Positions 1-64,000 of a stretch of DNA of 64,000 nucleotides are shown piece after piece. The position numbers were made by a program, and so were the translations under genes. The notes under the pieces are model-generated. The model made no database searches and had not been told where the DNA came from. It saw nothing but the letters and a program-made list of their open reading frames with translations. This stretch comes from a virus, in IMG/VR virus record IMGVR_UViG_3300024259_002152, positions 286,867 to 350,866 of that record. One strand, given 5' to 3'. The first letter of the stretch is position 1. Each line of letters begins with the position of its first letter.

Positions 1-2
1 AG

Positions 3-626
3 TGTAATTATGAGCAAATTAAGTGGGAAGCGTCATATATGGGAACTCGGTATGTGAAGCAATATAACTTTGAAGATATGGAAACCATAGTCAATACTGC
101 TAAAACTTTAGATAGCAATAATGAGGGTTATGTCATACGCTTCAAAAGCGGAATACGTTTAAAAATTAAAGGCGATGAGTATGTCCGCGTGCATAGACTA
201 ATTTCTCAAGTCACACCTCTTGCTATATGGGAATCTATGGTTAATGGTGACGACTTAGAAGGGATAAAAAAAGATTTGCCAGAAGAGATGGAAAAAGACT
301 TTGATACTATAAGAGCAATTTTTAATGCAAAATTAGAAGCTTTTATAAAAGAGGTAGAAAGTCTTTGTGAGCGAACTAAATCTATGTCAGATAAGGAATT
401 AGGCATATATATGCAACAGGGTCTTGTGGCATTCGGAAACACAGTTTTTAAAGATTCTTTTAAATTTATTTTCCATATGAGAAAGAATAAATTCTATGAA
501 TCTCTTAACGATGTGCCATCGTATGGTCGTAGAAGAATTTTTGCTGCATTTAGACCAAAAGCTAATATATTGGAAGGATATAAGCCTTCGTCAGTAGTTA
601 ATAGATTCGCCAATATGGACAACTAA
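3..626 (+). CDS. RNA/DNA ligase-family nucleotidyltransferase, C-terminal part (5' end lies upstream of window)
   Basis: Frame open to nt 3; motif IV-like EGYVIRFK and motif V-like LKIKGDEY of covalent nucleotidyltransferases (Rnl/ligase). Confidence 0.5.
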   Translation, partial: CNYEQIKWEASYMGTRYVKQYNFEDMETIVNTAKTLDSNNEGYVIRFKSGIRLKIKGDEYVRVHRLISQVTPLAIWESMVNGDDLEGIKKDLPEEMEKDFDTIRAIFNAKLEAFIKEVESLCERTKSMSDKELGIYMQQGLVAFGNTVFKDSFKFIFHMRKNKFYESLNDVPSYGRRRIFAAFRPKANILEGYKPSSVVNRFANMDN

Positions 627-716
627 CTAAATCACTTTCCAAAAAACTGATTTGTAAGTGAAAGTGATTTAGTTATAATTCACCTAGTAATATTAGTTGT
701 TTATTTAGGTGTATTT

Positions 717-1151
717 ATGAAAAGTGAATATGGGTGCTATGTTTTAATGTTGTCGTATATTGATGAAAATTGGATGGATATAGGAGGTAATATTTATCCA
801 ACAGAAGGTTTTATAGTAGCTAAAAATTTTACGAGAGATATTGATGTCAGATTTGGATTGAATGGAATTCTATGGGGTAAAACTTGCTATTTTCCATATG
901 AAAAAATAGATAAGGGACACTGGGCAGTAGTAAAAATAGAATTAACTGAAGATTTAATACAAACTGATTATCGTTATAATCGTTATAAATTTTCTAATGG
1001 ATTTGTAGTTTATACTGGTAGTCTGAGGTTTGCTGCTGATTACATCCTTGAACATAAAAATGATTCTGATTTTGGAGAAGAAGGAGGATGGTTGCAGCCA
1101 GAAGAGATAGCAGGATCTCAACAATGGATGCAAGACCATGCTCTTGTATAA
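717..1151 (+). CDS. hypothetical protein
   Basis: 144-aa ORF, no recognised motif. Confidence 0.4.
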   Translation: MKSEYGCYVLMLSYIDENWMDIGGNIYPTEGFIVAKNFTRDIDVRFGLNGILWGKTCYFPYEKIDKGHWAVVKIELTEDLIQTDYRYNRYKFSNGFVVYTGSLRFAADYILEHKNDSDFGEEGGWLQPEEIAGSQQWMQDHALV

Positions 1152-1192
1152 GAATAAGTTTAATATTTAATTAAGAAAAATAGGGAAGCATT

Positions 1193-1981
1193 ATGATAGG
1201 TTCCATAATAGGCGATGTAATTGGTTCTCCTTATGAGGGGAGAAGGATGAATTTCTTTGATTATGATTTCCCTCTCTTTAATGAAAGATCTACATTTACA
1301 GATGATACTATACTAACTGTTGCTACAGCTAAAGCTATACTTGAAGATATTCCTTACAAAGATGTTTATCTTGAGTTTGGTAGAAAGTATAAACGTAAGG
1401 GTTATGGTGGAGCTTTTGAAGCATGGTTATGTTCTGATGATCCTCAACCTTATGATAGTTGGGGAAATGGTTCTGCTATGAGGGTGGGCCCTATAGGTTT
1501 TTATTTTGACGAAGATGATGAAATCTTAAAAGAAGCAAAAGCAAGTTCAGAAGTAACTCATAATCATCCACATGGAATAGACGGTGCTCAAGCAATAGCT
1601 TTAGCTATTCATCATGCTAAAATAGGAGACAGCAAAGAACAGATAAAAAAAATTGTTTTTGCTGTGACTGGTTATTATGATTTGAATAAAACTGTAGATG
1701 ATTATAGAAAGAATTATAAGTTTGATACTAGTTGTAAAGTAACTGTTCCCCAAGCATTAACTGCCTTCTTTGAATCTGATAGTTTTGAAGATTGTATTAG
1801 AAAGGCAGTTTTAATGGGGGGAGATACAGATACGCTGGCGTGTATAGCAGGGTCAGTAGCAGAAGCATATTATAAGATTATTCCTAATAATATTAGCATG
1901 AAAGCTTTAGAAAAACTACCTGTAGAATTTTCAATTATAATAAATCGTTTTTATAGGGAAGTTTTAGAAGGAAATATATGA
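1193..1981 (+). CDS. ADP-ribosylglycohydrolase (ARH/DraG family)
   Basis: N-terminal GSIIGDVIGSPYE, C-terminal GGDTDTLACIAGSVAEAYY signature of ARH family. Confidence 0.75.
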   Translation: MIGSIIGDVIGSPYEGRRMNFFDYDFPLFNERSTFTDDTILTVATAKAILEDIPYKDVYLEFGRKYKRKGYGGAFEAWLCSDDPQPYDSWGNGSAMRVGPIGFYFDEDDEILKEAKASSEVTHNHPHGIDGAQAIALAIHHAKIGDSKEQIKKIVFAVTGYYDLNKTVDDYRKNYKFDTSCKVTVPQALTAFFESDSFEDCIRKAVLMGGDTDTLACIAGSVAEAYYKIIPNNISMKALEKLPVEFSIIINRFYREVLEGNI

Positions 1982-2673
1982 TGCTGATTACTGTCATTGC
2001 AGATATGCATGGAAATTTGAAGTTTAAAGTTCCAGAAACGGATTTGCTTTTGATAGCGGGAGATATATGTCCAGCTTCTCATGATCGTTATATATCTATT
2101 GGTATGCAAAGAACATGGTTGGAAAACAAATTTAAAAAATGGATTTATGAACAACCTGTTGATCATGCTATTGCTATAGCTGGAAACCATTGTTGGATAT
2201 GGGAATGTGCTGAAAGTGAAGTTCCTATATGGTTTCCTAAAAATTGTGTCGATAAAGAAATGGTGGAGGATAATAAGATTGAATATATAGAGGACTTTTT
2301 AGTTTTCTATAAGGATTTAAAAATATATGGGACTCCTGTTCAGCTTTCTTTTAATAATTGGGCTTTTAATCGGGAAGAAGAATCACTACAAAAGTATTGG
2401 GATAATATCCCTGAAGGACTAGATATACTTCTTCTACATAGTCCTCCATATGGAATATTAGACCAAACTCATCATCCTAAATATCCTTCTAAGCGTATAG
2501 GTAGTAAAAGTTTGTTAAAAAGAATAAAACAGGTTAAACCTAAACTGGTAGTTTTTGGTCATAATCATGGAGACCATGGGGTGGTTGAAGAAGATGGTAT
2601 TAAGTATATTAATGCTTCTTTAATTGACGAGCATTATAAAATGGTAAGAAAACCGATTGTTATAGAAATATAA
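1978..2673 (+). CDS. calcineurin-like metallophosphoesterase
   Basis: DMHGN, GDI, GNHC, LLLHSPP, GHNHG motifs; start overlaps upstream stop. Confidence 0.7.
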   Translation: MMLITVIADMHGNLKFKVPETDLLLIAGDICPASHDRYISIGMQRTWLENKFKKWIYEQPVDHAIAIAGNHCWIWECAESEVPIWFPKNCVDKEMVEDNKIEYIEDFLVFYKDLKIYGTPVQLSFNNWAFNREEESLQKYWDNIPEGLDILLLHSPPYGILDQTHHPKYPSKRIGSKSLLKRIKQVKPKLVVFGHNHGDHGVVEEDGIKYINASLIDEHYKMVRKPIVIEI

Positions 2674-2754
2674 CACTTAAAGGATATTTATAGGTATTTT
2701 AAGAATTATAATAATTATAGATATTTGATTTTACTAGGATTATAAAAAAGACAA

Positions 2755-5535
2755 ATGAGAATAGCTGATATATACCAGACTGTAGCTGATAATATAAATA
2801 GCGCTCAGGATAGAGGTGGGGATATAGTGTCTTATGTTGATCAGATGATGACAGACATTAATGATTCTGAGATACCTACTAATGACACAAACAAGAAAAC
2901 ACTAGAAAGTCAAATTAATGCGACTTCCCACCTTCTCATTTTAAAGAATAATACCTATACTGTTGAAGTGCTAAATTTTGTCCGAGAGTTACAAAAATAT
3001 GTAACGGAAGAGTATGGTTCAATAAATACTTTTTTAAGAGATCATGGCATACTAGTGGGAGTTACTTTTGCTGATATATCTAAAACTGTAGGATATCCAA
3101 TCGATGCAGATAATATCGTTGTAGATTATGGGTGCGATTTTTATGTGTCTAATAGTGGTAATGATTCAAATGATGGACGCACTGCGGCAACCGCATGGGC
3201 TACTCTTGATAAAGTTAGTAGCGTTCTTACTGATGCTACATTGAGTGTGGATAATGCAATTAGTGCTGGTGATATTGTTGGTTTTCGTACAGATGATATT
3301 TTTGTTGGAACATTAGATACTTCTGAAGTTGACGGTAGTTCTGGAAATCCTATTACTTTTACTTCATATGGGACGGGAAATAAACCAGTAATTACTGGTA
3401 AGATTACTTTAGGAGATAATTGGGTTCATCATTCTGGTAATATTTGGAGATATGATGTTTCATCTTTGTCTGCCACTCATGTTAGATATTTATTGTTGGA
3501 TGGTGTCGATCAAACAATGTCTCAATCAGAAGTGGGATATGCAGACAATGCGACATATAGTTCTTTCCAAGACTATAATTTAAGCTTTAATCCAAGCTTT
3601 AATCCTAGTGTAGATCCCGATTATAATCCTAGCGATTATGACAGTATTTATGTGGGTGCTGAAGTATTGATGAGAACAACAATTTTTACATGGGATATAC
3701 GAACTGTTACAGATTATGATCCTTATTCGGGGACAATATGTTTTGCACCAACTGTAAGTTATATTCTGGGAACAACAGGATCTTCTAAGGGGGGTTATTT
3801 CTTTCAGAATTCTTTATATATTTTGGAACAAAATGAGATTCAGGGGGAATGGGTAAATGAAGGTGATTATATTTATTATTATTCAATAACTGATCCTTAT
3901 GATTTAGGAACCATTGAAGTAAGTTCAGTAGATACTTTAATGGAAATTGAAAATTCAGAATATATAACTGTTAATAATCTAAAGTTTATGTATGCTAATG
4001 ATTATGCCATATTAGGGGATGGAGCCAATTATAAAAATATAAATAATTGTCATTTTGAGCAATGTAACACTGGTATTTTTGAGGCAATCACAGGTTCATC
4101 AAATTCAATAATAGATAATAATATTTTTACAGATATGGGTAGCATTGCTATTCATCAACGTGATTCAGTTGATGTGACAATTACAAATAATACTATTACT
4201 AATATCGGTTTGACAATTGGCAGGATGGCTTATGTAGAAGATTCTAATACTTGGAATCCTAATATGTGGTATTCGGGTATACATTGTATAGATGCGTCAG
4301 GAGGATTGATTAAATATAATAATATTACAAATGTTGGTTATATAGGATTTAATTTCACCAGACCTACCGATCAAGTGCTTATACAATATAACTATATGAA
4401 AAATCCTTGTTTTTTACTCGTCGATGGTGGATCATTTTATTCTTATAGTAATGCTCAACCTACTGTAACTTCAAATATTAATCAAATAACCTATAGAAAT
4501 AATATTGCCGAGTATGATGATTATGATAATGTAGATCGTTTGATTGGACTTGAAGGTTCTACTTATGAGGAAAGTTCTGCCGGAGTTGTTGGTCTATTTA
4601 AAGATGGATATCTAAGAGCTGCTAATTATTATGATAATTTTGCATTTGGTTTTTTCTTTGCTATTAGAAGCAATGCTTCGATGTATTCTGTGTGGTCAGG
4701 AAATATTGGAGTAGATAAATATTACATTTCTGGAACTGCTAGATCTTTTTATATGGCTGATGCGGCTTCAGTATTTTGGGTTAATAATATTTGTGAAAAT
4801 AATGTTTTTGTTTCTAATTATGTAGGTAGTTCTAGAGTGGGTTTGGTATATGATGATCAATTAATTGCTGCTAGTGGCAATTCATTTGATTATAATAAGA
4901 TGTTAAATCCATTTACTATACTTCCAGAACGTATTTCTACTTTGCCAAGCTTCAACTATTTAACAATAGAAGAATGGAAAGCATATGATGCAGTAGGACC
5001 TCATGAAACTTCTAATGTATTTTTGTATTCTATATCTGGACTATCTTCTGAGTCCGAATTTATCTGGTATGCTACTAATCCTACAAAATCAACAGTTAGT
5101 GTCAGTTTCCCTGCTGGCTATCGTTACTATACTGTTGATGGAGACGCAGTTACAAGTGATACCCTATCTTTATATGAAGGTAAGGTTTATTACAGGACTA
5201 TAGATGAAGGAATGCCTCAGGCTAGTAGTGTTACTATAAGTGAAAATATAAGCGCTAATCCTTCTAGCGGTGGAGTTTATGATGCTTCTTATGATTATAA
5301 CCATGCCGAAGGGAATACTGAATCAGGTTCTACTTATCAGTGGTATCGTTCAATAGATGGGACTGTTGAAGCGAGAGTAACAATTTCAGGTGCGAATAGC
5401 TTATCATATGACACAACTAGTATGGATATCGATCAATATGTCTTATTTGGTGTGACACCAAAATCTGCTGCTGGAGCGGGAAGTTTAGTTACCGGAGTGG
5501 AAAGATTTAGCAATACCATGTCTGTAGTTTGGTAA
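2755..5535 (+). CDS. tail fibre/tailspike with right-handed beta-helix (pectate-lyase-like) domain
   Basis: 926 aa; SGNDSNDGRTAATAW start of beta-helix, many NNIxxN/IGxxG repeats, Gly/Ser-rich termini. Confidence 0.6.
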   Translation: MRIADIYQTVADNINSAQDRGGDIVSYVDQMMTDINDSEIPTNDTNKKTLESQINATSHLLILKNNTYTVEVLNFVRELQKYVTEEYGSINTFLRDHGILVGVTFADISKTVGYPIDADNIVVDYGCDFYVSNSGNDSNDGRTAATAWATLDKVSSVLTDATLSVDNAISAGDIVGFRTDDIFVGTLDTSEVDGSSGNPITFTSYGTGNKPVITGKITLGDNWVHHSGNIWRYDVSSLSATHVRYLLLDGVDQTMSQSEVGYADNATYSSFQDYNLSFNPSFNPSVDPDYNPSDYDSIYVGAEVLMRTTIFTWDIRTVTDYDPYSGTICFAPTVSYILGTTGSSKGGYFFQNSLYILEQNEIQGEWVNEGDYIYYYSITDPYDLGTIEVSSVDTLMEIENSEYITVNNLKFMYANDYAILGDGANYKNINNCHFEQCNTGIFEAITGSSNSIIDNNIFTDMGSIAIHQRDSVDVTITNNTITNIGLTIGRMAYVEDSNTWNPNMWYSGIHCIDASGGLIKYNNITNVGYIGFNFTRPTDQVLIQYNYMKNPCFLLVDGGSFYSYSNAQPTVTSNINQITYRNNIAEYDDYDNVDRLIGLEGSTYEESSAGVVGLFKDGYLRAANYYDNFAFGFFFAIRSNASMYSVWSGNIGVDKYYISGTARSFYMADAASVFWVNNICENNVFVSNYVGSSRVGLVYDDQLIAASGNSFDYNKMLNPFTILPERISTLPSFNYLTIEEWKAYDAVGPHETSNVFLYSISGLSSESEFIWYATNPTKSTVSVSFPAGYRYYTVDGDAVTSDTLSLYEGKVYYRTIDEGMPQASSVTISENISANPSSGGVYDASYDYNHAEGNTESGSTYQWYRSIDGTVEARVTISGANSLSYDTTSMDIDQYVLFGVTPKSAAGAGSLVTGVERFSNTMSVVW

Positions 5536-5536
5536 T

Positions 5537-6133
5537 TTGTATTTAAGAAAGCGTAAACTATCTATTAATATTATGGAATACAGAGAAAAAATAAAAAGAG
5601 AAAAACAAATGATAGATAGTTGGGAAGAGATGGAAACCAGCAAACAACAACTGTCCCAACTTTTACTCAATCAAAGACAATTAGGTCCACAAGATTTTAT
5701 TCTTTTTTTTCAGTGTATGATCTTGGTTGTAGAAAATGTGGAAATACATAAAGAAGAGATAGAAGATTCTCCAGATAGATTAGAAGTAGAGAATACAGAT
5801 GAAAAATTTTATAATATTTTTGGTCCTTTATCAGAGAATGTGGAGAAACTTTGCGGTAAAGAAATAATTGGAGAGATAGAATATTTTCTTATGTCAATGG
5901 ACGATTCTAAGACTATAAACGAAAGATTCGATGCTATTGAGAAAATAAGGATGTCGGCATGGAAGAATATGTCTAATAAAAAAGATGAGATTGTAGAGTT
6001 GTTAGAAAGATATCCCAAGGATATATGTGCTGATGATTTTATGCTTATTTTTAAATGTATCTCTATGATATTACTAGAGTTAGATATGAAAAACCAAGAG
6101 AGGCAAATGCTGAAAAAGCTCAAATTTGAGTAA
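5537..6133 (+). CDS. hypothetical acidic protein
   Basis: 198-aa ORF. Confidence 0.4.
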   Translation: MYLRKRKLSINIMEYREKIKREKQMIDSWEEMETSKQQLSQLLLNQRQLGPQDFILFFQCMILVVENVEIHKEEIEDSPDRLEVENTDEKFYNIFGPLSENVEKLCGKEIIGEIEYFLMSMDDSKTINERFDAIEKIRMSAWKNMSNKKDEIVELLERYPKDICADDFMLIFKCISMILLELDMKNQERQMLKKLKFE

Positions 6134-6135
6134 AA

Positions 6136-6180
6136 TTCCAGACAATGAATTTTTCAAACATATAGGTAGAAATGTGTCGT
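6136..6180 (+). promoter_or_regulatory. phage promoter box TTCCAGACAA (-35 AGACAA) with -10 about 17 bp downstream
   Basis: motif plus TATAGG. Confidence 0.5.
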
Positions 6181-6203
6181 TATAACAATTATAGGAGTAT
6201 AAG

Positions 6204-6614
6204 ATGTATAGAAAGATGTCTCGACGAGGGGAAATTGATGGATTCTGGCTATTCATGATCTTGATTTTTGCCATAATTCCAGCTATAAAATATTTTGCAG
6301 GAGATGACAAAGTAGAAGAACCAGAAGGTGCAGCCCCTACGGTTAAAATAATTGACAATAAGGGCGTTATTCTATCTGTCAGAGATAATAGGACAACTGC
6401 TCCTATTAATAGTCAAGTTAAAATACCTCTCCCAAAAGATGCGGTATATACTATTAATAGAATTTCCCCAGATGATAAAGATCCAGAGATTTTGCCTGTT
6501 GTTTTTTCGACTGGATATCTTATAACTTCTTTCGATAAGAGGGGAACATGGGAAATAAATATGTATGATGAGAATGATTTGTTAGTTGAGTGGATTAGAG
6601 TAACTGTTTATTAG
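6204..6614 (+). CDS. hypothetical membrane-anchored protein
   Basis: N-terminal hydrophobic helix. Confidence 0.4.
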   Translation: MYRKMSRRGEIDGFWLFMILIFAIIPAIKYFAGDDKVEEPEGAAPTVKIIDNKGVILSVRDNRTTAPINSQVKIPLPKDAVYTINRISPDDKDPEILPVVFSTGYLITSFDKRGTWEINMYDENDLLVEWIRVTVY

Positions 6615-6622
6615 AAAGCAAA

Positions 6623-7120
6623 ATGATGTTAAAAAATAAAGCTGAAAAAGATATTAAAAAAATGTGGGCTTTAATCCAAAAGGATTCAGAAGCCTTAGGC
6701 TATTATTTATCAACAGGGAAGTTTATGGACGGAGTAAATGAACAAGATATTTTTATGATGATGGTGGTTTGTCTAAAAATTGTAGTGGGTGAGTTGTATG
6801 TCAATACCGAAAAATATGAGAAATATCCAGCAAAGCATTATACAGAAGATGAGTTTGTGAATATGGTGATCGATTCTATCGGAAAAAAATTGCCCGACAA
6901 AAATGATTTTGATGGGACTATCGCACATATAAAGAGTATAAAATCTCTTATGTGGGGTTACGCAAAATATAACTGTGAGAATTATCTTAAATTATATATG
7001 GCATTTAATCAGCATGATACAGGAAATTGTACTTTTGGTCATCTTAAGTCATGTGCTGCCATAGTCCTTGTGGAATGTATTTTAAGAAGAACTCAAAAAA
7101 ATAGGAATATCTGTTTGTAG
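6623..7120 (+). CDS. hypothetical protein
   Basis: 165-aa ORF. Confidence 0.4.
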   Translation: MMLKNKAEKDIKKMWALIQKDSEALGYYLSTGKFMDGVNEQDIFMMMVVCLKIVVGELYVNTEKYEKYPAKHYTEDEFVNMVIDSIGKKLPDKNDFDGTIAHIKSIKSLMWGYAKYNCENYLKLYMAFNQHDTGNCTFGHLKSCAAIVLVECILRRTQKNRNICL

Positions 7121-7159
7121 AAGAGTACTGGTAAAAGTTATCAAAAACATAAAAAATCT

Positions 7160-7567
7160 TTGGAAAAACACATGAGTAAATTAAAAATTGGAATAGATAT
7201 AGATAATACCATTGACGCGTCTAAAACAAGTGTTAATTTTTTCTCTTTGTTTACTAATGCTATAAGGCATGTTGCCCAAATTTATATTATCACCAACAGA
7301 GATCCTGGAGAAGATAGTAGGGCAGACACTATGTCGGAGCTAGATATGTTTGGTATTTATTATGATGAGTTGATTATAACTGCTGAAAAATCTCAACACA
7401 TTCTGCAATTAGGTGTTGATGTTTATTTTGATGATACGGATGAATATTTTCTAGATCTTCCTGAGTCCGTTGCTGTATTTAAAATCAGAGAGTTTGGTAA
7501 TTTTGATTTTAAAGAACATAAATGGCTGTATGGAGATAAGACGGGTATCAATATTGACAAGAAATAA
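7160..7567 (+). CDS. HAD-superfamily phosphatase (5'(3')-deoxyribonucleotidase-like)
   Basis: GIDIDNTI (DxDxT), YIITNR, DVYFDDTDE motifs. Confidence 0.5.
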   Translation: MEKHMSKLKIGIDIDNTIDASKTSVNFFSLFTNAIRHVAQIYIITNRDPGEDSRADTMSELDMFGIYYDELIITAEKSQHILQLGVDVYFDDTDEYFLDLPESVAVFKIREFGNFDFKEHKWLYGDKTGINIDKK

Positions 7568-7578
7568 ACAGAAGGAAA

Positions 7579-8184
7579 GTGGAGCGTTTTTCAGAATATA
7601 ACTTTATGAACTGGTATAAACGAGCAAATTTACAAACTACTCTTCCATATTTCCAAGAATTTGAAGATATGGGGGAGTATACTCCAAATGAAGAAAGTAT
7701 CAATAAAGTTCTGGAGAACCAGTTTGGAGCCACCATTGTCTCAGATATTGGGCAAGGAGATTCGGGAGTGGCTTATCTTCTATCTAATGGAGATATTTTA
7801 AAAATCACCACTAATACTCAAGAGGGTCAAGTAGCAGATTATCTATGGGAGCATCCTAATCCCAATGTGGTGGAGTATAAATTAGTTTGGAAAGAAGGGG
7901 ACCTTTATTATATTGTGATGGATAATATCCAGACTATGGCGAGTGATTATATTTCAGATGATTTTAATCATATTGCCGAAATTTTAGAGACAAATCAGTG
8001 CTATAAGCCCCAGTGTGCTTATTCCATCGTCCAAAATGATAATACTCTTGATGCTTCGATCAAGTATCAAATTTTATCATATTTATCCTCTTTGATGGAA
8101 ATCCCAATTCCAATATTTGATTTTTTAAACGAAAATAATGTTGGTATAAAAGATGGAAAACTCATATTCTTTGATATAACATAA
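7579..8184 (+). CDS. hypothetical protein
   Basis: 201-aa ORF. Confidence 0.4.
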   Translation: MERFSEYNFMNWYKRANLQTTLPYFQEFEDMGEYTPNEESINKVLENQFGATIVSDIGQGDSGVAYLLSNGDILKITTNTQEGQVADYLWEHPNPNVVEYKLVWKEGDLYYIVMDNIQTMASDYISDDFNHIAEILETNQCYKPQCAYSIVQNDNTLDASIKYQILSYLSSLMEIPIPIFDFLNENNVGIKDGKLIFFDIT

Positions 8185-8259
8185 TTGAAAAGTGATTATA
8201 TTTCCTTTATTCTAATACTATCTGTATGAATGGACGATATATTAGAAAAAGGATAATAT

Positions 8260-9327
8260 ATGAAAATAGAAGATGTTGGTAATAGCTCTTTTAAATGTAA
8301 ATTATTGTTAGGGAATGCTAAAAATGTTTTGCAAGATATCCCTGAAAATACTTTTCATATGGCAGTGACAAGTCCTCCTTATTGGGACCAAAGAGACTAT
8401 AACGTAGATGGTCAATTAGGTCAAGAAAATAGCCCTGAAGAGTATGTAGAGAATTTAGTCGCTATCTGTAGAGAAGTAAGAAGAGTTATTAGGGAAGATG
8501 GCACTTTTTGGCTTAATATCGGAGACGGTTATTGTAAGAAAACTATTAAATCTTCAAATCTTAAACAAAAAGATTTAGTAGGTATACCGTGGATGGTTGC
8601 GTTTGCTCTTAGGCAAGATGGGTGGTATTTACGAAGTGATATTATTTGGAAAAAAACAAATCCTATGCCCGAGAGTGTAAGAACAAGACCTTCTAAATCT
8701 TATGAACATTTATTTCTTTTCTCCAAATCGGAAAATTATTTCTATGATGCAGAAGCTATAGCAGAGCCACAGAAAGAGATTTCTGTTAAAAGAGCTTATT
8801 CTAAAAATAGAGTAGAAAAGAGAAAAGATTATCAAAATGATAATTATGCTATTAGTGGTAAGTCCCAAGATAAAACATATAGAAAGATGAGAAAAATATT
8901 AGACGAGATGGGAGAAGATGAGGTCATCACGTGTAATAAAAAAGATGTTTGGGAAATAGCTACTGCCGACAATAAGGTTAAACATTTTGCCATCTATCCA
9001 AGAGAATTAGTTAAGCCTTGCATTTTGGCAGGTAGTTCTTCGAAAGGTTGTTGTCCAAAATGCCAATCTCCATGGATTATGGAAAAGGGAAAAAATTGGG
9101 AACCAAGTTGTAATTGTGGAGAAACAGAAGTAAAAGAATGTATTGTTCTAGATCCTTTCAATGGGTCAGGAACTACAGGAATGATATGTAGAGAATATGG
9201 TAGAAAGTATGTAGGAATAGATATTAGTGAGGAATATTTATCTTATGCAAGAGATGCTTTGATAGGAGAGAGGAGAGCAGAAATGGCAGAAGAAGTAGAT
9301 TCTATTCAACAACTTAAAGTTTTGTAA
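8260..9327 (+). CDS. DNA methyltransferase, beta-class (N6-adenine or N4-cytosine)
   Basis: Motif IV VTSPPYW precedes motif I LDPFNGSGTTG; Cys-cluster insertion. Confidence 0.75.
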   Translation: MKIEDVGNSSFKCKLLLGNAKNVLQDIPENTFHMAVTSPPYWDQRDYNVDGQLGQENSPEEYVENLVAICREVRRVIREDGTFWLNIGDGYCKKTIKSSNLKQKDLVGIPWMVAFALRQDGWYLRSDIIWKKTNPMPESVRTRPSKSYEHLFLFSKSENYFYDAEAIAEPQKEISVKRAYSKNRVEKRKDYQNDNYAISGKSQDKTYRKMRKILDEMGEDEVITCNKKDVWEIATADNKVKHFAIYPRELVKPCILAGSSSKGCCPKCQSPWIMEKGKNWEPSCNCGETEVKECIVLDPFNGSGTTGMICREYGRKYVGIDISEEYLSYARDALIGERRAEMAEEVDSIQQLKVL

Positions 9328-9368
9328 AATAAGAACTTACAGAAATCTTACAATTTAGGAGTGAAAAA

Positions 9369-9410
9369 TTCCAGACAACGCTTTTCTTAAAATTATAGCA
9401 TAGAAAGTGT
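9369..9410 (+). promoter_or_regulatory. promoter box + -10 TATAGCAT + AGAAAGTGTG box
   Basis: TTCCAGACAACGCTTTTCTTAAAATTATAGCATAGAAAGTGTG. Confidence 0.55.
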
Positions 9411-9446
9411 GTTTTTGAAGAAAGTATAGATATAGAAAGGGCTGTT

Positions 9447-10136
9447 ATGGTAGTTAAATTGACTCATCCATTTTTGATGGAATGTATTGATCCTAAGGGT
9501 CTTTTAAGGAATAACCTTAAAAGCAAATCTATGACATTCTCCATGTTTTCTGGCCGACTTAGAAAGCAAGCTACAAAGTATGCGACAGGTGGGGATGGTA
9601 AAGTAAACGAAGATAAAGAAAATAAATACAAAGGTAATGGGTTTGAGTTATTCTGTGAGATATTTGTAAGAATATTTGGTTTTGATATGCTGGTTTCAAT
9701 AAATCCCGATTCTTATGAAATAGTTGCTGATGGTGATGATACAGGAGTTGATGGAATAGGAATAGGTAACAATGGAAAAATTCATACCTTACAAGCCAAG
9801 TTTTGTATCGGCACAGAAGAATTAACAGCTAATAGGCAACATCTTACAAATTTCACTTCTGCATCTATGCTTAGGTATAATGTTAATAAAGATGAAGTAT
9901 GCAATCTTAATAGGCCTGGGATAAAAAGTAAAATTAATATGACGATCATGCATACTGGTAAGGGTATTAATCATTATACTGAGAATGATATGCTTTGTGG
10001 GCTTATCAGAGAGATAGGTTTAAAGGATATCAAAAATAAAGTAGATGGTAATAATATTTTTTGGGAATGTTTTAGGAAATCATGGGACAAACATCTTACA
10101 GAACTTATGAAGAAAAAGAGAAATGATGAAAAATAG
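9447..10136 (+). CDS. Mrr-like PD-(D/E)xK restriction-endonuclease-fold protein
   Basis: GNGFELFCEIF...DGDDTGVDGIGI...TLQAKF resembles Mrr_cat D-(E/Q)xK core. Confidence 0.4.
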   Translation: MVVKLTHPFLMECIDPKGLLRNNLKSKSMTFSMFSGRLRKQATKYATGGDGKVNEDKENKYKGNGFELFCEIFVRIFGFDMLVSINPDSYEIVADGDDTGVDGIGIGNNGKIHTLQAKFCIGTEELTANRQHLTNFTSASMLRYNVNKDEVCNLNRPGIKSKINMTIMHTGKGINHYTENDMLCGLIREIGLKDIKNKVDGNNIFWECFRKSWDKHLTELMKKKRNDEK

Positions 10137-11877
10137 ATATTTGTATCCATATCAAGAATTGCTTATTGAAAAAAGTTTAGACCCATCTATGGAAAAAGGC
10201 AGAATAATATTACCTACTGCTTCTGGTAAGGGTGTTATTTGCAGAGATATCATACGCAGAATGATTATATCTTCTGAAAATAAACTCAATCAGTTTCTGG
10301 GGGCTATTTTCACTCCTCGTCTTCTTTTAAATAAACAGTGGACAAATGATTGTAGGGAATATTTTGAAAAAATAGATAGACCTTATAATTTTGCTCTTGT
10401 TGGTTCTTTAGGATTTAATAAGGAAGAAGCGATATCTATTGAAGAGGCGTTATATTTCATATCAGGAGTTGGGGTTGATGCTCCCTGTCATGCTAAAACA
10501 GCTAAAGATTTAAAAGAGTTTGTAGAAAGCAACAGGACAAAAGGTGTTAATACAATTGTAATTTCTACTTATCACTCTAATAGAATTGTTAGAGCCTCAG
10601 GACTGGTTTTTGATTGTGCTGTGTATGATGAAGCTCACTACCTGCCTGGCAGAGAGCCTCAGGCAGGAGCTACAAGAGCTATTGATGAATTGTTTGAAGC
10701 AACAGAAGTGTTAACAAAGAAAAAAATATTTACTACTGCTACAGAAAAACTTGGAGATGATCTGTTTGATATTGAAGAGGATAATATAGAGTATAATGGC
10801 AGAGGTATGGAAAATGAAGATATTTATGGTGCTGAGATATTTGGATGGATAGATAAAAAAACAGGACGACATAGACGTGTTTCTCCAAGAGATTTAATTG
10901 AATTCGGCTCAATATTGGAACCTAGAGTTTATGTTATTACAGATAATGACATAGACAAATATGAGCTTGATAGTCTTAGCGATGTTCCTAAAATAACTCC
11001 TGATCAGCCTCTGGGGCAACGTCAGGCAGAAGAAGTAGCTAAGGTTACTTTTATATCTTTTGAGGGCCATAAAAAAGAACTTAAAAAAGAGTCTGATTTT
11101 CCTGAGAAAATTGGGGCTAAGATGATGGTTGTTTGTGATGGTTTTAAAGAACTCGAGGGAATTAGAAACTCAAAAGAACTGCAAAATTTTAGGAGTAAAA
11201 ATCCTAAGGTGAAATTATATTTTATTAGTTCTGATTCTGATGGAGGCATATATATTCATGGGCAAGAAAAACAAAATTACAGTAATAAATCTAAAAAAGA
11301 TTTTTTAGATGCTCTGAATAATTTGAGTTCTGAAGAAGATGCTATAATTTACCATATTGATATCCTTACTTGCGGAATTGATGTCCCTTCATTAACAGGT
11401 GTTTTATTCTTTAAAGAATGCAAGTTAATAAAATTGCTTCAAAATATAGGTAGGGGTTCAAGACTTCATATCGAAGATAGAATAAGATGGGAAAATGGAG
11501 AGATCGAACCTGGAGGAAAAGGGTATATTAAACCTAGTTTTCATGTTTTACTCCCAATACTCAAACAGGACACTGAAGATTTTGTTAATAAATTTGTCAA
11601 AATAATAAATAGAATGAGGGATAATTATGGTTTTAAGGCTTATGAATTCTTACATATTGGGGCCACCAAAGAGCCTGGTGGAAAAGTGCCTATTGAAATT
11701 GCTGGACTAAAAACTCCTTTAAGTCAACTGAAAGATAAAGCTGGTAGAGTCTATTATGAGTGGATAGAAGATAAAAGGATTAAAAGAGAAGAAAGAAAAA
11801 TACAGGAAGAGATAGATAATCTTAAAAGATGGGTAGAGAATGGAGAATGGGATAAAATTGCAGAATATAAGAAATAA
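10123..11877 (+). CDS. SF2 DEAH-box helicase (HsdR/Res-like)
   Basis: PTASGKG (motif I), VYDEAHYL (DEAH), QNIGRGSRLH (motif VI); overlaps upstream nuclease ORF by 14 nt. Confidence 0.65.
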   Translation: MMKNRYLYPYQELLIEKSLDPSMEKGRIILPTASGKGVICRDIIRRMIISSENKLNQFLGAIFTPRLLLNKQWTNDCREYFEKIDRPYNFALVGSLGFNKEEAISIEEALYFISGVGVDAPCHAKTAKDLKEFVESNRTKGVNTIVISTYHSNRIVRASGLVFDCAVYDEAHYLPGREPQAGATRAIDELFEATEVLTKKKIFTTATEKLGDDLFDIEEDNIEYNGRGMENEDIYGAEIFGWIDKKTGRHRRVSPRDLIEFGSILEPRVYVITDNDIDKYELDSLSDVPKITPDQPLGQRQAEEVAKVTFISFEGHKKELKKESDFPEKIGAKMMVVCDGFKELEGIRNSKELQNFRSKNPKVKLYFISSDSDGGIYIHGQEKQNYSNKSKKDFLDALNNLSSEEDAIIYHIDILTCGIDVPSLTGVLFFKECKLIKLLQNIGRGSRLHIEDRIRWENGEIEPGGKGYIKPSFHVLLPILKQDTEDFVNKFVKIINRMRDNYGFKAYEFLHIGATKEPGGKVPIEIAGLKTPLSQLKDKAGRVYYEWIEDKRIKREERKIQEEIDNLKRWVENGEWDKIAEYKK

Positions 11878-11945
11878 CTCTTTCCAGGCGATGAGATTTT
11901 CAGTTTAGTAAAGTGTAAATGATGTTATAAATATAAGGAAGCAAG

Positions 11946-13133
11946 ATGGAGCTTACTGAAAAGTTAAAGAAAGAAGCTGTAAGGGGACTTATTAAAGAGA
12001 TATGCAAAGAAGATGGCTCTATACAAAATGTCCATACTCCTTATTCTCTTTGTGAAGATATAATAGAAAAGGCAGTTGATTATATTGAAGATTTAGAGAA
12101 TAAAAGTATTCTTGTTATGTTTAACCTTGAATTTATTGATAGTCTTATTGACTTGGGTATAGATCCTAAGAATATAACTTTTATGTCAGATTCAGAACAA
12201 AGAAGAGGTTTGGCAGAAAATTTTTATGAAGTTGAAGCTATTGAATTTAAATTATCAGATTTAAATGGAGATAATATAATGGGTAAACAATTCGACCATG
12301 TGATTGGTAATCCTCCTTATCATAAAAAAGGAAATGAAAAAGACACAAAGACGCAAGCGATATGGCCATCATTTGTTGATTTGTCTTTACAGTATTGTAA
12401 GGATGATGGGCATTTGTGTTTTGTGCATCCATCAGGGTGGAGAGGAAATGGAATGTATAAAAAAATAGGTAGGTTGATGAAATCAAAGCAGATAGAATAT
12501 TTAGAAATTCATGATGAAAAAGATGGGATGAAAGTATTCGATGCTGAGACAAGATATGATTGGTATGTTTTGCAAAATAAATATAATGAAGATGTTACCG
12601 AAATTAAAGACCAAATAGGGAAAATCTCTAAAATAAATATAAGAGACATGGAGATAATTCCTAATTTTAACATTATAGATGTTCAGAATCTCATTGCTAA
12701 AGATGGGGAGGAAAAGGTTACCGTTCTGTCAGATTCTACATATCATACTCAATCTGGTGTTAAAAAAGGGTTTATGAGCGAAACAGAAACAAAGACACAT
12801 AAATATCCGTGTGTGTATGTGGTTAACTCTGTGGGAGAAATGCAATTATGGTATTCTTCTGTAAAAAAAGGACATTTTGGGACAACCAAGCTTATATTTT
12901 CTAATGGCAGAATATCTTCTGCTAATTATTTTGTAGATCAAAATGGAGAATACGGTTTGACTCAATTTTCTTATGGGATTATAGACAGTATCGAGAATTT
13001 GAGAGATATATATAAAGCAATGAGAACTAAAGAATTTAAAAATTTAATGGAGGCATGTTCGATAGGAATGCTTACTATTAATAAAGATGTTTTAAAAACA
13101 TTCCGTAAAGATTTTTGGAAGGAGTTTGTATAA
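11946..13133 (+). CDS. N6-adenine methyltransferase-like protein (NPPY, no clear motif I)
   Basis: VHTPYSL (motif X-like), FDHVIGNPPY (motif IV), LCFVHPSGW. Confidence 0.5.
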   Translation: MELTEKLKKEAVRGLIKEICKEDGSIQNVHTPYSLCEDIIEKAVDYIEDLENKSILVMFNLEFIDSLIDLGIDPKNITFMSDSEQRRGLAENFYEVEAIEFKLSDLNGDNIMGKQFDHVIGNPPYHKKGNEKDTKTQAIWPSFVDLSLQYCKDDGHLCFVHPSGWRGNGMYKKIGRLMKSKQIEYLEIHDEKDGMKVFDAETRYDWYVLQNKYNEDVTEIKDQIGKISKINIRDMEIIPNFNIIDVQNLIAKDGEEKVTVLSDSTYHTQSGVKKGFMSETETKTHKYPCVYVVNSVGEMQLWYSSVKKGHFGTTKLIFSNGRISSANYFVDQNGEYGLTQFSYGIIDSIENLRDIYKAMRTKEFKNLMEACSIGMLTINKDVLKTFRKDFWKEFV

Positions 13134-13738
13134 TGGTGAAAGAAATAACAAATACAGAACAAGTTTTAAAGAATGAGGAAAGAAGAAAAAAAGAGCAGAA
13201 GCAAACCGCAGAAGTATTCACACCTGATTCATTAGTGAATGAAATGTTAGATAAATTGCCTGAGGAATCGTGGAAAGAGAGGAAAACTTTTATAGACCCT
13301 GCTTGTGGTAATGGTAATTTTTTAGTTCATATATTAAATAGAAAATTAAAAAGAGGCCATGATTCAGTTGGAGCTTTAAAATCTATTTATGGGCTTGATA
13401 TTGAACAGAGTAATATTTTTGAATGTAGATTAAGACTTTTAAAAATTGTTAGTTTGCAAGAAGAACTAACTGAAGAACATCTTAAAGCAGTTACTATAAA
13501 TATTAAATATTTAAATAGTAAAAAGTGGCCTAATGGTTCTCTTGACTATGATATGGAATTTAGAAATAATGCTAATCTTCAAACTATTAAAGAATGGTTA
13601 GAAGATATTAAAAAAAATGGTCTCGATCATGTGGCTATACCTGATAATATTGAATACACTATCGCAACCCCAGCTTTGGAAAATGGGAAAATATCAAACA
13701 GGAATGTAGAAAGTATTGATATGTTTGGAGATGATTAA
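13133..13738 (+). CDS. methyltransferase N-terminal-domain-like protein (motif X/I, no motif IV)
   Basis: EVFTPDSLV...FIDPACGNGNFL (motif I), GLDIEQ; ATG at 13133 behind GGAAGGAG; TAATG overlap with upstream gene. Confidence 0.5.
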   Translation: MVKEITNTEQVLKNEERRKKEQKQTAEVFTPDSLVNEMLDKLPEESWKERKTFIDPACGNGNFLVHILNRKLKRGHDSVGALKSIYGLDIEQSNIFECRLRLLKIVSLQEELTEEHLKAVTINIKYLNSKKWPNGSLDYDMEFRNNANLQTIKEWLEDIKKNGLDHVAIPDNIEYTIATPALENGKISNRNVESIDMFGDD

Positions 13739-13741
13739 AAA

Positions 13742-13783
13742 TTCCAGACAACGCTTTTCTTAAAATAGTAGCATAGAAAGTGT
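13742..13783 (+). promoter_or_regulatory. promoter box + TAGCATAGAAAGTGTG
   Basis: near-identical to 9369 copy. Confidence 0.55.
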
Positions 13784-13829
13784 GTTTTTCAACTAGAACA
13801 GTGTTTTTTAAAGAAACGAAGGCGCAAAA

Positions 13830-14150
13830 ATGGCATTAGAAGTTACAATTATTCCCATCAAATGGCAAAAATTAGATGACAATATCCCTACTCTTAACTG
13901 TCCTGTTTGTGGAAAAGAGTGGGAACAAGAAGGAGGATATCCAGTAACTCCTTGTGAGCATCTAAAGTTTCGTTATCTAGAGGGAATTAATGTTGAATAC
14001 TTCGGAGACTGGGATCATAACAATTTTGATTTGGATGAAGTTTTGAAGGGCAAAATAACTGATCAGATTAGTGTTATATATCTATTTGAAGGGACCTCTA
14101 TGTCTTGCGGTCCCGTTTTTACGAGTATTTACTATGGCGTAAAAGAGTAA
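13830..14150 (+). CDS. hypothetical zinc-ribbon protein
   Basis: CPVCGKEW...PCEH. Confidence 0.4.
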   Translation: MALEVTIIPIKWQKLDDNIPTLNCPVCGKEWEQEGGYPVTPCEHLKFRYLEGINVEYFGDWDHNNFDLDEVLKGKITDQISVIYLFEGTSMSCGPVFTSIYYGVKE

Positions 14151-14163
14151 TATTTCGTAAAAA

Positions 14164-14196
14164 TTCCAGACAACGCTTTTTTCAGGGTTGTAAGAT
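14164..14196 (+). promoter_or_regulatory. promoter box
   Basis: TTCCAGACAACGCTTTTTTCAGGGTTGTAAGATATG. Confidence 0.5.
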
Positions 14197-14409
14197 ATGA
14201 AAAAGTTAATTGAAGCATTACAAATATTGTTGAAATATGGTAATCCTGCTTATCCTACTCATTGCGAACATGATGTATTGATTATTTGTGGAATAGAACC
14301 TAAGAATGTCTCTCAAGAAGATATTGAGAAATTGGGTGAATTAGGATTTATTATTAGTAAAGAATACGGGACCGAGTCTTTCAGTTCATTTCGATATGGA
14401 TCTGCATAA
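14197..14409 (+). CDS. hypothetical protein
   Basis: 70-aa ORF directly behind promoter box. Confidence 0.4.
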   Translation: MKKLIEALQILLKYGNPAYPTHCEHDVLIICGIEPKNVSQEDIEKLGELGFIISKEYGTESFSSFRYGSA

Positions 14410-14411
14410 AA

Positions 14412-14453
14412 TTCCAGACAACGCTTTTCTCAGAATTATAGCATAGAAAGTGT
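14412..14453 (+). promoter_or_regulatory. promoter box + TAGCATAGAAAGTGTG
   Basis: third near-identical copy. Confidence 0.55.
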
Positions 14454-14501
14454 GTTTTTTTAACAATAGAGTGGTTTTTAACAAGAAACGGAGATGTAGC
14501 G

Positions 14502-14957
14502 ATGAACGATGCAAAAAAGAAGTCGATTTTGGACAAGTATGAGAGTTGGGAAAGTGTTCCTGCCGCTATTAAGGCATGGATTACTACGGATGCCATAAAA
14601 GAGGGTAAAAACCCTGTTATGGTTCGGGCTGGCTACAAAGCAGCATTCAAGAGAATCCAGAACAATACCACTTTTACCATCGTGAGAGAAGATGGTGGGT
14701 ATCTGGGCGGCTGTGTGAGTTCGATTCCTCTTCATCATGTCATTAAGGCAAGAAGTGAACAGATGCTCACGGACAAGATTGGAAGAATCTATGAGGACAT
14801 CCTGGAAGGTAGTAATAAGGATTCCAAGGGATATTGGAAGGCAATGTCTTTGAAAAAAGAGAATATTACTTCTCTAGTCGAAGATTTAGAAGCTATTACT
14901 GTTGATGGTGTCGAACTCCAAATCATCAGCGATCCTGAGCATGTAGAGATCCTCTAA
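14502..14957 (+). CDS. hypothetical protein
   Basis: 151-aa ORF, followed by terminator. Confidence 0.45.
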   Translation: MNDAKKKSILDKYESWESVPAAIKAWITTDAIKEGKNPVMVRAGYKAAFKRIQNNTTFTIVREDGGYLGGCVSSIPLHHVIKARSEQMLTDKIGRIYEDILEGSNKDSKGYWKAMSLKKENITSLVEDLEAITVDGVELQIISDPEHVEIL

Positions 14958-15026
14958 CGTATAAGAGAATATGGATCAGCGTCTTAAACAACTATAAAAA
15001 TAAAGTAGACGCTACCCTAGATCAAA

Positions 15027-15056
15027 GGCACAAGCTAATAACTTGTGCCTTTTTTC
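15027..15056 (+). terminator. rho-independent terminator
   Basis: GGCACAAG-CTAATAA-CTTGTGCC-T6. Confidence 0.7.
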
Positions 15057-15060
15057 ATTT

Positions 15061-15095
15061 TTCCAGACAACGCTTTTCTCAAAGTTGTATAATAA
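15061..15095 (+). promoter_or_regulatory. promoter box, -10 TATAAT
   Basis: AGACAA-N17-TATAAT. Confidence 0.6.
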
Positions 15096-15123
15096 ATGTG
15101 CTAATAAAGGTTGATAGAAAAGT

Positions 15124-15375
15124 ATGGAACAAAGTTATTTTTTAAGTAAATTAAAGACTCATATAGATAGAACGGCCAATGCTCATGACCCTCAAATCAC
15201 CGCCAATGCTATTTATTTTATAACTAAACAATATCCTGTAAGTGTAATCAGCAAAGAAGCTTACAGAGAAACCCTTAAGAAGATAAGAACTCATTTAGTA
15301 GAGAATTTTGGGTGGAAGATGACTGAGGTTCATAGATGTGTTTGTATCCTACATAGATTGATGAAAATATTTTAA
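15124..15375 (+). CDS. hypothetical protein
   Basis: 83-aa ORF. Confidence 0.4.
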   Translation: MEQSYFLSKLKTHIDRTANAHDPQITANAIYFITKQYPVSVISKEAYRETLKKIRTHLVENFGWKMTEVHRCVCILHRLMKIF

Positions 15376-15420
15376 AAAAACATCTTGACATGAAAGTGGA
15401 AGAAGGGTAAAATAGACATT

Positions 15421-15657
15421 ATGACATGGAAATCTATAAAAGGTGTAAAACCCCCTTCTTTGAAAAGAGTATGGATATCCTATTATATAGATGGGATTTT
15501 AACTAAACAATATCAAACTTATGCTAAAGCTGTAGGAAAAGATCCTCATGGAGATATTTTTTGGCATGATTTTATGACTGGCAAAGTTCTTGATAATAGT
15601 AGAATTACAGTGTCTCATTGGATGGCAATTCCTGATAATCCAATTCTTAATTTATGA
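15421..15657 (+). CDS. hypothetical protein
   Basis: 78-aa ORF. Confidence 0.4.
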   Translation: MTWKSIKGVKPPSLKRVWISYYIDGILTKQYQTYAKAVGKDPHGDIFWHDFMTGKVLDNSRITVSHWMAIPDNPILNL

Positions 15658-16988
15658 TGATTAGTAGTCGTAACTCACAATATTTTTTTGAAAGGTTTGG
15701 TATCATGGCGAAGAGTAGTAAATCACGTAGGAAAAAAGGCGGGTCTGCCCCTGTAACTCCTAGGCAGACAATTGTTCACGAAATCTCTCAAGCAACTAAT
15801 GAGACAATCGTTCCCGAAAAAATGAGAACCCCAAAAATCTCTCATTTTTTTATCGATGTCGTGAAGAAAGTTCAAAAAGGGGTGGCTTATTATTCGGGGG
15901 ATATGAGTTTGGCTGAGTTAGCAGCTTTGACTCATGTGGATAATTACGATGGGGAGTGTGCGGATGTGGCAGGTAAGGGTCAAAGAGCATTGTGCGAAAC
16001 GAGAGGTAAGCAATTTATGAATTTTATTGCTGACCGAGACAATCTATGTTTTATGGAGATCCTTCTTAATGAACGTGAAAAAGAGATAACATTCACGTCT
16101 CTAAAACAAATGGGAATTTCTGTTCCTCAATATGACAAATTGTCAGCTATGCATGGGGTTCTTGAGATTCCTATTTCTGTTAGATTGTATGTCTATGATG
16201 GGCAAACAAGACGGTTTGGTTATTTAAGTTTGCTTCATTTTGATCTAGACATGTTGGGAACAGATGCTTATAAGAGTTTTAAACATATGAGAGTTCCTTT
16301 CTGTTTATGTCAGGTATCTGCTGGTCAAGAAACAACTTTGTTTCTTCATCACAATAAGCAAACTTCAGTGCCTAATGATCATAAGGCAATGGTTTCTTGG
16401 CATGCAAATAAATCATCAAGTCAGGTAAAGACTGATAGTTATTCCGAGAAAACACGTTCCGTCATTGCTGGTATGACATTCATGATGGATAGAGATAGAA
16501 CTAATCCATGGTATGGAAGAATTGGTATGCCCGATCTTCCTAAGGAAGAAAATAAGCTACGCTTGGGAACACAGGGCAGCTTTAATACAGGACTGAAACG
16601 TTTTGTTGGATGGTTGAATAACCAATATTGGAGTCCTGAAACTTCTTACGAGGAAAAGAGTCAGGACTTGAAAGAAATATGCACCGTATTCTGGAGATCA
16701 GTGCAAAAAGTTTGCCCCAAGATATGGAGAACTCCTGAAGATTATATTCAGTTAAAATCTTTTGGAATTGCAACTTTAAGTTTGCTGATGCATACTCTGT
16801 ATATCGATTTTTTCGATAGAGATATCGAATGGACTATTGATAACATTCATAAGCATTTGAAGAAGAGTAAAATTATTACAACTCCTAAAATGTGGGAATG
16901 TGGCGGAGAACTCTCCAAAAGGGGAGGTAATTACAAATCTCTTCAATCTCTTGAGCGGGATATATATGACCAGATCAGAAGGAATTAG
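15654..16988 (+). CDS. DGQHR-like (DndB/ParB-fold) domain protein, putative
   Basis: VYDGQTRRFGY resembles DGQHR/DGQQR motif of DndB-like proteins; 444 aa. Confidence 0.35.
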   Translation: MMISSRNSQYFFERFGIMAKSSKSRRKKGGSAPVTPRQTIVHEISQATNETIVPEKMRTPKISHFFIDVVKKVQKGVAYYSGDMSLAELAALTHVDNYDGECADVAGKGQRALCETRGKQFMNFIADRDNLCFMEILLNEREKEITFTSLKQMGISVPQYDKLSAMHGVLEIPISVRLYVYDGQTRRFGYLSLLHFDLDMLGTDAYKSFKHMRVPFCLCQVSAGQETTLFLHHNKQTSVPNDHKAMVSWHANKSSSQVKTDSYSEKTRSVIAGMTFMMDRDRTNPWYGRIGMPDLPKEENKLRLGTQGSFNTGLKRFVGWLNNQYWSPETSYEEKSQDLKEICTVFWRSVQKVCPKIWRTPEDYIQLKSFGIATLSLLMHTLYIDFFDRDIEWTIDNIHKHLKKSKIITTPKMWECGGELSKRGGNYKSLQSLERDIYDQIRRN

Positions 16989-16995
16989 AAGCTAC

Positions 16996-17029
16996 GGGGA
17001 GTGGTTAATATCCACTCCCCTTCTTTTTT
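16996..17029 (+). terminator. rho-independent terminator
   Basis: GGGGAGTGG-TTAATA-CCACTCCCC-T run. Confidence 0.7.
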
Positions 17030-17065
17030 CCAGACAATGAGTTTCTCAAAATGGTGATATATAAA
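17028..17065 (+). promoter_or_regulatory. promoter box
   Basis: TTCCAGACAATGAGTTTCTCAAAATGGTGATATATAAAT. Confidence 0.5.
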
Positions 17066-17196
17066 TGTTAATTCTGATAAACTTATTTTCGAGGAGATAA
17101 AGATGCCAAGAAATCGGACAATCTTATGGGAGCAATAACAGATCGTCTTGATGGTGTTCCTTCTATTTTTAATGAATTTGAATTGGAAAAAAAGTA

Positions 17197-17514
17197 ATGG
17201 TAGAGCCAATTAAACCTAGAGAACTCACATCGTTACCTAATCAAGTTCGATTATTGCCTAATGAAGTCATAGAAGCTTTTAATGAGTTAATAGTGGAAAA
17301 GTGGGATGGCAGTTCTTCTGTTATTTTGCAAATTGAGGCAATATCAAAAATTTTAAGAAAATTTAAATTTCAAGGGCTTACTAGGCAACAAATATTTAGA
17401 AGAAGATATCTGGAGATAGAGGGCATTTTTAGAAAAGTGGGTTGGAAAGTAACTTATAGTAGACCCTCTCATAGTCAAGATCCTTTTGAACCATTTTTCA
17501 AGTTTGAAAAGTAA
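17197..17514 (+). CDS. hypothetical protein
   Basis: 105-aa ORF. Confidence 0.4.
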   Translation: MVEPIKPRELTSLPNQVRLLPNEVIEAFNELIVEKWDGSSSVILQIEAISKILRKFKFQGLTRQQIFRRRYLEIEGIFRKVGWKVTYSRPSHSQDPFEPFFKFEK

Positions 17515-17569
17515 GTAAAAAAGTTATGAATTGGAAATACGAAGTAAAACTGAATGGTAGGAGAATATA

Positions 17570-17929
17570 ATGTTATTGTCTAGTAAGATAAGATGGTCGA
17601 TGCTATCTGTATTGGCTTTTGTTGTTGGTATAATAATCACTGTCCAATGGATAGGAACAGAGCATGGGATGAGAGTATGGGACTTATTTAAAAGACCTGA
17701 TGTGGTAGAAAAGATTGTAGAAGTAGAAACTATAAAAGTTATAACTATCTCCGATGACTCAACAATACAAATCATTAATCAAGAGTATAGAGATGCTCTT
17801 CTACAAATTTCTGCGGTAACTTTTAATAATGATAGATATGGTGAAAATACATATAACACTATGCACCAATATGCTATAACAGCCCTGGCGATACCAAAAA
17901 CTTTGGATAGAGAAAAAAATAAAGAATAG
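17570..17929 (+). CDS. hypothetical membrane protein
   Basis: N-terminal TM helix. Confidence 0.4.
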   Translation: MLLSSKIRWSMLSVLAFVVGIIITVQWIGTEHGMRVWDLFKRPDVVEKIVEVETIKVITISDDSTIQIINQEYRDALLQISAVTFNNDRYGENTYNTMHQYAITALAIPKTLDREKNKE

Positions 17930-18047
17930 TCATATCTTCTTATTCTTCATAGGGTTATAGAAATCTAATTATTTTTATTTTCTCTATTGCAAATAAAAGT
18001 AGAATACAGTATAATTGTCAAAGTGAAAGTCGGAAGTAGTAATCTTA

Positions 18048-18452
18048 TTGAAAGGATATGTGATGAGAGTTAAAGGATGGATTTTGTTGGTGCTTATAGT
18101 TTTATTGTGTTGCTTTTGTGTTTATACTTATAAACTCAGGACAGCTTTTAATGTTGATAAGCAAGATGCTCAAATAGAAGTATCTGATTATCAGTTAGAA
18201 GTTGTTCAGTATGCTCTTTCTTTATTCCCTCAAAAGGATAAAGGCGACATCTTTTTCAATTCCATAGGAAATGAATATCCTGATTTTAAGGAAGATGAAA
18301 GACTTTGCGAAATCTTGGGATATCAAAAAACTCCAGCAGAAATAGAGCAAAATAAAGCAGAACAAGAGGCAGAAGATAAAAAGGGAATTCCCGATACAAC
18401 AGTAGCTAAAGTTATGGATAACATTCTTACCATCGAAATTGAGGAGGAGTAA
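18048..18452 (+). CDS. hypothetical membrane protein
   Basis: TM helix, acidic C-terminus. Confidence 0.4.
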   Translation: MKGYVMRVKGWILLVLIVLLCCFCVYTYKLRTAFNVDKQDAQIEVSDYQLEVVQYALSLFPQKDKGDIFFNSIGNEYPDFKEDERLCEILGYQKTPAEIEQNKAEQEAEDKKGIPDTTVAKVMDNILTIEIEEE

Positions 18453-18457
18453 TAATT

Positions 18458-19522
18458 ATGATGCTTGGTATTTCAAACAGTAGTTTCCATTATAAATATT
18501 ATGAGTTACTTCGCAAAATGTGGGCGTTGGACCCACAAGATGATCGACAATTAAGTCTTTGTGTGTATTCTCAATTTATATTCTGGATGACAATTGTAAC
18601 TACCATTTGCTCCCCTCTTATATTGATGGGATGGCTTATCTTGAAGTCAGGGAGACTATTTTATAAGGCATGTTCATGGACAAAGATAGGAAGAGTCATC
18701 ACCGATGGCTTAGATTGGTTGTGTGGTCTTGGAGATAAAATTGACGAGAGATCTAATAATATGATAAAATCTCCTGCGGTTTATCTCGTTGCTACGACAC
18801 TGCAAGTATTATGTGTTGTAATAGTTGTTTTTCTTGTTGTTCTGCTTTTAAGCATAGGAATTACAGCATTTGTGCGAATTTTTATGAATATCCCAGAATA
18901 TCTTGGAGGATTTCTTTCTTGTATAGCATTGGGTATTTTTTATATCTTTTGCGGTTTGGGATGGTGCATTTGTCAAATGTTTTCAGGTATATGGATTGGT
19001 CTGAAATGGTTAGGAATGATTGCGGTAATGTATGCCACAACTGTTATATTTGTGGCGTTTATGGTAGCTTTGGCTGCTGCTGTTACATTAGTAGTAATTA
19101 AAATATCTTTGTGTTTTGAGCGTGTGCGACAATTTTTAGGGTTTAGAATTAATGGTTTTCGTGAAGCCAGAATATCTGCCCAAAAACGTAAAACAGAATT
19201 AGAGAAGCTTCGCCAACAAAGACAAGCGGAGCTAGAAGAAATACGTAGGAAAAAAGAGATTGGGGAAATTCCTCTTACTGGTTGGGAGCAAGTCCTTGCA
19301 AGTATTGGTGAGATGTTCTGTAAATTTGGAACATGGCTCAGGAGGTCAGCGGTCAGCAAAACTACTCAAGTTAAGGGTGGCTCTGTGAAAGTTTTAGGCG
19401 TATTCGGCATTCTCTGGAATGTCGTTATATCTCTTTATCATGGAGTTTGTCCACTTCTGCAAGTTGTTGATGATAAGGATATTGATTATCAGGAATTACC
19501 ATCCACAAAGAAAGAAGCATGA
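18458..19522 (+). CDS. multi-pass membrane protein
   Basis: 4-6 predicted TM helices, coiled-coil tail. Confidence 0.45.
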   Translation: MMLGISNSSFHYKYYELLRKMWALDPQDDRQLSLCVYSQFIFWMTIVTTICSPLILMGWLILKSGRLFYKACSWTKIGRVITDGLDWLCGLGDKIDERSNNMIKSPAVYLVATTLQVLCVVIVVFLVVLLLSIGITAFVRIFMNIPEYLGGFLSCIALGIFYIFCGLGWCICQMFSGIWIGLKWLGMIAVMYATTVIFVAFMVALAAAVTLVVIKISLCFERVRQFLGFRINGFREARISAQKRKTELEKLRQQRQAELEEIRRKKEIGEIPLTGWEQVLASIGEMFCKFGTWLRRSAVSKTTQVKGGSVKVLGVFGILWNVVISLYHGVCPLLQVVDDKDIDYQELPSTKKEA

Positions 19523-19725
19523 TGGAATTGTTGCTGTTATGGCCGATACTTGGGATATTAGGATTTGCTCTATATTGTAGCAATCCTAATACTAGACCTA
19601 AAAAATGGTATCTTCTAATGATTGCTTTTTGCACTCATACTTTCTTTGGTTTAATCGGTTTATTCTATGGTTTTGTGTGTTTCTCAGGAAGAAAATATAA
19701 ACCCAGAGGAATCCGTAATGACTAG
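19519..19725 (+). CDS. small membrane protein
   Basis: two hydrophobic helices. Confidence 0.35.
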   Translation: MMELLLLWPILGILGFALYCSNPNTRPKKWYLLMIAFCTHTFFGLIGLFYGFVCFSGRKYKPRGIRND

Positions 19726-19888
19726 TTGCAAATATTGTAGTTCTAGAATAGATGACTTTGCTTTTGTGTGTCCTTTCTGCATGAGAAAACAACCCGATCA
19801 GATTGTGGTCTCGAATCTTAATAGAAAATTCGTAATATGGATAGTTATTATAGCTGTTCTTTTTGGGGTTATTGTTCTTTGTTTTTAA
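19667..19888 (+). CDS. zinc-ribbon membrane protein
   Basis: CKYCSS...CPFC then TM helix. Confidence 0.35.
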   Translation: MVLCVSQEENINPEESVMTSCKYCSSRIDDFAFVCPFCMRKQPDQIVVSNLNRKFVIWIVIIAVLFGVIVLCF

Positions 19889-19906
19889 TAAAAGGTAAAA
19901 ATAGCG

Positions 19907-20302
19907 ATGAGTAAAAGTGGTAAAATAACAATAGCTTCCTTTTTTTGTCTTACAGTGATTGCAATACTATATGGAATCGGTAGTTTCGTTCCGTCAGAGG
20001 CTGAAGCCGCAAGAAAAGACGCACCCACATGGATACTTCGAAGATCAGGTAAGATTATGGATATAGACCCTCTTTTTGGGGATTATAGTAATATTTTGGG
20101 TATTATGATCCATTTTGATAAGGAAAATTGGATTTGCGTATACGATGCAATATGGGATATCAAGCATCGAGGACCTTGGCCAAATATCGGAGAAGAAGGT
20201 TCTTTGTATACGGAAAAAGAGAGAAAGGAACGTCCTTGGAAATTGAGGTGGAAGTGGGTAGAAGGAACAGCCCCTAAAAGAATACATCTAGATGAAAACT
20301 AA
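19907..20302 (+). CDS. membrane-anchored protein, paralogue A
   Basis: MSKSGKITI... N-terminus and 5' leader duplicated at 20345. Confidence 0.45.
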   Translation: MSKSGKITIASFFCLTVIAILYGIGSFVPSEAEAARKDAPTWILRRSGKIMDIDPLFGDYSNILGIMIHFDKENWICVYDAIWDIKHRGPWPNIGEEGSLYTEKERKERPWKLRWKWVEGTAPKRIHLDEN

Positions 20303-20363
20303 ACATTGACCCGAATAACGCAATTTCTTTTTTAGAAGTTGTTAATGAAAGGTAGAAATAGCG

Positions 20364-20969
20364 ATGAGTAAAAGTGGTAAAATAACAATTGGATTTCTTT
20401 TCAGCTTTATGCTAATTGCAGTTGTATTAGGTGGTATTGTTGCCTCCAATGCTAAAGCTGCAAAAGATGGAGAATGGGAATTATGGACTTCAGCAAAAAT
20501 TATAGATGTAGATCCTCTTTATTCTATAGGAGGTTTTGGCATGATGGCTCATTTTGACAACATGGCATGGGCGGTAATATGGCGACAGGATATTGTAGGG
20601 AAATGGCCAGCTATAGGACAAACAGGGTCTCTTTATAAGAAAGGAAGCGAAGATAAAACAAAATGGAAATGGGTAAGAAAAAAACTCTCGAAAAAAATCA
20701 AAGCCAAAGTTAAACGCAAAACAAAGCATGATCCAAATAATGTAATTTCATTACCTCCCCAAATAATATTACCAGAAAATACAGAATGGGAGAGAGCCTC
20801 TACTACTCCTGAAATAGATAAAATCGTAGTAGTAAGATTCGATGATGGTAGAACTTCTACGGCTTATATTAATAATGATAAAGAGTGGAAGTTAGACATA
20901 GAAAGAAATAAATATCGCGGAGGCAAAACTATTAATAATGTCAAAGAATGGAAAGATATAGGTATCTAA
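20364..20969 (+). CDS. membrane-anchored protein, paralogue B
   Basis: shares MSKSGKITI N-terminus and upstream AAAGGTA(A/G)AAATAGCG leader with 19907 gene. Confidence 0.45.
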   Translation: MSKSGKITIGFLFSFMLIAVVLGGIVASNAKAAKDGEWELWTSAKIIDVDPLYSIGGFGMMAHFDNMAWAVIWRQDIVGKWPAIGQTGSLYKKGSEDKTKWKWVRKKLSKKIKAKVKRKTKHDPNNVISLPPQIILPENTEWERASTTPEIDKIVVVRFDDGRTSTAYINNDKEWKLDIERNKYRGGKTINNVKEWKDIGI

Positions 20970-20970
20970 A

Positions 20971-21345
20971 ATGGAGAATAATCTTAAACAAACAAGACAG
21001 AAACTTAATAACGAAGCAGAGCACCTTAAACAAGTAAGGCAAAAACTCAATACGGAAATAGAGCAACTTAACCAAAATCTTCGTGAAAAAGAATATCTAT
21101 TAAACGCTATAGATAAAAAATGTTCTCATATGTGGGGAGAAACCATCCCTGATCACATTGAACATAAAGCACATACAATCCCAGGAGATCCTCCAGGAAC
21201 GATGGGTGTAGATTGGAGGGGTCCAATTAATGTTCCTGCAAAAACAGAAGAACGTTGGAAACGTATTTGTAAAATATGCGGCAAAATCGAATATAGTAAA
21301 GAAACTACAGAACAAGTAATTCATGCTCCTAAATTTTCGACATGA
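20971..21345 (+). CDS. hypothetical coiled-coil/zinc protein
   Basis: 124-aa ORF. Confidence 0.4.
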   Translation: MENNLKQTRQKLNNEAEHLKQVRQKLNTEIEQLNQNLREKEYLLNAIDKKCSHMWGETIPDHIEHKAHTIPGDPPGTMGVDWRGPINVPAKTEERWKRICKICGKIEYSKETTEQVIHAPKFST

Positions 21346-21539
21346 TAAAATTAGAAAATCTAACTGATAAAAACGTTGGCAGAGAAGTTATTTATACTTC
21401 TGCAAAAGGAAAAGAAGAACATGGAAAAATAACTTCCTGGAATTCTAAATTTATCTTTGTTGATTATGGAAATAATTGTGGCAGAGGAACTGCTACTTCT
21501 CCTGAAGATTTAACATTTACATATGAAGTAAAAAGATGA
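21342..21539 (+). CDS. hypothetical protein
   Basis: 65-aa ORF. Confidence 0.35.
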   Translation: MIKLENLTDKNVGREVIYTSAKGKEEHGKITSWNSKFIFVDYGNNCGRGTATSPEDLTFTYEVKR

Positions 21540-21542
21540 TCT

Positions 21543-21746
21543 ATGAAATATTTTAAAGACATATATGACTTATGCAAAGGCTTCATTACAACAATAATCA
21601 TTTATGGGATACTATTGGGAATAGTAATAATTCCAATTCTATTTATCGAATCCTTTAATTCTAACAATAAGGATAATGCTTCTGAAAATTCTGAAAATAA
21701 ATCTTCAAAAATAATAATTGCAAAAGAAAATAAAATATCATCATGA
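21543..21746 (+). CDS. small membrane protein
   Basis: TM helix. Confidence 0.35.
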   Translation: MKYFKDIYDLCKGFITTIIIYGILLGIVIIPILFIESFNSNNKDNASENSENKSSKIIIAKENKISS

Positions 21747-21982
21747 AAAATAAAAAAGCATTTTTTAGTCCTTGTCAATGGGTGAGATTTTGTGCAAAAT
21801 TATCTCTATGTGTGTTTCTATTTTTAATGTCTTTAGGTATAGTTGACTGCAATGTAAGAATGATAAAGCATCGCTATAAAACAGTAAAAGATACTGACGA
21901 AAAGGCAATAGTAGATGTTCAAAAAAAAGAAACTACTGAAAATTCTTATACAGGTATAAATTATAATCCTTTGCAAAAGTAG
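21743..21982 (+). CDS. small membrane protein
   Basis: TM helix. Confidence 0.35.
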   Translation: MKNKKAFFSPCQWVRFCAKLSLCVFLFLMSLGIVDCNVRMIKHRYKTVKDTDEKAIVDVQKKETTENSYTGINYNPLQK

Positions 21983-21991
21983 AATATTATC

Positions 21992-22501
21992 ATGAGTATA
22001 CCTTTTTATAGATATGTTGAATATTTGGATGATGGACACAGCCTCTATCAATGTCTTCAATGTGGCACAAAAATAGATGTGGGAGAATGGTTTGAACCTA
22101 ATTTTTGTTGGGATTGTGGAGTAAAATTTAAGGGTATGATACTTCGTAAACAAACTGATTATATTTCTCTTCCCATAACTAATGAATTGTGGTTTCAAAT
22201 TGAGTCGGGTTATGATTGGGGAGAAGGAGAGGGTGTCCATTGGGGACCAACTTGGAGAGGACATCATAATGCTCATCAAGCAATAAAATATTTAAAAAAA
22301 GCACGAGAGGAAAGAGAAGAAGAGAATAAAAGAATTATAAAACAAACAGGGAAGGAAGGATATAAATTTAGGGTAACTGCCCAAATAAAAGAGAAATCTC
22401 ATGGTGCTGTCATTATTGATACTGCTAAGTATTATAAAAAAACAGGAAAAAAGTTTGATAAGAAAATACGAGAAAGGCATATGAATGGCAATAAAAGATG
22501 A
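21992..22501 (+). CDS. zinc-ribbon protein
   Basis: CLQCGT...CWDCG. Confidence 0.4.
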   Translation: MSIPFYRYVEYLDDGHSLYQCLQCGTKIDVGEWFEPNFCWDCGVKFKGMILRKQTDYISLPITNELWFQIESGYDWGEGEGVHWGPTWRGHHNAHQAIKYLKKAREEREEENKRIIKQTGKEGYKFRVTAQIKEKSHGAVIIDTAKYYKKTGKKFDKKIRERHMNGNKR

Positions 22502-22790
22502 AATTATAAGGATATATGAAAGACCAGTTATTGCTCATCCTGGTGGCGCTGTAGTGCATATGGGAGATTGTCATATCTATGATTCTTGGCTGGGAATATG
22601 CACATGTGGTTTACATCATTTGCTACAACAAGCAGGGAGCGAAGTTGCCCAGGAAGTTTATCCTCGTTTCCAAGAAGAAAAAACAAATGAGAGTTTTGTT
22701 GTATATCTTTTGCAAGAATTTCGTGATGGTAATCTTTACGTTAAAAATAAGGGAAAATTCGTCCAAGTTGAAACAAAAGAGGTTTATTAA
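22485..22790 (+). CDS. hypothetical protein
   Basis: 101-aa ORF. Confidence 0.4.
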   Translation: MAIKDEIIRIYERPVIAHPGGAVVHMGDCHIYDSWLGICTCGLHHLLQQAGSEVAQEVYPRFQEEKTNESFVVYLLQEFRDGNLYVKNKGKFVQVETKEVY

Positions 22791-23096
22791 GTGGAAGTAA
22801 AAGAAAAGAAAATAGAGAAAGAAGATAAGGTGGAAAAGAACAGTACTGACGAAAGAGAACAATTAGAGTCTATTACTTCTTTTCTCCGCGAATCTATTCC
22901 TGCCCCCGAAGGGAGTATAATTGATGTAAAGCATCTTTGGGGGAAATTTTATAGGATTAATTATTGGAGAGAAGATAAAATACGAGCAGAAAGTAAATTA
23001 AATAGTGACATTTCTATGAACAGAGTAATAGAATCAAAATTTGTTCGAGTAGAGATAGTCATAGATGGCTATATTTTTGAGGATTATGATGCCTAA
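22791..23096 (+). CDS. hypothetical protein
   Basis: 101-aa ORF. Confidence 0.4.
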   Translation: MEVKEKKIEKEDKVEKNSTDEREQLESITSFLRESIPAPEGSIIDVKHLWGKFYRINYWREDKIRAESKLNSDISMNRVIESKFVRVEIVIDGYIFEDYDA

Positions 23097-23538
23097 AAAA
23101 ACGCCCCTAAAAAATGAAACAGCAAAAGCATGGGACAAAAGCGTAAAAAGAGCCATGGCTGTCCTAGAAAAAACAGCAAAGAAGCGAGCGTTTGATTGCT
23201 CCCATACTGCTGATGGAAAAATCTTAAAAATAGGACTGAAGGTTTATAGTATCGATGATCCCACTATTCAATTGGTTATTTCGAATATTGAAGATGAGAT
23301 TACTCGTAGAGGAAAAAGAGTAACCCTAACTAGTAAAGAACAACAATCTTCTAAACAATATTGTAGTAAATTATTTGTTAATCAGGCAAAAGCTGTTGAT
23401 GCTTGTATTATAGATATAGAACAAGCACGACGTGCTATACTTAGGGACGCTCAAGAATCCCTCGATAGGTTAGATGCTGACAATATGCTTAAAAAATTAA
23501 AAAGGCAACGTAAAAAATTAGAAAAAACGAAAGGTTAA
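23065..23538 (+). CDS. hypothetical protein
   Basis: 157-aa ORF. Confidence 0.4.
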   Translation: MAIFLRIMMPKKTPLKNETAKAWDKSVKRAMAVLEKTAKKRAFDCSHTADGKILKIGLKVYSIDDPTIQLVISNIEDEITRRGKRVTLTSKEQQSSKQYCSKLFVNQAKAVDACIIDIEQARRAILRDAQESLDRLDADNMLKKLKRQRKKLEKTKG

Positions 23539-23540
23539 CA

Positions 23541-23831
23541 ATGAAAGATCAAATGATAATTAATGAATTTTTAGCAAAAATCAGGGATGCAAAGCTTAAT
23601 CAGCCAGAAGCAATTGCTATGGCAGGTATGTTTATTGCAGCGGCTATTGATAGACAGACAGAATTGCAAAAAATAAGTCTTGAAATACAAATGAAAATGT
23701 CTGGCTCGGCTACTGATATGTTTGAGAAAATGAGTAGATCAGTAGATAATATGAACGAAGGGGACGAATGGAAAAACGGTCGAGATGATGATGATGGTTA
23801 TGACTCTAACACGGGTTCATTTGAATGTTGA
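23541..23831 (+). CDS. hypothetical protein
   Basis: 96-aa ORF. Confidence 0.4.
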   Translation: MKDQMIINEFLAKIRDAKLNQPEAIAMAGMFIAAAIDRQTELQKISLEIQMKMSGSATDMFEKMSRSVDNMNEGDEWKNGRDDDDGYDSNTGSFEC

Positions 23832-23946
23832 TATGGAAAAATATAATCTTTCAATACTAACTGTGATAGCCATACTGGTAGCAATCTGGGCAATTATGAT
23901 TATAGATATTTTTGCTTAAACGATAAAAATATTAAGGAGTAACATT

Positions 23947-24177
23947 ATGATTATAGGTTCGTGTCATACTAATTTAGACGATTACGATAGGGAAGAATGG
24001 CCTACACAATTTGTTGCTGTTCCAAGAGAAGGAGAATGGGTAGAGTCTAAAAATAGAAAAATTCTTAAGGTTGTTAAAGTTACACATGTTGTGGTGAAAA
24101 AAAATATTTATGGCGGAGAATGTGAACAAGGTTATCCGCAAATACGAGTAGAATTGCACAAACCATCAGGTGGGTAG
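23947..24177 (+). CDS. hypothetical protein
   Basis: 76-aa ORF. Confidence 0.4.
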   Translation: MIIGSCHTNLDDYDREEWPTQFVAVPREGEWVESKNRKILKVVKVTHVVVKKNIYGGECEQGYPQIRVELHKPSGG

Positions 24178-24189
24178 AAAGGATGAATA

Positions 24190-24453
24190 ATGGGTAGGTG
24201 GATAGATACATTAAAAAAATTGCCAGAATCAAAGTCATTTTGGGCATTATATATGGTGGGCTTTGGAATCTGTCTTTCTTTGGCTTTAATCTCTGATATT
24301 ATCCCCGAGGAAAGTAGAGATGAATGGGGACGTACCTCTTGCGCTTATCCTATATTTCAGGTGGCTTTAGTATTAATTGCGAGTGTTCATTTTCTCGCGG
24401 CAGTGGTATTTTTGGTAGCATTTATAGTGGATAAAATAGAAAATATACCCTAA
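24190..24453 (+). CDS. hypothetical membrane protein
   Basis: two TM helices. Confidence 0.4.
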   Translation: MGRWIDTLKKLPESKSFWALYMVGFGICLSLALISDIIPEESRDEWGRTSCAYPIFQVALVLIASVHFLAAVVFLVAFIVDKIENIP

Positions 24454-24725
24454 TGGAAGTAAAAGTAAAATTAATTGTTCCTGATGGTTTGCATATGAGG
24501 CCATCTATGATGGTTGCTGATTTGGCTAATACTTTTGAGAGCCAGATTGAAATAAGCAAAAATGGAATAAAAGTAGATGGTAAAAGCATTATGGATTTAA
24601 CTATGCTCGCAGCAGTGGTGAACGAAGAATTAACAATCACTGCTAAAGGAAAAGATGAGCAAGAAGCTATAATAGCTCTTGAAAAATTAATTAGTAGTGA
24701 TTTTGATAACTATTTAGAGAAATAA
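24453..24725 (+). CDS. ptsH-like: HPr-like phosphocarrier protein
   Basis: GLHMRPSMMV (HPr His15 loop GLHARPA), GKSIMDL (Ser46 region), 90 aa typical HPr length. Confidence 0.7.
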   Translation: MEVKVKLIVPDGLHMRPSMMVADLANTFESQIEISKNGIKVDGKSIMDLTMLAAVVNEELTITAKGKDEQEAIIALEKLISSDFDNYLEK

Positions 24726-24742
24726 GAATGGGAGAATAAATA

Positions 24743-25009
24743 ATGGGCGAAGGAACGAAAATAACTAAGGAAGAAATGTTAATAGAAGAGATACGGAATG
24801 TAGTAGCTAATTTTGAAAAAGACTCCGCAATAGCTAAAGGAATAGCCAGGGATAGGGCTGAGAGAGTTGCTGAACTTATAAGTTCTACCAGCGAAGAAGG
24901 GATAAAAAAAAGAGACTCAGCACACATGGACTTTCAACGTTGGAGAGAAAGGTCAGAAGTTTTTGCACAAGCGGCAAAAGAATTAAAAAAGATACTAATA
25001 CCACATTAA
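24743..25009 (+). CDS. hypothetical protein
   Basis: 88-aa ORF. Confidence 0.4.
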   Translation: MGEGTKITKEEMLIEEIRNVVANFEKDSAIAKGIARDRAERVAELISSTSEEGIKKRDSAHMDFQRWRERSEVFAQAAKELKKILIPH

Positions 25010-25024
25010 GTAAGGATATAAAAA

Positions 25025-25630
25025 ATGTATGAAAAATTTACCGATAGGGCAAAAAGGGTATTAGCACTAGCCAATCAAACTGCACAAGGATGGAACCACG
25101 AGTATATTGGGACTGAACATATTCTTATGGGTTTAATTAAGGAAGGAAGTGGTATAGGATGCAATGTCCTAAAACAGTTTAATATTAATCTAGATCATGC
25201 CAGAAAAAAGATTGAAGAAATTGTTCAGACAGGTCCCGACATAGTTAGTATGGGCAAACTGCCGATGACTCCGAGAGGAGAGAAGATCATTCGTCTAGCA
25301 ATAGATTGTGCTAAAAAAATGAATTGCAATTATGTTGGAACAGAACATTTAATGCACGGGTTGCTTGAAGAAAAAGACGGTGTGGCATCCCATGTTTTGA
25401 TGGATTTATCACTCACTTTGGAAAAATATGAGAAAAATCTAGAATTTACACTAGGACCCAACACCAGGGAAAACGGATGTAAAAATTGTGTTAGTTATGA
25501 AGTATGTGTGATAGTTAAACATATAAATAAAACTCCATTGCTTGTTATCTCATCAAATCTTAATGATGTTCGAAAAGAAATGGAGAAGGTAGTCGCGAGT
25601 TCCTGCAAATGTTATAAGGAAAAAGAATGA
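25025..25630 (+). CDS. Clp N-terminal (ClpC/ClpA N-domain) double-repeat protein, stand-alone
   Basis: two repeats FTDRAKRVLALA...YIGTEHILMGL and MTPRGEKIIRLA...YVGTEHLMHGL; Cys-rich tail. Confidence 0.7.
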   Translation: MYEKFTDRAKRVLALANQTAQGWNHEYIGTEHILMGLIKEGSGIGCNVLKQFNINLDHARKKIEEIVQTGPDIVSMGKLPMTPRGEKIIRLAIDCAKKMNCNYVGTEHLMHGLLEEKDGVASHVLMDLSLTLEKYEKNLEFTLGPNTRENGCKNCVSYEVCVIVKHINKTPLLVISSNLNDVRKEMEKVVASSCKCYKEKE

Positions 25631-25806
25631 TGAAAAAGGGTTTTTCTCTTATAGAATTAATGGTCGTCGTTATAATTGTGATAATTCTGCTATGTTTGGT
25701 AGTGAAAGCAGGATGGTATATGGCAATTGGACCAATTTTTAGAAACATAATACCACTATTAATCGGTGGTTTTGTAGGGTATGTTGTTGGAAAGAAAAAT
25801 AGATAG
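25627..25806 (+). CDS. prepilin-like (type IV pilin N-terminal motif) small membrane protein
   Basis: MMKKGFSLIELMVVV = class III signal (G|FxxxE); 59 aa; not in ORF track (<60 aa). Confidence 0.45.
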   Translation: MMKKGFSLIELMVVVIIVIILLCLVVKAGWYMAIGPIFRNIIPLLIGGFVGYVVGKKNR

Positions 25807-25883
25807 GAAATTTATACTTAACTCTAAAACAAAAGTCTGAAACTCCTATGTTCTTTCAAAAGTGAAAGGCATGCCAACATGAT

Positions 25884-25923
25884 ACATAACTCCTTGCTTA
25901 TAAAGGAGTTATGTATTTTTTTT
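25884..25923 (+). terminator. rho-independent terminator
   Basis: ACATAACTCCTT-loop-AAGGAGTTATGT-T8. Confidence 0.65.
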
Positions 25924-25993
25924 ATATTGTGATTGTTTTTATCTCCCAAGTGATTATAATAATTTTTGAAAGTGATAATTTTGTGGAAGAAAA

Positions 25994-26740
25994 ATGATGC
26001 CAATTTTGGACGATTATATAGCAGAAACAGAGTTTCTAAAATCAAAAGAAACTGATGAAACAGGAGGCAAAGAGAATGCTATTTGCGTAATAGCTGTTTC
26101 TGCCACTGGAGATGCTCTGGTGATTACTACTATTAATGCAAAACAAGCTGCATGGTATTATGATGACTATCTACAAGATGGGATGCCTTGTCTTGATGAA
26201 GAACCTGGTATTTATATTATTGAATTTGCAGTAGAAGAAAAAAGAGATTACTGGGGAGAATGTGATTCATGGTTAGAATATAAGAATATTATAAAATACA
26301 AAGTCATCATTAATGATAAAAGAAATTCACATGATAAGAATATAACATATGCAAATGATGGCATACTAGTAGATGGTAATGACAATTTTGGCTCTGAATA
26401 TCCTCGTTGTTTGTTTGTGGTTACAGATAGTGGTATGGGTTTTGTCCTTGATATCTTGAATGAAGATAAAGCTTATAAAAGTATTATTGAAGAAATTACG
26501 TGGTATATGGAAGATATTGATAATGCTGATCCCATAATATGCTGTGAAGGCATATATATAGCAACATGTTCTATTGTTGGAGATATGGTTAATCTGCTAG
26601 ATCGAGATGAAAATGAAGATATTAAATTGACAAATATAGAACAAGTAGAACTCATACCCGAAAAAGATGATTCTCCAAAGTCAGAAACATTCATACGAAA
26701 GGAACAAGAATGGCGGACGAACAGGCTCCTGAAGAAATAA
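25994..26740 (+). CDS. hypothetical acidic protein
   Basis: 248-aa ORF. Confidence 0.45.
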   Translation: MMPILDDYIAETEFLKSKETDETGGKENAICVIAVSATGDALVITTINAKQAAWYYDDYLQDGMPCLDEEPGIYIIEFAVEEKRDYWGECDSWLEYKNIIKYKVIINDKRNSHDKNITYANDGILVDGNDNFGSEYPRCLFVVTDSGMGFVLDILNEDKAYKSIIEEITWYMEDIDNADPIICCEGIYIATCSIVGDMVNLLDRDENEDIKLTNIEQVELIPEKDDSPKSETFIRKEQEWRTNRLLKK

Positions 26741-26925
26741 CTATTCAACTATGGTGGAATTCAGGCGGAGGAATGTCGGTAAGAAGAGACTGTCTTGACC
26801 CAGATCACCCTGAACATACCTATAATTATATATTAAGAGAGTTTGGAGTTAGACCCGAACAGTATGGAATCGAAAAACCAAAAAATTATATGGAAACATG
26901 CCCCTCATGCGGTTGTAGATTTTGA
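26710..26925 (+). CDS. hypothetical protein
   Basis: 71-aa ORF, CPSCGC. Confidence 0.35.
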   Translation: MADEQAPEEITIQLWWNSGGGMSVRRDCLDPDHPEHTYNYILREFGVRPEQYGIEKPKNYMETCPSCGCRF

Positions 26926-27239
26926 GGAATATTATGATAGAATTAATACTAAAAATTCTTTTCAGTATACTTGTAATTGGAGCATTTGTGTGGTCATCCC
27001 TTAAGGCTTATTTCGCCTCTAAAGCATATTTTACACGAATTAACCAAATTCGAATTGAACGACGAAAAGATGCTGAAGAAATAATAGCACAAATAGATGT
27101 TCTTATAAATCAACAAAATGAGATTCTCGAAGAGATAAAAACTCTCAAAACTGAGCAAAACCAATCTCTAAATTTAACAAATATTAATGAGATATATGAG
27201 GAAGCCATTAATGACGACAAAAAAGAAAAAGAAGATTAA
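26922..27239 (+). CDS. membrane-anchored coiled-coil protein
   Basis: TM then coiled coil. Confidence 0.4.
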   Translation: MRNIMIELILKILFSILVIGAFVWSSLKAYFASKAYFTRINQIRIERRKDAEEIIAQIDVLINQQNEILEEIKTLKTEQNQSLNLTNINEIYEEAINDDKKEKED

Positions 27240-27471
27240 AAACTGTTTAGATTGTAGTTGTCATGAAATTATTGATGATCGAGATCCTCATGACTCGTTT
27301 TGTAGTGATGATATAGCAGTAGTATGCACAATAACCCAAAATCCTAACTGCAAACCAAAATCTAAATATCTAGCAAGTAGAAGTAAATTTCATATAGTAG
27401 CTTGTGCTTGTAGACCTTATAATGCGAAAAAAGAAGCAACAGTGCCCGATTGGTGCCCAAAAAACAAATAA
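27187..27471 (+). CDS. Cys-rich hypothetical protein
   Basis: 94-aa ORF. Confidence 0.35.
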   Translation: MRYMRKPLMTTKKKKKIKNCLDCSCHEIIDDRDPHDSFCSDDIAVVCTITQNPNCKPKSKYLASRSKFHIVACACRPYNAKKEATVPDWCPKNK

Positions 27472-27481
27472 GGAATTGTCC

Positions 27482-28417
27482 ATGGCAAATGTAGTAATGA
27501 TTGTAGGATATCCCGCAGCAGGAAAATCAGCGATAGCACAAGGATATATAGACCATGGATATACCATTCTAAATAGAGATACAGAGGGAGGAACTATCTC
27601 TGCCCTTGTGCCTAAGATGGTAAAACTTATTAGACAATATACAGACGTTGTCCTAGATAATACTTTCCCTACCAAACAAGTTAGAAAACAATTCATAGAA
27701 GCATGTAAAGATAATAATACTCCTATCTATTGTAATTGGGTTAATTCTTCTATAGAAGAAGCTCAGTTTAATGCCTGTCAAAGAATGATAAAGACAAGGG
27801 GCAAACTTCTCTCTTCAGAAGAGATTAAAAAAGAAAAAAGTCCTAATATGTTCCCTCCTATGGTCCAATTCAAATACCGTAAAGAGTTTGAAGAACCATC
27901 AGAAAAGGAGGGTTTTGGTATGGTGACTATAACAGAATTTGAAAGAAGATTTCCCCCTAATTGGAAGAATAAAGCCCTATTCCTTGACTATGATGGAACA
28001 CTTAGAACTACAAAAAGCGATAAGAAATGGCCTACCAAACCCAATGACATTCAAATACTTCCTAATCGAAGAGCCGTCCTTGATTACTATAAATCTCAAG
28101 GATATATTCTGTTGGGAGTTAGTAATCAATCGGGAATAAGAAAAGATAATCCAACCGAAGAACAAGCAATAGTTTGCTTCGATAAAACTAATACTATGCT
28201 TGGACATAAGATAGATTATAAGTATTGCCCCCATAGACCAGCTCCCATTAGCTGCTATTGTAGAAAACCTATGCCAGGAATGGCAATAGAATTTTTCCAT
28301 AAATATAAACTAGATCCTACTCAGTGCATTATGGTGGGAGATATGACCTCTGATGAAACGTTTGCTAAGAGATCCCATATGCAGTTTGTTCATGCTGATG
28401 AATTTTTTAAGTCATAG
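27482..28417 (+). CDS. pnk: polynucleotide 5'-kinase/3'-phosphatase (T4 Pnk-like)
   Basis: Walker A GYPAAGKS (kinase) + HAD phosphatase LDYDGTL, GVSNQSG, MVGDMTSDE; ATG 27482 behind AAGGA. Confidence 0.75.
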   Translation: MANVVMIVGYPAAGKSAIAQGYIDHGYTILNRDTEGGTISALVPKMVKLIRQYTDVVLDNTFPTKQVRKQFIEACKDNNTPIYCNWVNSSIEEAQFNACQRMIKTRGKLLSSEEIKKEKSPNMFPPMVQFKYRKEFEEPSEKEGFGMVTITEFERRFPPNWKNKALFLDYDGTLRTTKSDKKWPTKPNDIQILPNRRAVLDYYKSQGYILLGVSNQSGIRKDNPTEEQAIVCFDKTNTMLGHKIDYKYCPHRPAPISCYCRKPMPGMAIEFFHKYKLDPTQCIMVGDMTSDETFAKRSHMQFVHADEFFKS

Positions 28418-28429
28418 AACGGAGATGAA

Positions 28430-28654
28430 ATGACGACAGGAACAGCCAGAAAGTTTTGGAGTTTAGATGGGTTTGTGGCTATTATCTTTACTATTTTTAC
28501 CATTAGTGCTCTGCTCCGTGGAAGTATCCTAGGTGCCATGTTAATGGGTATATTCTCCTATTGGTGGATAAAAAGAGTATTAGCAAAACCCACGATAATC
28601 AGACGTAGAGGTGGGTATTCTCAGAATCACGGACCAAGGGATTTAGACCTATGA
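28430..28654 (+). CDS. small membrane protein
   Basis: two TM helices. Confidence 0.35.
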   Translation: MTTGTARKFWSLDGFVAIIFTIFTISALLRGSILGAMLMGIFSYWWIKRVLAKPTIIRRRGGYSQNHGPRDLDL

Positions 28655-29295
28655 AAAAACTTGCATCAGATGTAAGAGTCGGAGTAGTTTCAGAAGTGAG
28701 AAGATTCTCTATTTCGGAAAATGGAGCAATTATTTCAAAAGCGAAAGTGAGAGACAACAAAGATGGCAAACCTGTCTATCTGTTTGGTCTTAGAACTAAT
28801 AAATCTCATAGAAGACGATATTGTGCTACAGAACTTTTGAATAGTATTATAAAAACGTATTCTGACAGAGGAATAACCCTAAAGGTATTCTCTGAACATG
28901 GTGGTCCTTCTAACAATACCTTGATGAATATCTATAGGAAGTTTGGATTCAAAAGAAAAGGCAAAACTAACGTTATGTATGTGTCTCCTCCCCGAAAATG
29001 GGAAGAGGGAGATAGAACGAGAATCAAATGCCCTAATTGTGGTAACTGTATGACTATTACTCCTATGCCTTATTATAGATATTATAGAGATGCTAGGGAA
29101 GATATTTGTGAAATAACAAGCGATTATGATCCATGTGCTATGCAATGTAAAAAATGTGAATTGTCATATGCTGGAGGATGCCTTGTAAAATATAAAGGCT
29201 TTTCTACAAACCAATGGTCACCAATACTACCACTTAAAGAATGGATAGATGATATTAACCAAGGGAAAGGTAAGAATAGGAATGGTTATGGCTAA
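28651..29295 (+). CDS. GNAT-like acetyltransferase with C-terminal zinc ribbon, putative
   Basis: NTLMNIYRKFGFKRKG GNAT motif A-like; CPNCGNC...CKKCE. Confidence 0.35.
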   Translation: MKKLASDVRVGVVSEVRRFSISENGAIISKAKVRDNKDGKPVYLFGLRTNKSHRRRYCATELLNSIIKTYSDRGITLKVFSEHGGPSNNTLMNIYRKFGFKRKGKTNVMYVSPPRKWEEGDRTRIKCPNCGNCMTITPMPYYRYYRDAREDICEITSDYDPCAMQCKKCELSYAGGCLVKYKGFSTNQWSPILPLKEWIDDINQGKGKNRNGYG

Positions 29296-29632
29296 AAAAA
29301 GAGAAATAGTAAAAAGACTCCAAATGATAGACTTTGAGGGAGAAGTGGAGGAAGTGCTATATACTCTTCAATCTCTTGTGGAATCTTATAAAAAGCAAGA
29401 TTATCTCAGATTCCATATCATATATGGATACGGTAATGGCGATGTGAGCGATGAATATTATCTCTTTGGGACAAGATTAGAAACTGATAAAGAATTTGAA
29501 AAACGACTGGCAAAAGAGAAAAAAGAAAGAGCAGCAAAAAAAACCAAGGTAGATAAAAGAAAAAAAGAAGAAGAACAAAAGGAAAAAGAACTATATAAAA
29601 AATTACATGATAAATATAAGGATGTAGTATGA
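29249..29632 (+). CDS. Lys/Glu-rich hypothetical protein
   Basis: 127-aa ORF. Confidence 0.4.
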   Translation: MILTKGKVRIGMVMAKKREIVKRLQMIDFEGEVEEVLYTLQSLVESYKKQDYLRFHIIYGYGNGDVSDEYYLFGTRLETDKEFEKRLAKEKKERAAKKTKVDKRKKEEEQKEKELYKKLHDKYKDVV

Positions 29633-30048
29633 GTCATATATCGGTGCTACTAGAACAATATAGAATAAAACAGATCTACCGATCTAATGCTAATAAAGAG
29701 GATTTGATCCAATGTGGTCGCAATAATCATGTGCCAGAAGATGAACATTTTCAAAAAAATATGTCTCCAGGTCATCCCTCAATGAACGAACTGCTTAAAG
29801 ATAGTTACCCTCGAAGATGCAAACACTGTGGAGTCCTTTTAAGGCCTGAAGAATGGGAACCTATAGACCCAACTTGCCCACATGTAGAACCTATAGACCC
29901 AACTTGCCCACATGTAGAACCCACAAAATCACAATGTATACATGAAAATATAGGATATTATGGGGATAGACAAGGATGCCGATTCCCACAAAAATGTAAA
30001 CATTGCGGAATACTCTTAAAACCCAAAACATGGACAACAAAACATTAA
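29629..30048 (+). CDS. Cys-rich protein with internal 30-bp tandem duplication
   Basis: PIDPTCPHVE repeated twice. Confidence 0.4.
   Translation: MSHISVLLEQYRIKQIYRSNANKEDLIQCGRNNHVPEDEHFQKNMSPGHPSMNELLKDSYPRRCKHCGVLLRPEEWEPIDPTCPHVEPIDPTCPHVEPTKSQCIHENIGYYGDRQGCRFPQKCKHCGILLKPKTWTTKH
29863..29922 (+). repeat. perfect 2 x 30-bp tandem duplication inside CDS
   Basis: CCTATAGACCCAACTTGCCCACATGTAGAA x2. Confidence 0.8.
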
Positions 30049-30057
30049 GGAGTTGTT

Positions 30058-30366
30058 ATGAAAGTCGTGTTAAAACAAAGTTTCAAAATTGGTACTGATA
30101 TATTGAGATATGTAACGTTATGCAAAGAAATTGATATGCCATTCATGCCACAACTGGGTATATATATAGTAACTAAGCCGTGTTTTGCTGCTCGTCAGGT
30201 GTCTTATGGTACATGGGACGCAGAGACAGAACGGGCAGAGGCATATTTCTGTGAGAAAACATATGGATCTCCTAAAAAGAAACGCAAAGTCCAATTAGCA
30301 GAAACACTGAGATTTGAAGCAGATATTGAAGAATATAAAAAACATGGATGGACAGAAGAAGCATAA
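30058..30366 (+). CDS. hypothetical protein
   Basis: 102-aa ORF. Confidence 0.4.
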   Translation: MKVVLKQSFKIGTDILRYVTLCKEIDMPFMPQLGIYIVTKPCFAARQVSYGTWDAETERAEAYFCEKTYGSPKKKRKVQLAETLRFEADIEEYKKHGWTEEA

Positions 30367-30369
30367 AAC

Positions 30370-30780
30370 ATGGGTAATATCAATACAATTAAAGATAAAG
30401 ATGGAAATGTAATAGGACAAGCTGATCTTGGACTAGCCTGTTACGCAGTGGTTATAGAGATTATAAAAAAATATAATCCAGATAAGACTATTACATTCCC
30501 AAAACCTGGAGAAATAAATGGGTTACTTGAACCAGCCTATGAAAAAGGAAAAGATTATGAAGTAATACAACTCCAAGTATTTATCAATGATAAATCTACT
30601 TTTACAGAAGAAGATATAGAAGCATTTGAGATGGCTGCTGAAAAATGCTTATCACAAAATGAAGAAAAAGGACCAAAGAGAGTCCTGATTGCCGTAAAAG
30701 AATTGATAGAAAAATATGGCGAAATAACGATGGAATATGTGGCAGTAACCCCTCCAAAAATTACTGTTACGAAGGAATAA
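30370..30780 (+). CDS. hypothetical protein
   Basis: 136-aa ORF. Confidence 0.4.
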   Translation: MGNINTIKDKDGNVIGQADLGLACYAVVIEIIKKYNPDKTITFPKPGEINGLLEPAYEKGKDYEVIQLQVFINDKSTFTEEDIEAFEMAAEKCLSQNEEKGPKRVLIAVKELIEKYGEITMEYVAVTPPKITVTKE

Positions 30781-30855
30781 ACAATGAATTATACGTTTAT
30801 ATTAACTAATGGATATATGGAACAACATCATAAATGGTTGTATTGGAAATAGACG

Positions 30856-31743
30856 ATGGAACTAATAGTAGAAACAGATATAGGAAGAGATCCTGATGAT
30901 TTCTTTACCCTCTGCTACCTAATCTCAGCAGGGGTGCAAATAAGGGCTATTACTGTCTCTCCTGGAGATCTAGATCAAGTAGCGGTAGTTAAATTTTTAC
31001 TTAAAGAAGTAGGTCTAACTATACCAGTAGGAGTAGGTAGACTAAATAGAATTAAATCATCAGTAGGAGGAGTTCATACCGAACTACTAAGAAAATATAA
31101 ATTTCCATCTGTTTTTCATGATGATGGTTTCGGACCTATAGTAATAAGAGAAACATTTAATAGATATAGAAATGCAGAACTACTCTGTATAGGACCTCTT
31201 TTGAGCGTAGGAGAATATCTTTCACCTCACTCTTCCCAAAAAATATTCTTTGTTAAAAGAGCAACTATGCAAGGAGGTTTTATAGGATATGATATACATG
31301 GTGTAAAAGTCCCAGAATTAGATAAATTTAAAGGACTTACAACATGCTTAACTTTTAACCTCGGAGGAGATAATGAAGGAGCTATGACGTATATCTCCTC
31401 TAAAATGATTAGAGAACGTAATTGGATAGGAAAAAATATCTGCCATACTATCGAATATGATGAAAATGTTCATAATTTTATCCTGTCCATCAAACCCCAT
31501 GATAGAGCAGGAGAATTATTGAGAGAAGGCATGGGCATGTATCTGGCAAAACATAAATCTAAAAAATTCCATGATCCAACAGCAGCAGTGTGTATGCTTC
31601 ATCCAGAAATAGCTACATGGACAAAAGGTAAAATGTATTATGATAGAGGGAAGTGGGGAGCTACTCTTAATGAAAATGGAGATAATATAGCTATTGATGT
31701 AGATAGATCACAATTATGGAATTTTATCGCGAAAGGAGAATAA
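30856..31743 (+). CDS. inosine-uridine-preferring nucleoside hydrolase family protein
   Basis: N-terminal ETDIGRDPDDFF (DxDxxxDD) signature. Confidence 0.65.
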   Translation: MELIVETDIGRDPDDFFTLCYLISAGVQIRAITVSPGDLDQVAVVKFLLKEVGLTIPVGVGRLNRIKSSVGGVHTELLRKYKFPSVFHDDGFGPIVIRETFNRYRNAELLCIGPLLSVGEYLSPHSSQKIFFVKRATMQGGFIGYDIHGVKVPELDKFKGLTTCLTFNLGGDNEGAMTYISSKMIRERNWIGKNICHTIEYDENVHNFILSIKPHDRAGELLREGMGMYLAKHKSKKFHDPTAAVCMLHPEIATWTKGKMYYDRGKWGATLNENGDNIAIDVDRSQLWNFIAKGE

Positions 31744-31744
31744 T

Positions 31745-31927
31745 ATGATCGCCAAATATAAACATTTTGCTACTGCTGATCTATATTCTGCTGCTACTGA
31801 GTTTATTAACCAAATAGGTGAAGAACGATTGATTACTGTTACATCAAATGCCTATCAATCGAATTCTAGCCCAGGAAACCTAAGAAACGGGGAAAAAGTT
31901 ACTGTTTGGTACTGGGGAGAAAAATAA
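31745..31927 (+). CDS. hypothetical protein
   Basis: 60-aa ORF. Confidence 0.3.
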   Translation: MIAKYKHFATADLYSAATEFINQIGEERLITVTSNAYQSNSSPGNLRNGEKVTVWYWGEK

Positions 31928-32196
31928 ACACCATGAAAAGTCCTAAATGTAGTAAATTAATGAAAAAAAGACATGGAGAAGATCTTCCTAAATTTACTAG
32001 GTGTATCCAATGCTTTTGGAGTTTTATATGCGATGATAAATTCGGGAAAAATACCTTTTGGGACGATACCTTCTGTCATTATAAAAAATCAAGATTCCAA
32101 GAACATGATAAAAAACCCAAAAAATATGTGAGCCATACTAGCTATTGTAATTATCCCAATGATCCGTGTTGTTGCGATTTGAATTATGGCGGATAA
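31906..32196 (+). CDS. Cys-rich hypothetical protein
   Basis: 96-aa ORF. Confidence 0.35.
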   Translation: MVLGRKINTMKSPKCSKLMKKRHGEDLPKFTRCIQCFWSFICDDKFGKNTFWDDTFCHYKKSRFQEHDKKPKKYVSHTSYCNYPNDPCCCDLNYGG

Positions 32197-32219
32197 AATT
32201 ATAGACTAAAGGAGAATCT

Positions 32220-32426
32220 ATGATATTTGGGAAAACATATTCACAACGATTGAGAGAAAGAGATGAGATCAAAGAAAAACAATCAAAAGAAATTAAGTGG
32301 TTTGCCTGGAGACCAGTTGAGTTAAAGGATGGACGAATTGTATGGCTACAATATGTATATCGAACCTATCGATATGGTCGGATCTCAGGGCGGCGGTACT
32401 GGGTATATTCAACTAGAAAAAAATAA
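32220..32426 (+). CDS. hypothetical protein
   Basis: 68-aa ORF. Confidence 0.35.
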   Translation: MIFGKTYSQRLRERDEIKEKQSKEIKWFAWRPVELKDGRIVWLQYVYRTYRYGRISGRRYWVYSTRKK

Positions 32427-32456
32427 ATTATATCTAACTCGAAAGGAAAATAACCT

Positions 32457-32675
32457 ATGATCTTTCTGAAAAAAAAGACAAAAAAAGAATGGACAATTAC
32501 TGCAAAAGAAGCAAAAGCACTAGCCAAAGAACTCGACTATATAGCAGATGAAGCTAATAGTCATAACTGTGCCTATCCCTCAAGAGTAATATTTGCGGGA
32601 GATCCAGATAATCTCAAAATCCCAAAACGTAGAGAATTTAGAATAGTAGCATTGCCAGATCAGGAGGTAGAATGA
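32457..32675 (+). CDS. hypothetical protein
   Basis: 72-aa ORF. Confidence 0.35.
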   Translation: MIFLKKKTKKEWTITAKEAKALAKELDYIADEANSHNCAYPSRVIFAGDPDNLKIPKRREFRIVALPDQEVE

Positions 32676-33088
32676 AAATCATATCAAAAAACACTATTAA
32701 AACAATGGAAGGCTATGAAGATATTCCACTATTCCTCGATGTCTTTAAACTAGAGCCTCAATATGAAGAAGATGAAGAGGGGAAACTGAGATTTAAACCA
32801 AATTCTGTAATAAAATATCTTCTTGATTATCATAAAATACAAACAATGATGACCTGCGAGAGCGGAGGGCTTGCAATTGTATGGGAAGATGCAGAAAAAG
32901 GAGAATATACCCTTAGAGAAATGATCGAACTCTATATCCATATGGGATACTCCCTCTGCGGATTTACAGCGATATTCGGGGAGGCAATGGACAAAGTCCT
33001 AAATATCGAAAGAGATGACGAGGGAGGAGTTATATCTAAATATGGACCAAGCACCATCTCAAAAGAATTTGTAGATCAACCAATCTAA
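32672..33088 (+). CDS. hypothetical protein
   Basis: 138-aa ORF. Confidence 0.4.
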   Translation: MKIISKNTIKTMEGYEDIPLFLDVFKLEPQYEEDEEGKLRFKPNSVIKYLLDYHKIQTMMTCESGGLAIVWEDAEKGEYTLREMIELYIHMGYSLCGFTAIFGEAMDKVLNIERDDEGGVISKYGPSTISKEFVDQPI

Positions 33089-33105
33089 TCCTATGGAGAA
33101 TAATA

Positions 33106-33336
33106 ATGAGTATCGAATTTGAATATGAATGTAGAGAAGGAAATCTTAATCCAGAACATAGATTAATCTATCTCTACAGTAGAGTGAATGGGGCAGATAA
33201 AACATTGGGCTATTTATGGATGTCACAAGAAGAATTTGATCGCTTCTGTATTCTTATGGCCAAAGGTAAAGTATTCGAAGAGTTTGAAGAAGCCTTTAGA
33301 GATACTATAAAAGAAAAACTAATCGGAACAGGATAA
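33106..33336 (+). CDS. hypothetical protein
   Basis: 76-aa ORF. Confidence 0.35.
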   Translation: MSIEFEYECREGNLNPEHRLIYLYSRVNGADKTLGYLWMSQEEFDRFCILMAKGKVFEEFEEAFRDTIKEKLIGTG

Positions 33337-33340
33337 TTAT

Positions 33341-33526
33341 ATGATAGAACCATCATCCCCTAATATCTCAATGTCTGGAGAATTAACTACCTTCGCAGAA
33401 ACAGCAATGACTATATTTAAGTATGGAATTATAATCTTAGCAATAGTCGTCTGCATATCACTGATTGCTAATTTAATTGGAAAGAGAATAAAAAACGGAG
33501 ATAATGATGAAAATACTAGAAATTGA
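33341..33526 (+). CDS. small membrane protein
   Basis: TM helix. Confidence 0.3.
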   Translation: MIEPSSPNISMSGELTTFAETAMTIFKYGIIILAIVVCISLIANLIGKRIKNGDNDENTRN

Positions 33527-33731
33527 ATATTGTAATTCTTGTCCTTATTTTGAATGCTATTTTCTTGATAGTAAAAATTTTACCCTATTGTGTAAAAAAT
33601 GCACCGAACGCACTATAAAACATTATGATGTAGAGAGTGAAGAATATCAAAATATAATTATGAATCGGGATAAAGTGGCTTCTATTACTCCTCCCGAATG
33701 GTGCCCACTACCAGATAAAATCACTGATTAG
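33504..33731 (+). CDS. zinc-ribbon protein
   Basis: CNSCPYFEC...CKKC. Confidence 0.35.
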   Translation: MMKILEIEYCNSCPYFECYFLDSKNFTLLCKKCTERTIKHYDVESEEYQNIIMNRDKVASITPPEWCPLPDKITD

Positions 33732-33838
33732 TAGATTTTTAAACAAATATACCATGGCGATCATGGTGGAACAAAGTGGAAAAGAATGGCAATCAGTGGA
33801 AAAAAGTAGAAAAAACCCACTTTTTACTACTTTAACCC

Positions 33839-33866
33839 TTGACAAAACCCAAATACCCCCTATAAT
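33839..33866 (+). promoter_or_regulatory. consensus sigma70-type promoter TTGACA-N16-TATAAT
   Basis: exact hexamers; upstream AGTGGAAAA repeats and CCATGGCGATCATGG palindrome. Confidence 0.6.
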
Positions 33867-33923
33867 ACATATTGATTTGTCCAAAATATTTTAATAAATA
33901 AATCTAAAAGAAAGCAACTTATA

Positions 33924-34193
33924 ATGTTCTATGTATGTATAGAAAGAAAAAATAGGGAAAGAACTGTAGCATCATCAGCTACAAGTAAAATTAAACTTGA
34001 TAGAACCCTACAAGCACTAATAATAGAAGGACCAAGGAATGCTGTGACAGAATATACTTCAGAATTTGACTCTGCCTTCTTCACAGAATCAGATGAAATA
34101 GCTATTAACTTCCTACTCAGAAGACCAATCGATACAAGTAAAATTAGAGATAAAATATTTACTCCAAAATGGGAAGAAAGAAAACAAAGATAA
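33924..34193 (+). CDS. hypothetical protein
   Basis: 89-aa ORF behind consensus promoter. Confidence 0.4.
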   Translation: MFYVCIERKNRERTVASSATSKIKLDRTLQALIIEGPRNAVTEYTSEFDSAFFTESDEIAINFLLRRPIDTSKIRDKIFTPKWEERKQR

Positions 34194-34206
34194 GGAATAA
34201 ATCATT

Positions 34207-34728
34207 ATGTGCTTATCCACTGTAATGACAGATAAAGAAATGAAAAAAGAAGTAGCTACAATACCTAGAGAAGGGATAGTAGTCTATAAAATGGTGCAGG
34301 TAGGTAAAGAAGTATATATGACTGTAATTAAAAACGGAGTAAAAAATTTGGTAGTAGATAATAGATACTATCCAGTATTTTTCGGAAACGATCCGTATAA
34401 AGAAGGGGTAAATAAAGCCTGTACCGAACATAAACCATGGACAAGCCATCAAACACAAACAGATATAATAGATGGAGTAAAATATATAAGAAATGTAACA
34501 TATGAGTCAGGATTTCATTTCTATAAAACAAAATCTGCAGCAAAATCTCACCTAAAAGGACTTACAGAATGTAACACAAGAGATTATTGTCACCCCTGCT
34601 CAAGATATACTGTTATCGAATGTATTGTTAAAAAATCATGGATAACTGCCATAGGAACAGAAAATATTCTAAAACAATCAGAAGATGTTATTGTCGCTAA
34701 AAAAGCAATATTTCCGAAAGCAGCATAA
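34207..34728 (+). CDS. hypothetical protein
   Basis: 173-aa ORF. Confidence 0.4.
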   Translation: MCLSTVMTDKEMKKEVATIPREGIVVYKMVQVGKEVYMTVIKNGVKNLVVDNRYYPVFFGNDPYKEGVNKACTEHKPWTSHQTQTDIIDGVKYIRNVTYESGFHFYKTKSAAKSHLKGLTECNTRDYCHPCSRYTVIECIVKKSWITAIGTENILKQSEDVIVAKKAIFPKAA

Positions 34729-34937
34729 TGCCTGATAAAGAACTATACAATATAATAGATCAATATGGACTACCAAGAGATGAAGTCTCCTGCCCATCAT
34801 GCGGACATCTCTATGGAACTCATAACAGACTAGTCTGCTCGACATGCGAAGAATGCTCCAAATGCTGTCACTGCCCAAAACCTAATCACATCAATCCTGA
34901 TGATTTTGTAGGTAAATATTTATTATCAGAAGAATAA
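34728..34937 (+). CDS. Cys-rich protein
   Basis: 69-aa ORF. Confidence 0.35.
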   Translation: MPDKELYNIIDQYGLPRDEVSCPSCGHLYGTHNRLVCSTCEECSKCCHCPKPNHINPDDFVGKYLLSEE

Positions 34938-34938
34938 T

Positions 34939-35433
34939 ATGTTCTACCAAAACCAAAAAAATATAAATACTATAGGGTGGTTGTTGATTGTAATAAACCT
35001 CCTCATAACAATATCTATAGGAATGAAATTTGGAATTATCTTTATTCTCCCTGTTCTAATAGGTATTATTATAACTGTTCTTGTATATAAGAAAAATACT
35101 AAAATTGGTAATATCCTCTGCACAAATTGTAAATACTTCAAAATCTCAACTATAGATACACTTTCAGAATGCTTAGCCCCCGAAAATACTAAAATAGATG
35201 ATACTTCACTAGGAACTATGAAAGTAAAAACAAAAATACAAATACAAACTAATGAAAATTTAAATGAAAATAATGACTGTAAATTCTATAAATATGATTG
35301 CAGCCTTTATGCAATAGATGAAGAACATGCGTCAGAAATATGCTGGGAAACAGGAGCAATATTTACAGTAATAACTATTTTTCTAACTTTTATTGCTCTG
35401 ACTATAAGATTAGTATTCGTAATGCCAAAATAA
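34939..35433 (+). CDS. membrane protein
   Basis: three TM helices. Confidence 0.4.
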   Translation: MFYQNQKNINTIGWLLIVINLLITISIGMKFGIIFILPVLIGIIITVLVYKKNTKIGNILCTNCKYFKISTIDTLSECLAPENTKIDDTSLGTMKVKTKIQIQTNENLNENNDCKFYKYDCSLYAIDEEHASEICWETGAIFTVITIFLTFIALTIRLVFVMPK

Positions 35434-35593
35434 ATAATAAGGAATAATACTATGAAACTACTCGATAAATTCGAAAAACACTGGCATAAATATGAAAAAA
35501 TCTATAACAAAGCTTTCTGGATATTTATTATATCTATACTTGCAATTATTGCCATAGGATGGATAGGTATATTTATTTAAATCGCGGAGAAAA

Positions 35594-36403
35594 ATGATGA
35601 ACCCTACCCCCTCAAATGATCTTCCAGAAAATGCTCAAGCATATGGGAAAAGAATCGGACAAAATTTTGTTAAAAAATTTGATGCGAAAGAACAATCCTA
35701 TAACCTTAATGCAAGAGGACTACAAACAGGTAAAGCAGCTACTGCTATAGCAGAAATGTTATACCAATGCTATAAAAAAGAACAAGAAACAAACTGCGGA
35801 GAATTACTGAATAAATGGATAGCTGAACACCTGTGGGCAATTATACTACTAGACTATATGCCTAAACTACAAAAAATATGGCAATATCTATATGATAATA
35901 AATATAATAAAAGTCATACTCTGCCCTATGGAGATGCAGATGGAAATATATGGGTAGAATACCCTAAACAAATATCTAAATGGACAGATAATAGAAAAAT
36001 CCTTATACATACCTCTCATTGCACTATGGCCGATGATAATACTCATATCTTTATGATGGATAAAGATAGTGCTCTAAATACCCTAGAAATTAGAACTGTA
36101 TGGCCAAGACAAAATCTTAAAGGCGGATATAAAGTAGAAAAATCAGAAGAATATCCAAATGGATGGTTCTCGTGGGGAGATGATAGAGATGTTAAAATAC
36201 CTTCTCTGCAAACCTATAGAGATAGAAATTTCGAATATGGATACCATGATGCAACAGATAAAGGATATGTCGTAACTCTACAAACTATTGGAGAACCAAA
36301 AGCAAAAAGAGCAGATATATATCAACAAGAAATACAACATGCCGTATGGCTTATTAATATTATGGAAAATGTCATAGAAGATAAAGTCAATACTAAACCC
36401 TAA
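35594..36403 (+). CDS. hypothetical protein
   Basis: 269-aa ORF. Confidence 0.45.
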   Translation: MMNPTPSNDLPENAQAYGKRIGQNFVKKFDAKEQSYNLNARGLQTGKAATAIAEMLYQCYKKEQETNCGELLNKWIAEHLWAIILLDYMPKLQKIWQYLYDNKYNKSHTLPYGDADGNIWVEYPKQISKWTDNRKILIHTSHCTMADDNTHIFMMDKDSALNTLEIRTVWPRQNLKGGYKVEKSEEYPNGWFSWGDDRDVKIPSLQTYRDRNFEYGYHDATDKGYVVTLQTIGEPKAKRADIYQQEIQHAVWLINIMENVIEDKVNTKP

Positions 36404-36613
36404 CTAATTTCGCGGAAAATAATGTAAACCCAAACTACTACTAAAATGAATATATTCACTAACCTAATAGAAGCATTCGATAAAGCATGGAAACATCTAT
36501 CTAATACTAATAAAGTAATAATAACTACTCTACTTATTATACAAGCTATAAATGGACTACAAATAATCATAAGTATAATAAAATACATAACTTATAGTAT
36601 ATTATGATAGGAA

Positions 36614-36982
36614 ATGATAATGGAAGTAAATGAATCACTATACCCTAAGGCAGTATGTATCTTCTGTGAGCATTGTGTAGATGAAGAAGGAGATGAAGAA
36701 TTTGTCTTTCAATCAGATTGTGATACCTATCTATGTAAAAAACATCCCACTCAAAGAACTATTCATCCTGTTACTGGAAAACCTTGCTATGCCTTTCAAC
36801 ATGAAGAACATATAGAATGGAATGTAGGAAGTAAATATAAATTATGTATACATGTTAATCATGATGGACAATGCTCACATTTCTCCAAAATAGGAGAAAA
36901 AGAACAAAAAGAAAGGAAATTGTCAGTAGGTGAGCAAGAAGAAGTAGTAGAAGTAGAAGAAGTAGAAGAAGGAAATATATAG
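36614..36982 (+). CDS. Cys/His-rich protein with acidic tail
   Basis: 122-aa ORF. Confidence 0.4.
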   Translation: MIMEVNESLYPKAVCIFCEHCVDEEGDEEFVFQSDCDTYLCKKHPTQRTIHPVTGKPCYAFQHEEHIEWNVGSKYKLCIHVNHDGQCSHFSKIGEKEQKERKLSVGEQEEVVEVEEVEEGNI

Positions 36983-37202
36983 TGTTCCACGTGGAACAAT
37001 TGTAGTAGGTTATAGGAAAAATGGAAATTCCTGGCACCAAAATAGGAAATTCATTATATCAATTTTTTGGTTCTATATAGAAAAATTAGCGTTTCATTAC
37101 ACTAAAATTTTTGGTTCTCGGTGGACCTTTAAAAAATGGATCAAAAATTCCCCAAAAAATAATAGATTTTTTTATTAAAATTTTCAATAAAGGAGAAATA
37201 AA

Positions 37203-37333
37203 TTGTCTGGAAAATCGATAGTGTCGATAAATTCCAGACCACGAGAAAACACTTGCAAAAGTGATTAGTAAATGGTAAAATAGAGAAGAATCGATAGTCT
37301 GGAAAAAATAGGAGCAAAAATAATTCCAGACAA
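37203..37333. promoter_or_regulatory. cluster of four promoter-box copies in both orientations with ATCGATAGTGTCGAT palindrome
   Basis: 37203-12 and 37295-304 on minus, 37232-40 and 37324-33 on plus. Confidence 0.45.
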
Positions 37334-37382
37334 GTATTTTACCATCACCCCTTGATTTCCCCCTAGGAGAAAGGTTTTTGAG

Positions 37383-38102
37383 ATGATTGAGATTATGTAC
37401 TCACCAGAAGATGTAGGCAAAGAAGTTAAAAATAGTCATGGAAAACATACAATAATTAGAAAATACCATATGACAGAAAAAGAAAAGGAGATAGCACGAA
37501 ATAAGTGGTTAGTAATAACAGCAAAAATAAATAAAAGAATAGTTAAGCAAGCAGGAGATTTATTTTATAATCCATACCGAAAGGGAGTATATTACTATCA
37601 GATCTATTCTATGTTCTTATTAGGAGCTAATAAATGGCATAGTTTAAATGCTGTCCTAAAGAAGATGGAAAGTATTATGTCAAAGATAGTAGTTAAAAAA
37701 GATGGATATCAGATAACAGCATGGGACAAATTTCGAGGTAAGGGTAGCAGAGACAGTGCTATCAGATGTAAAGATTTTGTTGGCAGGGTGCAGGAGAATA
37801 TGGTATTCTTTCAACGTCTTACTAGACTACATCCTTATGGTTATAAGCTATGGCAGGTTGGTTCTGCTGTAGATATTAAGAGAGTAAGTAGAAGAGGGTT
37901 TGTAAGTGGTTGTTATTACTACAGGTTATCTACTTATGGCACATCAAAAGAAGCATTACCTATAAGAGATTATAGAGAATTTAACTTTCCTCAGCATGAG
38001 AGGAAATATGTTAGTTATAAGTTCATTGGGACTGTTATCACTAAAGATAAAGTCATAACTGAAGGGAAAATAAATGAGATGTCACAAATGCAATCAGGAT
38101 AG
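37383..38102 (+). CDS. hypothetical protein
   Basis: 239-aa ORF. Confidence 0.45.
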   Translation: MIEIMYSPEDVGKEVKNSHGKHTIIRKYHMTEKEKEIARNKWLVITAKINKRIVKQAGDLFYNPYRKGVYYYQIYSMFLLGANKWHSLNAVLKKMESIMSKIVVKKDGYQITAWDKFRGKGSRDSAIRCKDFVGRVQENMVFFQRLTRLHPYGYKLWQVGSAVDIKRVSRRGFVSGCYYYRLSTYGTSKEALPIRDYREFNFPQHERKYVSYKFIGTVITKDKVITEGKINEMSQMQSG

Positions 38103-38640
38103 TATAAAGATTGATAATGGACATATTATTTGTGAGATATGTGGTTTAGATATAGATGTTAGTTCTTTAGAAGATCCATTATTTGATTTATTCTTCTATA
38201 ATGAAAATTTGCAAGAAGCAGAGAAGTTAGGTAAGGAGTCGTATATAGAGGGTAAGGACATGGGAGATAATCCTTATTCTATTGCTTCTGATCAGCTTAT
38301 GCTTAATAAGAGGTGGGAGGCAGGTTATAGCACCGAAAGGGATATAGAGGAAAAAGAGGCATTATTAATTTCTGCCGAAAATTTAAAAAATGTCCTTGAA
38401 AAACTAGAAAAACTACAAACTGCTATAAAAGAGAAGGAACAAGTCTCTGATCAGACCATAGAAGAACTAAGAGAAGGTAATTCTATTCTCGTAGAAAGAA
38501 TAGATAATCTTAATTCTCTTTGTGTTAATTTAGAGAAGATAGTTAAAAGAGTTAAGATACTAGAAAAGACAAAATATCTCCTTCCTGGGCGATACAGGAG
38601 GGAAATAGCTAAGATTACGATAAAAATTCCAGACAAGTGA
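38074..38640 (+). CDS. zinc-ribbon/coiled-coil protein
   Basis: CHKCN...CEICG; promoter box overlaps 3' end. Confidence 0.4.
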   Translation: MRCHKCNQDSIKIDNGHIICEICGLDIDVSSLEDPLFDLFFYNENLQEAEKLGKESYIEGKDMGDNPYSIASDQLMLNKRWEAGYSTERDIEEKEALLISAENLKNVLEKLEKLQTAIKEKEQVSDQTIEELREGNSILVERIDNLNSLCVNLEKIVKRVKILEKTKYLLPGRYRREIAKITIKIPDK

Positions 38641-38665
38641 TTTTTTATAATGGTATAATGTGGCA
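38627..38665 (+). promoter_or_regulatory. promoter box overlapping 3' end of upstream CDS
   Basis: TTCCAGACAAGTGA. Confidence 0.45.
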
Positions 38666-38697
38666 ATAGTAAAAGCAGTTATATTAGGAGAAAAATC

Positions 38698-39198
38698 ATG
38701 AGTGACTTTCAGAGTAAAGCTAATGAAGTAGTAACATATGGAGCATTGGGTTTTGGAGCAAGTATAGTTGTATGTTTTATAATTGTTTGGTATCCTGCTT
38801 TAATGCTAACATTATCGGCTGTTGATCATATGTGTGATTGGAAGAATGTAACGACATTTCGTGAGCAGGGGTATTCTCGTCAAATGCCTGAAGGTTATTA
38901 TGGAGAATATCTTGGTTTGTCTGACGCTGAGGCTCGTGCAAAGTATGCAAAAAGTTTAGATGATCCAATTGTTCTTATAGATGAAGATAAATTTAATAGT
39001 GCCTGTTGGGCAGGAGTTATAATAGGGATTATTATATGGGGGTTTCTTGTCTTTTTAGTTAAGAATATAAAGGACACATGGCCTATTGTGGTAGGTTTGT
39101 ATGTGTTTTCTTTCTATCCTTTCATGAAGTGGATAGGATGGGCAATAGACTCTGATGCTGGTCGTTTTCCTGGTGTTGATTGGATACCATGGTGGTAA
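38698..39198 (+). CDS. membrane protein
   Basis: multiple TM helices. Confidence 0.4.
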   Translation: MSDFQSKANEVVTYGALGFGASIVVCFIIVWYPALMLTLSAVDHMCDWKNVTTFREQGYSRQMPEGYYGEYLGLSDAEARAKYAKSLDDPIVLIDEDKFNSACWAGVIIGIIIWGFLVFLVKNIKDTWPIVVGLYVFSFYPFMKWIGWAIDSDAGRFPGVDWIPWW

Positions 39199-46948: not shown

Positions 46949-47455
46949 ATGCATAGAAGACTTCCAATAGGAAAACTAATAGGAGGATCTATTTATGTTC
47001 ATAGGGACTATGTAGATCGTGTAGTTCCTGGGGATATTTTCCGAGAAGCGAAGAAAATTGGACATATTAAAGATTTTCATGAATGGTATCCTCAATGGAC
47101 AATAGTCAAATGGAACAAATATAAAGAGATGGTCTCATTTGTTTATTGTCCTTATTTTGATAGACAATTTGAGCCAGGGATTCATCATGTAGTTACTGTT
47201 GATTTAAGGACTAGGACTAGTCAAATAAGGTGTTATAGGGGTATTAAGAATCGTCCTATTTATCATTATAAATGGCTTATGGTTGGTGTTGGTTATAGGA
47301 AATTTCAAGTAAGTCAATGTATGATGAGGAGTTATGAGATTGAAAGAGTTCTAAAGAAATACAATATTAATAGATCAAAAATTGGTTATAGGAGATATTG
47401 GGATGATGTAGTTATTCCTTTAATTCAGAAAGAGAGGATTCCAGATGGTAGATAA
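46949..47455 (+). CDS. hypothetical protein
   Basis: 168-aa ORF. Confidence 0.4.
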   Translation: MHRRLPIGKLIGGSIYVHRDYVDRVVPGDIFREAKKIGHIKDFHEWYPQWTIVKWNKYKEMVSFVYCPYFDRQFEPGIHHVVTVDLRTRTSQIRCYRGIKNRPIYHYKWLMVGVGYRKFQVSQCMMRSYEIERVLKKYNINRSKIGYRRYWDDVVIPLIQKERIPDGR

Positions 47456-47690
47456 AGAATCAAAGATGATAAATACTATGTTAGTATATAGTATTAAGTG
47501 TTTTAAGTGTGGAATTCTTGAGGAAGAGATGGTAAAAGCAGGTCCAATAAAGTTTTGTAAGAAATGTTTTGGGGAAGAGTTTAAGGATTGTGTATCTCCG
47601 AAAGGACAGATATATTCTGGCTCTAAGGTATATAAAGAATGGATAGGTAAATATAGAATGCATATGAATGCATTAACTCATGATAGATAA
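47445..47690 (+). CDS. zinc-ribbon protein
   Basis: CFKCG...CKKCF. Confidence 0.35.
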   Translation: MVDKESKMINTMLVYSIKCFKCGILEEEMVKAGPIKFCKKCFGEEFKDCVSPKGQIYSGSKVYKEWIGKYRMHMNALTHDR

Positions 47691-47717
47691 ATGTAAACCT
47701 TTTGTTGTAGGAGAATT

Positions 47718-47897
47718 ATGATGGCTATGGATCATTATGGTAACACGGTAGATGTAGGTGACACTGTAAGAAAGGTCGGTTACAGTGATGAGTATACTGT
47801 AATTGATACAGAGTATGGAGGAGAAATGCTCAGTTTGAGTGGGGAGAATTGGGTAGAAAATAATGTTCGTGTTCAGGATGTGATGAAAATAGGTTAA
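47718..47897 (+). CDS. hypothetical small protein
   Basis: 59-aa ORF behind GGAG. Confidence 0.3.
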   Translation: MMAMDHYGNTVDVGDTVRKVGYSDEYTVIDTEYGGEMLSLSGENWVENNVRVQDVMKIG

Positions 47898-47912
47898 TTT
47901 AAGCGGGTGTAA

Positions 47913-47983
47913 TCTCCATAAGTGTATTGGTCGCACGTGACCCTTCCAAGGTTGAAGGCTCAGTTCGATTCTGAGATGGAGAA
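47913..47983 (+). tRNA. tRNA-Gly(TCC)
   Basis: loop CTTCCAA. Confidence 0.65.
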
Positions 47984-48074
47984 TTTATTTTGGCTATATG
48001 CAAAAATAAATAAAGGTATATAGCATGTTTCTCCGAATATATTAATAGTTAATGATATATTTTGGAGAAATAAA

Positions 48075-48659
48075 ATGAGAAAAAGAACAAGTCCAATATG
48101 GACAATATCTAAAGATAAGCTAGAAAGGATTGTTAAAAATAGTGATAGTCTCGCTAAAGTCTTAAAACAAATTAATTTAGATCCATATGGTAGCGGTAGC
48201 CGTTATCGATCTTTGAAAGAAAGATTAAAAATAGATAGTATTGATTACTCTCATATACGGTTGGGATCTTTCTCTAATAGTGGTAGAAATTTTGATAGTA
48301 AGGCAATTTCTTTAAAAGAAATTATGGTGGAAAATTCTACTTATAGTAGAAATCATCTTAAGCGAAGACTACTAGAAAATAATATATTAGAAAATTGTTG
48401 TGCCATATGTGGTCAAGAACCCACTTGGAAAAATATAAAATTAGTAATGGTGTTAGATCATATTAATGGTGTTAGAAATGATAACAGATTAGAGAATTTG
48501 AGATTATTATGTCCTAATTGCAATAGTCAACAGAAAACTTTTGCAGGAAAATGTAATAAGAGACCTCTTCCTGTATGCAAAAATTGCGGTAAAGAGGTAT
48601 CTAGAAGATCAAAAACTAAATTATGTAAAAATTGTTATGTAAATAGGAGAATAACATGA
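48075..48659 (+). CDS. HNH homing endonuclease
   Basis: LDHINGVRNDNRLENLRLLCPNCN. Confidence 0.7.
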   Translation: MRKRTSPIWTISKDKLERIVKNSDSLAKVLKQINLDPYGSGSRYRSLKERLKIDSIDYSHIRLGSFSNSGRNFDSKAISLKEIMVENSTYSRNHLKRRLLENNILENCCAICGQEPTWKNIKLVMVLDHINGVRNDNRLENLRLLCPNCNSQQKTFAGKCNKRPLPVCKNCGKEVSRRSKTKLCKNCYVNRRIT

Positions 48660-48862
48660 TAATTACTCTTGATGAAAATACGATGATAAATACTAATTTC
48701 ATACAATATGTGGATAAAAAAGATGATCAAACAGTTGTTATAACAATGGCAGATAGTAAGAGATATGAAAAAAAAGAAACAATGGAACAGGTTAAAAAAT
48801 GGTTATTACATTATGAACAACATCCCCCTGTTACTCATAATATAAAGATAGTTGATAAATAA
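48656..48862 (+). CDS. hypothetical protein
   Basis: 68-aa ORF. Confidence 0.35.
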   Translation: MIITLDENTMINTNFIQYVDKKDDQTVVITMADSKRYEKKETMEQVKKWLLHYEQHPPVTHNIKIVDK

Positions 48863-48870
48863 GATTTTTT

Positions 48871-48942
48871 GCAGCTATGGTATAACGGATATTACGTGAC
48901 CTTGCCAAGGTCAAAATGTGAGTTCGATTCTCACTAGTTGCT
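48871..48942 (+). tRNA. tRNA-Gly(GCC)
   Basis: loop TTGCCAA. Confidence 0.7.
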
Positions 48943-48947
48943 TACAA

Positions 48948-49021
48948 GCCCAGGTAGCCCAAATGGCAGAGGCACATGCCTTAGGAGCATGGTGATGGTG
49001 GTTCGAATCCACTTCTGGGTA
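48948..49021 (+). tRNA. tRNA-Leu(TAG), type-I-like (short variable arm)
   Basis: loop CTTAGGA; 11-nt D loop. Confidence 0.5.
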
Positions 49022-49067
49022 TTTATTAGTGTTTTAGAAATAAGTAGCACCGAATCGGAGTAATATT

Positions 49068-49304
49068 ATGGATGTTGTAATGCTTTTACTTAGTACTCTT
49101 TCTATTATAATTGGTATATATTGTATAATAGTGAGTTTTGTTCCAATTTTAGGTATTGCTTGGGGTTTTGTACCATCTATTATTGGAATAGTATTAGGAG
49201 CTATTGCTGGTAGTACAGCAGGAGTAGTTCTCAATATAATAGCTATTGTTATTATGATTGTTTGGAATCTTATTTGTATTTTGTTTTTAGCTAAGAATGG
49301 TTAA
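49068..49304 (+). CDS. small membrane protein
   Basis: three TM helices. Confidence 0.4.
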   Translation: MDVVMLLLSTLSIIIGIYCIIVSFVPILGIAWGFVPSIIGIVLGAIAGSTAGVVLNIIAIVIMIVWNLICILFLAKNG

Positions 49305-49318
49305 AAAAACTGTTTTTT

Positions 49319-49393
49319 ACTCCTGTAGCTCAATTGGATTAGAGCATCTCCCTTCTAAGGAGAAAGTTAGGGGTTCGAGTCCTCTCAGGAGTG
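49319..49393 (+). tRNA. tRNA-Arg(TCT)
   Basis: loop CTTCTAA. Confidence 0.7.
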
Positions 49394-49603
49394 TTTTTCT
49401 CTATTTTTCACTTTTCCCGAAAAATATAAATCTTTATTACAAAGGAAGTTATAGAGAATTTTTAATATTTATAACAGGAAAATAGTGAATTTACTTGATT
49501 ATTCTTTCACTTTTGACTATATTATACATAGTCATATGACAAGTGTAGTAGTTAGTAAATGTTAACCTAAGTAGTATGTGGCAGAGCCACGGAGGTAACA
49601 ACA

Positions 49604-50026
49604 ATGCAAAGTGTTCAAGTAGGTAAGGAAGCCTCACGAACTGGTAGTGAGTCTTATATCCAGACCTACCAGAACCTGTTGAGGCAAAAAGAGCGTATTG
49701 ACAGGAATCTGATGAAGCTTCAGAGCAAATTATTAAGGGCTATGGCTGGTCAAAAGCCAGTCAGTAGTCCTGCGAAATATGTTTCGAGGCTTCCCAACAC
49801 GACCATTTTGGTCAGAGCTATTAGAGAGTGTATGACTCCGAATAAAGAGATGACTATGAGTGACATTCTAGAATCTCTTCATAAAAAGGATTTGTATCAC
49901 ACTCAGAGCCAGTATTTCTATACGATGGTTAATAATAAACTTAACCGTGATAGTCTTATTCATAAGGTTCGTCGCGGTGTCTTTATGTTTAAACCTCGCA
50001 GAAAAAAAGGAAGTGCTGTGGCATAA
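49604..50026 (+). CDS. hypothetical basic protein
   Basis: 140-aa ORF; followed by terminator. Confidence 0.45.
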   Translation: MQSVQVGKEASRTGSESYIQTYQNLLRQKERIDRNLMKLQSKLLRAMAGQKPVSSPAKYVSRLPNTTILVRAIRECMTPNKEMTMSDILESLHKKDLYHTQSQYFYTMVNNKLNRDSLIHKVRRGVFMFKPRRKKGSAVA

Positions 50027-50051
50027 AAATCTAAAAACATTTAAGTTTTTA

Positions 50052-50094
50052 ATGCCCAGTCTTCTTAGGAAACAGGATGATTGGGCATTTTTTT
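50052..50094 (+). terminator. rho-independent terminator
   Basis: ATGCCCAGTC-17 nt-GATTGGGCAT-T7. Confidence 0.6.
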
Positions 50095-50126
50095 ATACTT
50101 TTTTCCTAAAATTGGGAAAAAAAGAC

Positions 50127-50154
50127 TTGCAAAAGTAGGGAAAGTGTGTAGAAT
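50127..50154 (+). promoter_or_regulatory. sigma70-type promoter TTGCAA-N16-TAGAAT
   Basis: hexamers. Confidence 0.5.
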
Positions 50155-50165
50155 ACTGGGGTCAT

Positions 50166-50483
50166 GTGAGAGGCATGTATATTTTACACCTATGGATAAT
50201 GGAGATTATTGTGGAGCAAAGCGAAAGGACCAAGAACACCTACAGATTAAGATGTGAGAAGATAGTCAACGAATCATGGTCAAAAGTTGAGGAGCATGTA
50301 AATGAGATTATGAAAGCATTAGAGAAAGATATTCTTGATGAGAGAGATATTTTACTTTTAAGGCTTGCTTCTGGGGCTTTTGTTCAGAGAGTTCAGTTAA
50401 ATCAGTTAGAAAGTGATGAGCTTTTTCAGATAGATCCTAACGAGGGTCGTCGAGATAAAGATCTTGATCTTGATGTTTGTTAA
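50166..50483 (+). CDS. hypothetical protein
   Basis: 105-aa ORF behind TTGCAA-N16-TAGAAT promoter. Confidence 0.45.
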   Translation: MRGMYILHLWIMEIIVEQSERTKNTYRLRCEKIVNESWSKVEEHVNEIMKALEKDILDERDILLLRLASGAFVQRVQLNQLESDELFQIDPNEGRRDKDLDLDVC

Positions 50484-50557
50484 GCTCCTGTAGTCTAATA
50501 GGATAGGCACTGGTTTCCTAAACCAGATATATGCAGGTTCGAGTCCTGTCAGGAGTA
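50484..50557 (+). tRNA. tRNA-Arg(CCT)
   Basis: loop TTCCTAA. Confidence 0.65.
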
Positions 50558-50560
50558 TAA

Positions 50561-50635
50561 GTCCCTATCGCCTAATTGGATATGGCACTCCGCTACGGAC
50601 GGAGAATAGTGTGGGTTCGAATCCTACTAGGGATA
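50561..50635 (+). tRNA. tRNA-Arg(ACG)
   Basis: loop CTACGGA. Confidence 0.7.
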
Positions 50636-50640
50636 TTGCT

Positions 50641-50712
50641 AGGTCGTTGGTGAAATTGGTATCATTGGACTCTCCAAAAGTTCGGTTCAGGGTTCGAGTC
50701 CCTGGCGACCTG
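50641..50712 (+). tRNA. tRNA-Trp(CCA)
   Basis: loop CTCCAAA. Confidence 0.7.
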
Positions 50713-50718
50713 TTAAAA

Positions 50719-50765
50719 TTCCAGACAATGAGTTTGTAGAAATGGTAGTAGTATAGCACCGAATC
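50719..50765 (+). promoter_or_regulatory. promoter box + TATAGCACCGAAT
   Basis: motif. Confidence 0.5.
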
Positions 50766-50786
50766 CTTTTTTAGCGGAAAAAATAA

Positions 50787-50981
50787 ATGACAATTACAGA
50801 GCTGTATAAAAAATTAGGAAATATGGTAAAACATGGCTTAGGAGATGAGTCAGTAAAGATATCTATTCCTTTTAGAGATGGAATAGGTATTCATTATGAA
50901 GATATTGTGAATGTTACTACTCATGATGGGATAGTAGATATACATACTACTGTGTCAGAATATGATGATGTGAAAAAATGA
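50787..50981 (+). CDS. hypothetical protein
   Basis: 64-aa ORF. Confidence 0.35.
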   Translation: MTITELYKKLGNMVKHGLGDESVKISIPFRDGIGIHYEDIVNVTTHDGIVDIHTTVSEYDDVKK

Positions 50982-50987
50982 ATAGAA

Positions 50988-51061
50988 GCCCACGTAGACC
51001 AATCGGCAGAGTCATAGCATTTAAAATGCTAGTAGTGGTGGTTCGAGTCCACTCGTGGGTA
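50988..51061 (+). tRNA. tRNA-Leu(TAA), type-I-like
   Basis: loop TTTAAAA, short variable arm. Confidence 0.55.
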
Positions 51062-51077
51062 TTAAAATACTAGATAG

Positions 51078-51150
51078 GCCCAGGTGACCCAATGGCAGAG
51101 GTGAACGTTTCAAAAGCGTTTTGTTGGTGGTTCGAGTCCACTTCTGGGTA
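51078..51150 (+). tRNA. tRNA-Leu(CAA), type-I-like
   Basis: loop TTCAAAA, short variable arm. Confidence 0.55.
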
Positions 51151-51169
51151 TTATGAAATTTACATTCCT

Positions 51170-51227
51170 CCCCTTGCTAATTGCTCCTCATCTTTTTCCC
51201 TCCAAAATTAGCAAGGGGTCTTTTTTT
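51170..51227 (+). terminator. rho-independent terminator
   Basis: CCCCTTGCTAATT...AATTAGCAAGGGG-T7. Confidence 0.6.
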
Positions 51228-51235
51228 GTCCATTT

Positions 51236-51270
51236 TTCCAGACAATGAGTTTTCCAAAAAGGTAAGTATT
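51236..51270 (+). promoter_or_regulatory. promoter box
   Basis: motif. Confidence 0.5.
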
Positions 51271-51462
51271 ATGATAACTGATCAAAAGAGATATATAATA
51301 ATGGAGACAAGTTGTTTCCCTAAGTCATGGAAAGTTCTTTCTGTTATAGGCAGAGATAATAATGCTGCTTATTTGTTTCATCCTACTCCTGAGCAAGCCA
51401 GGGAACAAGTAGAGAATGATTTCCATGGAGAAGTAGTTGAAATAGTAAAGCTAGGAGAATAG
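51271..51462 (+). CDS. hypothetical protein
   Basis: ATG 51271 behind AAAAAGGTAAG; track start 51181 lies inside terminator. Confidence 0.4.
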   Translation: MITDQKRYIIMETSCFPKSWKVLSVIGRDNNAAYLFHPTPEQAREQVENDFHGEVVEIVKLGE

Positions 51463-51464
51463 AA

Positions 51465-51653
51465 ATGAATGAGCAACAAAAGCAAAAATTAGAGCATCTA
51501 TGTTATCTTTGTAAAAAAGGTTATGGTTATAGACCTACTTCTGAAGAAAATGAGTTTCTTGCTGATATGTCTCGAAAATTTCCTCAAGAATATGATAAAA
51601 TTCATGACAAAGCAGTAAAGAAGGCAGTTAAAGAAATAAATCCATTAGGTTAA
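51465..51653 (+). CDS. hypothetical protein
   Basis: 62-aa ORF. Confidence 0.35.
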   Translation: MNEQQKQKLEHLCYLCKKGYGYRPTSEENEFLADMSRKFPQEYDKIHDKAVKKAVKEINPLG

Positions 51654-51659
51654 ATATAA

Positions 51660-51950
51660 GTGAAAAAAGAGAAAGTATATATTACTAGGGATGAGTTGGA
51701 TGATTTCATCTATGTATGGAGAAAACCATCTAAAGGTAATTGGGCTCCTACTCAGATGGTGGGTTGTGATGTAGTTAATTGGCAGAGGGAAGATATAGAG
51801 AATATGGATATATATCCTACTGCTAGTTTTAAGAAGAAATTTGGTATTACTATTTCTCGGAAAATTAAAAAATGTGTCCATCTCTCTTCTGAACTAGTTA
51901 ATAGTGAGGATTATAAGCTTATGTCTGATGACAAGAACAGGAAACAGTAA
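51660..51950 (+). CDS. hypothetical protein
   Basis: 96-aa ORF. Confidence 0.4.
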   Translation: MKKEKVYITRDELDDFIYVWRKPSKGNWAPTQMVGCDVVNWQREDIENMDIYPTASFKKKFGITISRKIKKCVHLSSELVNSEDYKLMSDDKNRKQ

Positions 51951-51952
51951 GG

Positions 51953-52168
51953 ATGGAAATGAAGAATCTTAAAACAATGAAGATAGAAAAAGAGCATATG
52001 CAATATTATGCTTCTGAAATTGTTGATAAGAGTGTCTCAAAAGGAGATATTTTTAAAGTAGTTAGAAAGGTTCAATCTGAGGCTAAAGAGAATGGAATTT
52101 ATCTATCTAATTGTGCTGATCTCTATTGGTTCTTGATAGAGTGTAGGGAGAAAATTCCAGACAAGTAG
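51953..52168 (+). CDS. hypothetical protein
   Basis: 71-aa ORF; promoter box overlaps 3' end. Confidence 0.35.
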   Translation: MEMKNLKTMKIEKEHMQYYASEIVDKSVSKGDIFKVVRKVQSEAKENGIYLSNCADLYWFLIECREKIPDK

Positions 52169-52195
52169 TTTTTAGAAATGGTGTAGTGTTGTTAG
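52155..52195 (+). promoter_or_regulatory. promoter box overlapping CDS 3' end
   Basis: motif. Confidence 0.45.
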
Positions 52196-52239
52196 TGTGT
52201 TCAGAGAAGTAAAATAACATTTCTTAGAGAGGTTAAACC

Positions 52240-53910
52240 ATGTCTGTTACAGAAGTTATAACAGAAACAAGACAGTTGGGAATGCACCCAAAACTCTTAA
52301 TGGATACTATTCAGAGGCAAGCAGGAAGTCTCCAAAAGGCTAATCTTGAAGGAGTCATGAATGCTATTGAGGCAGGCAGTCCTGAAGTTAGAATTAAGTT
52401 AGTAGTAGATGATGGCAAGGCTCTGCTTTCCATAGAGGATGATGGAAAAGGCATTGAAAATGAGCAAGAGATTTATGATTTTTTTGAGATTTTTGGCACT
52501 CCTCACGATGAGAGTGAGAATATGATATGGAAGCAATTCCGTATGGGTCGTGGGCAAATGTTTGCCTATGGCAGAAATACGTGGAGAACATCAACATTCA
52601 AAATGATTGTTGATATTAAGCACAAAGGGCTGGATTACGAATTGCAAAAGGGATTACCTTTTGTTAATGGGTGTCAGATTGACATTGAGTTGTATAGGAA
52701 TCCTATTGGTTCTTCCCATAATAGTATGGATTCTTATAAAGAAATGATTACGGAGCAAGTTAGATTCATGGAAGGAAGAGTCCTGTTTAATGAGGAGCAA
52801 ATAAATCTTCCTGCTTCTGAATGCAAATGGGATTTTGAAGATGATGATGCTTATTATCTGTTTAATGCTGGCTTAGATTTTAAGATTTATAATCTTGGAG
52901 CATTCGTCACAAAACCTTGGAATATAGGTATGAGTGGTATTGCTGTTTCTAAGCAACAGTTGGTAGTAAATTTTGCCAGAAATGATGTTCAGGATGATTG
53001 TGAAGTATATTGCAGAATGAAAAAGGTTATTCGAGAGAATCGTATTAAAACGACTCGTCGGACTCGGAGAACCTTGACTACTTCTTTAAGATTTGCTACT
53101 CTTAGAGATTTGAGAGATAATACTCAAGATATTAAAGGTATTCAGAGTTTGTCTCTTATTCCAACTGCTCAAGGAAGGCATATCTCTCTTAGTGATATAA
53201 GAAAGGTAAAGCAACAATGGTGTTTTGCTCCTCAGGGAGATAGACGTGCTGATAAGATGATGGAGAGAGGTGATGCTTTATGTATTTGTCAAGACCTTTT
53301 GGTTGATTTGGGATACACGGGCATACCTGAAATGTTTTTTGTATGGCTCACTCATACTGAGCAGTGGCGTTATGGCAATAATATATGGGAAGATATTGCT
53401 AAACTATACGTTGATTTTGAAGATTTGACAAGCAATATGTCTGACTCTTATGTTGTTTTGCCTGATAAAAAACAGACAGTAACAGAGAGAAGAATTATTA
53501 CAGTTCTTCAAAAGATGGCATGTTGGAATCAAAGACGTATTCTCCTGGGTTCCTCTGATACAGCCGCGGCTTGGACAGATGGTAGCACCTATATCTGTAT
53601 TGACCGCACTTGGCTGAAAAGCAAACATCTTACTTGTGGCACTCATATTAATCAACTCTTGATGACAATGGCTCATGAAATGGCTCATGATATTGATACA
53701 AGAGGCACTCATTATCATGGTCCTGAGTTCGATAGGAATATGATACAAATATTAGAATCTGATAGTTCTCCTACTTGTTGGGCAGCTAATTTCTGCCATA
53801 ATATGAGTAAGAGTCGGATAGAGGAAAGAAGAGTAAAAGAAGCTCAGCAACAGGAGAAAGCAAAGCATAAAGTTAATAAAAAATTAGGTATTGCGGCAAA
53901 AGAAAAGTAA
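52240..53910 (+). CDS. GHKL-type ATPase-like N-domain fused to HExxH metallopeptidase-like C-domain
   Basis: N-box LEGVMNAIEAG, G1 IEDDGKGIE, G2 GRGQMFAYG; C-terminal TMAHEMAHDID...GPEFD. Confidence 0.5.
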   Translation: MSVTEVITETRQLGMHPKLLMDTIQRQAGSLQKANLEGVMNAIEAGSPEVRIKLVVDDGKALLSIEDDGKGIENEQEIYDFFEIFGTPHDESENMIWKQFRMGRGQMFAYGRNTWRTSTFKMIVDIKHKGLDYELQKGLPFVNGCQIDIELYRNPIGSSHNSMDSYKEMITEQVRFMEGRVLFNEEQINLPASECKWDFEDDDAYYLFNAGLDFKIYNLGAFVTKPWNIGMSGIAVSKQQLVVNFARNDVQDDCEVYCRMKKVIRENRIKTTRRTRRTLTTSLRFATLRDLRDNTQDIKGIQSLSLIPTAQGRHISLSDIRKVKQQWCFAPQGDRRADKMMERGDALCICQDLLVDLGYTGIPEMFFVWLTHTEQWRYGNNIWEDIAKLYVDFEDLTSNMSDSYVVLPDKKQTVTERRIITVLQKMACWNQRRILLGSSDTAAAWTDGSTYICIDRTWLKSKHLTCGTHINQLLMTMAHEMAHDIDTRGTHYHGPEFDRNMIQILESDSSPTCWAANFCHNMSKSRIEERRVKEAQQQEKAKHKVNKKLGIAAKEK

Positions 53911-54042
53911 ATGTAAAGCATTAAGAGAACAGGAGTTATAAAAAATATCTCCTGTTTTCTATTTTTTTCTTGACAGCAAAGTGAAAGTAAGTATAATGAT
54001 GGCACCAAAAGTGATAATATAAACAAATGAAAGGAATGTCAG

Positions 54043-54336
54043 ATGTATAGAGTAATAATTCTTGTAGGGATAGTGATAGGTATAATATATCTTGTTGTTA
54101 AATTGGTGAGAAGCCCGAAGTTCGACAAGTTTTGTAAAGATCTTTCTGAAGGCAAGGTGGAGGAAGATGTGGCACCGAAAGAGACTATCAAAGAGATTAC
54201 TCAGGCTGAGATAGAATTGAATAGAGTAGCAAAAGAAAATCAACGTAAAGCTGAAAAACTTACTGCTGAGGGTGGAAGTATTAACAAATTTTTAGAAAAA
54301 CGGGGTGTGGTTAAGCCGAAGAAGGAGGATAGTTAA
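54043..54336 (+). CDS. membrane-anchored coiled-coil protein
   Basis: TM then charged helix. Confidence 0.4.
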   Translation: MYRVIILVGIVIGIIYLVVKLVRSPKFDKFCKDLSEGKVEEDVAPKETIKEITQAEIELNRVAKENQRKAEKLTAEGGSINKFLEKRGVVKPKKEDS

Positions 54337-54418
54337 TGAAATAAGCTATGGAGGTTGTTTGTAGTATAGTAGATAGTGTGGTAAGAAACAAATATTAATT
54401 TTTGAATTGGAGTAAACA

Positions 54419-55756
54419 ATGAGTCCGAAACAGATTGTAATTGCAGTAATTGTGGTAATAGCTATCGCTCTTGTAGGGTCGCTATTCATGGGAATGGTGT
54501 CCGTTAATGACGGTCAGAATTGGGTCTACCTTCAGCATCTGAGCGGTAAGGTGGTTATTGTTGATGAGCCTGGTGTGTATTGGAAATTCTTTGGCACTGA
54601 TTGGGTATATCCTCGTTATATCGAATTTCGATATAATGACGATCCTGAGGACGGAGATTTAGCTAAAGAATCTATTCAAGTCACATATAATGATGGTGGT
54701 ATGGCAGATATTTCTACCTATATCCGTTTAGCAACTCCATCGACCCAAAAGCGACGTATTGCTTTTCATGAGCAATTTGGCGGAAATAAGGATAATATTA
54801 AAGCTTCTACCAAATCATATATGATTGATTGTTTACAATCGACAGCACCGATTATGAGTTCCTCTGAGAATCAGTCGGCACGAAAGGCTGAGTTTAGGCA
54901 GGTTGTAGAAGGACAATTGAAGTATGGCACATATAAAATGCGTAAAGAAATAATTGTTCAGAAAGACACAACTGACGCGACTGGGAAGGGTATTACTATT
55001 TTCAAGACAGAGATTATCAATGATGCAGACGGCATGCCTATTGTCGTTACTAGATCTCCTATTGCCGAAGATTTTGGTATGACCGTTGTTCAATTCTCGG
55101 TTACCGACACCGATTATGATCCTGAGACTCGTAAGCAATTTGCGGCCAAGAAGGCATCTTTTTTGCTTACAGAGCAGGCTAAGGCAGATCGTGAGAAAGA
55201 AACTCAAGAACGTCTAATGGTTATTGAGAGAGGTTTGAAGGAGAAAGCCATCGAGACTGCTAAAGCGAATGTGTTAAAAGCTAAGGCAGTTATCGCGGGA
55301 GAGTTGAAAGCCGAAGTTGCACTTCAAACTAAACTTGAAGCTGAGACCAAGGCTGCCCAGAAGCTATCGGTTGCCGAGATTAACAAACAAGAGCAGTTGA
55401 TGATTGCAAGTGCTAAGCTTGAAGTAGCTCAGATTAAAGCTAAGGAAGCTGAGCAAGAAAAGGTTGCAGCAATTTTGAGGGCTGAAGGCAAAAAAGAAGC
55501 TATTCAGTTGTCGGGGGCCATAACTGAATTGGAACAGGCGATGATCGATGCTGAAGTTGAGAAGGCAAGGGTTGTTTCCGAAGCATTAGCAAAGATCAAG
55601 GTTCCTTCGACAATGATTATCGGTGGTGGTGAAGGAAAAGGTAATACCCTTATGGAAAACCTGATCAATATGAAACTTATGACTGATACAGGTATTCTGA
55701 ATAAGACTGATATCAATGCCTCCGATGTCGATCGTAGGGTTGACAGGACAAAGTGA
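54419..55756 (+). CDS. SPFH/band-7 (flotillin-like) membrane protein, putative
   Basis: N-terminal TM, globular domain, long Ala/Glu/Lys-rich coiled coil. Confidence 0.4.
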   Translation: MSPKQIVIAVIVVIAIALVGSLFMGMVSVNDGQNWVYLQHLSGKVVIVDEPGVYWKFFGTDWVYPRYIEFRYNDDPEDGDLAKESIQVTYNDGGMADISTYIRLATPSTQKRRIAFHEQFGGNKDNIKASTKSYMIDCLQSTAPIMSSSENQSARKAEFRQVVEGQLKYGTYKMRKEIIVQKDTTDATGKGITIFKTEIINDADGMPIVVTRSPIAEDFGMTVVQFSVTDTDYDPETRKQFAAKKASFLLTEQAKADREKETQERLMVIERGLKEKAIETAKANVLKAKAVIAGELKAEVALQTKLEAETKAAQKLSVAEINKQEQLMIASAKLEVAQIKAKEAEQEKVAAILRAEGKKEAIQLSGAITELEQAMIDAEVEKARVVSEALAKIKVPSTMIIGGGEGKGNTLMENLINMKLMTDTGILNKTDINASDVDRRVDRTK

Positions 55757-55785
55757 CACCTATGACCTCCATGGGTTATTTAGCG

Positions 55786-55836
55786 AACCCCCTTATTGTT
55801 TGAATAGTTATATTTAGATAGTAAGGGGGTTTTTTA
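55786..55836 (+). terminator. rho-independent terminator
   Basis: AACCCCCTTA...TAAGGGGGTT-T5. Confidence 0.6.
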
Positions 55837-55842
55837 TTAAAA

Positions 55843-55906
55843 TTCCAGACAATGAGTTTTAAGTTATTATAGAATGTAAACAATAACTTTTTGTCGGAGA
55901 AATAAA
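55843..55906 (+). promoter_or_regulatory. promoter box + conserved leader AATAACTTTTTGTCGGAGAAATAAAATG
   Basis: motif. Confidence 0.55.
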
Positions 55907-56740
55907 ATGTCGAAACCTATCGGAATCATCTTGTGGCAAGGGAAATCCCTAATAGACAATGAGAGAATAGCGGTAATCGCTACAGGGATTGGTAGAGAAT
56001 CGGAAAACAGAAAAACAGGGGATATGATTCAAACCTACATTATTCGTAGGGATATTCACCCAATGTTGGCACGACGGATGGGAGAGGACAAAAGTATTTG
56101 TGGGGATTGCAAACATAAAGAAGGTAGCACATGCTATGTTAATCTCTGTCATGGTCCTATTGGGGTGTTCCATGCTCTGATTGATGGTAGTTATCGACCG
56201 TATGGGGATAAGGATATTGAGCTATTCCGAGACCGTTTCTTCAGAATTGGTTCTTATGGGGACCCTGCGGCGGTACCATATGAAGTATGGGAGAATATTT
56301 GCAGTGTTGCTAAGGGATATACTGGTTATACTCATCAGTGGAAAAACTGCGATCAAAGACTGAAAAACTATTGTATGGCAAGTGTTGATAGTATCAAGGG
56401 TTATATGAAGGAATATAATCAAGCTCAAGCAATGGGCTGGAGGACTTTCAGAATCAGAGAGAATGAAGATAATGTTTTGATGGAAAATGAAATGATTTGT
56501 CCTGCTAGTAAAGAAGCAGGGGCATTAACTACTTGTGAGCAGTGTAATCTATGTGGTGGTTTGAATAGGGCTAATGGTAGAAACCCTGTTATAATGCTCC
56601 ATGCCGATAGTGAAGCAATGGGTAGCATGTGGCGTCGTGATAGATATATCAAGATGATGAAAAAGATCAAAAACAAAAAAGCATGGCGTAGGAATTACAA
56701 AGCAGAACGTAAAGAATTTAAGAAGGTGTGTAGATTCTAA
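55907..56740 (+). CDS. Cys-rich hypothetical protein
   Basis: 277-aa ORF behind conserved leader. Confidence 0.45.
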   Translation: MSKPIGIILWQGKSLIDNERIAVIATGIGRESENRKTGDMIQTYIIRRDIHPMLARRMGEDKSICGDCKHKEGSTCYVNLCHGPIGVFHALIDGSYRPYGDKDIELFRDRFFRIGSYGDPAAVPYEVWENICSVAKGYTGYTHQWKNCDQRLKNYCMASVDSIKGYMKEYNQAQAMGWRTFRIRENEDNVLMENEMICPASKEAGALTTCEQCNLCGGLNRANGRNPVIMLHADSEAMGSMWRRDRYIKMMKKIKNKKAWRRNYKAERKEFKKVCRF

Positions 56741-56741
56741 T

Positions 56742-56802
56742 TTCCAGACAATGCGTTTGTTATAATGATAGATTGTAGTAATAACTTTTTTGGAGAAATA
56801 AA
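56742..56802 (+). promoter_or_regulatory. promoter box (-10 TATAAT) + conserved leader
   Basis: motif. Confidence 0.55.
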
Positions 56803-56967
56803 ATGACATTTACAATTGAAATCAATGCAAAAACAATTGAAGAGGCTACCTTAGTGGTTGAGAAGGGTATAAAGAGGGGTGATTTTCAACCATTTATAAC
56901 AATGGAAAATGATAAGGGTCGGGTAGTGGTTCAGGCGGATACAGTGAAATTTAGTTCGGAGAAATAA
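56803..56967 (+). CDS. hypothetical small protein
   Basis: 54-aa ORF behind conserved leader. Confidence 0.35.
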   Translation: MTFTIEINAKTIEEATLVVEKGIKRGDFQPFITMENDKGRVVVQADTVKFSSEK

Positions 56968-56968
56968 A

Positions 56969-57343
56969 ATGTCCGATAGTGAGAAAAACAACGGTCCTTG
57001 GTATGTGTATTGTCAAACTTGTAAAGAGCTTATAGGAAAATGTAATAGTGTAGAAATTGCTTTTGCGATAGAACATGAACATAAAGAATCTGTAGGGACT
57101 AAATGCTGCGTTATTACAACTGGGATAAAGTGGTATTTCGATAATGCTTTTCCCGATATAGAGTTGGAACCTAGCGCTGTCCTTATCACTGTTAGTGGGG
57201 GAGTAGCAGAAGTAGTAGATCAACCCTTTGGAGTTAAGGTAGAGATTAGAGATTATGATGTCGAAGAGCCTGATGCAGAGAATAGTGATAATTGCAAACA
57301 AGACGATGATGGGAATTGGTATCAAGAAATAATATGGAAGTAA
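56969..57343 (+). CDS. hypothetical protein
   Basis: 124-aa ORF. Confidence 0.45.
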   Translation: MSDSEKNNGPWYVYCQTCKELIGKCNSVEIAFAIEHEHKESVGTKCCVITTGIKWYFDNAFPDIELEPSAVLITVSGGVAEVVDQPFGVKVEIRDYDVEEPDAENSDNCKQDDDGNWYQEIIWK

Positions 57344-57383
57344 TCAAAACAACAACCATTGATCAATTACAGGAGTAACAACA

Positions 57384-58160
57384 ATGGGAACCAGAGGTAA
57401 GAAAATTTGTGAATGTGGCACCGAAGTAGGGGCAAGAACTCGTGTATGTTCTTGTGGTTATGAATTTTATGAGAAGAGAGTCGCTGAGCCTAAAAAGGTA
57501 GAAGTAGTTGAACAATCCCCAGGTGAAGGTAGGAAACAATGTTCTTGTGGTTTCTTTATGAACTCAAGAATAAAGTTCTGTCCTACTTGCAATGAAAGAG
57601 TGGTTTGCAAACCAAAAGAGCGCAAAGCTATAGAGCAAGTCCCAGGTCCTGGTAGAAAACAGTGTGCTTGTGGGGTGTTTGTAGCTTTGAGAATCAAAAT
57701 TTGTCCTTCTTGTAATCAGGAGATTGTTACTAAACCCAAAGAGCCAAAAGAAGTTAAGCCAGTAGAGCAGTCCCCAGGGATAGGTAGAAAACAATGTGTT
57801 TGTGAGTTGTTTGTTGGGGGAAGAACAGGTATTTGTCCGTCGTGTGGTCATGTTTTTGTTCCTGGCGAAAGGCAAGAAAGAGAGAAGAAAGAAAGAGCAG
57901 CAAGAAAGGCAGAAAAGGCTGAGATTCAGAGACCTATGACTCGAGCTGAGAAATTTACTCAGCAACTATTAAAACAGTTTTATGATAATCCTCCAGAAGT
58001 GTTGGAAATGAAGGGTTTAACTGCTGATGATCATGCCCATCGGGTATTGGGACTAGGTGAGGAAAGAGCTGGGATTTTACTTTTTCAGCACAAAACCAAA
58101 CAAGGAGAAAGTTGGTCCCATGTTAATTGGAAACTTGTTGAAGAGCAACTAACCAAATAA
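57384..58160 (+). CDS. protein with four tandem zinc-ribbon modules
   Basis: repeats PG(x)GRKQCxCG...R...CPxC about 45 aa each. Confidence 0.45.
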   Translation: MGTRGKKICECGTEVGARTRVCSCGYEFYEKRVAEPKKVEVVEQSPGEGRKQCSCGFFMNSRIKFCPTCNERVVCKPKERKAIEQVPGPGRKQCACGVFVALRIKICPSCNQEIVTKPKEPKEVKPVEQSPGIGRKQCVCELFVGGRTGICPSCGHVFVPGERQEREKKERAARKAEKAEIQRPMTRAEKFTQQLLKQFYDNPPEVLEMKGLTADDHAHRVLGLGEERAGILLFQHKTKQGESWSHVNWKLVEEQLTK

Positions 58161-58221
58161 TTCCAGACAACGCGTTTATTACTTTGATAGGTTGTAATAT
58201 CAACTTTTTGGAGAAATAAAA
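58161..58221 (+). promoter_or_regulatory. promoter box + conserved leader
   Basis: motif. Confidence 0.5.
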
Positions 58222-58401
58222 ATGGCAATAGACAGAACAAAGAACACCACAATAATAGTGAATAAAGAGGATATTGATAGTCCCGATCACCCTAACTTGT
58301 GGAGTAGTTGGCTAGACACTTTGGGGATAGACCCAGAAGCCACAGAAATCTGTTTGAGAAGGTCTTCTTTGGACCACAATAGAAATGATGATAGGGAGTA
58401 G
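58222..58401 (+). CDS. hypothetical small protein
   Basis: 59-aa ORF behind conserved leader. Confidence 0.35.
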   Translation: MAIDRTKNTTIIVNKEDIDSPDHPNLWSSWLDTLGIDPEATEICLRRSSLDHNRNDDRE

Positions 58402-58403
58402 TT

Positions 58404-59735
58404 ATGTCAGCGATAACAGAACATAAGAAATGTATTTGTGTAGAATTTGGAGATACTAACAACAACAAGGTATGGCAATATACTTTGTATGATGATGACA
58501 CTGCCTTAACAGAGTGGGGGAGAGTTGGGAAAGGTCTACAAAGTAAGATAACAAGTCATTCTCAGGCTCTTAAAAAGTGGAGAGAAAAAACCAATTCCAA
58601 TAACAAACCCGACAAAATGTATACTGAAGTAAAAGCAGTTGATACGGGGGGTTCTGTTTCTGTCGGCTCTGTTAAAAATGCAGAATTGAAAGATGTTGCT
58701 AAGAAACAGATTAAATCTAAAAATCCTGTTATTGCACAACTTATTGATTTTCTTGTTCAAGTCAATGCCCATCAGATTTTGAAACAATCGGGTGGCAAGA
58801 TCATGTATGATGCAAACTCCGCACAATTCAAAACACCACTCGGAGTTATTGACCCAGTGCAAGTAGCAGAAGCTAGAGATTTGCTTGTTATGATTTCTGA
58901 TTTTGTAAAGGCTGAGGACTTTGATAATAAAGAATTTGGTAGGATTCTTAATTCCTATCTTAGACTTATTCCTCATGATGTAGGAATGTCTAAGATTTCT
59001 ACTGGACGAATATTTCCTAATACTCAAACAGTTATTGCAGAGAATGATTTGCTTGATGGTTTGGAAACTTCCTTTATTGATATTACGACAAAGCCGACAA
59101 AGAAGAAAACCAAAAAGAAAGATGCTCCACAAATTTTTAATGTTGAAATGGAGATTGTAAGTGATAAGCAAATCTTGTCTCATGTCAAGCACCTTTATCA
59201 ATCGACAAGAAAGAGTATGCACCAATCTAACAATCTTTCTGTTCAAACAGTTTATGCTGTAACGATCAAGAACATGAAAGATGGATATGATAAGCATGGT
59301 GCTAAGATGAGTAACATTTGGCAGTTGTGGCACGGAACAAAGGCAAGTAATCTTTTGTCTATTATGAGGCAAGGTTTGATTATTCCTTCTTCCAGTTCTG
59401 GTCATGTGACAGGTCGAATGTATTCCGATGGGGTGTATTTTTCTGACATTAGTACTAAAGCACTGAATTATGCTACGAACTACTGGGGAGGTGGAGGCAA
59501 TACTGATAAAACGTTTATGTTTTTGGCGGACGTAGCGATGGGTAATTACCATATCGCCAAAAGTAGTTGGACTAAATATCCTATTCCTGGTTCGGATAGT
59601 ACATGGGCGAAAGGCAGAGATAAAGGGGGAGTTAATTCTGGAGTGGTCAACGATGAAATGATAGTATATCGTCTTGATCAGTGTAATCTTGTTTATTTGG
59701 TAGAATTTGTGCCAAATTCTCAGCTTAGAACATAA
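58404..59735 (+). CDS. PARP-like ADP-ribosyltransferase with N-terminal WGR domain
   Basis: WGR: WQYTLYDDDTALTEWGRVGKG; catalytic QLWHGTKASN...GRMYSDGVYFSD...DEMIVYRLDQCNLVYL matches the PARP1 H-Y-E core motifs. Confidence 0.8.
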   Translation: MSAITEHKKCICVEFGDTNNNKVWQYTLYDDDTALTEWGRVGKGLQSKITSHSQALKKWREKTNSNNKPDKMYTEVKAVDTGGSVSVGSVKNAELKDVAKKQIKSKNPVIAQLIDFLVQVNAHQILKQSGGKIMYDANSAQFKTPLGVIDPVQVAEARDLLVMISDFVKAEDFDNKEFGRILNSYLRLIPHDVGMSKISTGRIFPNTQTVIAENDLLDGLETSFIDITTKPTKKKTKKKDAPQIFNVEMEIVSDKQILSHVKHLYQSTRKSMHQSNNLSVQTVYAVTIKNMKDGYDKHGAKMSNIWQLWHGTKASNLLSIMRQGLIIPSSSSGHVTGRMYSDGVYFSDISTKALNYATNYWGGGGNTDKTFMFLADVAMGNYHIAKSSWTKYPIPGSDSTWAKGRDKGGVNSGVVNDEMIVYRLDQCNLVYLVEFVPNSQLRT

Positions 59736-59803
59736 ATAAAGGATTTTTATTTGTATATTAGAATATATACTTCATAACAAGAATTATATATGGAGTATAT
59801 AAA

Positions 59804-60610
59804 ATGAGTAAATATCCTTTATTAGATAACAAAGAATGGCTTTATAGTAAGTATATTCAAGAATATCTTGGTTTTAGAGCGATATGTAAATTAGTAGGAG
59901 CACAAAGCACTAATTCTGTTAGACAATCATTAATAAAGCACTCTATTCCAATTAGAACTATTGGAGATGGTATCAGAATTAATAGAGTAGATGATGGTTT
60001 TATTATTAACAAAGAAGTTATAGAAGGTTGTTTATTAGGAGATGGTTTCTTATGTAAGTGGAATAAAAAAAATGATAATTCTTTTCCTTATTTCGCGAAA
60101 AGAAATAAATATTATGATCATATAATATATGTTTCTAGAATTCTTTTTGGTAATAAGTGGAAGGAAAGGACAAAAGAGAATGATGAAAAAAGTTTAGGAA
60201 AAAGACATGTAGTATTTACTTTAAGAAGTTTGTCAAATAAGCTTTTACAATCATTTTATAAAAGGTGGTATCCTGAGTGGAATAATTATAAAAAAGTAAT
60301 ACCTGATGATATTGATATAACACCAACATTACTACTACATTGGTTTTTAGATGATGGTAATTCTTACCAAAGAAGAAAAAATAGTAGCACCAAACAAATA
60401 GTTATAACTCTTTGTAGTGAATGCTTTAATAAAGATGATCAACAAATGATAGTGGAAAAAATAAACTACATTTTTGGTTTAGTTTGCACTTTGAAGAAGG
60501 TTAATTATGGCACTGGATATCAGATACGTATTCCTCAATCTCAAGCATCTTTGTTTTATGATATTATAGGTCCTTGCCCTGTTCCAAGTATGAAATATAA
60601 ATGGAAGTAA
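59804..60610 (+). CDS. LAGLIDADG homing endonuclease (two-motif)
   Basis: CLLGDGFL and HWFLDDGNS; very AT-rich. Confidence 0.65.
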   Translation: MSKYPLLDNKEWLYSKYIQEYLGFRAICKLVGAQSTNSVRQSLIKHSIPIRTIGDGIRINRVDDGFIINKEVIEGCLLGDGFLCKWNKKNDNSFPYFAKRNKYYDHIIYVSRILFGNKWKERTKENDEKSLGKRHVVFTLRSLSNKLLQSFYKRWYPEWNNYKKVIPDDIDITPTLLLHWFLDDGNSYQRRKNSSTKQIVITLCSECFNKDDQQMIVEKINYIFGLVCTLKKVNYGTGYQIRIPQSQASLFYDIIGPCPVPSMKYKWK

Positions 60611-60612
60611 AA

Positions 60613-60685
60613 TTCCAGACAATGAGTTTCTTAAAACAATAGAGTAGTTACGAATAAAAACTAATAATTTTACGGAGAAACAAAA
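60613..60685 (+). promoter_or_regulatory. promoter box + leader
   Basis: motif. Confidence 0.5.
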
Positions 60686-61270
60686 ATGTGTACGACAGCA
60701 ACAGCATCTTTAATTGTTGAGACTATTGAGAAATTTTGCCAGGACGATGATGTTTTTACTGCTTTTGATATTACGAAAGAAGTAAGAGCAAAAACTTCTG
60801 AGCGTATTTCTCATAATGATGTAAGAAGAATTGTTGTTAATGAACTCGCTCCAAATGCTGATTACGACAAAGATCTTTGTGTTCTTAATGTGCCGAGCAA
60901 TCCAACTGCTTTGGTTTATTTTCCTGATGGAAAATCTGCCACGGACCATCCTTTGGTCTCTGCTGGCACTGTTGTCGATGATGGGACTGATGTTGATGAT
61001 GACGATGATGACGAGGAGGATGATAATAACGATTTAGCAGATGATGAGTATGAACTTACGTCGGAAGGTAGGGTTGAAATTCCTAAGACCATATTGACTC
61101 AAGTGACTGCTAATGCAGGTAGTTACGACATTTTGGTCAAAGGATCGTTGAAATGTGTAACACCGAATGCTGATGGTCGTGTCAGGGTATGCTTGAAACA
61201 GATGGGTATTAGTGATAAGGTGACATTATCGGTAGATTCGACTAATAACACTATCAACATTACGAGTTAA
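60686..61270 (+). CDS. acidic hypothetical protein (poly-Asp tract)
   Basis: DDDDDDEEDDNND. Confidence 0.45.
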   Translation: MCTTATASLIVETIEKFCQDDDVFTAFDITKEVRAKTSERISHNDVRRIVVNELAPNADYDKDLCVLNVPSNPTALVYFPDGKSATDHPLVSAGTVVDDGTDVDDDDDDEEDDNNDLADDEYELTSEGRVEIPKTILTQVTANAGSYDILVKGSLKCVTPNADGRVRVCLKQMGISDKVTLSVDSTNNTINITS

Positions 61271-61285
61271 CAACAGTTTCTGTTT

Positions 61286-61333
61286 GGAGGAGCAGGTTGA
61301 CAATTTCCGTCGTCTTCCTGCTCCTCATTTTTC
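61286..61333 (+). terminator. rho-independent terminator
   Basis: GAGGAGCAGG-20 nt-CCTGCTCCTC-T5. Confidence 0.6.
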
Positions 61334-61354
61334 AAAATGGTATAAGGAGTAAAT

Positions 61355-61546
61355 ATGTATCTTTTAAGGTTCCATGATAGAGAGGAGTTGTCAGATATGA
61401 GAATTTCTGATCACATAGAAACTTTGAAGGCATTTGCTCGGAACGATATAGATGGAGAGTTGCAATTCAAAGGATTTTTTGATATAGTTTCTGTCAATTG
61501 TAAGGGACAAGAGATAGGGATTATTGGGGAAGTGACTGAAATATAA
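61355..61546 (+). CDS. hypothetical protein
   Basis: 63-aa ORF. Confidence 0.35.
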   Translation: MYLLRFHDREELSDMRISDHIETLKAFARNDIDGELQFKGFFDIVSVNCKGQEIGIIGEVTEI

Positions 61547-61575
61547 GAAGTTGTGTAGCATTTTATTTCTCTGTA

Positions 61576-61610
61576 GGGAGTAGGCGTGGTTTCCTACTCC
61601 CTTATTTTTT
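61576..61610 (+). terminator. rho-independent terminator
   Basis: GGGAGTAGG-CGTGGTTT-CCTACTCCC-TTATTTTTT. Confidence 0.65.
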
Positions 61611-61630
61611 CTAGACAATGAGGTTGTTAT
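61609..61630 (+). promoter_or_regulatory. variant promoter box TTCTAGACAA
   Basis: one substitution. Confidence 0.35.
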
Positions 61631-61936
61631 ATGAGAATTCAAACAGAAGTAGAGCATATATTTAGAGTTTTTGTATATTGTCCGAAAGGACATAAAGTTA
61701 AAGGACATTCTGAATGGATATTTTCTCATCCAAAATGTATTTCATGTCAAAAAAGAAAACATGAGGGCAAAACTTTTTTCAGAATAGATTTTTTAGGTGT
61801 TGCCCCACAGGACAGGGTTAAAATAAGAAAATATTGTAGAGACCAATTAAGAGAATATTATGAAAAATATATCATTATGAACAGGAAAAAGGAAAATAAT
61901 TCCAGACAACGTGTTTCTCAGAATGGTATAGTGTAG
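61631..61936 (+). CDS. Cys/His zinc-binding protein
   Basis: CPKGH...CISCQKRKHEGK. Confidence 0.4.
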   Translation: MRIQTEVEHIFRVFVYCPKGHKVKGHSEWIFSHPKCISCQKRKHEGKTFFRIDFLGVAPQDRVKIRKYCRDQLREYYEKYIIMNRKKENNSRQRVSQNGIV

Positions 61937-61966
61937 CACTGATTAAAACTCTTTTGGAGAAATAAA
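61900..61966 (+). promoter_or_regulatory. promoter box + TAGCACTGATT + conserved leader
   Basis: motif. Confidence 0.5.
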
Positions 61967-62278
61967 ATGAACCAGATACCTGAATTAAAATCCTACCAGG
62001 ACAATGAGATCAAAGAGGGAAGTGAATTTGCCAAGATGGTGGCAGATAAGATCAATAGTGGTTATGGGACTAGTAAGTTATTCCGAAAGGGATTTGCTGC
62101 CACTATAGCAGGTCCAAAGACCCACAATACAGTTCAGCAACTATTTTTTAAGTTGGTTCAAGAGTGTATTAAAGAAATGGCTAATGCTAGGTTTGTTGAT
62201 GGTCGAAACCAGGATAGTCATGAATTTGCAAAAGAGTGTTTGGATACAATAGAGAAGCACTGTTTGCCATATATCTAA
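61967..62278 (+). CDS. hypothetical protein
   Basis: 103-aa ORF. Confidence 0.4.
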   Translation: MNQIPELKSYQDNEIKEGSEFAKMVADKINSGYGTSKLFRKGFAATIAGPKTHNTVQQLFFKLVQECIKEMANARFVDGRNQDSHEFAKECLDTIEKHCLPYI

Positions 62279-62294
62279 TTTTCGGAGAAATAAA

Positions 62295-62513
62295 ATGAGC
62301 AAAGAAACAAAAGCAGTCCAAAAGAAATGTTTTAATAAGTGTCCTAGATGTGAGGCTGGGATAAAAGATATTGAATATGTTGAATGGGGAGCATATGAAT
62401 GCTCAGGAGAGACAATCATACAAAAGGCTGTATGTAAACAATGTGGACAAGAATTTACAGAGAATTATGTCTATTCTTACTCTGAGATAGAATTTGAGGT
62501 AGAAACAAAATGA
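62295..62513 (+). CDS. zinc-ribbon protein
   Basis: CPRCEAG...CKQCGQ. Confidence 0.4.
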   Translation: MSKETKAVQKKCFNKCPRCEAGIKDIEYVEWGAYECSGETIIQKAVCKQCGQEFTENYVYSYSEIEFEVETK

Positions 62514-62689
62514 CTGTTAAAGAACTAATAGACGAACTTTCACAAATGCCTATGGACACAAAGGTTGTAACTACAGAATATGCAAGCCCCGAGGATTCTG
62601 TACCGTATGTAAAAGATATAACGGAACCAATGTATCATAAAAATGGTATTTTAGGAACACATGGAGAGCCAGTTGTAGATATCTCATAA
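62510..62689 (+). CDS. small protein, paralogue 1 (MTVKELI...)
   Basis: 59-aa ORF; N-terminus shared with 62758 gene. Confidence 0.35.
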   Translation: MTVKELIDELSQMPMDTKVVTTEYASPEDSVPYVKDITEPMYHKNGILGTHGEPVVDIS

Positions 62690-62692
62690 TAA

Positions 62693-62757
62693 TTCCAGAC
62701 AATGAGTTTCTTATTATGATATACTGTAAACAATAACTTTTTTGTCGGAGAAATAAA
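62693..62757 (+). promoter_or_regulatory. promoter box + conserved leader
   Basis: motif. Confidence 0.5.
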
Positions 62758-62928
62758 ATGACTGTTAAAGAACTAATAGAGGAACTTTCTCAACTACCTA
62801 TGGATGCACAAGTTATAGCAACTGTGCGTGGAGGTGATAGTTCGTATTCGGATTATATTAGCACTACAGTATGTCACGAGAAAGGTCTTGCAGGAATTAC
62901 TGAAGAAACAGTTGTGGAAATAGATTAG
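62758..62928 (+). CDS. small protein, paralogue 2 (MTVKELI...)
   Basis: 56-aa ORF. Confidence 0.35.
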   Translation: MTVKELIEELSQLPMDAQVIATVRGGDSSYSDYISTTVCHEKGLAGITEETVVEID

Positions 62929-62953
62929 TAGAACTTTTTTTTGGAGAAATAAA

Positions 62954-63511
62954 ATGAGTTTTGGTTCAACTGAAAGTATAAAAAAGATACTAGATAATCC
63001 ATGTCTTCCAGGTCTCCTAAAAACAGTAGAGGGAGATGCTACAGACCCCCAATTCATAAAATCGAATGAGATAGCTATCATTCCTCATTGTTGTAATAAC
63101 AAAGGACAATGGGGAAAAGGTTTTGTTCTAGCACTGAGCAAAAAGTGGAAAAGACCAGAGAGTATATATAGAAATTTTTGTAAAATACACCAAGAAGAAA
63201 ATATTTTGGGTAGGAATTGTTCTGCTAAAATAGATGATCATCTTGCTATTGTTAATATGATAGCTCAAGATGGGACTGTTTCGGAAGATAATCCTAAACC
63301 CATTAGATACAAAGCACTTGTGCAATGTATGACACGGGTAGTTGATTATATTGAAATGATAAAATCTCAGAATACTAATCCTATTGCTATACATTGTCCC
63401 AAGTTTGGAAGTGAACTCGCGGGCGGGACATGGTCTTTCATATTAGAGCTTATCCATGAAATATGGATAGATGCTGGTATCGATGTTGTAATCTATGAGT
63501 ATAAGGGTTAA
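62954..63511 (+). CDS. macro domain protein (TARG1/OARD1-like ADP-ribose hydrolase)
   Basis: IPHCCNNKGQWGKGFVLAL and AIHCPKFGSELAGGTW parallel the OARD1/TARG1 macro-domain core motifs. Confidence 0.7.
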   Translation: MSFGSTESIKKILDNPCLPGLLKTVEGDATDPQFIKSNEIAIIPHCCNNKGQWGKGFVLALSKKWKRPESIYRNFCKIHQEENILGRNCSAKIDDHLAIVNMIAQDGTVSEDNPKPIRYKALVQCMTRVVDYIEMIKSQNTNPIAIHCPKFGSELAGGTWSFILELIHEIWIDAGIDVVIYEYKG

Positions 63512-63821
63512 AAAAATGAGTAATTATGTATTTGTAGATATTATCGAATGTCGAAAAATGTATGAGAGAAAAGATTCTGCATGGATATGTGTAAGAATGC
63601 AGGACGGTTACAGCACTGGGCAAGTGGATATTCCTACTGAAGATAGTGGAGTGAATATTTATGATAATCTGGGCATTTTAGAATGGTGTAAAGACTTTGG
63701 TTCAGATGATAGTGTAGAGATGGCTGATCTTATTGATTACATTATTGAGGAGGAATGCTCTGTTACTATTAACGGCACCGAGTATAGTTGGGATGAAATA
63801 AAGCACTTATTTGGAGAATAA
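63495..63821 (+). CDS. acidic hypothetical protein
   Basis: 108-aa ORF. Confidence 0.4.
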   Translation: MSIRVKKMSNYVFVDIIECRKMYERKDSAWICVRMQDGYSTGQVDIPTEDSGVNIYDNLGILEWCKDFGSDDSVEMADLIDYIIEEECSVTINGTEYSWDEIKHLFGE

Positions 63822-63823
63822 AA

Positions 63824-64000
63824 TGCTTAATATAGCCTTAACGACAATATGTTTTGTGATAGCAGTAGCAACTACTTCCAGGGTTTATCATATGGCGATG
63901 AATAAAATAGAGGCTAGTGAAGCTACAGTAGGTATTTTATTATTCTCTTGGGGAGCATTTATGTTCTTATTTCTATTCTGTTTCAAGGTATGGTTATCAT
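63824..64000 (+). CDS. membrane protein, 5' part (runs past window end)
   Basis: MLNIALTTICFVIAV... Confidence 0.35.

What the first reader, a model, noticed from the sequence alone, without database searches (positions are those of the whole stretch)
52240..53910. GHKL-ATPase-like domain fused to an HExxH metallopeptidase-like domain
- The N-terminal third carries the N-box (LEGVMNAIEAG), G1 (DDGKGI) and G2 (GRGQMFAYG) motifs of the histidine-kinase/HSP90/MORC ATPase fold.
- The C-terminus has TMAHEMAHDID with a downstream GPEFD glutamate, i.e. a zincin-like HExxH...E site.
- MORC/GHKL ATPases and HExxH peptidases both feature in bacterial defence and anti-defence modules. This fusion in a phage is unusual and could be an anti-defence effector or a DNA-manipulating enzyme.
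Basis: partly seen in the sequence, partly recalled or inferred. Interest (0 to 1): 0.6.

Follow-up and report, generated by a model that had tools for sequence, protein, structure and literature searches.

The report
GHKL ATPase fused to SprT protease
A giant-phage gene encodes an ATP-driven molecular clamp permanently fused to a Spartan-like zinc protease; it belongs to a large, undescribed protein family shared by jumbo phages and conjugative plasmids that probably removes proteins from newly arrived DNA.

Summary

One detail is wrong. The third zinc ligand is the invariant His493, which aligns with SPRTN His130. The variable "GPEF" glutamate is not the ligand.

The fusion is obligate and common. 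The C-terminal module defines about 1,139 clusters at 50% identity, and it always follows a GHKL module. The family occurs in metagenomic jumbo phages and on about 200 plasmids, including Acinetobacter, Pseudomonas and Xanthomonas conjugative plasmids. It is rare in chromosomes. Public records call it only "ATP-binding protein". It has no PHROG, PADLOC or C-terminal Pfam model, and I found no literature on it.

Neighbours are early or establishment and DNA-transaction genes: PARP, ligases, Topo III, SSB and primase. No partner is universal.

My best inference, untested, is an ATP-gated DNA clamp that delivers a promiscuous SprT-type protease to proteins bound or crosslinked to mobile-element DNA. 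I class it as a new variant of known kinds.

The parts
52240..53910 (+). Complete ORF, 556 aa plus stop: GHKL-transducer ATPase fused to a SprT/Wss1-like metallopeptidase.
   Evidence: ORF list. About 830 full-length homologs. AF2 model pLDDT 85.5.
52240..52809 (+). GHKL (Bergerat-fold) ATP-binding domain, aa 1-190. It carries the N-box E37/N41, G1 D67-G71, a low-confidence ATP-lid (aa ~84-106) and G2 G103-G111.
52810..53001 (+). Transducer (S5-like) domain, aa 191-254. It ends in the invariant loop SKxxLxVNFARN. K238 and R247 are candidate gamma-phosphate sensors.
53002..53139 (+). Two strongly basic helices, aa 255-300, net charge +9, with the conserved motif NRIKKTRxxRR. This is a candidate nucleic-acid-binding surface.
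   Evidence: Secondary structure. Charge and pI 11.4. Conservation. DNA binding is inferred.
53140..53529 (+). Alpha/beta middle domain, aa 301-430, with invariant W327, F329, A337, D338, F367 and W369. This is a candidate dimerisation domain.
53530..53769 (+). SprT/Wss1/Spartan-like zinc metallopeptidase domain, aa 431-510. It has the strand motif AWTDGSxYIxIDR, HEMAH at 479-483, and H491/H493.
53770..53907 (+). Long basic C-terminal helix (net +7) ending in the clade-specific tail KLGIAA.
   Evidence: Secondary structure. The tail is conserved only in the window's marine clade, and other clades carry different tails.
53924..53968 (+). Intrinsic terminator: a 12+3 bp hairpin followed by a U-run. 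It closes the transcription unit.
   Evidence: RNA fold dG -18.4 kcal/mol, z -5.2, with 0 of 200 shuffles folding as well. Sequence read directly.
53970..53997 (+). Perfect sigma-70 consensus promoter (TTGACA-16-TATAAT) that starts the next unit (TM ORF 54043-54336 and SPFH gene 54419-55756). It marks the boundary and is not part of the gene.
   Evidence: Promoter scan, 12 of 12 matches.

Best explanation
The gene encodes a soluble protein of a mobile-element family with five parts:
1. an N-terminal GHKL ATPase plus transducer module, the ATP-operated dimerising clamp of MutL, MORC, Hsp90 and Topo II;
2. a highly basic helical segment;
3. an alpha/beta middle domain, probably the constitutive dimer interface;
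4. a catalytically intact 3-His SprT/Wss1/Spartan-type zinc protease;
5. a basic C-terminal helix.

Proposed mechanism: a dimer binds DNA through its basic helices, and ATP binding closes the GHKL gate. This conformational cycle positions or licenses the otherwise promiscuous SprT-type protease. The protease then degrades proteins bound or covalently trapped on phage or plasmid DNA. Candidate targets are topoisomerase, relaxase and PARP adducts, nucleoid proteins and DNA-bound defence nucleases. The effect would be to help the element establish and replicate soon after entry.

Shown: the domain folds, the intact catalytic motifs, the obligate fusion, and the distribution on mobile elements.
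Inferred: dimerisation, DNA binding, coupling of ATP to proteolysis, and the substrates.
For: Folds:
- Wss1 and Spartan are the top hits for the C-terminal domain.

Catalytic competence:
- E37, N41, D67, G69, G71, the G2 glycines, H479, E480, H483 and H493 are invariant.
- H493 aligns with SPRTN H130, which is the third metal ligand according to PMC5128726.

Obligate coupling:
- In every full-length hit among the 150 listed, out of 1,139 clusters, the C-terminal module starts at residue ~215-315, mostly ~240-260.

Rationale for a gate:
- SPRTN and Wss1 are DNA-dependent and promiscuous, have a solvent-exposed active site, and need regulatory switches.

DNA link:
- The conserved +9 helical segment lies directly after the transducer.
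- Phage neighbours include WGR-PARP in the window, L001, L003, L007, L042 and L062; NAD-dependent ligase in 15 loci; ATP-dependent ligase in 3; and RuvB.
- On plasmids the gene lies 10 nt downstream of topB in Xanthomonas and Burkholderia.
- Plasmid loci also place it near Topo III, SSB, primase, the T4 coupling protein, an orphan methyltransferase, a Y-family polymerase, DinG, ERCC4, and ArdR and LPD polyvalent proteins.

Mobile-element restriction:
- 34 viral contigs, mostly 100-480 kb.
- About 200 plasmids, two-thirds conjugative or mobilisable.
- Only 15 loci among one genome each of 185,579 species.
Against: - There is no experimental datum, and no cultured phage carries the gene.
- No recognisable DNA-binding domain is present, such as the Spartan ZBD or ArdC-N. 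DNA binding rests on charge alone.
- No neighbour is universal. Several phage clades have unrelated neighbours such as purA, sugar enzymes and VWA. A Sphingomonas chromosomal copy sits among housekeeping genes. The repair and establishment association may therefore only reflect early-gene regions.
- One clade (L029, L034, L038) has lost HExxH but keeps all ATPase motifs. At least there, the ATPase does something without proteolysis.
- The sequence-level evidence for SprT is sub-threshold: Pfam 14 bits against a cut-off of 25.6, and PDB profile E 0.05.
Confidence: 0.4

Rival explanations
1. Hsp90-like chaperone-protease. The GHKL-M-C-like body clamps client proteins rather than DNA and feeds them to the attached zinc protease. 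It would act as a GHKL-powered analogue of FtsH or Lon, used by the element to destroy specific host proteins such as defence or regulatory factors.
For: - The best BFVD hit is a viral Hsp90.
- The Acinetobacter homolog weakly hits the sacsin (Hsp90-like) ATP-binding model.
- The clade-specific C-terminal tails could recruit different partners.
Against: - There is no Pfam HSP90 hit at E<=10.
- hhalign against HtpG aligns only the G1 region.
- The peptidase is of the DNA-dependent SprT/Wss1 lineage.
- The strongly basic segments and the DNA-transaction neighbours fit DNA better.
Confidence: 0.2
2. A defence or inter-element competition module. It would resemble the MORC and paraMORC ATPases of restriction-type systems, carried by the phage or plasmid to exclude competing elements, with the protease as effector.
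For: - GHKL+S5 paraMORCs are components of R-M-like systems (PMC2292703).
- Abi genes lie nearby on two plasmids.
- Mobile elements often carry defence genes.
Against: - There is no PADLOC hit for this protein or its neighbours.
- It has no conserved helicase, nuclease or methylase partner.
- It is almost absent from chromosomes and defence islands, with 15 loci among one genome each of 185,579 species.
- It sits among transfer and establishment genes on plasmids.
Confidence: 0.1
3. The ATPase is the real business end, acting in MutL/MORC-like DNA compaction, repair or topology. The zincin domain would be structural, autoprocessing or a metal-dependent interaction module rather than a trans-acting protease.
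For: - A clade has lost HExxH but keeps every ATPase motif.
- topB lies immediately upstream on some plasmids. This could mean an ATPase partner for a type IA topoisomerase.
Against: - HExxH...H is kept in 99% of 229 members, including the catalytic Glu. That argues for selection on catalysis.
- The SprT strand motif AWTDG is invariant.
Confidence: 0.1
4. An rIIA-like protector against abortive infection. T4 rIIA is a GHKL protein with a variable C-terminus, and here the protein might work with the downstream membrane proteins (TM ORF and SPFH).
For: - Many rIIA proteins are among the top BFVD structural matches.
- rIIA is described as GHKL plus a variable C-terminal domain (PMC7824862).
- TM and SPFH genes follow in the window, L003 and L007.
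Against: - T4 rIIA hits seven rIIA/rIIB PHROGs, and eight family members hit none of them.
- hhalign of A1 against rIIA finds nothing.
- TM-scores are <=0.39 at 10-14% identity, covering the N-terminal module only.
- The protein has no TM segment.
- A terminator and a separate promoter divide it from the SPFH unit.
- The SPFH synteny is limited to close relatives.
Confidence: 0.05

Closest known systems
SPRTN (Spartan) / Wss1 / SprT-like DNA-dependent metalloproteases
   Same: - Same HExxH...HG(P)EF signature with three His ligands.
- Same preceding strand motif.
- Presumably the same need for tight control of a promiscuous, solvent-exposed active site.
   Different: - It has no ZBD/BR DNA-binding region, and no ubiquitin, SUMO, p97 or PCNA motifs.
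- Instead the peptidase sits at the C-terminus of a ~430-aa GHKL-transducer-middle body.
- Sequence similarity is sub-threshold (Pfam 14 bits).
- DNA dependence is untested.
ArdC (plasmid anti-restriction protein: ssDNA-binding N-domain plus SprT-like metalloprotease)
   Same: - It is a mobile-element protein that couples a nucleic-acid-directed module to a Wss1/Spartan-like protease.
- It is encoded in transfer or leading-type regions of conjugative plasmids.
   Different: - It has no ArdC-N domain.
- The targeting module is an ATPase clamp, so activity is probably nucleotide-gated.
- The protein is much larger.
- It is also widespread in jumbo phages.
MORC / paraMORC / MutL GHKL+S5 ATPases
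   Same: - An effector domain fused C-terminally, as nuclease or TIR is in paraMORC3/4 and MutL.
- Association with mobile DNA.
   Different: - The effector is a protease, not a nuclease.
- It has no conserved helicase, methylase or endonuclease neighbours.
- It has no sequence-level membership in any of these families.
Hsp90 / HtpG / TRAP1
   Same: - The middle region resembles Hsp90 middle and C-terminal domains, suggesting an N-M-C-like dimeric clamp.
   Different: - There is no Pfam HSP90 hit and identity is only about 15%.
- It carries an added protease domain and strongly basic segments.
- It is not a housekeeping chaperone.
T4 rIIA
   Same: - Both are phage GHKL proteins with a variable C-terminal region.
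- rIIA proteins are among the top viral structural matches.
   Different: - The two have no HMM-level relationship.
- rIIA has no peptidase domain.
- No rIIB partner is seen in the window.
- The protein described here is soluble.
FtsH / Lon (ATP-dependent proteases)
   Same: An ATPase and a protease (in FtsH an HExxH zinc protease) share one polypeptide. The window's clade even has an SPFH gene nearby, as HflK/C accompanies FtsH.
   Different: - The ATPase is GHKL, not AAA+, so it is a dimeric clamp rather than a hexameric unfoldase.
- The SPFH linkage is not conserved, and SPFH lies in a separate transcription unit.

Membership tests
GHKL (Bergerat-fold) ATPase superfamily | N-box with catalytic Glu and Mg-binding Asn | tested here: met
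   E37 and N41 are invariant. They align to the MutL E/N in the profile search.
GHKL (Bergerat-fold) ATPase superfamily | G1 box DxGxG and a G2 glycine-rich lid hinge | tested here: met
   D67, G69, G71 and G103, G105, G111 are invariant. GRGQ is kept in 97% and DxGxG in at least 92% of 229 members.
GHKL (Bergerat-fold) ATPase superfamily | Bergerat fold by structure comparison | tested here: met
   [not shown]
GHKL (Bergerat-fold) ATPase superfamily | Curated Pfam threshold (HATPase_c_3, 25 bits) | tested here: inconclusive
   The window protein scores 24.0 bits, 1 bit short. Nine of ten homologs pass, with scores up to 47 bits.
GHKL+S5 transducer ATPases (MutL/MORC/Topo II/Hsp90 class) | Second (transducer) domain packed on the GHKL domain | tested here: met
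   [not shown]
GHKL+S5 transducer ATPases (MutL/MORC/Topo II/Hsp90 class) | Conserved Lys or Arg from the transducer that contacts the gamma-phosphate | tested here: inconclusive
   K238 is nearly invariant and R247 is invariant in the loop SKxxLxVNFARN.
Hsp90 family | Sequence-profile membership (Pfam HSP90) and the catalytic-loop motif | tested here: not met
   There is no HSP90 Pfam hit at E<=10. hhalign against E. coli HtpG aligns only the G1 region at 50% probability. The resemblance of VNFARN to the Hsp90 NxSRE loop is my recollection and was not confirmed.
MORC family | MORC-specific motif, coiled-coil or CW domains | not tested
   [not shown]
T4 rIIA family | HMM-level similarity to rIIA PHROGs | tested here: not met
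   T4 rIIA hits phrog_612, 2979, 3661 and others. The window protein and eight diverse family members hit none of them. hhalign finds nothing.
SprT/Wss1/Spartan zincins | HExxH with catalytic Glu | tested here: met
   H479, E480 and H483 are invariant. HExxH is kept in 99% of 229 members.
SprT/Wss1/Spartan zincins | Third metal ligand is a His downstream (SPRTN H130, in the motif GHGPEF) | tested here: met
   H493 is invariant in active members and aligns to the Spartan H130 position (E 0.05, borderline). The ligand identity comes from PMC5128726.
SprT/Wss1/Spartan zincins | Fold | tested here: met
   [not shown]
SprT/Wss1/Spartan zincins | Curated Pfam threshold (SprT-like, 25.6 bits) | tested here: not met
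   The score is 14 bits, E 0.045. No homolog gave a better hit.
SprT/Wss1/Spartan zincins | DNA-dependent protease activity | not testable with these tools
   This needs biochemistry.
   The GPEF position is E in 73%, D in 10% and non-acidic in about 17% of members. It varies E/D/Q/A/K/G across clades.
ArdC | N-terminal ArdC-N ssDNA-binding domain | tested here: not met
   There is no such Pfam hit. The N-terminus is a GHKL domain.
Known anti-phage defence systems (PADLOC) | Match to any defence-system protein model | tested here: not met
   There are no hits at E<=0.1 for this protein, the plasmid homolog or three neighbours.

The most novel reading that the evidence does not exclude
This would be the first GHKL-powered protease: a dimeric, ATP-gated DNA clamp that loads on incoming phage or plasmid DNA. 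It would use a Spartan-like protease to cut away covalently attached or tightly bound proteins, such as relaxase, type IA topoisomerase or PARP adducts and DNA-bound defence nucleases. That amounts to a DNA-protein-crosslink repair and anti-defence machine encoded by mobile elements and shared by jumbo phages and conjugative plasmids, including clinically important Acinetobacter and Pseudomonas plasmids.
Probability: 0.3. Interest if true: 0.8.

Novelty: new variant of a known kind. Interest (0 to 1): 0.65.

Why it matters
GHKL ATPases are known to drive nucleases, topoisomerases, chaperoning and chromatin compaction. I found no described case of one coupled to a protease. SprT/Wss1/Spartan proteases are dangerous, promiscuous enzymes, and how they are regulated is an active question. 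An ATP-gated clamp would be a new regulatory solution.

The family is large, with about 1,100 clusters at 50% identity. It is confined to mobile elements and sits among the transfer and establishment genes of conjugative plasmids. These include large Acinetobacter baumannii plasmids, Pseudomonas megaplasmids, and P. syringae and Xanthomonas plasmids. It also occurs in uncultured jumbo phages.

If the protein helps incoming DNA survive, for example by removing adducts or defence proteins, it would be a new establishment factor relevant to the spread of resistance plasmids and to giant-phage biology. The plasmid copies make it directly testable in the laboratory.

Tried and rejected
1. **rIIA membership.** Rejected, because there is no HMM or hhalign signal. 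rIIA proteins are nevertheless structural neighbours of the N-terminal module.
2. **Known defence or anti-defence system.** No PADLOC hit, only weak N-terminal NCBIfam hits, and no PHROG of its own.
3. **Gluzincin third ligand.** Rejected on conservation.
4. **Hsp90 catalytic-loop resemblance (VNFARN versus NxSRE).** hhalign did not support it, so it remains an untested recollection.
5. **A conserved partner gene.** All-versus-all clustering of neighbours in 30 loci found clade-level synteny only.
   - PARP, SPFH and phrog_2554 synteny is limited to the window's clade.
   - LigA is limited to two other clades.
   - Other clades have unrelated neighbours.
6. **Operon with the SPFH gene.** Rejected, because a terminator and a separate consensus promoter lie between them.
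7. **A cultured phage carrying the gene.** None was found. The only "phage" hits (Acinetobacter phage MD-2021a) are 100% identical to A. baumannii plasmid sequence.
8. **Literature.** Searches for GHKL with SprT, zincin or metallopeptidase, for accession numbers, and in papers on leading-region anti-defence, jumbo-phage genomics, polyvalent proteins, viral NAD/PARP and paraMORC found no description of this fusion. The paraMORC5 C-terminal "HxH" domain (PMC2292703) is a loose lead that I could not test.
9. **Source names.** Ten members carry no functional name in their sources.
Full report
**1. The observation**

The window has an ORF at 52240..53910 on the + strand (556 aa, ATG start). A GAGAGG ribosome-binding site lies upstream.
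- N-box LEGVMNAIEAG, aa 36-46
- G1 DDGKGI, aa 67-72
- G2 GRGQMFAYG, aa 103-111
- HEMAH, aa 479-483
- HYHGPEF, aa 491-497

The window is an AT-rich (~33% GC), unidirectionally transcribed phage genome with no nucleotide relative among 50,697 phage records. It carries 31 tRNA genes just upstream of the target. It also carries methylases, a DndB-like gene, PNKP, a nucleoside hydrolase and homing endonucleases. This is the make-up of a large or jumbo phage.

**2. Are the motifs more than chance?**

Yes. A search of 5.8 billion proteins returned 830 hits, and the top 120 are full-length (~550-620 aa) down to 43% identity. In a 27-sequence alignment the invariant columns include exactly the catalytic residues: E37, N41, D67, G69, G71, G103, G105, G111, H479, E480, H483, H491 and H493.

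- HExxH is retained in 99%
- the extended HExxH-x(4-12)-H-xx(x)-[FY] motif in 99%
- GRGQ in 97%
- DxGxG in at least 92%

**3. Fold evidence**

An AlphaFold2 model built on that alignment is confident (pLDDT 85.5, pTM 0.67).

- GRP94, 16.1
- MORC3 and MORC2, 16.0
- SMCHD1, 15.5
- phage T6 Topo II ATPase, 15.1
- MutL, 14.8

A second model of residues 250-556 alone (pLDDT 87.4) puts these hits on top:
- S. cerevisiae Wss1, 6.7
- S. pombe Wss1, 6.6
- human Spartan, 6.1
- proabylysin and selecase, 5.8
- ArdC, 4.9

The region between the ATPase and the peptidase (aa ~301-430) picks up Hsp90 middle and C-terminal domains at modest scores: TRAP1 5.8, HtpG 5.6 and HtpG CTD 5.5.

Sequence profiles agree but are weak for the window protein itself:
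- Pfam HATPase_c_3 scores 24.0 bits against a cut-off of 25, and SprT-like 14 bits against 25.6.
- The family profile hits MutL (E 0.009) and Spartan (E 0.05-0.1) in the PDB.
- Nine of ten diverse homologs exceed the curated HATPase_c_3 threshold.
- No Pfam model covers the C-terminal ~300 residues.

**4. Correction to the active-site reading**

That position is Glu in only 73% of members and non-acidic in about 17%. H493, in contrast, is invariant in all members that keep HExxH.

The profile alignment places family "HExxH...tHvHGeEF" on Spartan "HEMIH...reGHGPEF". In the SPRTN/Wss1 family the metal is held by His111, His115 and His130 (PMC5128726). H493 corresponds to His130, so the site is a 3-His SprT/Wss1-type site. 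The strand motif AWTDGSxYIxIDR before the HExxH helix is also invariant.

**5. The fusion is obligate and the family is large**

A profile of residues 250-556 was searched exhaustively against 1.84 billion cluster representatives. It finds 1,139 clusters at E<=1e-3 and 965 at E<=1e-10. In every full-length protein among the best 150, the match begins at residue ~215-315, mostly ~240-260, so it is always preceded by the GHKL module. The shorter hits look like metagenomic fragments.

One small clade (L029, L034, L038) has lost HExxH (AKLYAY, ADMYAF) while keeping every ATPase motif.

**6. Where the family lives**

- *Viral contigs.* There are 34 IMG/VR contigs, mostly 100-480 kb. Metagenome contigs reach 338 kb, with unidirectional and mostly ORFan genes.
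- *Cultured phages.* None was found. The only "phage" hits, Acinetobacter phage MD-2021a, are 100% identical to large A. baumannii plasmids.
- *Plasmids.* About 200 of 72,556 PLSDB plasmids carry it: Acinetobacter 89, Pseudomonas 50, Xanthomonas 22, plus others including haloarchaea. Of these, 91 are conjugative and 42 mobilisable. Almost all listed copies are annotated only "ATP-binding protein". The plasmid versions (650-810 aa) keep all motifs and add C-terminal extensions.
- *Chromosomes.* Only 15 loci turned up among one genome each of 185,579 species, and several of these are plasmids or MAG contigs. One Sphingomonas copy lies among ordinary chromosomal genes.

No PADLOC model, no PHROG of its own and no specific NCBIfam model matches. 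Ten members carry no functional name in their sources.

**7. Genomic context**

*In the window.* The gene ends its own transcription unit. A hairpin with a U-run follows the stop codon (dG -18.4 kcal/mol, z -5.2). A perfect 12/12 sigma-70 promoter at 53970-53997 then heads the next unit. That unit encodes a small TM protein and an SPFH/Band-7 protein, both with N-terminal TM helices. The target protein has none.

*In the window's clade.* A WGR-PARP_reg-PARP gene lies 4.5 kb downstream. PARP recurs within 10 kb in L001, L003, L007, L042 and L062.

*In other phage clades:*
- An NAD-dependent ligase with BRCT lies 0.3-4 kb downstream in 15 loci from two clades, including the HExxH-less clade.
- ATP-dependent ligase, RuvB, a sigma factor, and DUF932, DUF2958 and DUF3846 also recur.
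- Still other clades have unrelated neighbours: adenylosuccinate synthetase, sugar enzymes, a C5-methylase and VWA.
- Unbiased clustering found no universal partner.

*On plasmids.* The gene sits in transfer or establishment regions:
- It is 10 nt downstream of topB (Topo III), beside primase and the coupling protein, in Xanthomonas and Burkholderia.
- It lies between virB11 and virD4, near a type IA topoisomerase and SSB, in P. syringae.
- It is next to SSB, a thermonuclease, Topo III and an LPD7 polyvalent protein in Photobacterium.
- It is next to ParAB, an orphan cytosine methylase, SSB and a Y-family polymerase in P. putida.
- It is near ArdR in Stenotrophomonas.
- It is near WGR, ADP-ribosylglycohydrolase and LPD1 in Bosea.
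- It is near ERCC4, SPFH and GyrB in Thioalkalivibrio.
- It is near DinG and a ParB-like protein in X. hortorum.
- It is flanked by an M48 peptidase, with a DUF6685 gene adjacent or a few genes away, in Acinetobacter.

Of the 16 plasmid loci I inspected, a type IA topoisomerase is within 6 kb in four (two of them related plasmids), SSB in three and primase in three.

**8. Mechanism (inference)**

GHKL+transducer modules are ATP-operated dimerising gates. All catalytic residues are intact here, so ATP turnover is expected.

SprT, Wss1 and Spartan are DNA-dependent, substrate-promiscuous proteases with an exposed active site. They must be restrained by "switches" (PMC5128726). Fusing such a protease to an ATP-gated clamp is a plausible switch.

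The segment directly after the transducer is a conserved helix pair of net charge +9 (NRIKKTRxxRR). The C-terminal helix is also basic (+7). The rest of the protein is acidic. This is the position where Topo II and MutL-type clamps line their DNA cavity, which is a point from established knowledge that I did not test here.

Together with the mobile-element restriction and the DNA-transaction neighbourhoods, the most economical reading is as follows. A dimeric, ATP-gated, DNA-associated protease removes proteins bound or covalently trapped on incoming or replicating element DNA. Candidate substrates are topoisomerase, relaxase or PARP adducts, nucleoid proteins and defence nucleases. This would be functionally akin to ArdC and to eukaryotic DPC proteases.

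I put this at about 0.4. The domain-level statement is above 0.9.

**9. Rivals**

- *Defence or inter-element competition module of the paraMORC type (0.1).* It is disfavoured by the absence of PADLOC hits and of partner genes, and by the near-absence from chromosomes.
- *ATPase-centred function with a non-proteolytic zincin domain (0.1).* It is suggested by the HExxH-less clade and the topB adjacency. It is opposed by 99% retention of the catalytic motif.
- *rIIA-like Abi protector (0.05).* This is structural similarity of the N-terminal module only. There is no HMM relationship, the protein is soluble, and it is transcriptionally separate from the membrane genes.

**10. Novelty and verdict**

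None of the following mentions a GHKL-peptidase fusion or these accession numbers:
- the searchable literature
- the paraMORC survey
- the jumbo-phage survey
- the polyvalent-protein survey
- the viral NAD/ADPr survey
- the plasmid leading-region anti-defence study

Both constituent domains are well-known kinds. The obligate architecture, the un-modelled ~300-aa C-terminal module and the mobile-element distribution are new. I therefore class the finding as a new variant of known kinds.

It merits follow-up because the plasmid copies make it experimentally tractable. Interest is 0.65.

Noticed in passing
window 41039-51150: An array of 31 tRNA genes on the + strand lies immediately upstream of the target gene. 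It includes an ARAGORN call with an abnormal 2-nt anticodon (42263-42338) and a 91-nt tRNA-Met (44013-44103) that may carry an insertion or intron. An HNH homing endonuclease (48075-48659) sits inside the array.
   Followed up: no
window 58404-59735: A phage-encoded WGR-PARP_reg-PARP catalytic protein (Pfam PARP 87 bits). Its relatives (~32-34% identity) occur in the jumbo phages XacN1, Xoo-sp13 and Stenotrophomonas CM1, and in Klebsiella phages. It is followed directly by a LAGLIDADG/HNH homing endonuclease gene (59804-60610).
   Followed up: partly
window 54043-55756: A small TM protein and an N-terminally anchored SPFH/Band-7 protein (phrog_11908) form a unit driven by a perfect 12/12 sigma-70 consensus promoter (53970-53997). 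The unit ends in a long hairpin terminator at 55785-55832. An SPFH gene also lies near the family member on the Thioalkalivibrio plasmid pTK9001 (L078).
   Followed up: partly
L005 (CAKLQH020000019.1) and CAKLQF020000023.1: Records deposited as 'Acinetobacter phage MD-2021a' carry a gene 100% identical to one on large A. baumannii plasmids. The surrounding TetR regulator, M48 peptidase and other genes also match the plasmid. These 'phage' contigs look like plasmid sequence.
   Followed up: partly
L029 10004-11821, L034 10001-11827, L038 9974-11803: A viral clade of the family has lost the HExxH site (AKLYAY, ADMYAF) and the downstream His residues, yet keeps the N-box, G1 and G2 intact. It still has an NAD-dependent DNA ligase a few kb downstream.
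   Followed up: partly
L066 9099-12457 and L076 4141-8024 (Acinetobacter plasmids): An M48-family metallopeptidase gene lies immediately upstream of the family member in two Acinetobacter plasmid lineages whose copies are only 38% identical. A DUF6685 gene is adjacent in one lineage and a few genes away in the other. This may be a small conserved module.
   Followed up: no
window 8260-9327, 11946-13133, 15654-16988, 27404-28417, 30856-31743: The window also encodes two DNA methyltransferases (N6/N4 type and Eco57I-like), a DndB-like protein, a polynucleotide kinase-phosphatase and an inosine-uridine nucleoside hydrolase. All are on the + strand.
   Followed up: no
window 55907-56740: This protein matches only the C-terminal half (positions 286-503 of 529) of phrog_2554, of unknown function, at E 1e-69. 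It is Cys-rich and has no Pfam hit. It is syntenic with the target in L003 and L007.
   Followed up: no
L073 (Bosea plasmid pBSY19_1) 1-6857: Just upstream of the family member lie a stand-alone WGR-domain protein, an ADP-ribosylglycohydrolase, a DUF262 protein and an LPD1 polyvalent protein. This echoes the WGR-PARP linkage seen in the phage clade.
   Followed up: no

Follow-up and report, generated by a model that had tools for sequence, protein, structure and literature searches.

What does a PARP homologue do in a jumbo phage, and is the macrodomain protein encoded a few kilobases downstream there to undo its work? The locus that raises these questions lies in a 64,000-nucleotide stretch of DNA, here called the window, from the roughly 350-kb genome of an uncultivated jumbo phage, and the window has zero nucleotide matches among deposited phages. 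A sequence-only reading had proposed a PARP with WGR and catalytic domains and a TARG1-like macrodomain as a writer/eraser pair, and both ORFs sit exactly where it placed them, at 58404-59735 (+, 443 aa) and 62954-63511 (+, 185 aa), 3.2 kb apart with eight ORFs between. The surroundings of the PARP gene are small accessory ORFs on a single strand, with a tRNA array nearby. The features discussed below are as follows.

1193..1981, +: ADP-ribosylglycohydrolase of the ARH/DraG family, 262 aa (Pfam PF03747, 1.2e-38), 57 kb upstream of the PARP gene
1978..2673, +: calcineurin-like metallophosphoesterase (Pfam PF00149, 1.2e-11; PADLOC PDC-S10, 3.6e-58), whose ORF shares 4 nt with the ARH gene
58404..59735, +: PARP homologue, 443 aa, with WGR, HD and ART domains (Pfam, PDB, Foldseek, phrog)
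58404..58637, +: WGR domain, aa 1-78, motif W38-G39-R40 (sub-threshold Pfam match; structural alignment)
58683..59072, +: helical regulatory domain (HD, PARP_reg), aa 94-223 (PF02877; all-helical in the model over these residues)
59136..59732, +: ART catalytic domain, aa 245-443 (PARP1 alignments), with H310 at 59331-59333, Y345 at 59436-59438 and E418 at 59655-59657
59804..60610, +: LAGLIDADG homing endonuclease (Pfam PF03161, 2.5e-19), inserted between the PARP gene and its usual downstream partner
60686..61270, +: PARP-linked partner, 194 aa, with a novel N-terminal domain, an acidic linker and, on weak support, an AbrB/SpoVT-like C-terminus
61575..61602, +: terminator-like hairpin from a consensus scan (10-bp stem with 6 G-C pairs, plus a T-run), lying after the PARP unit and before the macrodomain gene
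62954..63511, +: macrodomain of 185 aa in the SCO6735/BT1257 subclass (ALC1-like class), with H45, N48, Q105 and E154

The first ORF is a PARP of the clade-1 type, with the minimal WGR-HD-ART architecture seen in PARP2, PARP3 and bacterial PARPs. It matches the Pfam catalytic domain PF00644 at E=1.6e-24 (87 bits, cut-off 26.7), phrog_23333 at 1.7e-46 and, by phmmer against the PDB, human PARP1 WGR-HD-CAT at 1.9e-18 and PARP2 at 3.6e-17; Foldseek aligns its AlphaFold model (pLDDT 77) to PARP1 (4dqy_C) and PARP2 (6x0l) over about 480 columns with TM 0.64-0.67 and E of about 1e-24. The match scores of this ORF and of the macrodomain ORF are far beyond chance. Profile searches had been expected to return PARP, WGR and macrodomain families, and in Pfam only the first did so: the WGR match stays under its cut-off (16.9 bits against 22; E 0.0068), and the macrodomain ORF has no Pfam match. 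The WGR domain is confirmed structurally, because the model aligns full-length to the WGR-CAT chains of PARP1 and PARP2; it has beta-strands (aa 4-51) followed by a helix (aa 52-62). Across the phage homologues G39 and R40 of the motif are invariant and preceded by W, Y, F or N, matching the 'YGR' variant and W/Y/F variation of bacterial PARPs (PMC5966428). The HD, which the sequence-only reading did not mention, scores above its Pfam cut-off (PF02877, E=7e-8, 33 bits against 26.8, aa 125-240).

Human PARP1, PARP2 and PARP3 are the best sequence and structure matches and share the domain order, the H-Y-E triad and the NAD+-site residues G863, K903 and Y907, whereas the phage protein lacks their zinc fingers, BRCT domain and N-terminal tail and is about 22% identical to them. 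The size and the minimal WGR-(HD)-ART architecture are shared with HaPARP of Herpetosiphon aurantiacus and CdPARP of Clostridioides difficile, both of which produce PAR in vitro, HaPARP being DNA-dependent (PMC8120803; PMC4245714). The nearest bacterial-genome proteins are at most 40% identical to the window PARP. Bacterial PARP systems have been described along with PARG, and no PARG was found among the ORFs scanned in the window.

The catalytic and NAD+ site is intact and strongly conserved. H310, Y345 and E418 align with PARP1 H862, Y896 and E988, as the sequence-only reading had stated, and are invariant in 44 phage homologues and also in 46 clade members. The PARP1 motifs it quoted are present, except that the glutamate stands in an N-D-E context rather than x-N-E, PARP1 N987 being replaced by Asp. 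The equivalents of PARP1 residues 862, 863, 896, 903, 907 and 988 (H, G, Y, K, Y, E) are all invariant in the 44 phage homologues, and this invariance over a range of 26-100% identity indicates purifying selection on activity. Two positions depart from PARP1: the nicotinamide contact Ser904 is Ala in the window PARP and in 17 of the 44 homologues, and the acceptor-site Tyr986 is Asn in 44 of 44. The loops in the C-terminal half of the ART domain are also shorter than those of human PARP1. Because of the two substitutions polymer formation is uncertain; judged from sequence, the product may be polymers or single units. The triad had been called diagnostic of poly-ADP-ribosylation, which goes too far; it is necessary for PAR synthesis, yet the mono-transferases PARP3 and PARP4 keep it, as Vyas and colleagues reportedly found in 2014, and the PARP4 matches in the PDB carry the name "mono-ADP-ribosyltransferase". 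We know of no HPF1-like factor for a phage PARP.

PARPs had further been held to be essentially unknown in phages, which is contradicted by 16 deposited phage records with a PARP match by tblastn, by existing annotation and by papers of 2014, 2021 and 2022. The PARPs of Aeromonas phage Aeh1 and of phi4:1 were already listed by Perina (2014), jumbo-phage PARPs such as BBA65562.1 by Iyer (2021; PMC7824862), and Iyer (2022) places PART/PARP among the most frequent viral ARTs. Annotated full-length homologues, 31-34% identical over 94-95% of the protein, are found in Xanthomonas phage XacN1 (BBA65562.1), Xoo-sp13 (gp368) and Klebsiella phage FBKp34 (gp111), the last annotated with WGR, regulatory and catalytic domains; the annotated PARPs of Cellulophaga phi4:1 and phi17:2 align with the query in the catalytic domain alone. 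IMG/VR adds 36 viral contigs with a PARP. Unlike the deposited proteins, the window PARP falls in a separate metagenome-only clade of more than 120 clusters at at least 52% identity, on contigs of up to 394 kb. It belongs to a large, mostly viral family and is a sound further example of phage PARPs already annotated and reviewed; in the literature searched we found no phage PARP with tested activity.

The most conserved neighbour of the PARP is the 194-aa acidic protein, which the sequence-only reading missed. A member of its family lies just downstream of the PARP in 24 of 45 viral loci, often overlapping it or less than 100 nt away, against none of 37 bacterial-genome loci (Fisher p=1e-8, for loci that are not phylogenetically independent). 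The LAGLIDADG gene that separates the two here is missing from the corresponding spot in the relatives L008-L011, and L018 has a related endonuclease at the same position. For the partner itself no Pfam family was found. Its C-terminus may be AbrB-like, a weakly supported assignment suggested by a match to PDB 2k1n at E=1.3, an hhalign value of 55% and single family members that match PF14250 and PF04014, each at 3e-4. This protein is the likeliest working partner of the PARP.

The macrodomain is TARG1-like in so far as it belongs to the ALC1-like class, which includes human TARG1/OARD1 and the DarG antitoxin macrodomain, but its subclass is that of SCO6735 and BT1257. By phmmer against the PDB it matches BT1257 at 2e-28, SCO6735 at 3e-25 and the ALC1 macrodomain at 9e-6; its AlphaFold model (pLDDT 93) gives Foldseek TM values of 0.90 for BT1257, 0.89 for SCO6735 and 0.79-0.84 for TARG1 and DarG, hhalign to TARG1 reaches 94%, and phrog_335 is matched at 7.7e-20. 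In place of the catalytic lysine (TARG1 K84, DarG K80) it has Gln105, TARG1 Asp125 is Ala156, and the DarT-binding C-terminal domain of DarG is lacking. SCO6735 (Streptomyces coelicolor) and BT1257 (Bacteroides thetaiotaomicron) are 34-40% identical to the window protein, which keeps His24, Asn27, Gln85, Gly87 and Gly126 of SCO6735 together with the long 'mobile loop', but has Val for Lys89, Cys for Val25, Glu154 for Gly128 and, compared with both, a 20-residue low-confidence N-terminal extension. SCO6735 takes off both Glu/Asp-linked and thymidine-linked ADP-ribose (PMC9411070).

The proposed writer/eraser link is plausible but weak, and would be facultative. A SCO6735-type macrodomain lies within 10 kb of the PARP in 10 of 45 viral loci, at varying distance, order and orientation, and within 5 kb in 7 of 45, compared with 0 of 37 bacterial loci, which also lack the 194-aa partner within that distance. 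FBKp34 has one 2.4 kb away; XacN1 and Xoo-sp13 have none within 12-20 kb. The ARH-family protein, also missed by the sequence-only reading, is a possible second eraser; its best PDB match is ARH3 (6.6e-16), with DraG weaker and the NCBIfam DraG and Tri1 matches far under their cut-offs, and it was linked to a PARP in no other locus examined. The overlapping metallophosphoesterase is an uncertain member of the system.

There is a real, if less than even, chance that the macrodomain, and perhaps the ARH enzyme too, is an independent anti-defence function rather than the PARP's eraser: an orphan DarG-like antitoxin that would clear phage ssDNA of the ADP-ribose which host DarT2-type toxins attach to thymidines, its proximity to the PARP being incidental. 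SCO6735, the closest characterised relative and the one tested member of the subclass, acts on DarT-modified thymidine-ADPr DNA in preference to protein substrates and protects cells against DarT (PMC9411070), and phages offer a precedent in the orphan antitoxin-like hydrolase NADAR AdfN, which acts against DarTG1 (PMC11825919). Macrodomain homologues occur in 278 deposited phage records against the 16 with a PARP match, and 35 of 45 PARP loci have none within 10 kb. PADLOC gives a weak DarG match (5e-4), and no DarT among the four nearby ORFs scanned with it. The hairpin between the PARP unit and the macrodomain gene also speaks for this reading, but only suggestively, because such sites are no more numerous in the region than in shuffled sequence. 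Against this, what look like several separate lineages have the macrodomain near the PARP, in differing order and strand: the window's clade, L034, L045 and FBKp34, and Cellulophaga at 17 kb. In Streptomyces phages such as Moab, moreover, a homologue 32-39% identical to ours is encoded right beside an NAD+-using writer of the phage (a sirtuin or another ART), in a predicted writer-eraser or toxin-antitoxin pair (PMC9503650). This suggests that members of the family often act together with a writer that the phage itself encodes, although there the writer is directly adjacent and here the candidate is 3.2 kb off. The DNA-positioning Lys34 of SCO6735, though Lys in the window protein, is Ala in most clade members, and 79 of 121 have Asp or Glu at the Gly128 position.

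We consider it unlikely that the PARP is a host-takeover effector like T4 Alt, ModA and ModB (enzymes of a different ART clade, as the sequence-only reading said, namely R-S-E; PMC9503650), modifying host RNA polymerase, translation factors or defence proteins with no tie to nucleic-acid breaks. Iyer et al. 2021 (PMC7824862) put forward this function for the PARPs of jumbo phages, and it would suit the accessory, single-strand setting near the tRNA array. Against it, the phage PARPs retain and conserve WGR and HD, which couple activity to nucleic-acid binding in PARP1-3. Their neighbours elsewhere are also ligases, endonuclease, topoisomerase and nucleotide-metabolism genes rather than head or packaging genes: among 146 ORFs within 3 kb of the PARP at 34 loci in other phages (loci that are not phylogenetically independent), the commonest annotated include RNA ligase 1 (5), RNA ligase (4) and ATP-dependent DNA ligase (2), along with NUDIX (4) and non-specific endonuclease (4), and in Cellulophaga phi17:2_18 the PARP is flanked by tRNA nucleotidyltransferase and DNA ligase. 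The window has no ligase near its PARP, the association being one of other lineages, in which the context points to nucleic-acid ends.

Less probable still is a toxin-antitoxin-like or superinfection-exclusion module in which an unrestrained PARP would drain NAD+ and the AbrB-like partner would restrain it. The tight pairing of the two genes fits this, as do the AbrB/MazE fold typical of type II antitoxins, hinted at by the weak PF04014 and PF14250 matches, and reported phage ART-based toxin-antitoxin pairs (PMC9503650); but the AbrB hints are weak, roughly half of the viral PARP loci and every one of the 37 bacterial loci have no partner gene, and the HD already builds in autoinhibition. It is very improbable that the PARP has lost catalysis and survives as a DNA-binding relic, with the macrodomain a mere ADP-ribose reader: Ala at S904 is tolerated, being common to 17 homologues, the remaining catalytic and NAD+-site residues do not vary, and although the macrodomain has Glu where the G128E change costs SCO6735 much of its activity (PMC9411070), its H45, N48 and Q105 vary hardly or not at all across 121 sequences.

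On balance we lean towards a PARP that acts as a nucleic-acid-break-activated ADP-ribosyltransferase, with the 194-aa protein as its partner and a facultative link to an eraser. Nucleic-acid-dependent, regulated activation is supported by the HD match above its Pfam cut-off and by the invariant G-R of the WGR motif. Reasoning by analogy from PARP1-3 and from HaPARP and CdPARP, the two bacterial enzymes with in-vitro assays, we would expect the WGR domain to bind a broken or nicked nucleic-acid end, the autoinhibitory helical domain to be released as a result, and the ART domain to use NAD+ to ADP-ribosylate the PARP itself and nearby targets, for which Asp/Glu side chains or the terminal phosphates of the break are candidates. 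The 194-aa partner might serve as a substrate, recruiter or restraining factor. The mark could then be reversed by the SCO6735-type macrodomain and the ARH-family glycohydrolase or the macrodomain may just as well strip host-imposed ADP-ribose off the phage DNA.

The protein encoded at 58404-59735 is a member of the PARP family, clade 1 (PARP1/2/3-like), in which the ART, HD, and WGR domains and the catalytic triad are all found. An earlier sequence-only reading had proposed both this PARP and a macrodomain protein downstream of it, and the two open reading frames lie exactly where it had placed them. The genes concerned are these:

58404-59735, + strand: PARP, 443 aa
59804-60610, + strand: free-standing LAGLIDADG homing endonuclease (Pfam), inserted between the PARP gene and its partner gene
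60686-61270, + strand: partner protein, 194 aa
62954-63511, + strand: macrodomain protein, 185 aa

Pfam places residues 259-412 in the PARP catalytic family (PF00644, E = 1.6e-24, 87 bits against a gathering cut-off of 26.7), as had been predicted, and residues 125-240, N-terminal to the ART domain, in the regulatory domain family (PARP_reg/HD, PF02877, 33 versus 26.8 bits). The best PDB sequence matches are human PARP1 WGR-HD-CAT constructs (1.9e-18) and PARP2 (3.6e-17), followed by PARP3 and PARP4, with PARP1 catalytic domains matched at about 4e-18. The proposed WGR domain scores below the Pfam threshold (16.9 versus 22 bits), but an AlphaFold model built from an alignment of 46 homologues (pLDDT 77) superposes over about 480 columns on chains that span WGR, HD, and CAT, those of DNA-bound PARP1 (4dqy_C, 8g0h_D) and PARP2 (6x0l), with TM 0.64-0.67 and E about 1e-24, which settles the question of the WGR domain. 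Within the model, a helical block at residues 94-223 aligns to the PARP1 HD. The motif itself is present as W38-G39-R40, with the Gly and Arg invariant among homologues, several of which carry a precomputed PF05406 match, and its first residue varies among the phage homologues (Tyr in 19, Trp in 18, Asn in 5, and Phe in 2), much as has been reported for bacterial PARPs with a "YGR" variant (PMC5966428). A Lys-rich linker between HD and ART (residues 226-240) was considered as a special feature and set aside, since it occurs only in the window's clade and the PARP1 linker is equally long.

The His-Tyr-Glu triad is intact, with His310, Tyr345, and Glu418 aligning with PARP1 H862, Y896, and E988 and invariant in 44 of 44 phage homologues; across these homologues, which span 26-100% identity, the equivalents of PARP1 H862, G863, Y896, K903, Y907, and E988 are all constant. 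Judged by these residues, the window PARP looks catalytically competent. The further claim that the triad is diagnostic of poly-ADP-ribosylation goes too far, because the triad is necessary and not sufficient for polymer synthesis: Vyas and colleagues reportedly found in 2014 that PARP3 and PARP4 retain it yet are mono-transferases. At the position of PARP1 S904, 27 of the 44 phage homologues have Ser and 17, like the window PARP, have Ala, and at that of Y986 all have Asn, substitutions that make chain elongation by the window PARP uncertain.

PARPs are not essentially unknown in bacteriophages, as had been supposed. A tblastn search found homologues in 16 deposited phage records, several of them annotated; those of XacN1, Xoo-sp13, FBKp34, and Cellulophaga phages bear the name poly(ADP-ribose) polymerase, and BFVD holds full-length phage models under the UniProt name NAD(+) ADP-ribosyltransferase. 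Perina et al. 2014 listed Aeromonas phage Aeh1 and Cellulophaga phage phi4:1 as carrying PARPs (PMC4245714), Iyer et al. 2021 noted jumbo-phage PARPs and proposed that they modify host proteins with polymers (PMC7824862), and Iyer et al. 2022 counted PART/PARP as one of the viral ART families met most often (PMC9503650). The literature we searched held no experimental work on any phage PARP. A large protein collection contains 1255 relatives, including more than 120 clusters at least 52% identical to the window protein on contigs of up to 394 kb, and IMG/VR adds 36 further viral contigs with a PARP, many of them 150-548 kb long, while relatives in bacterial genomes come from MAGs of diverse phyla and reach at most 40% identity. 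The window PARP belongs to a metagenome-only jumbo-phage clade within a family already catalogued in phages.

The source of the window is an uncultivated jumbo phage, since a 350,866-bp contig carries exactly this PARP, as do several shorter metagenomic contigs on which the genes are arranged in the same order. Coding is almost all on the + strand, G+C is about 33-36%, and 31 tRNA genes lie at 41-51 kb. The 24 kb of the window that were searched gave no nucleotide match to deposited phages, and the window's helicase is only 24-25% identical to cyanomyovirus helicases (tblastn). Several features away from the PARP gene were recorded alongside:

8260-9327, 11946-13133, and 15654-16988, + strand: two DNA methyltransferases and a DndB/DpdB-like protein (PF14072, 6.4e-9)
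27404-28417, + strand: polynucleotide kinase/phosphatase-like protein, phrog_505
30856-31743, + strand: inosine-uridine nucleoside hydrolase homologue (PF01156, 1.6e-12)
41039-51150, + strand: the array of 31 tRNA genes, with small ORFs interspersed and one call (42263-42338) with an odd two-base anticodon

The methyltransferases and the DndB/DpdB-like protein point to functions in modifying DNA or countering restriction in the same region of accessory genes, and the kinase-like and nucleoside hydrolase genes may be relevant to RNA repair or to nucleotide or NAD salvage. PNK3P and AAA_33 were also found among the window's ORFs in a Pfam survey.

The genomic setting of the PARP gene was compared across 45 viral loci, made up of the window itself, four relatives from metagenomes, four loci of cultured phages, and 36 contigs from IMG/VR. 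When all of their ORFs were clustered, the most conserved neighbour of phage PARPs proved to be the family of the 194-aa partner, which the sequence-only reading had not mentioned, rather than the macrodomain. A partner-family gene is found in 24 of the 45 loci, where it usually follows PARP immediately, in many of them with a spacing of -7 to +72 nt; the 37 PARP loci from bacterial genomes have none (p = 1e-8 versus viral). The 194-aa protein has no match in Pfam, NCBIfam, or PADLOC. In family members, a conserved, novel N-terminal domain (about 90 aa) is joined by a variable linker, acidic in many cases, to a C-terminal segment with convergent weak matches to the AbrB/MazE/MraZ fold: a profile search of PDB sequences returned AbrB alone (E = 1.3; hhalign 55%), and single family members match PF14250 and PF04014, each at 3e-4. 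These matches hint that the C-terminus might be AbrB-like. In L018, a locus whose PARP is 43% identical to the window's, an endonuclease related to the one in the window (11322-12773) occupies the same position between PARP and partner genes, which suggests that this intergenic spot is a recurrent homing site.

Upstream of the PARP gene, the following were observed:

52240-56740, + strand: GHKL-ATPase-like (556 aa), SPFH/Band-7 (445 aa), and Cys-rich (277 aa, phrog_2554) proteins, conserved in the close clade
53970-53997: perfect sigma-70 consensus
55785-55832: long terminator-like hairpin
57384-58160, + strand: 258-aa protein with repeated Cys-rich zinc-ribbon-like units, roughly PGxGRKQCxCGxFxxxRxKxCPxCN, conserved in L008 (a close metagenomic relative) and L018 only

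The SPFH and 277-aa genes were rejected as PARP partners, being syntenic within the close clade only; the 277-aa family is, moreover, widespread in phage records of genera for which the tblastn search returned no PARP (Mycobacterium, Gordonia, Roseobacter, and others).

The macrodomain protein had been read as TARG1-like, and the fold and the broad class bear this out. It has no Pfam match, and phmmer against the PDB finds BT1257 of Bacteroides thetaiotaomicron (2e-28), SCO6735 of Streptomyces coelicolor (3e-25), and the ALC1 macrodomain (9e-6). Its structural model (pLDDT 93) is closest to BT1257 (TM 0.90) and SCO6735 (0.89), then to ALC1, Poa1p, DarG, and TARG1, with Foldseek returning TARG1 entries 4j5r, 4j5q, and 4j5s at E 5e-9 to 2e-8 and TARG1 and Thermus aquaticus DarG superposing at TM 0.79-0.84. 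The family profile matches TARG1, the human OARD1 protein, with 94% probability (hhalign). The numbering of the TARG1 sequence used for this alignment reproduces K84 and D125. TARG1 proper is a different matter, as both of its catalytic residues are replaced. Gln105 aligns with Lys84 and is Gln in 120 of 121 clade members, and Ala156 aligns with Asp125, with an acidic residue, Glu154, two positions earlier at TARG1 G123. Given these replacements and the closest matches, the protein belongs to the SCO6735/BT1257 subclass of the TARG1/DarG/ALC1 class, a subclass that functions without the Lys/Asp pair (PMC9411070). It keeps the longer "mobile loop" of that subclass, the phmmer alignment being ungapped through it, whereas the hhalign alignment with TARG1 opens a gap of 4 residues there.

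The residues essential in SCO6735 are His24, Asn27, and Gln85, the last positioned by Asn27 (PMC9411070), and they correspond here to H45, N48, and Q105, which vary little or not at all among 121 relatives (N48 never). One difference between the two proteins is notable. Gly128 of SCO6735 lies in the phosphate-binding loop, and the G128E change costs that enzyme much of its activity (PMC9411070), whereas the window protein has Glu154 there and 79 of 121 clade members have Asp or Glu (D 57, E 22, L 19, G 13, A 8). This acidic residue may weaken the enzyme, or it may be a relocated catalytic acid or reflect a change of substrate. SCO6735 removes Glu/Asp-linked ADP-ribose from protein and prefers the thymidine-linked ADP-ribose that DarT makes on DNA (PMC9411070); hydrolysis of either linkage is known for SCO6735 alone and would apply to the window's macrodomain only by analogy.

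Whether this macrodomain is the eraser of the PARP's mark, as in the writer/eraser pair of the sequence-only reading, was addressed by comparing the same viral loci. A macrodomain-family gene, detected with the family profile, lies within 10 kb of PARP in 10 of the 45 viral loci.

Macrodomain-family genes near PARP in viral loci, with distance from the PARP gene
Window's own clade: 3.2-7.4 kb downstream
L034: 1.7 kb
L045: 4.5 kb, opposite strand
Klebsiella phage FBKp34: 2.4 kb upstream, annotated "putative phosphatase"
Cellulophaga phi17:2_18, an eleventh locus: 17 kb away

None was found within 12-20 kb of PARP in XacN1 or Xoo-sp13, in the other 31 IMG/VR PARP loci, or within 5 kb in the 37 bacterial-genome loci. 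Counting only genes no more than 5 kb from PARP, 7 of 45 viral and 0 of 37 bacterial loci have one (Fisher p = 0.015, for loci that are not independent). Macrodomain homologues occur in 278 deposited phage records against 16 with a PARP match, and in the window a good terminator-like hairpin (61575-61602) separates the PARP unit from the macrodomain gene. On these grounds the PARP-macrodomain link is real but facultative. In Streptomyces phages, macrodomain homologues abut a sirtuin or ART gene, a combination already predicted to be a writer and its eraser (PMC9503650). Just upstream of the macrodomain gene are two tandem paralogous ORFs, both beginning MTVKELI(D/E)ELSQ(M/L)PMD:

62510-62689, + strand: 59 aa
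62758-62928, + strand: 56 aa

A serious rival to the facultative link is that the macrodomain is an independent anti-DarT enzyme, similar to the orphan NADAR antitoxins of T-even phages (PMC11825919). Its match to the PADLOC DarG model is weak (5e-4) and covers the macrodomain part only. DarG of DarTG2 has a catalytic Lys80 where the window protein has Gln, and the window protein consists of a macrodomain without the C-terminal DarT-binding domain. PADLOC found no DarT among the four ORFs scanned (PARP, the 194-aa partner, the 258-aa zinc-ribbon-like protein, and the 277-aa ORF), and the combination of Lys80, DarT-binding domain, and adjacent DarT that marks a DarG antitoxin is not seen here.

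The same phage has a second ADP-ribose-processing pair, 57 kb from PARP and likewise absent from the sequence-only reading:

1193-1981, + strand: ADP-ribosylglycohydrolase (ARH; PF03747, 1.2e-38), best PDB matches ARH3
1978-2673, + strand: calcineurin-like metallophosphoesterase, overlapping the ARH gene by 4 nt (PADLOC defence-candidate model PDC-S10, 3.6e-58)

No ARH, PARG, or other eraser proved to be a consistent PARP neighbour. None of the 44 other viral loci has an ARH within 10 kb of PARP, and of the 64 Pfam families in its vicinity, the 25 commonest do not include Macro, PARG, or ARH, though single occurrences may exist among the rarer ones.

Where a locus has no macrodomain, the annotated genes found most often within 3 kb of PARP include RNA ligase 1 (5), RNA ligase PF09414 (4), ATP-dependent DNA ligase (2), NUDIX (4), non-specific endonuclease (4), and nucleotide-metabolism enzymes, and in Cellulophaga phi17:2_18, PARP is flanked by a tRNA nucleotidyltransferase and a DNA ligase. 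Neighbourhoods so rich in ligases, seen in other lineages, are consistent with a PARP function at broken nucleic-acid ends. In five IMG/VR loci with T4-type genes (L031, L033, L035, L036, and L047), RNA ligase 1 is directly upstream of PARP, at about 0.3-1 kb, with topoisomerase II subunits, dNMP kinase, and non-specific endonuclease further upstream.

What is established is the domain architecture, the conservation of both the catalytic site and the partner gene, and the presence of two potential erasers. From there, a mechanism can be proposed by analogy with PARP1-3 and with HaPARP, whose activity is DNA-dependent (PMC4245714, PMC8120803). The WGR domain would bind a nick or end and release the HD block, and the ART domain would then use NAD+ to modify the PARP itself and nearby acceptors; such activation by DNA breaks through WGR/HD allostery is what we infer from the domains that have been kept and from the ligase genes around PARP in other phages. 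Since PARP3 can ADP-ribosylate terminal DNA phosphates and TARG1 and ARH3 can remove the mark (PMC5725667), end-capping is a possible variant. In this variant, which we consider improbable, the PARP and its possibly DNA-binding partner would form a nucleic-acid-directed system that senses broken DNA or RNA ends during infection, attaches ADP-ribose or PAR as a cap to terminal phosphates, a reaction that PARP3 performs in vitro, and controls the access of ligase and exonuclease, with the phage's macrodomain- and ARH-type hydrolases uncapping the ends.

The observation in the sequence-only reading is confirmed and its interpretation partly supported. What the locus adds is a large clade of WGR-HD-ART PARPs in uncultivated jumbo phages, so far seen in metagenomes only, and its value lies less in the gene's existence than in the biology of phage PARPs and two contextual leads. 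The origin of eukaryotic PARP signalling is frequently sought in the conflict systems of bacteria and viruses, and we know of no phage or bacterial PARP with a known physiological role. If end-capping were true, it would be the first physiological role of PARP-type nucleic-acid end modification outside eukaryotes. The two leads, neither of which we found in the literature searched, are a phage-specific partner tightly linked to PARP and the repeated finding, in other phage lineages, of PARP next to RNA and DNA ligases, and because culturable PARP phages exist (Klebsiella FBKp34, Xanthomonas XacN1), both are directly testable.
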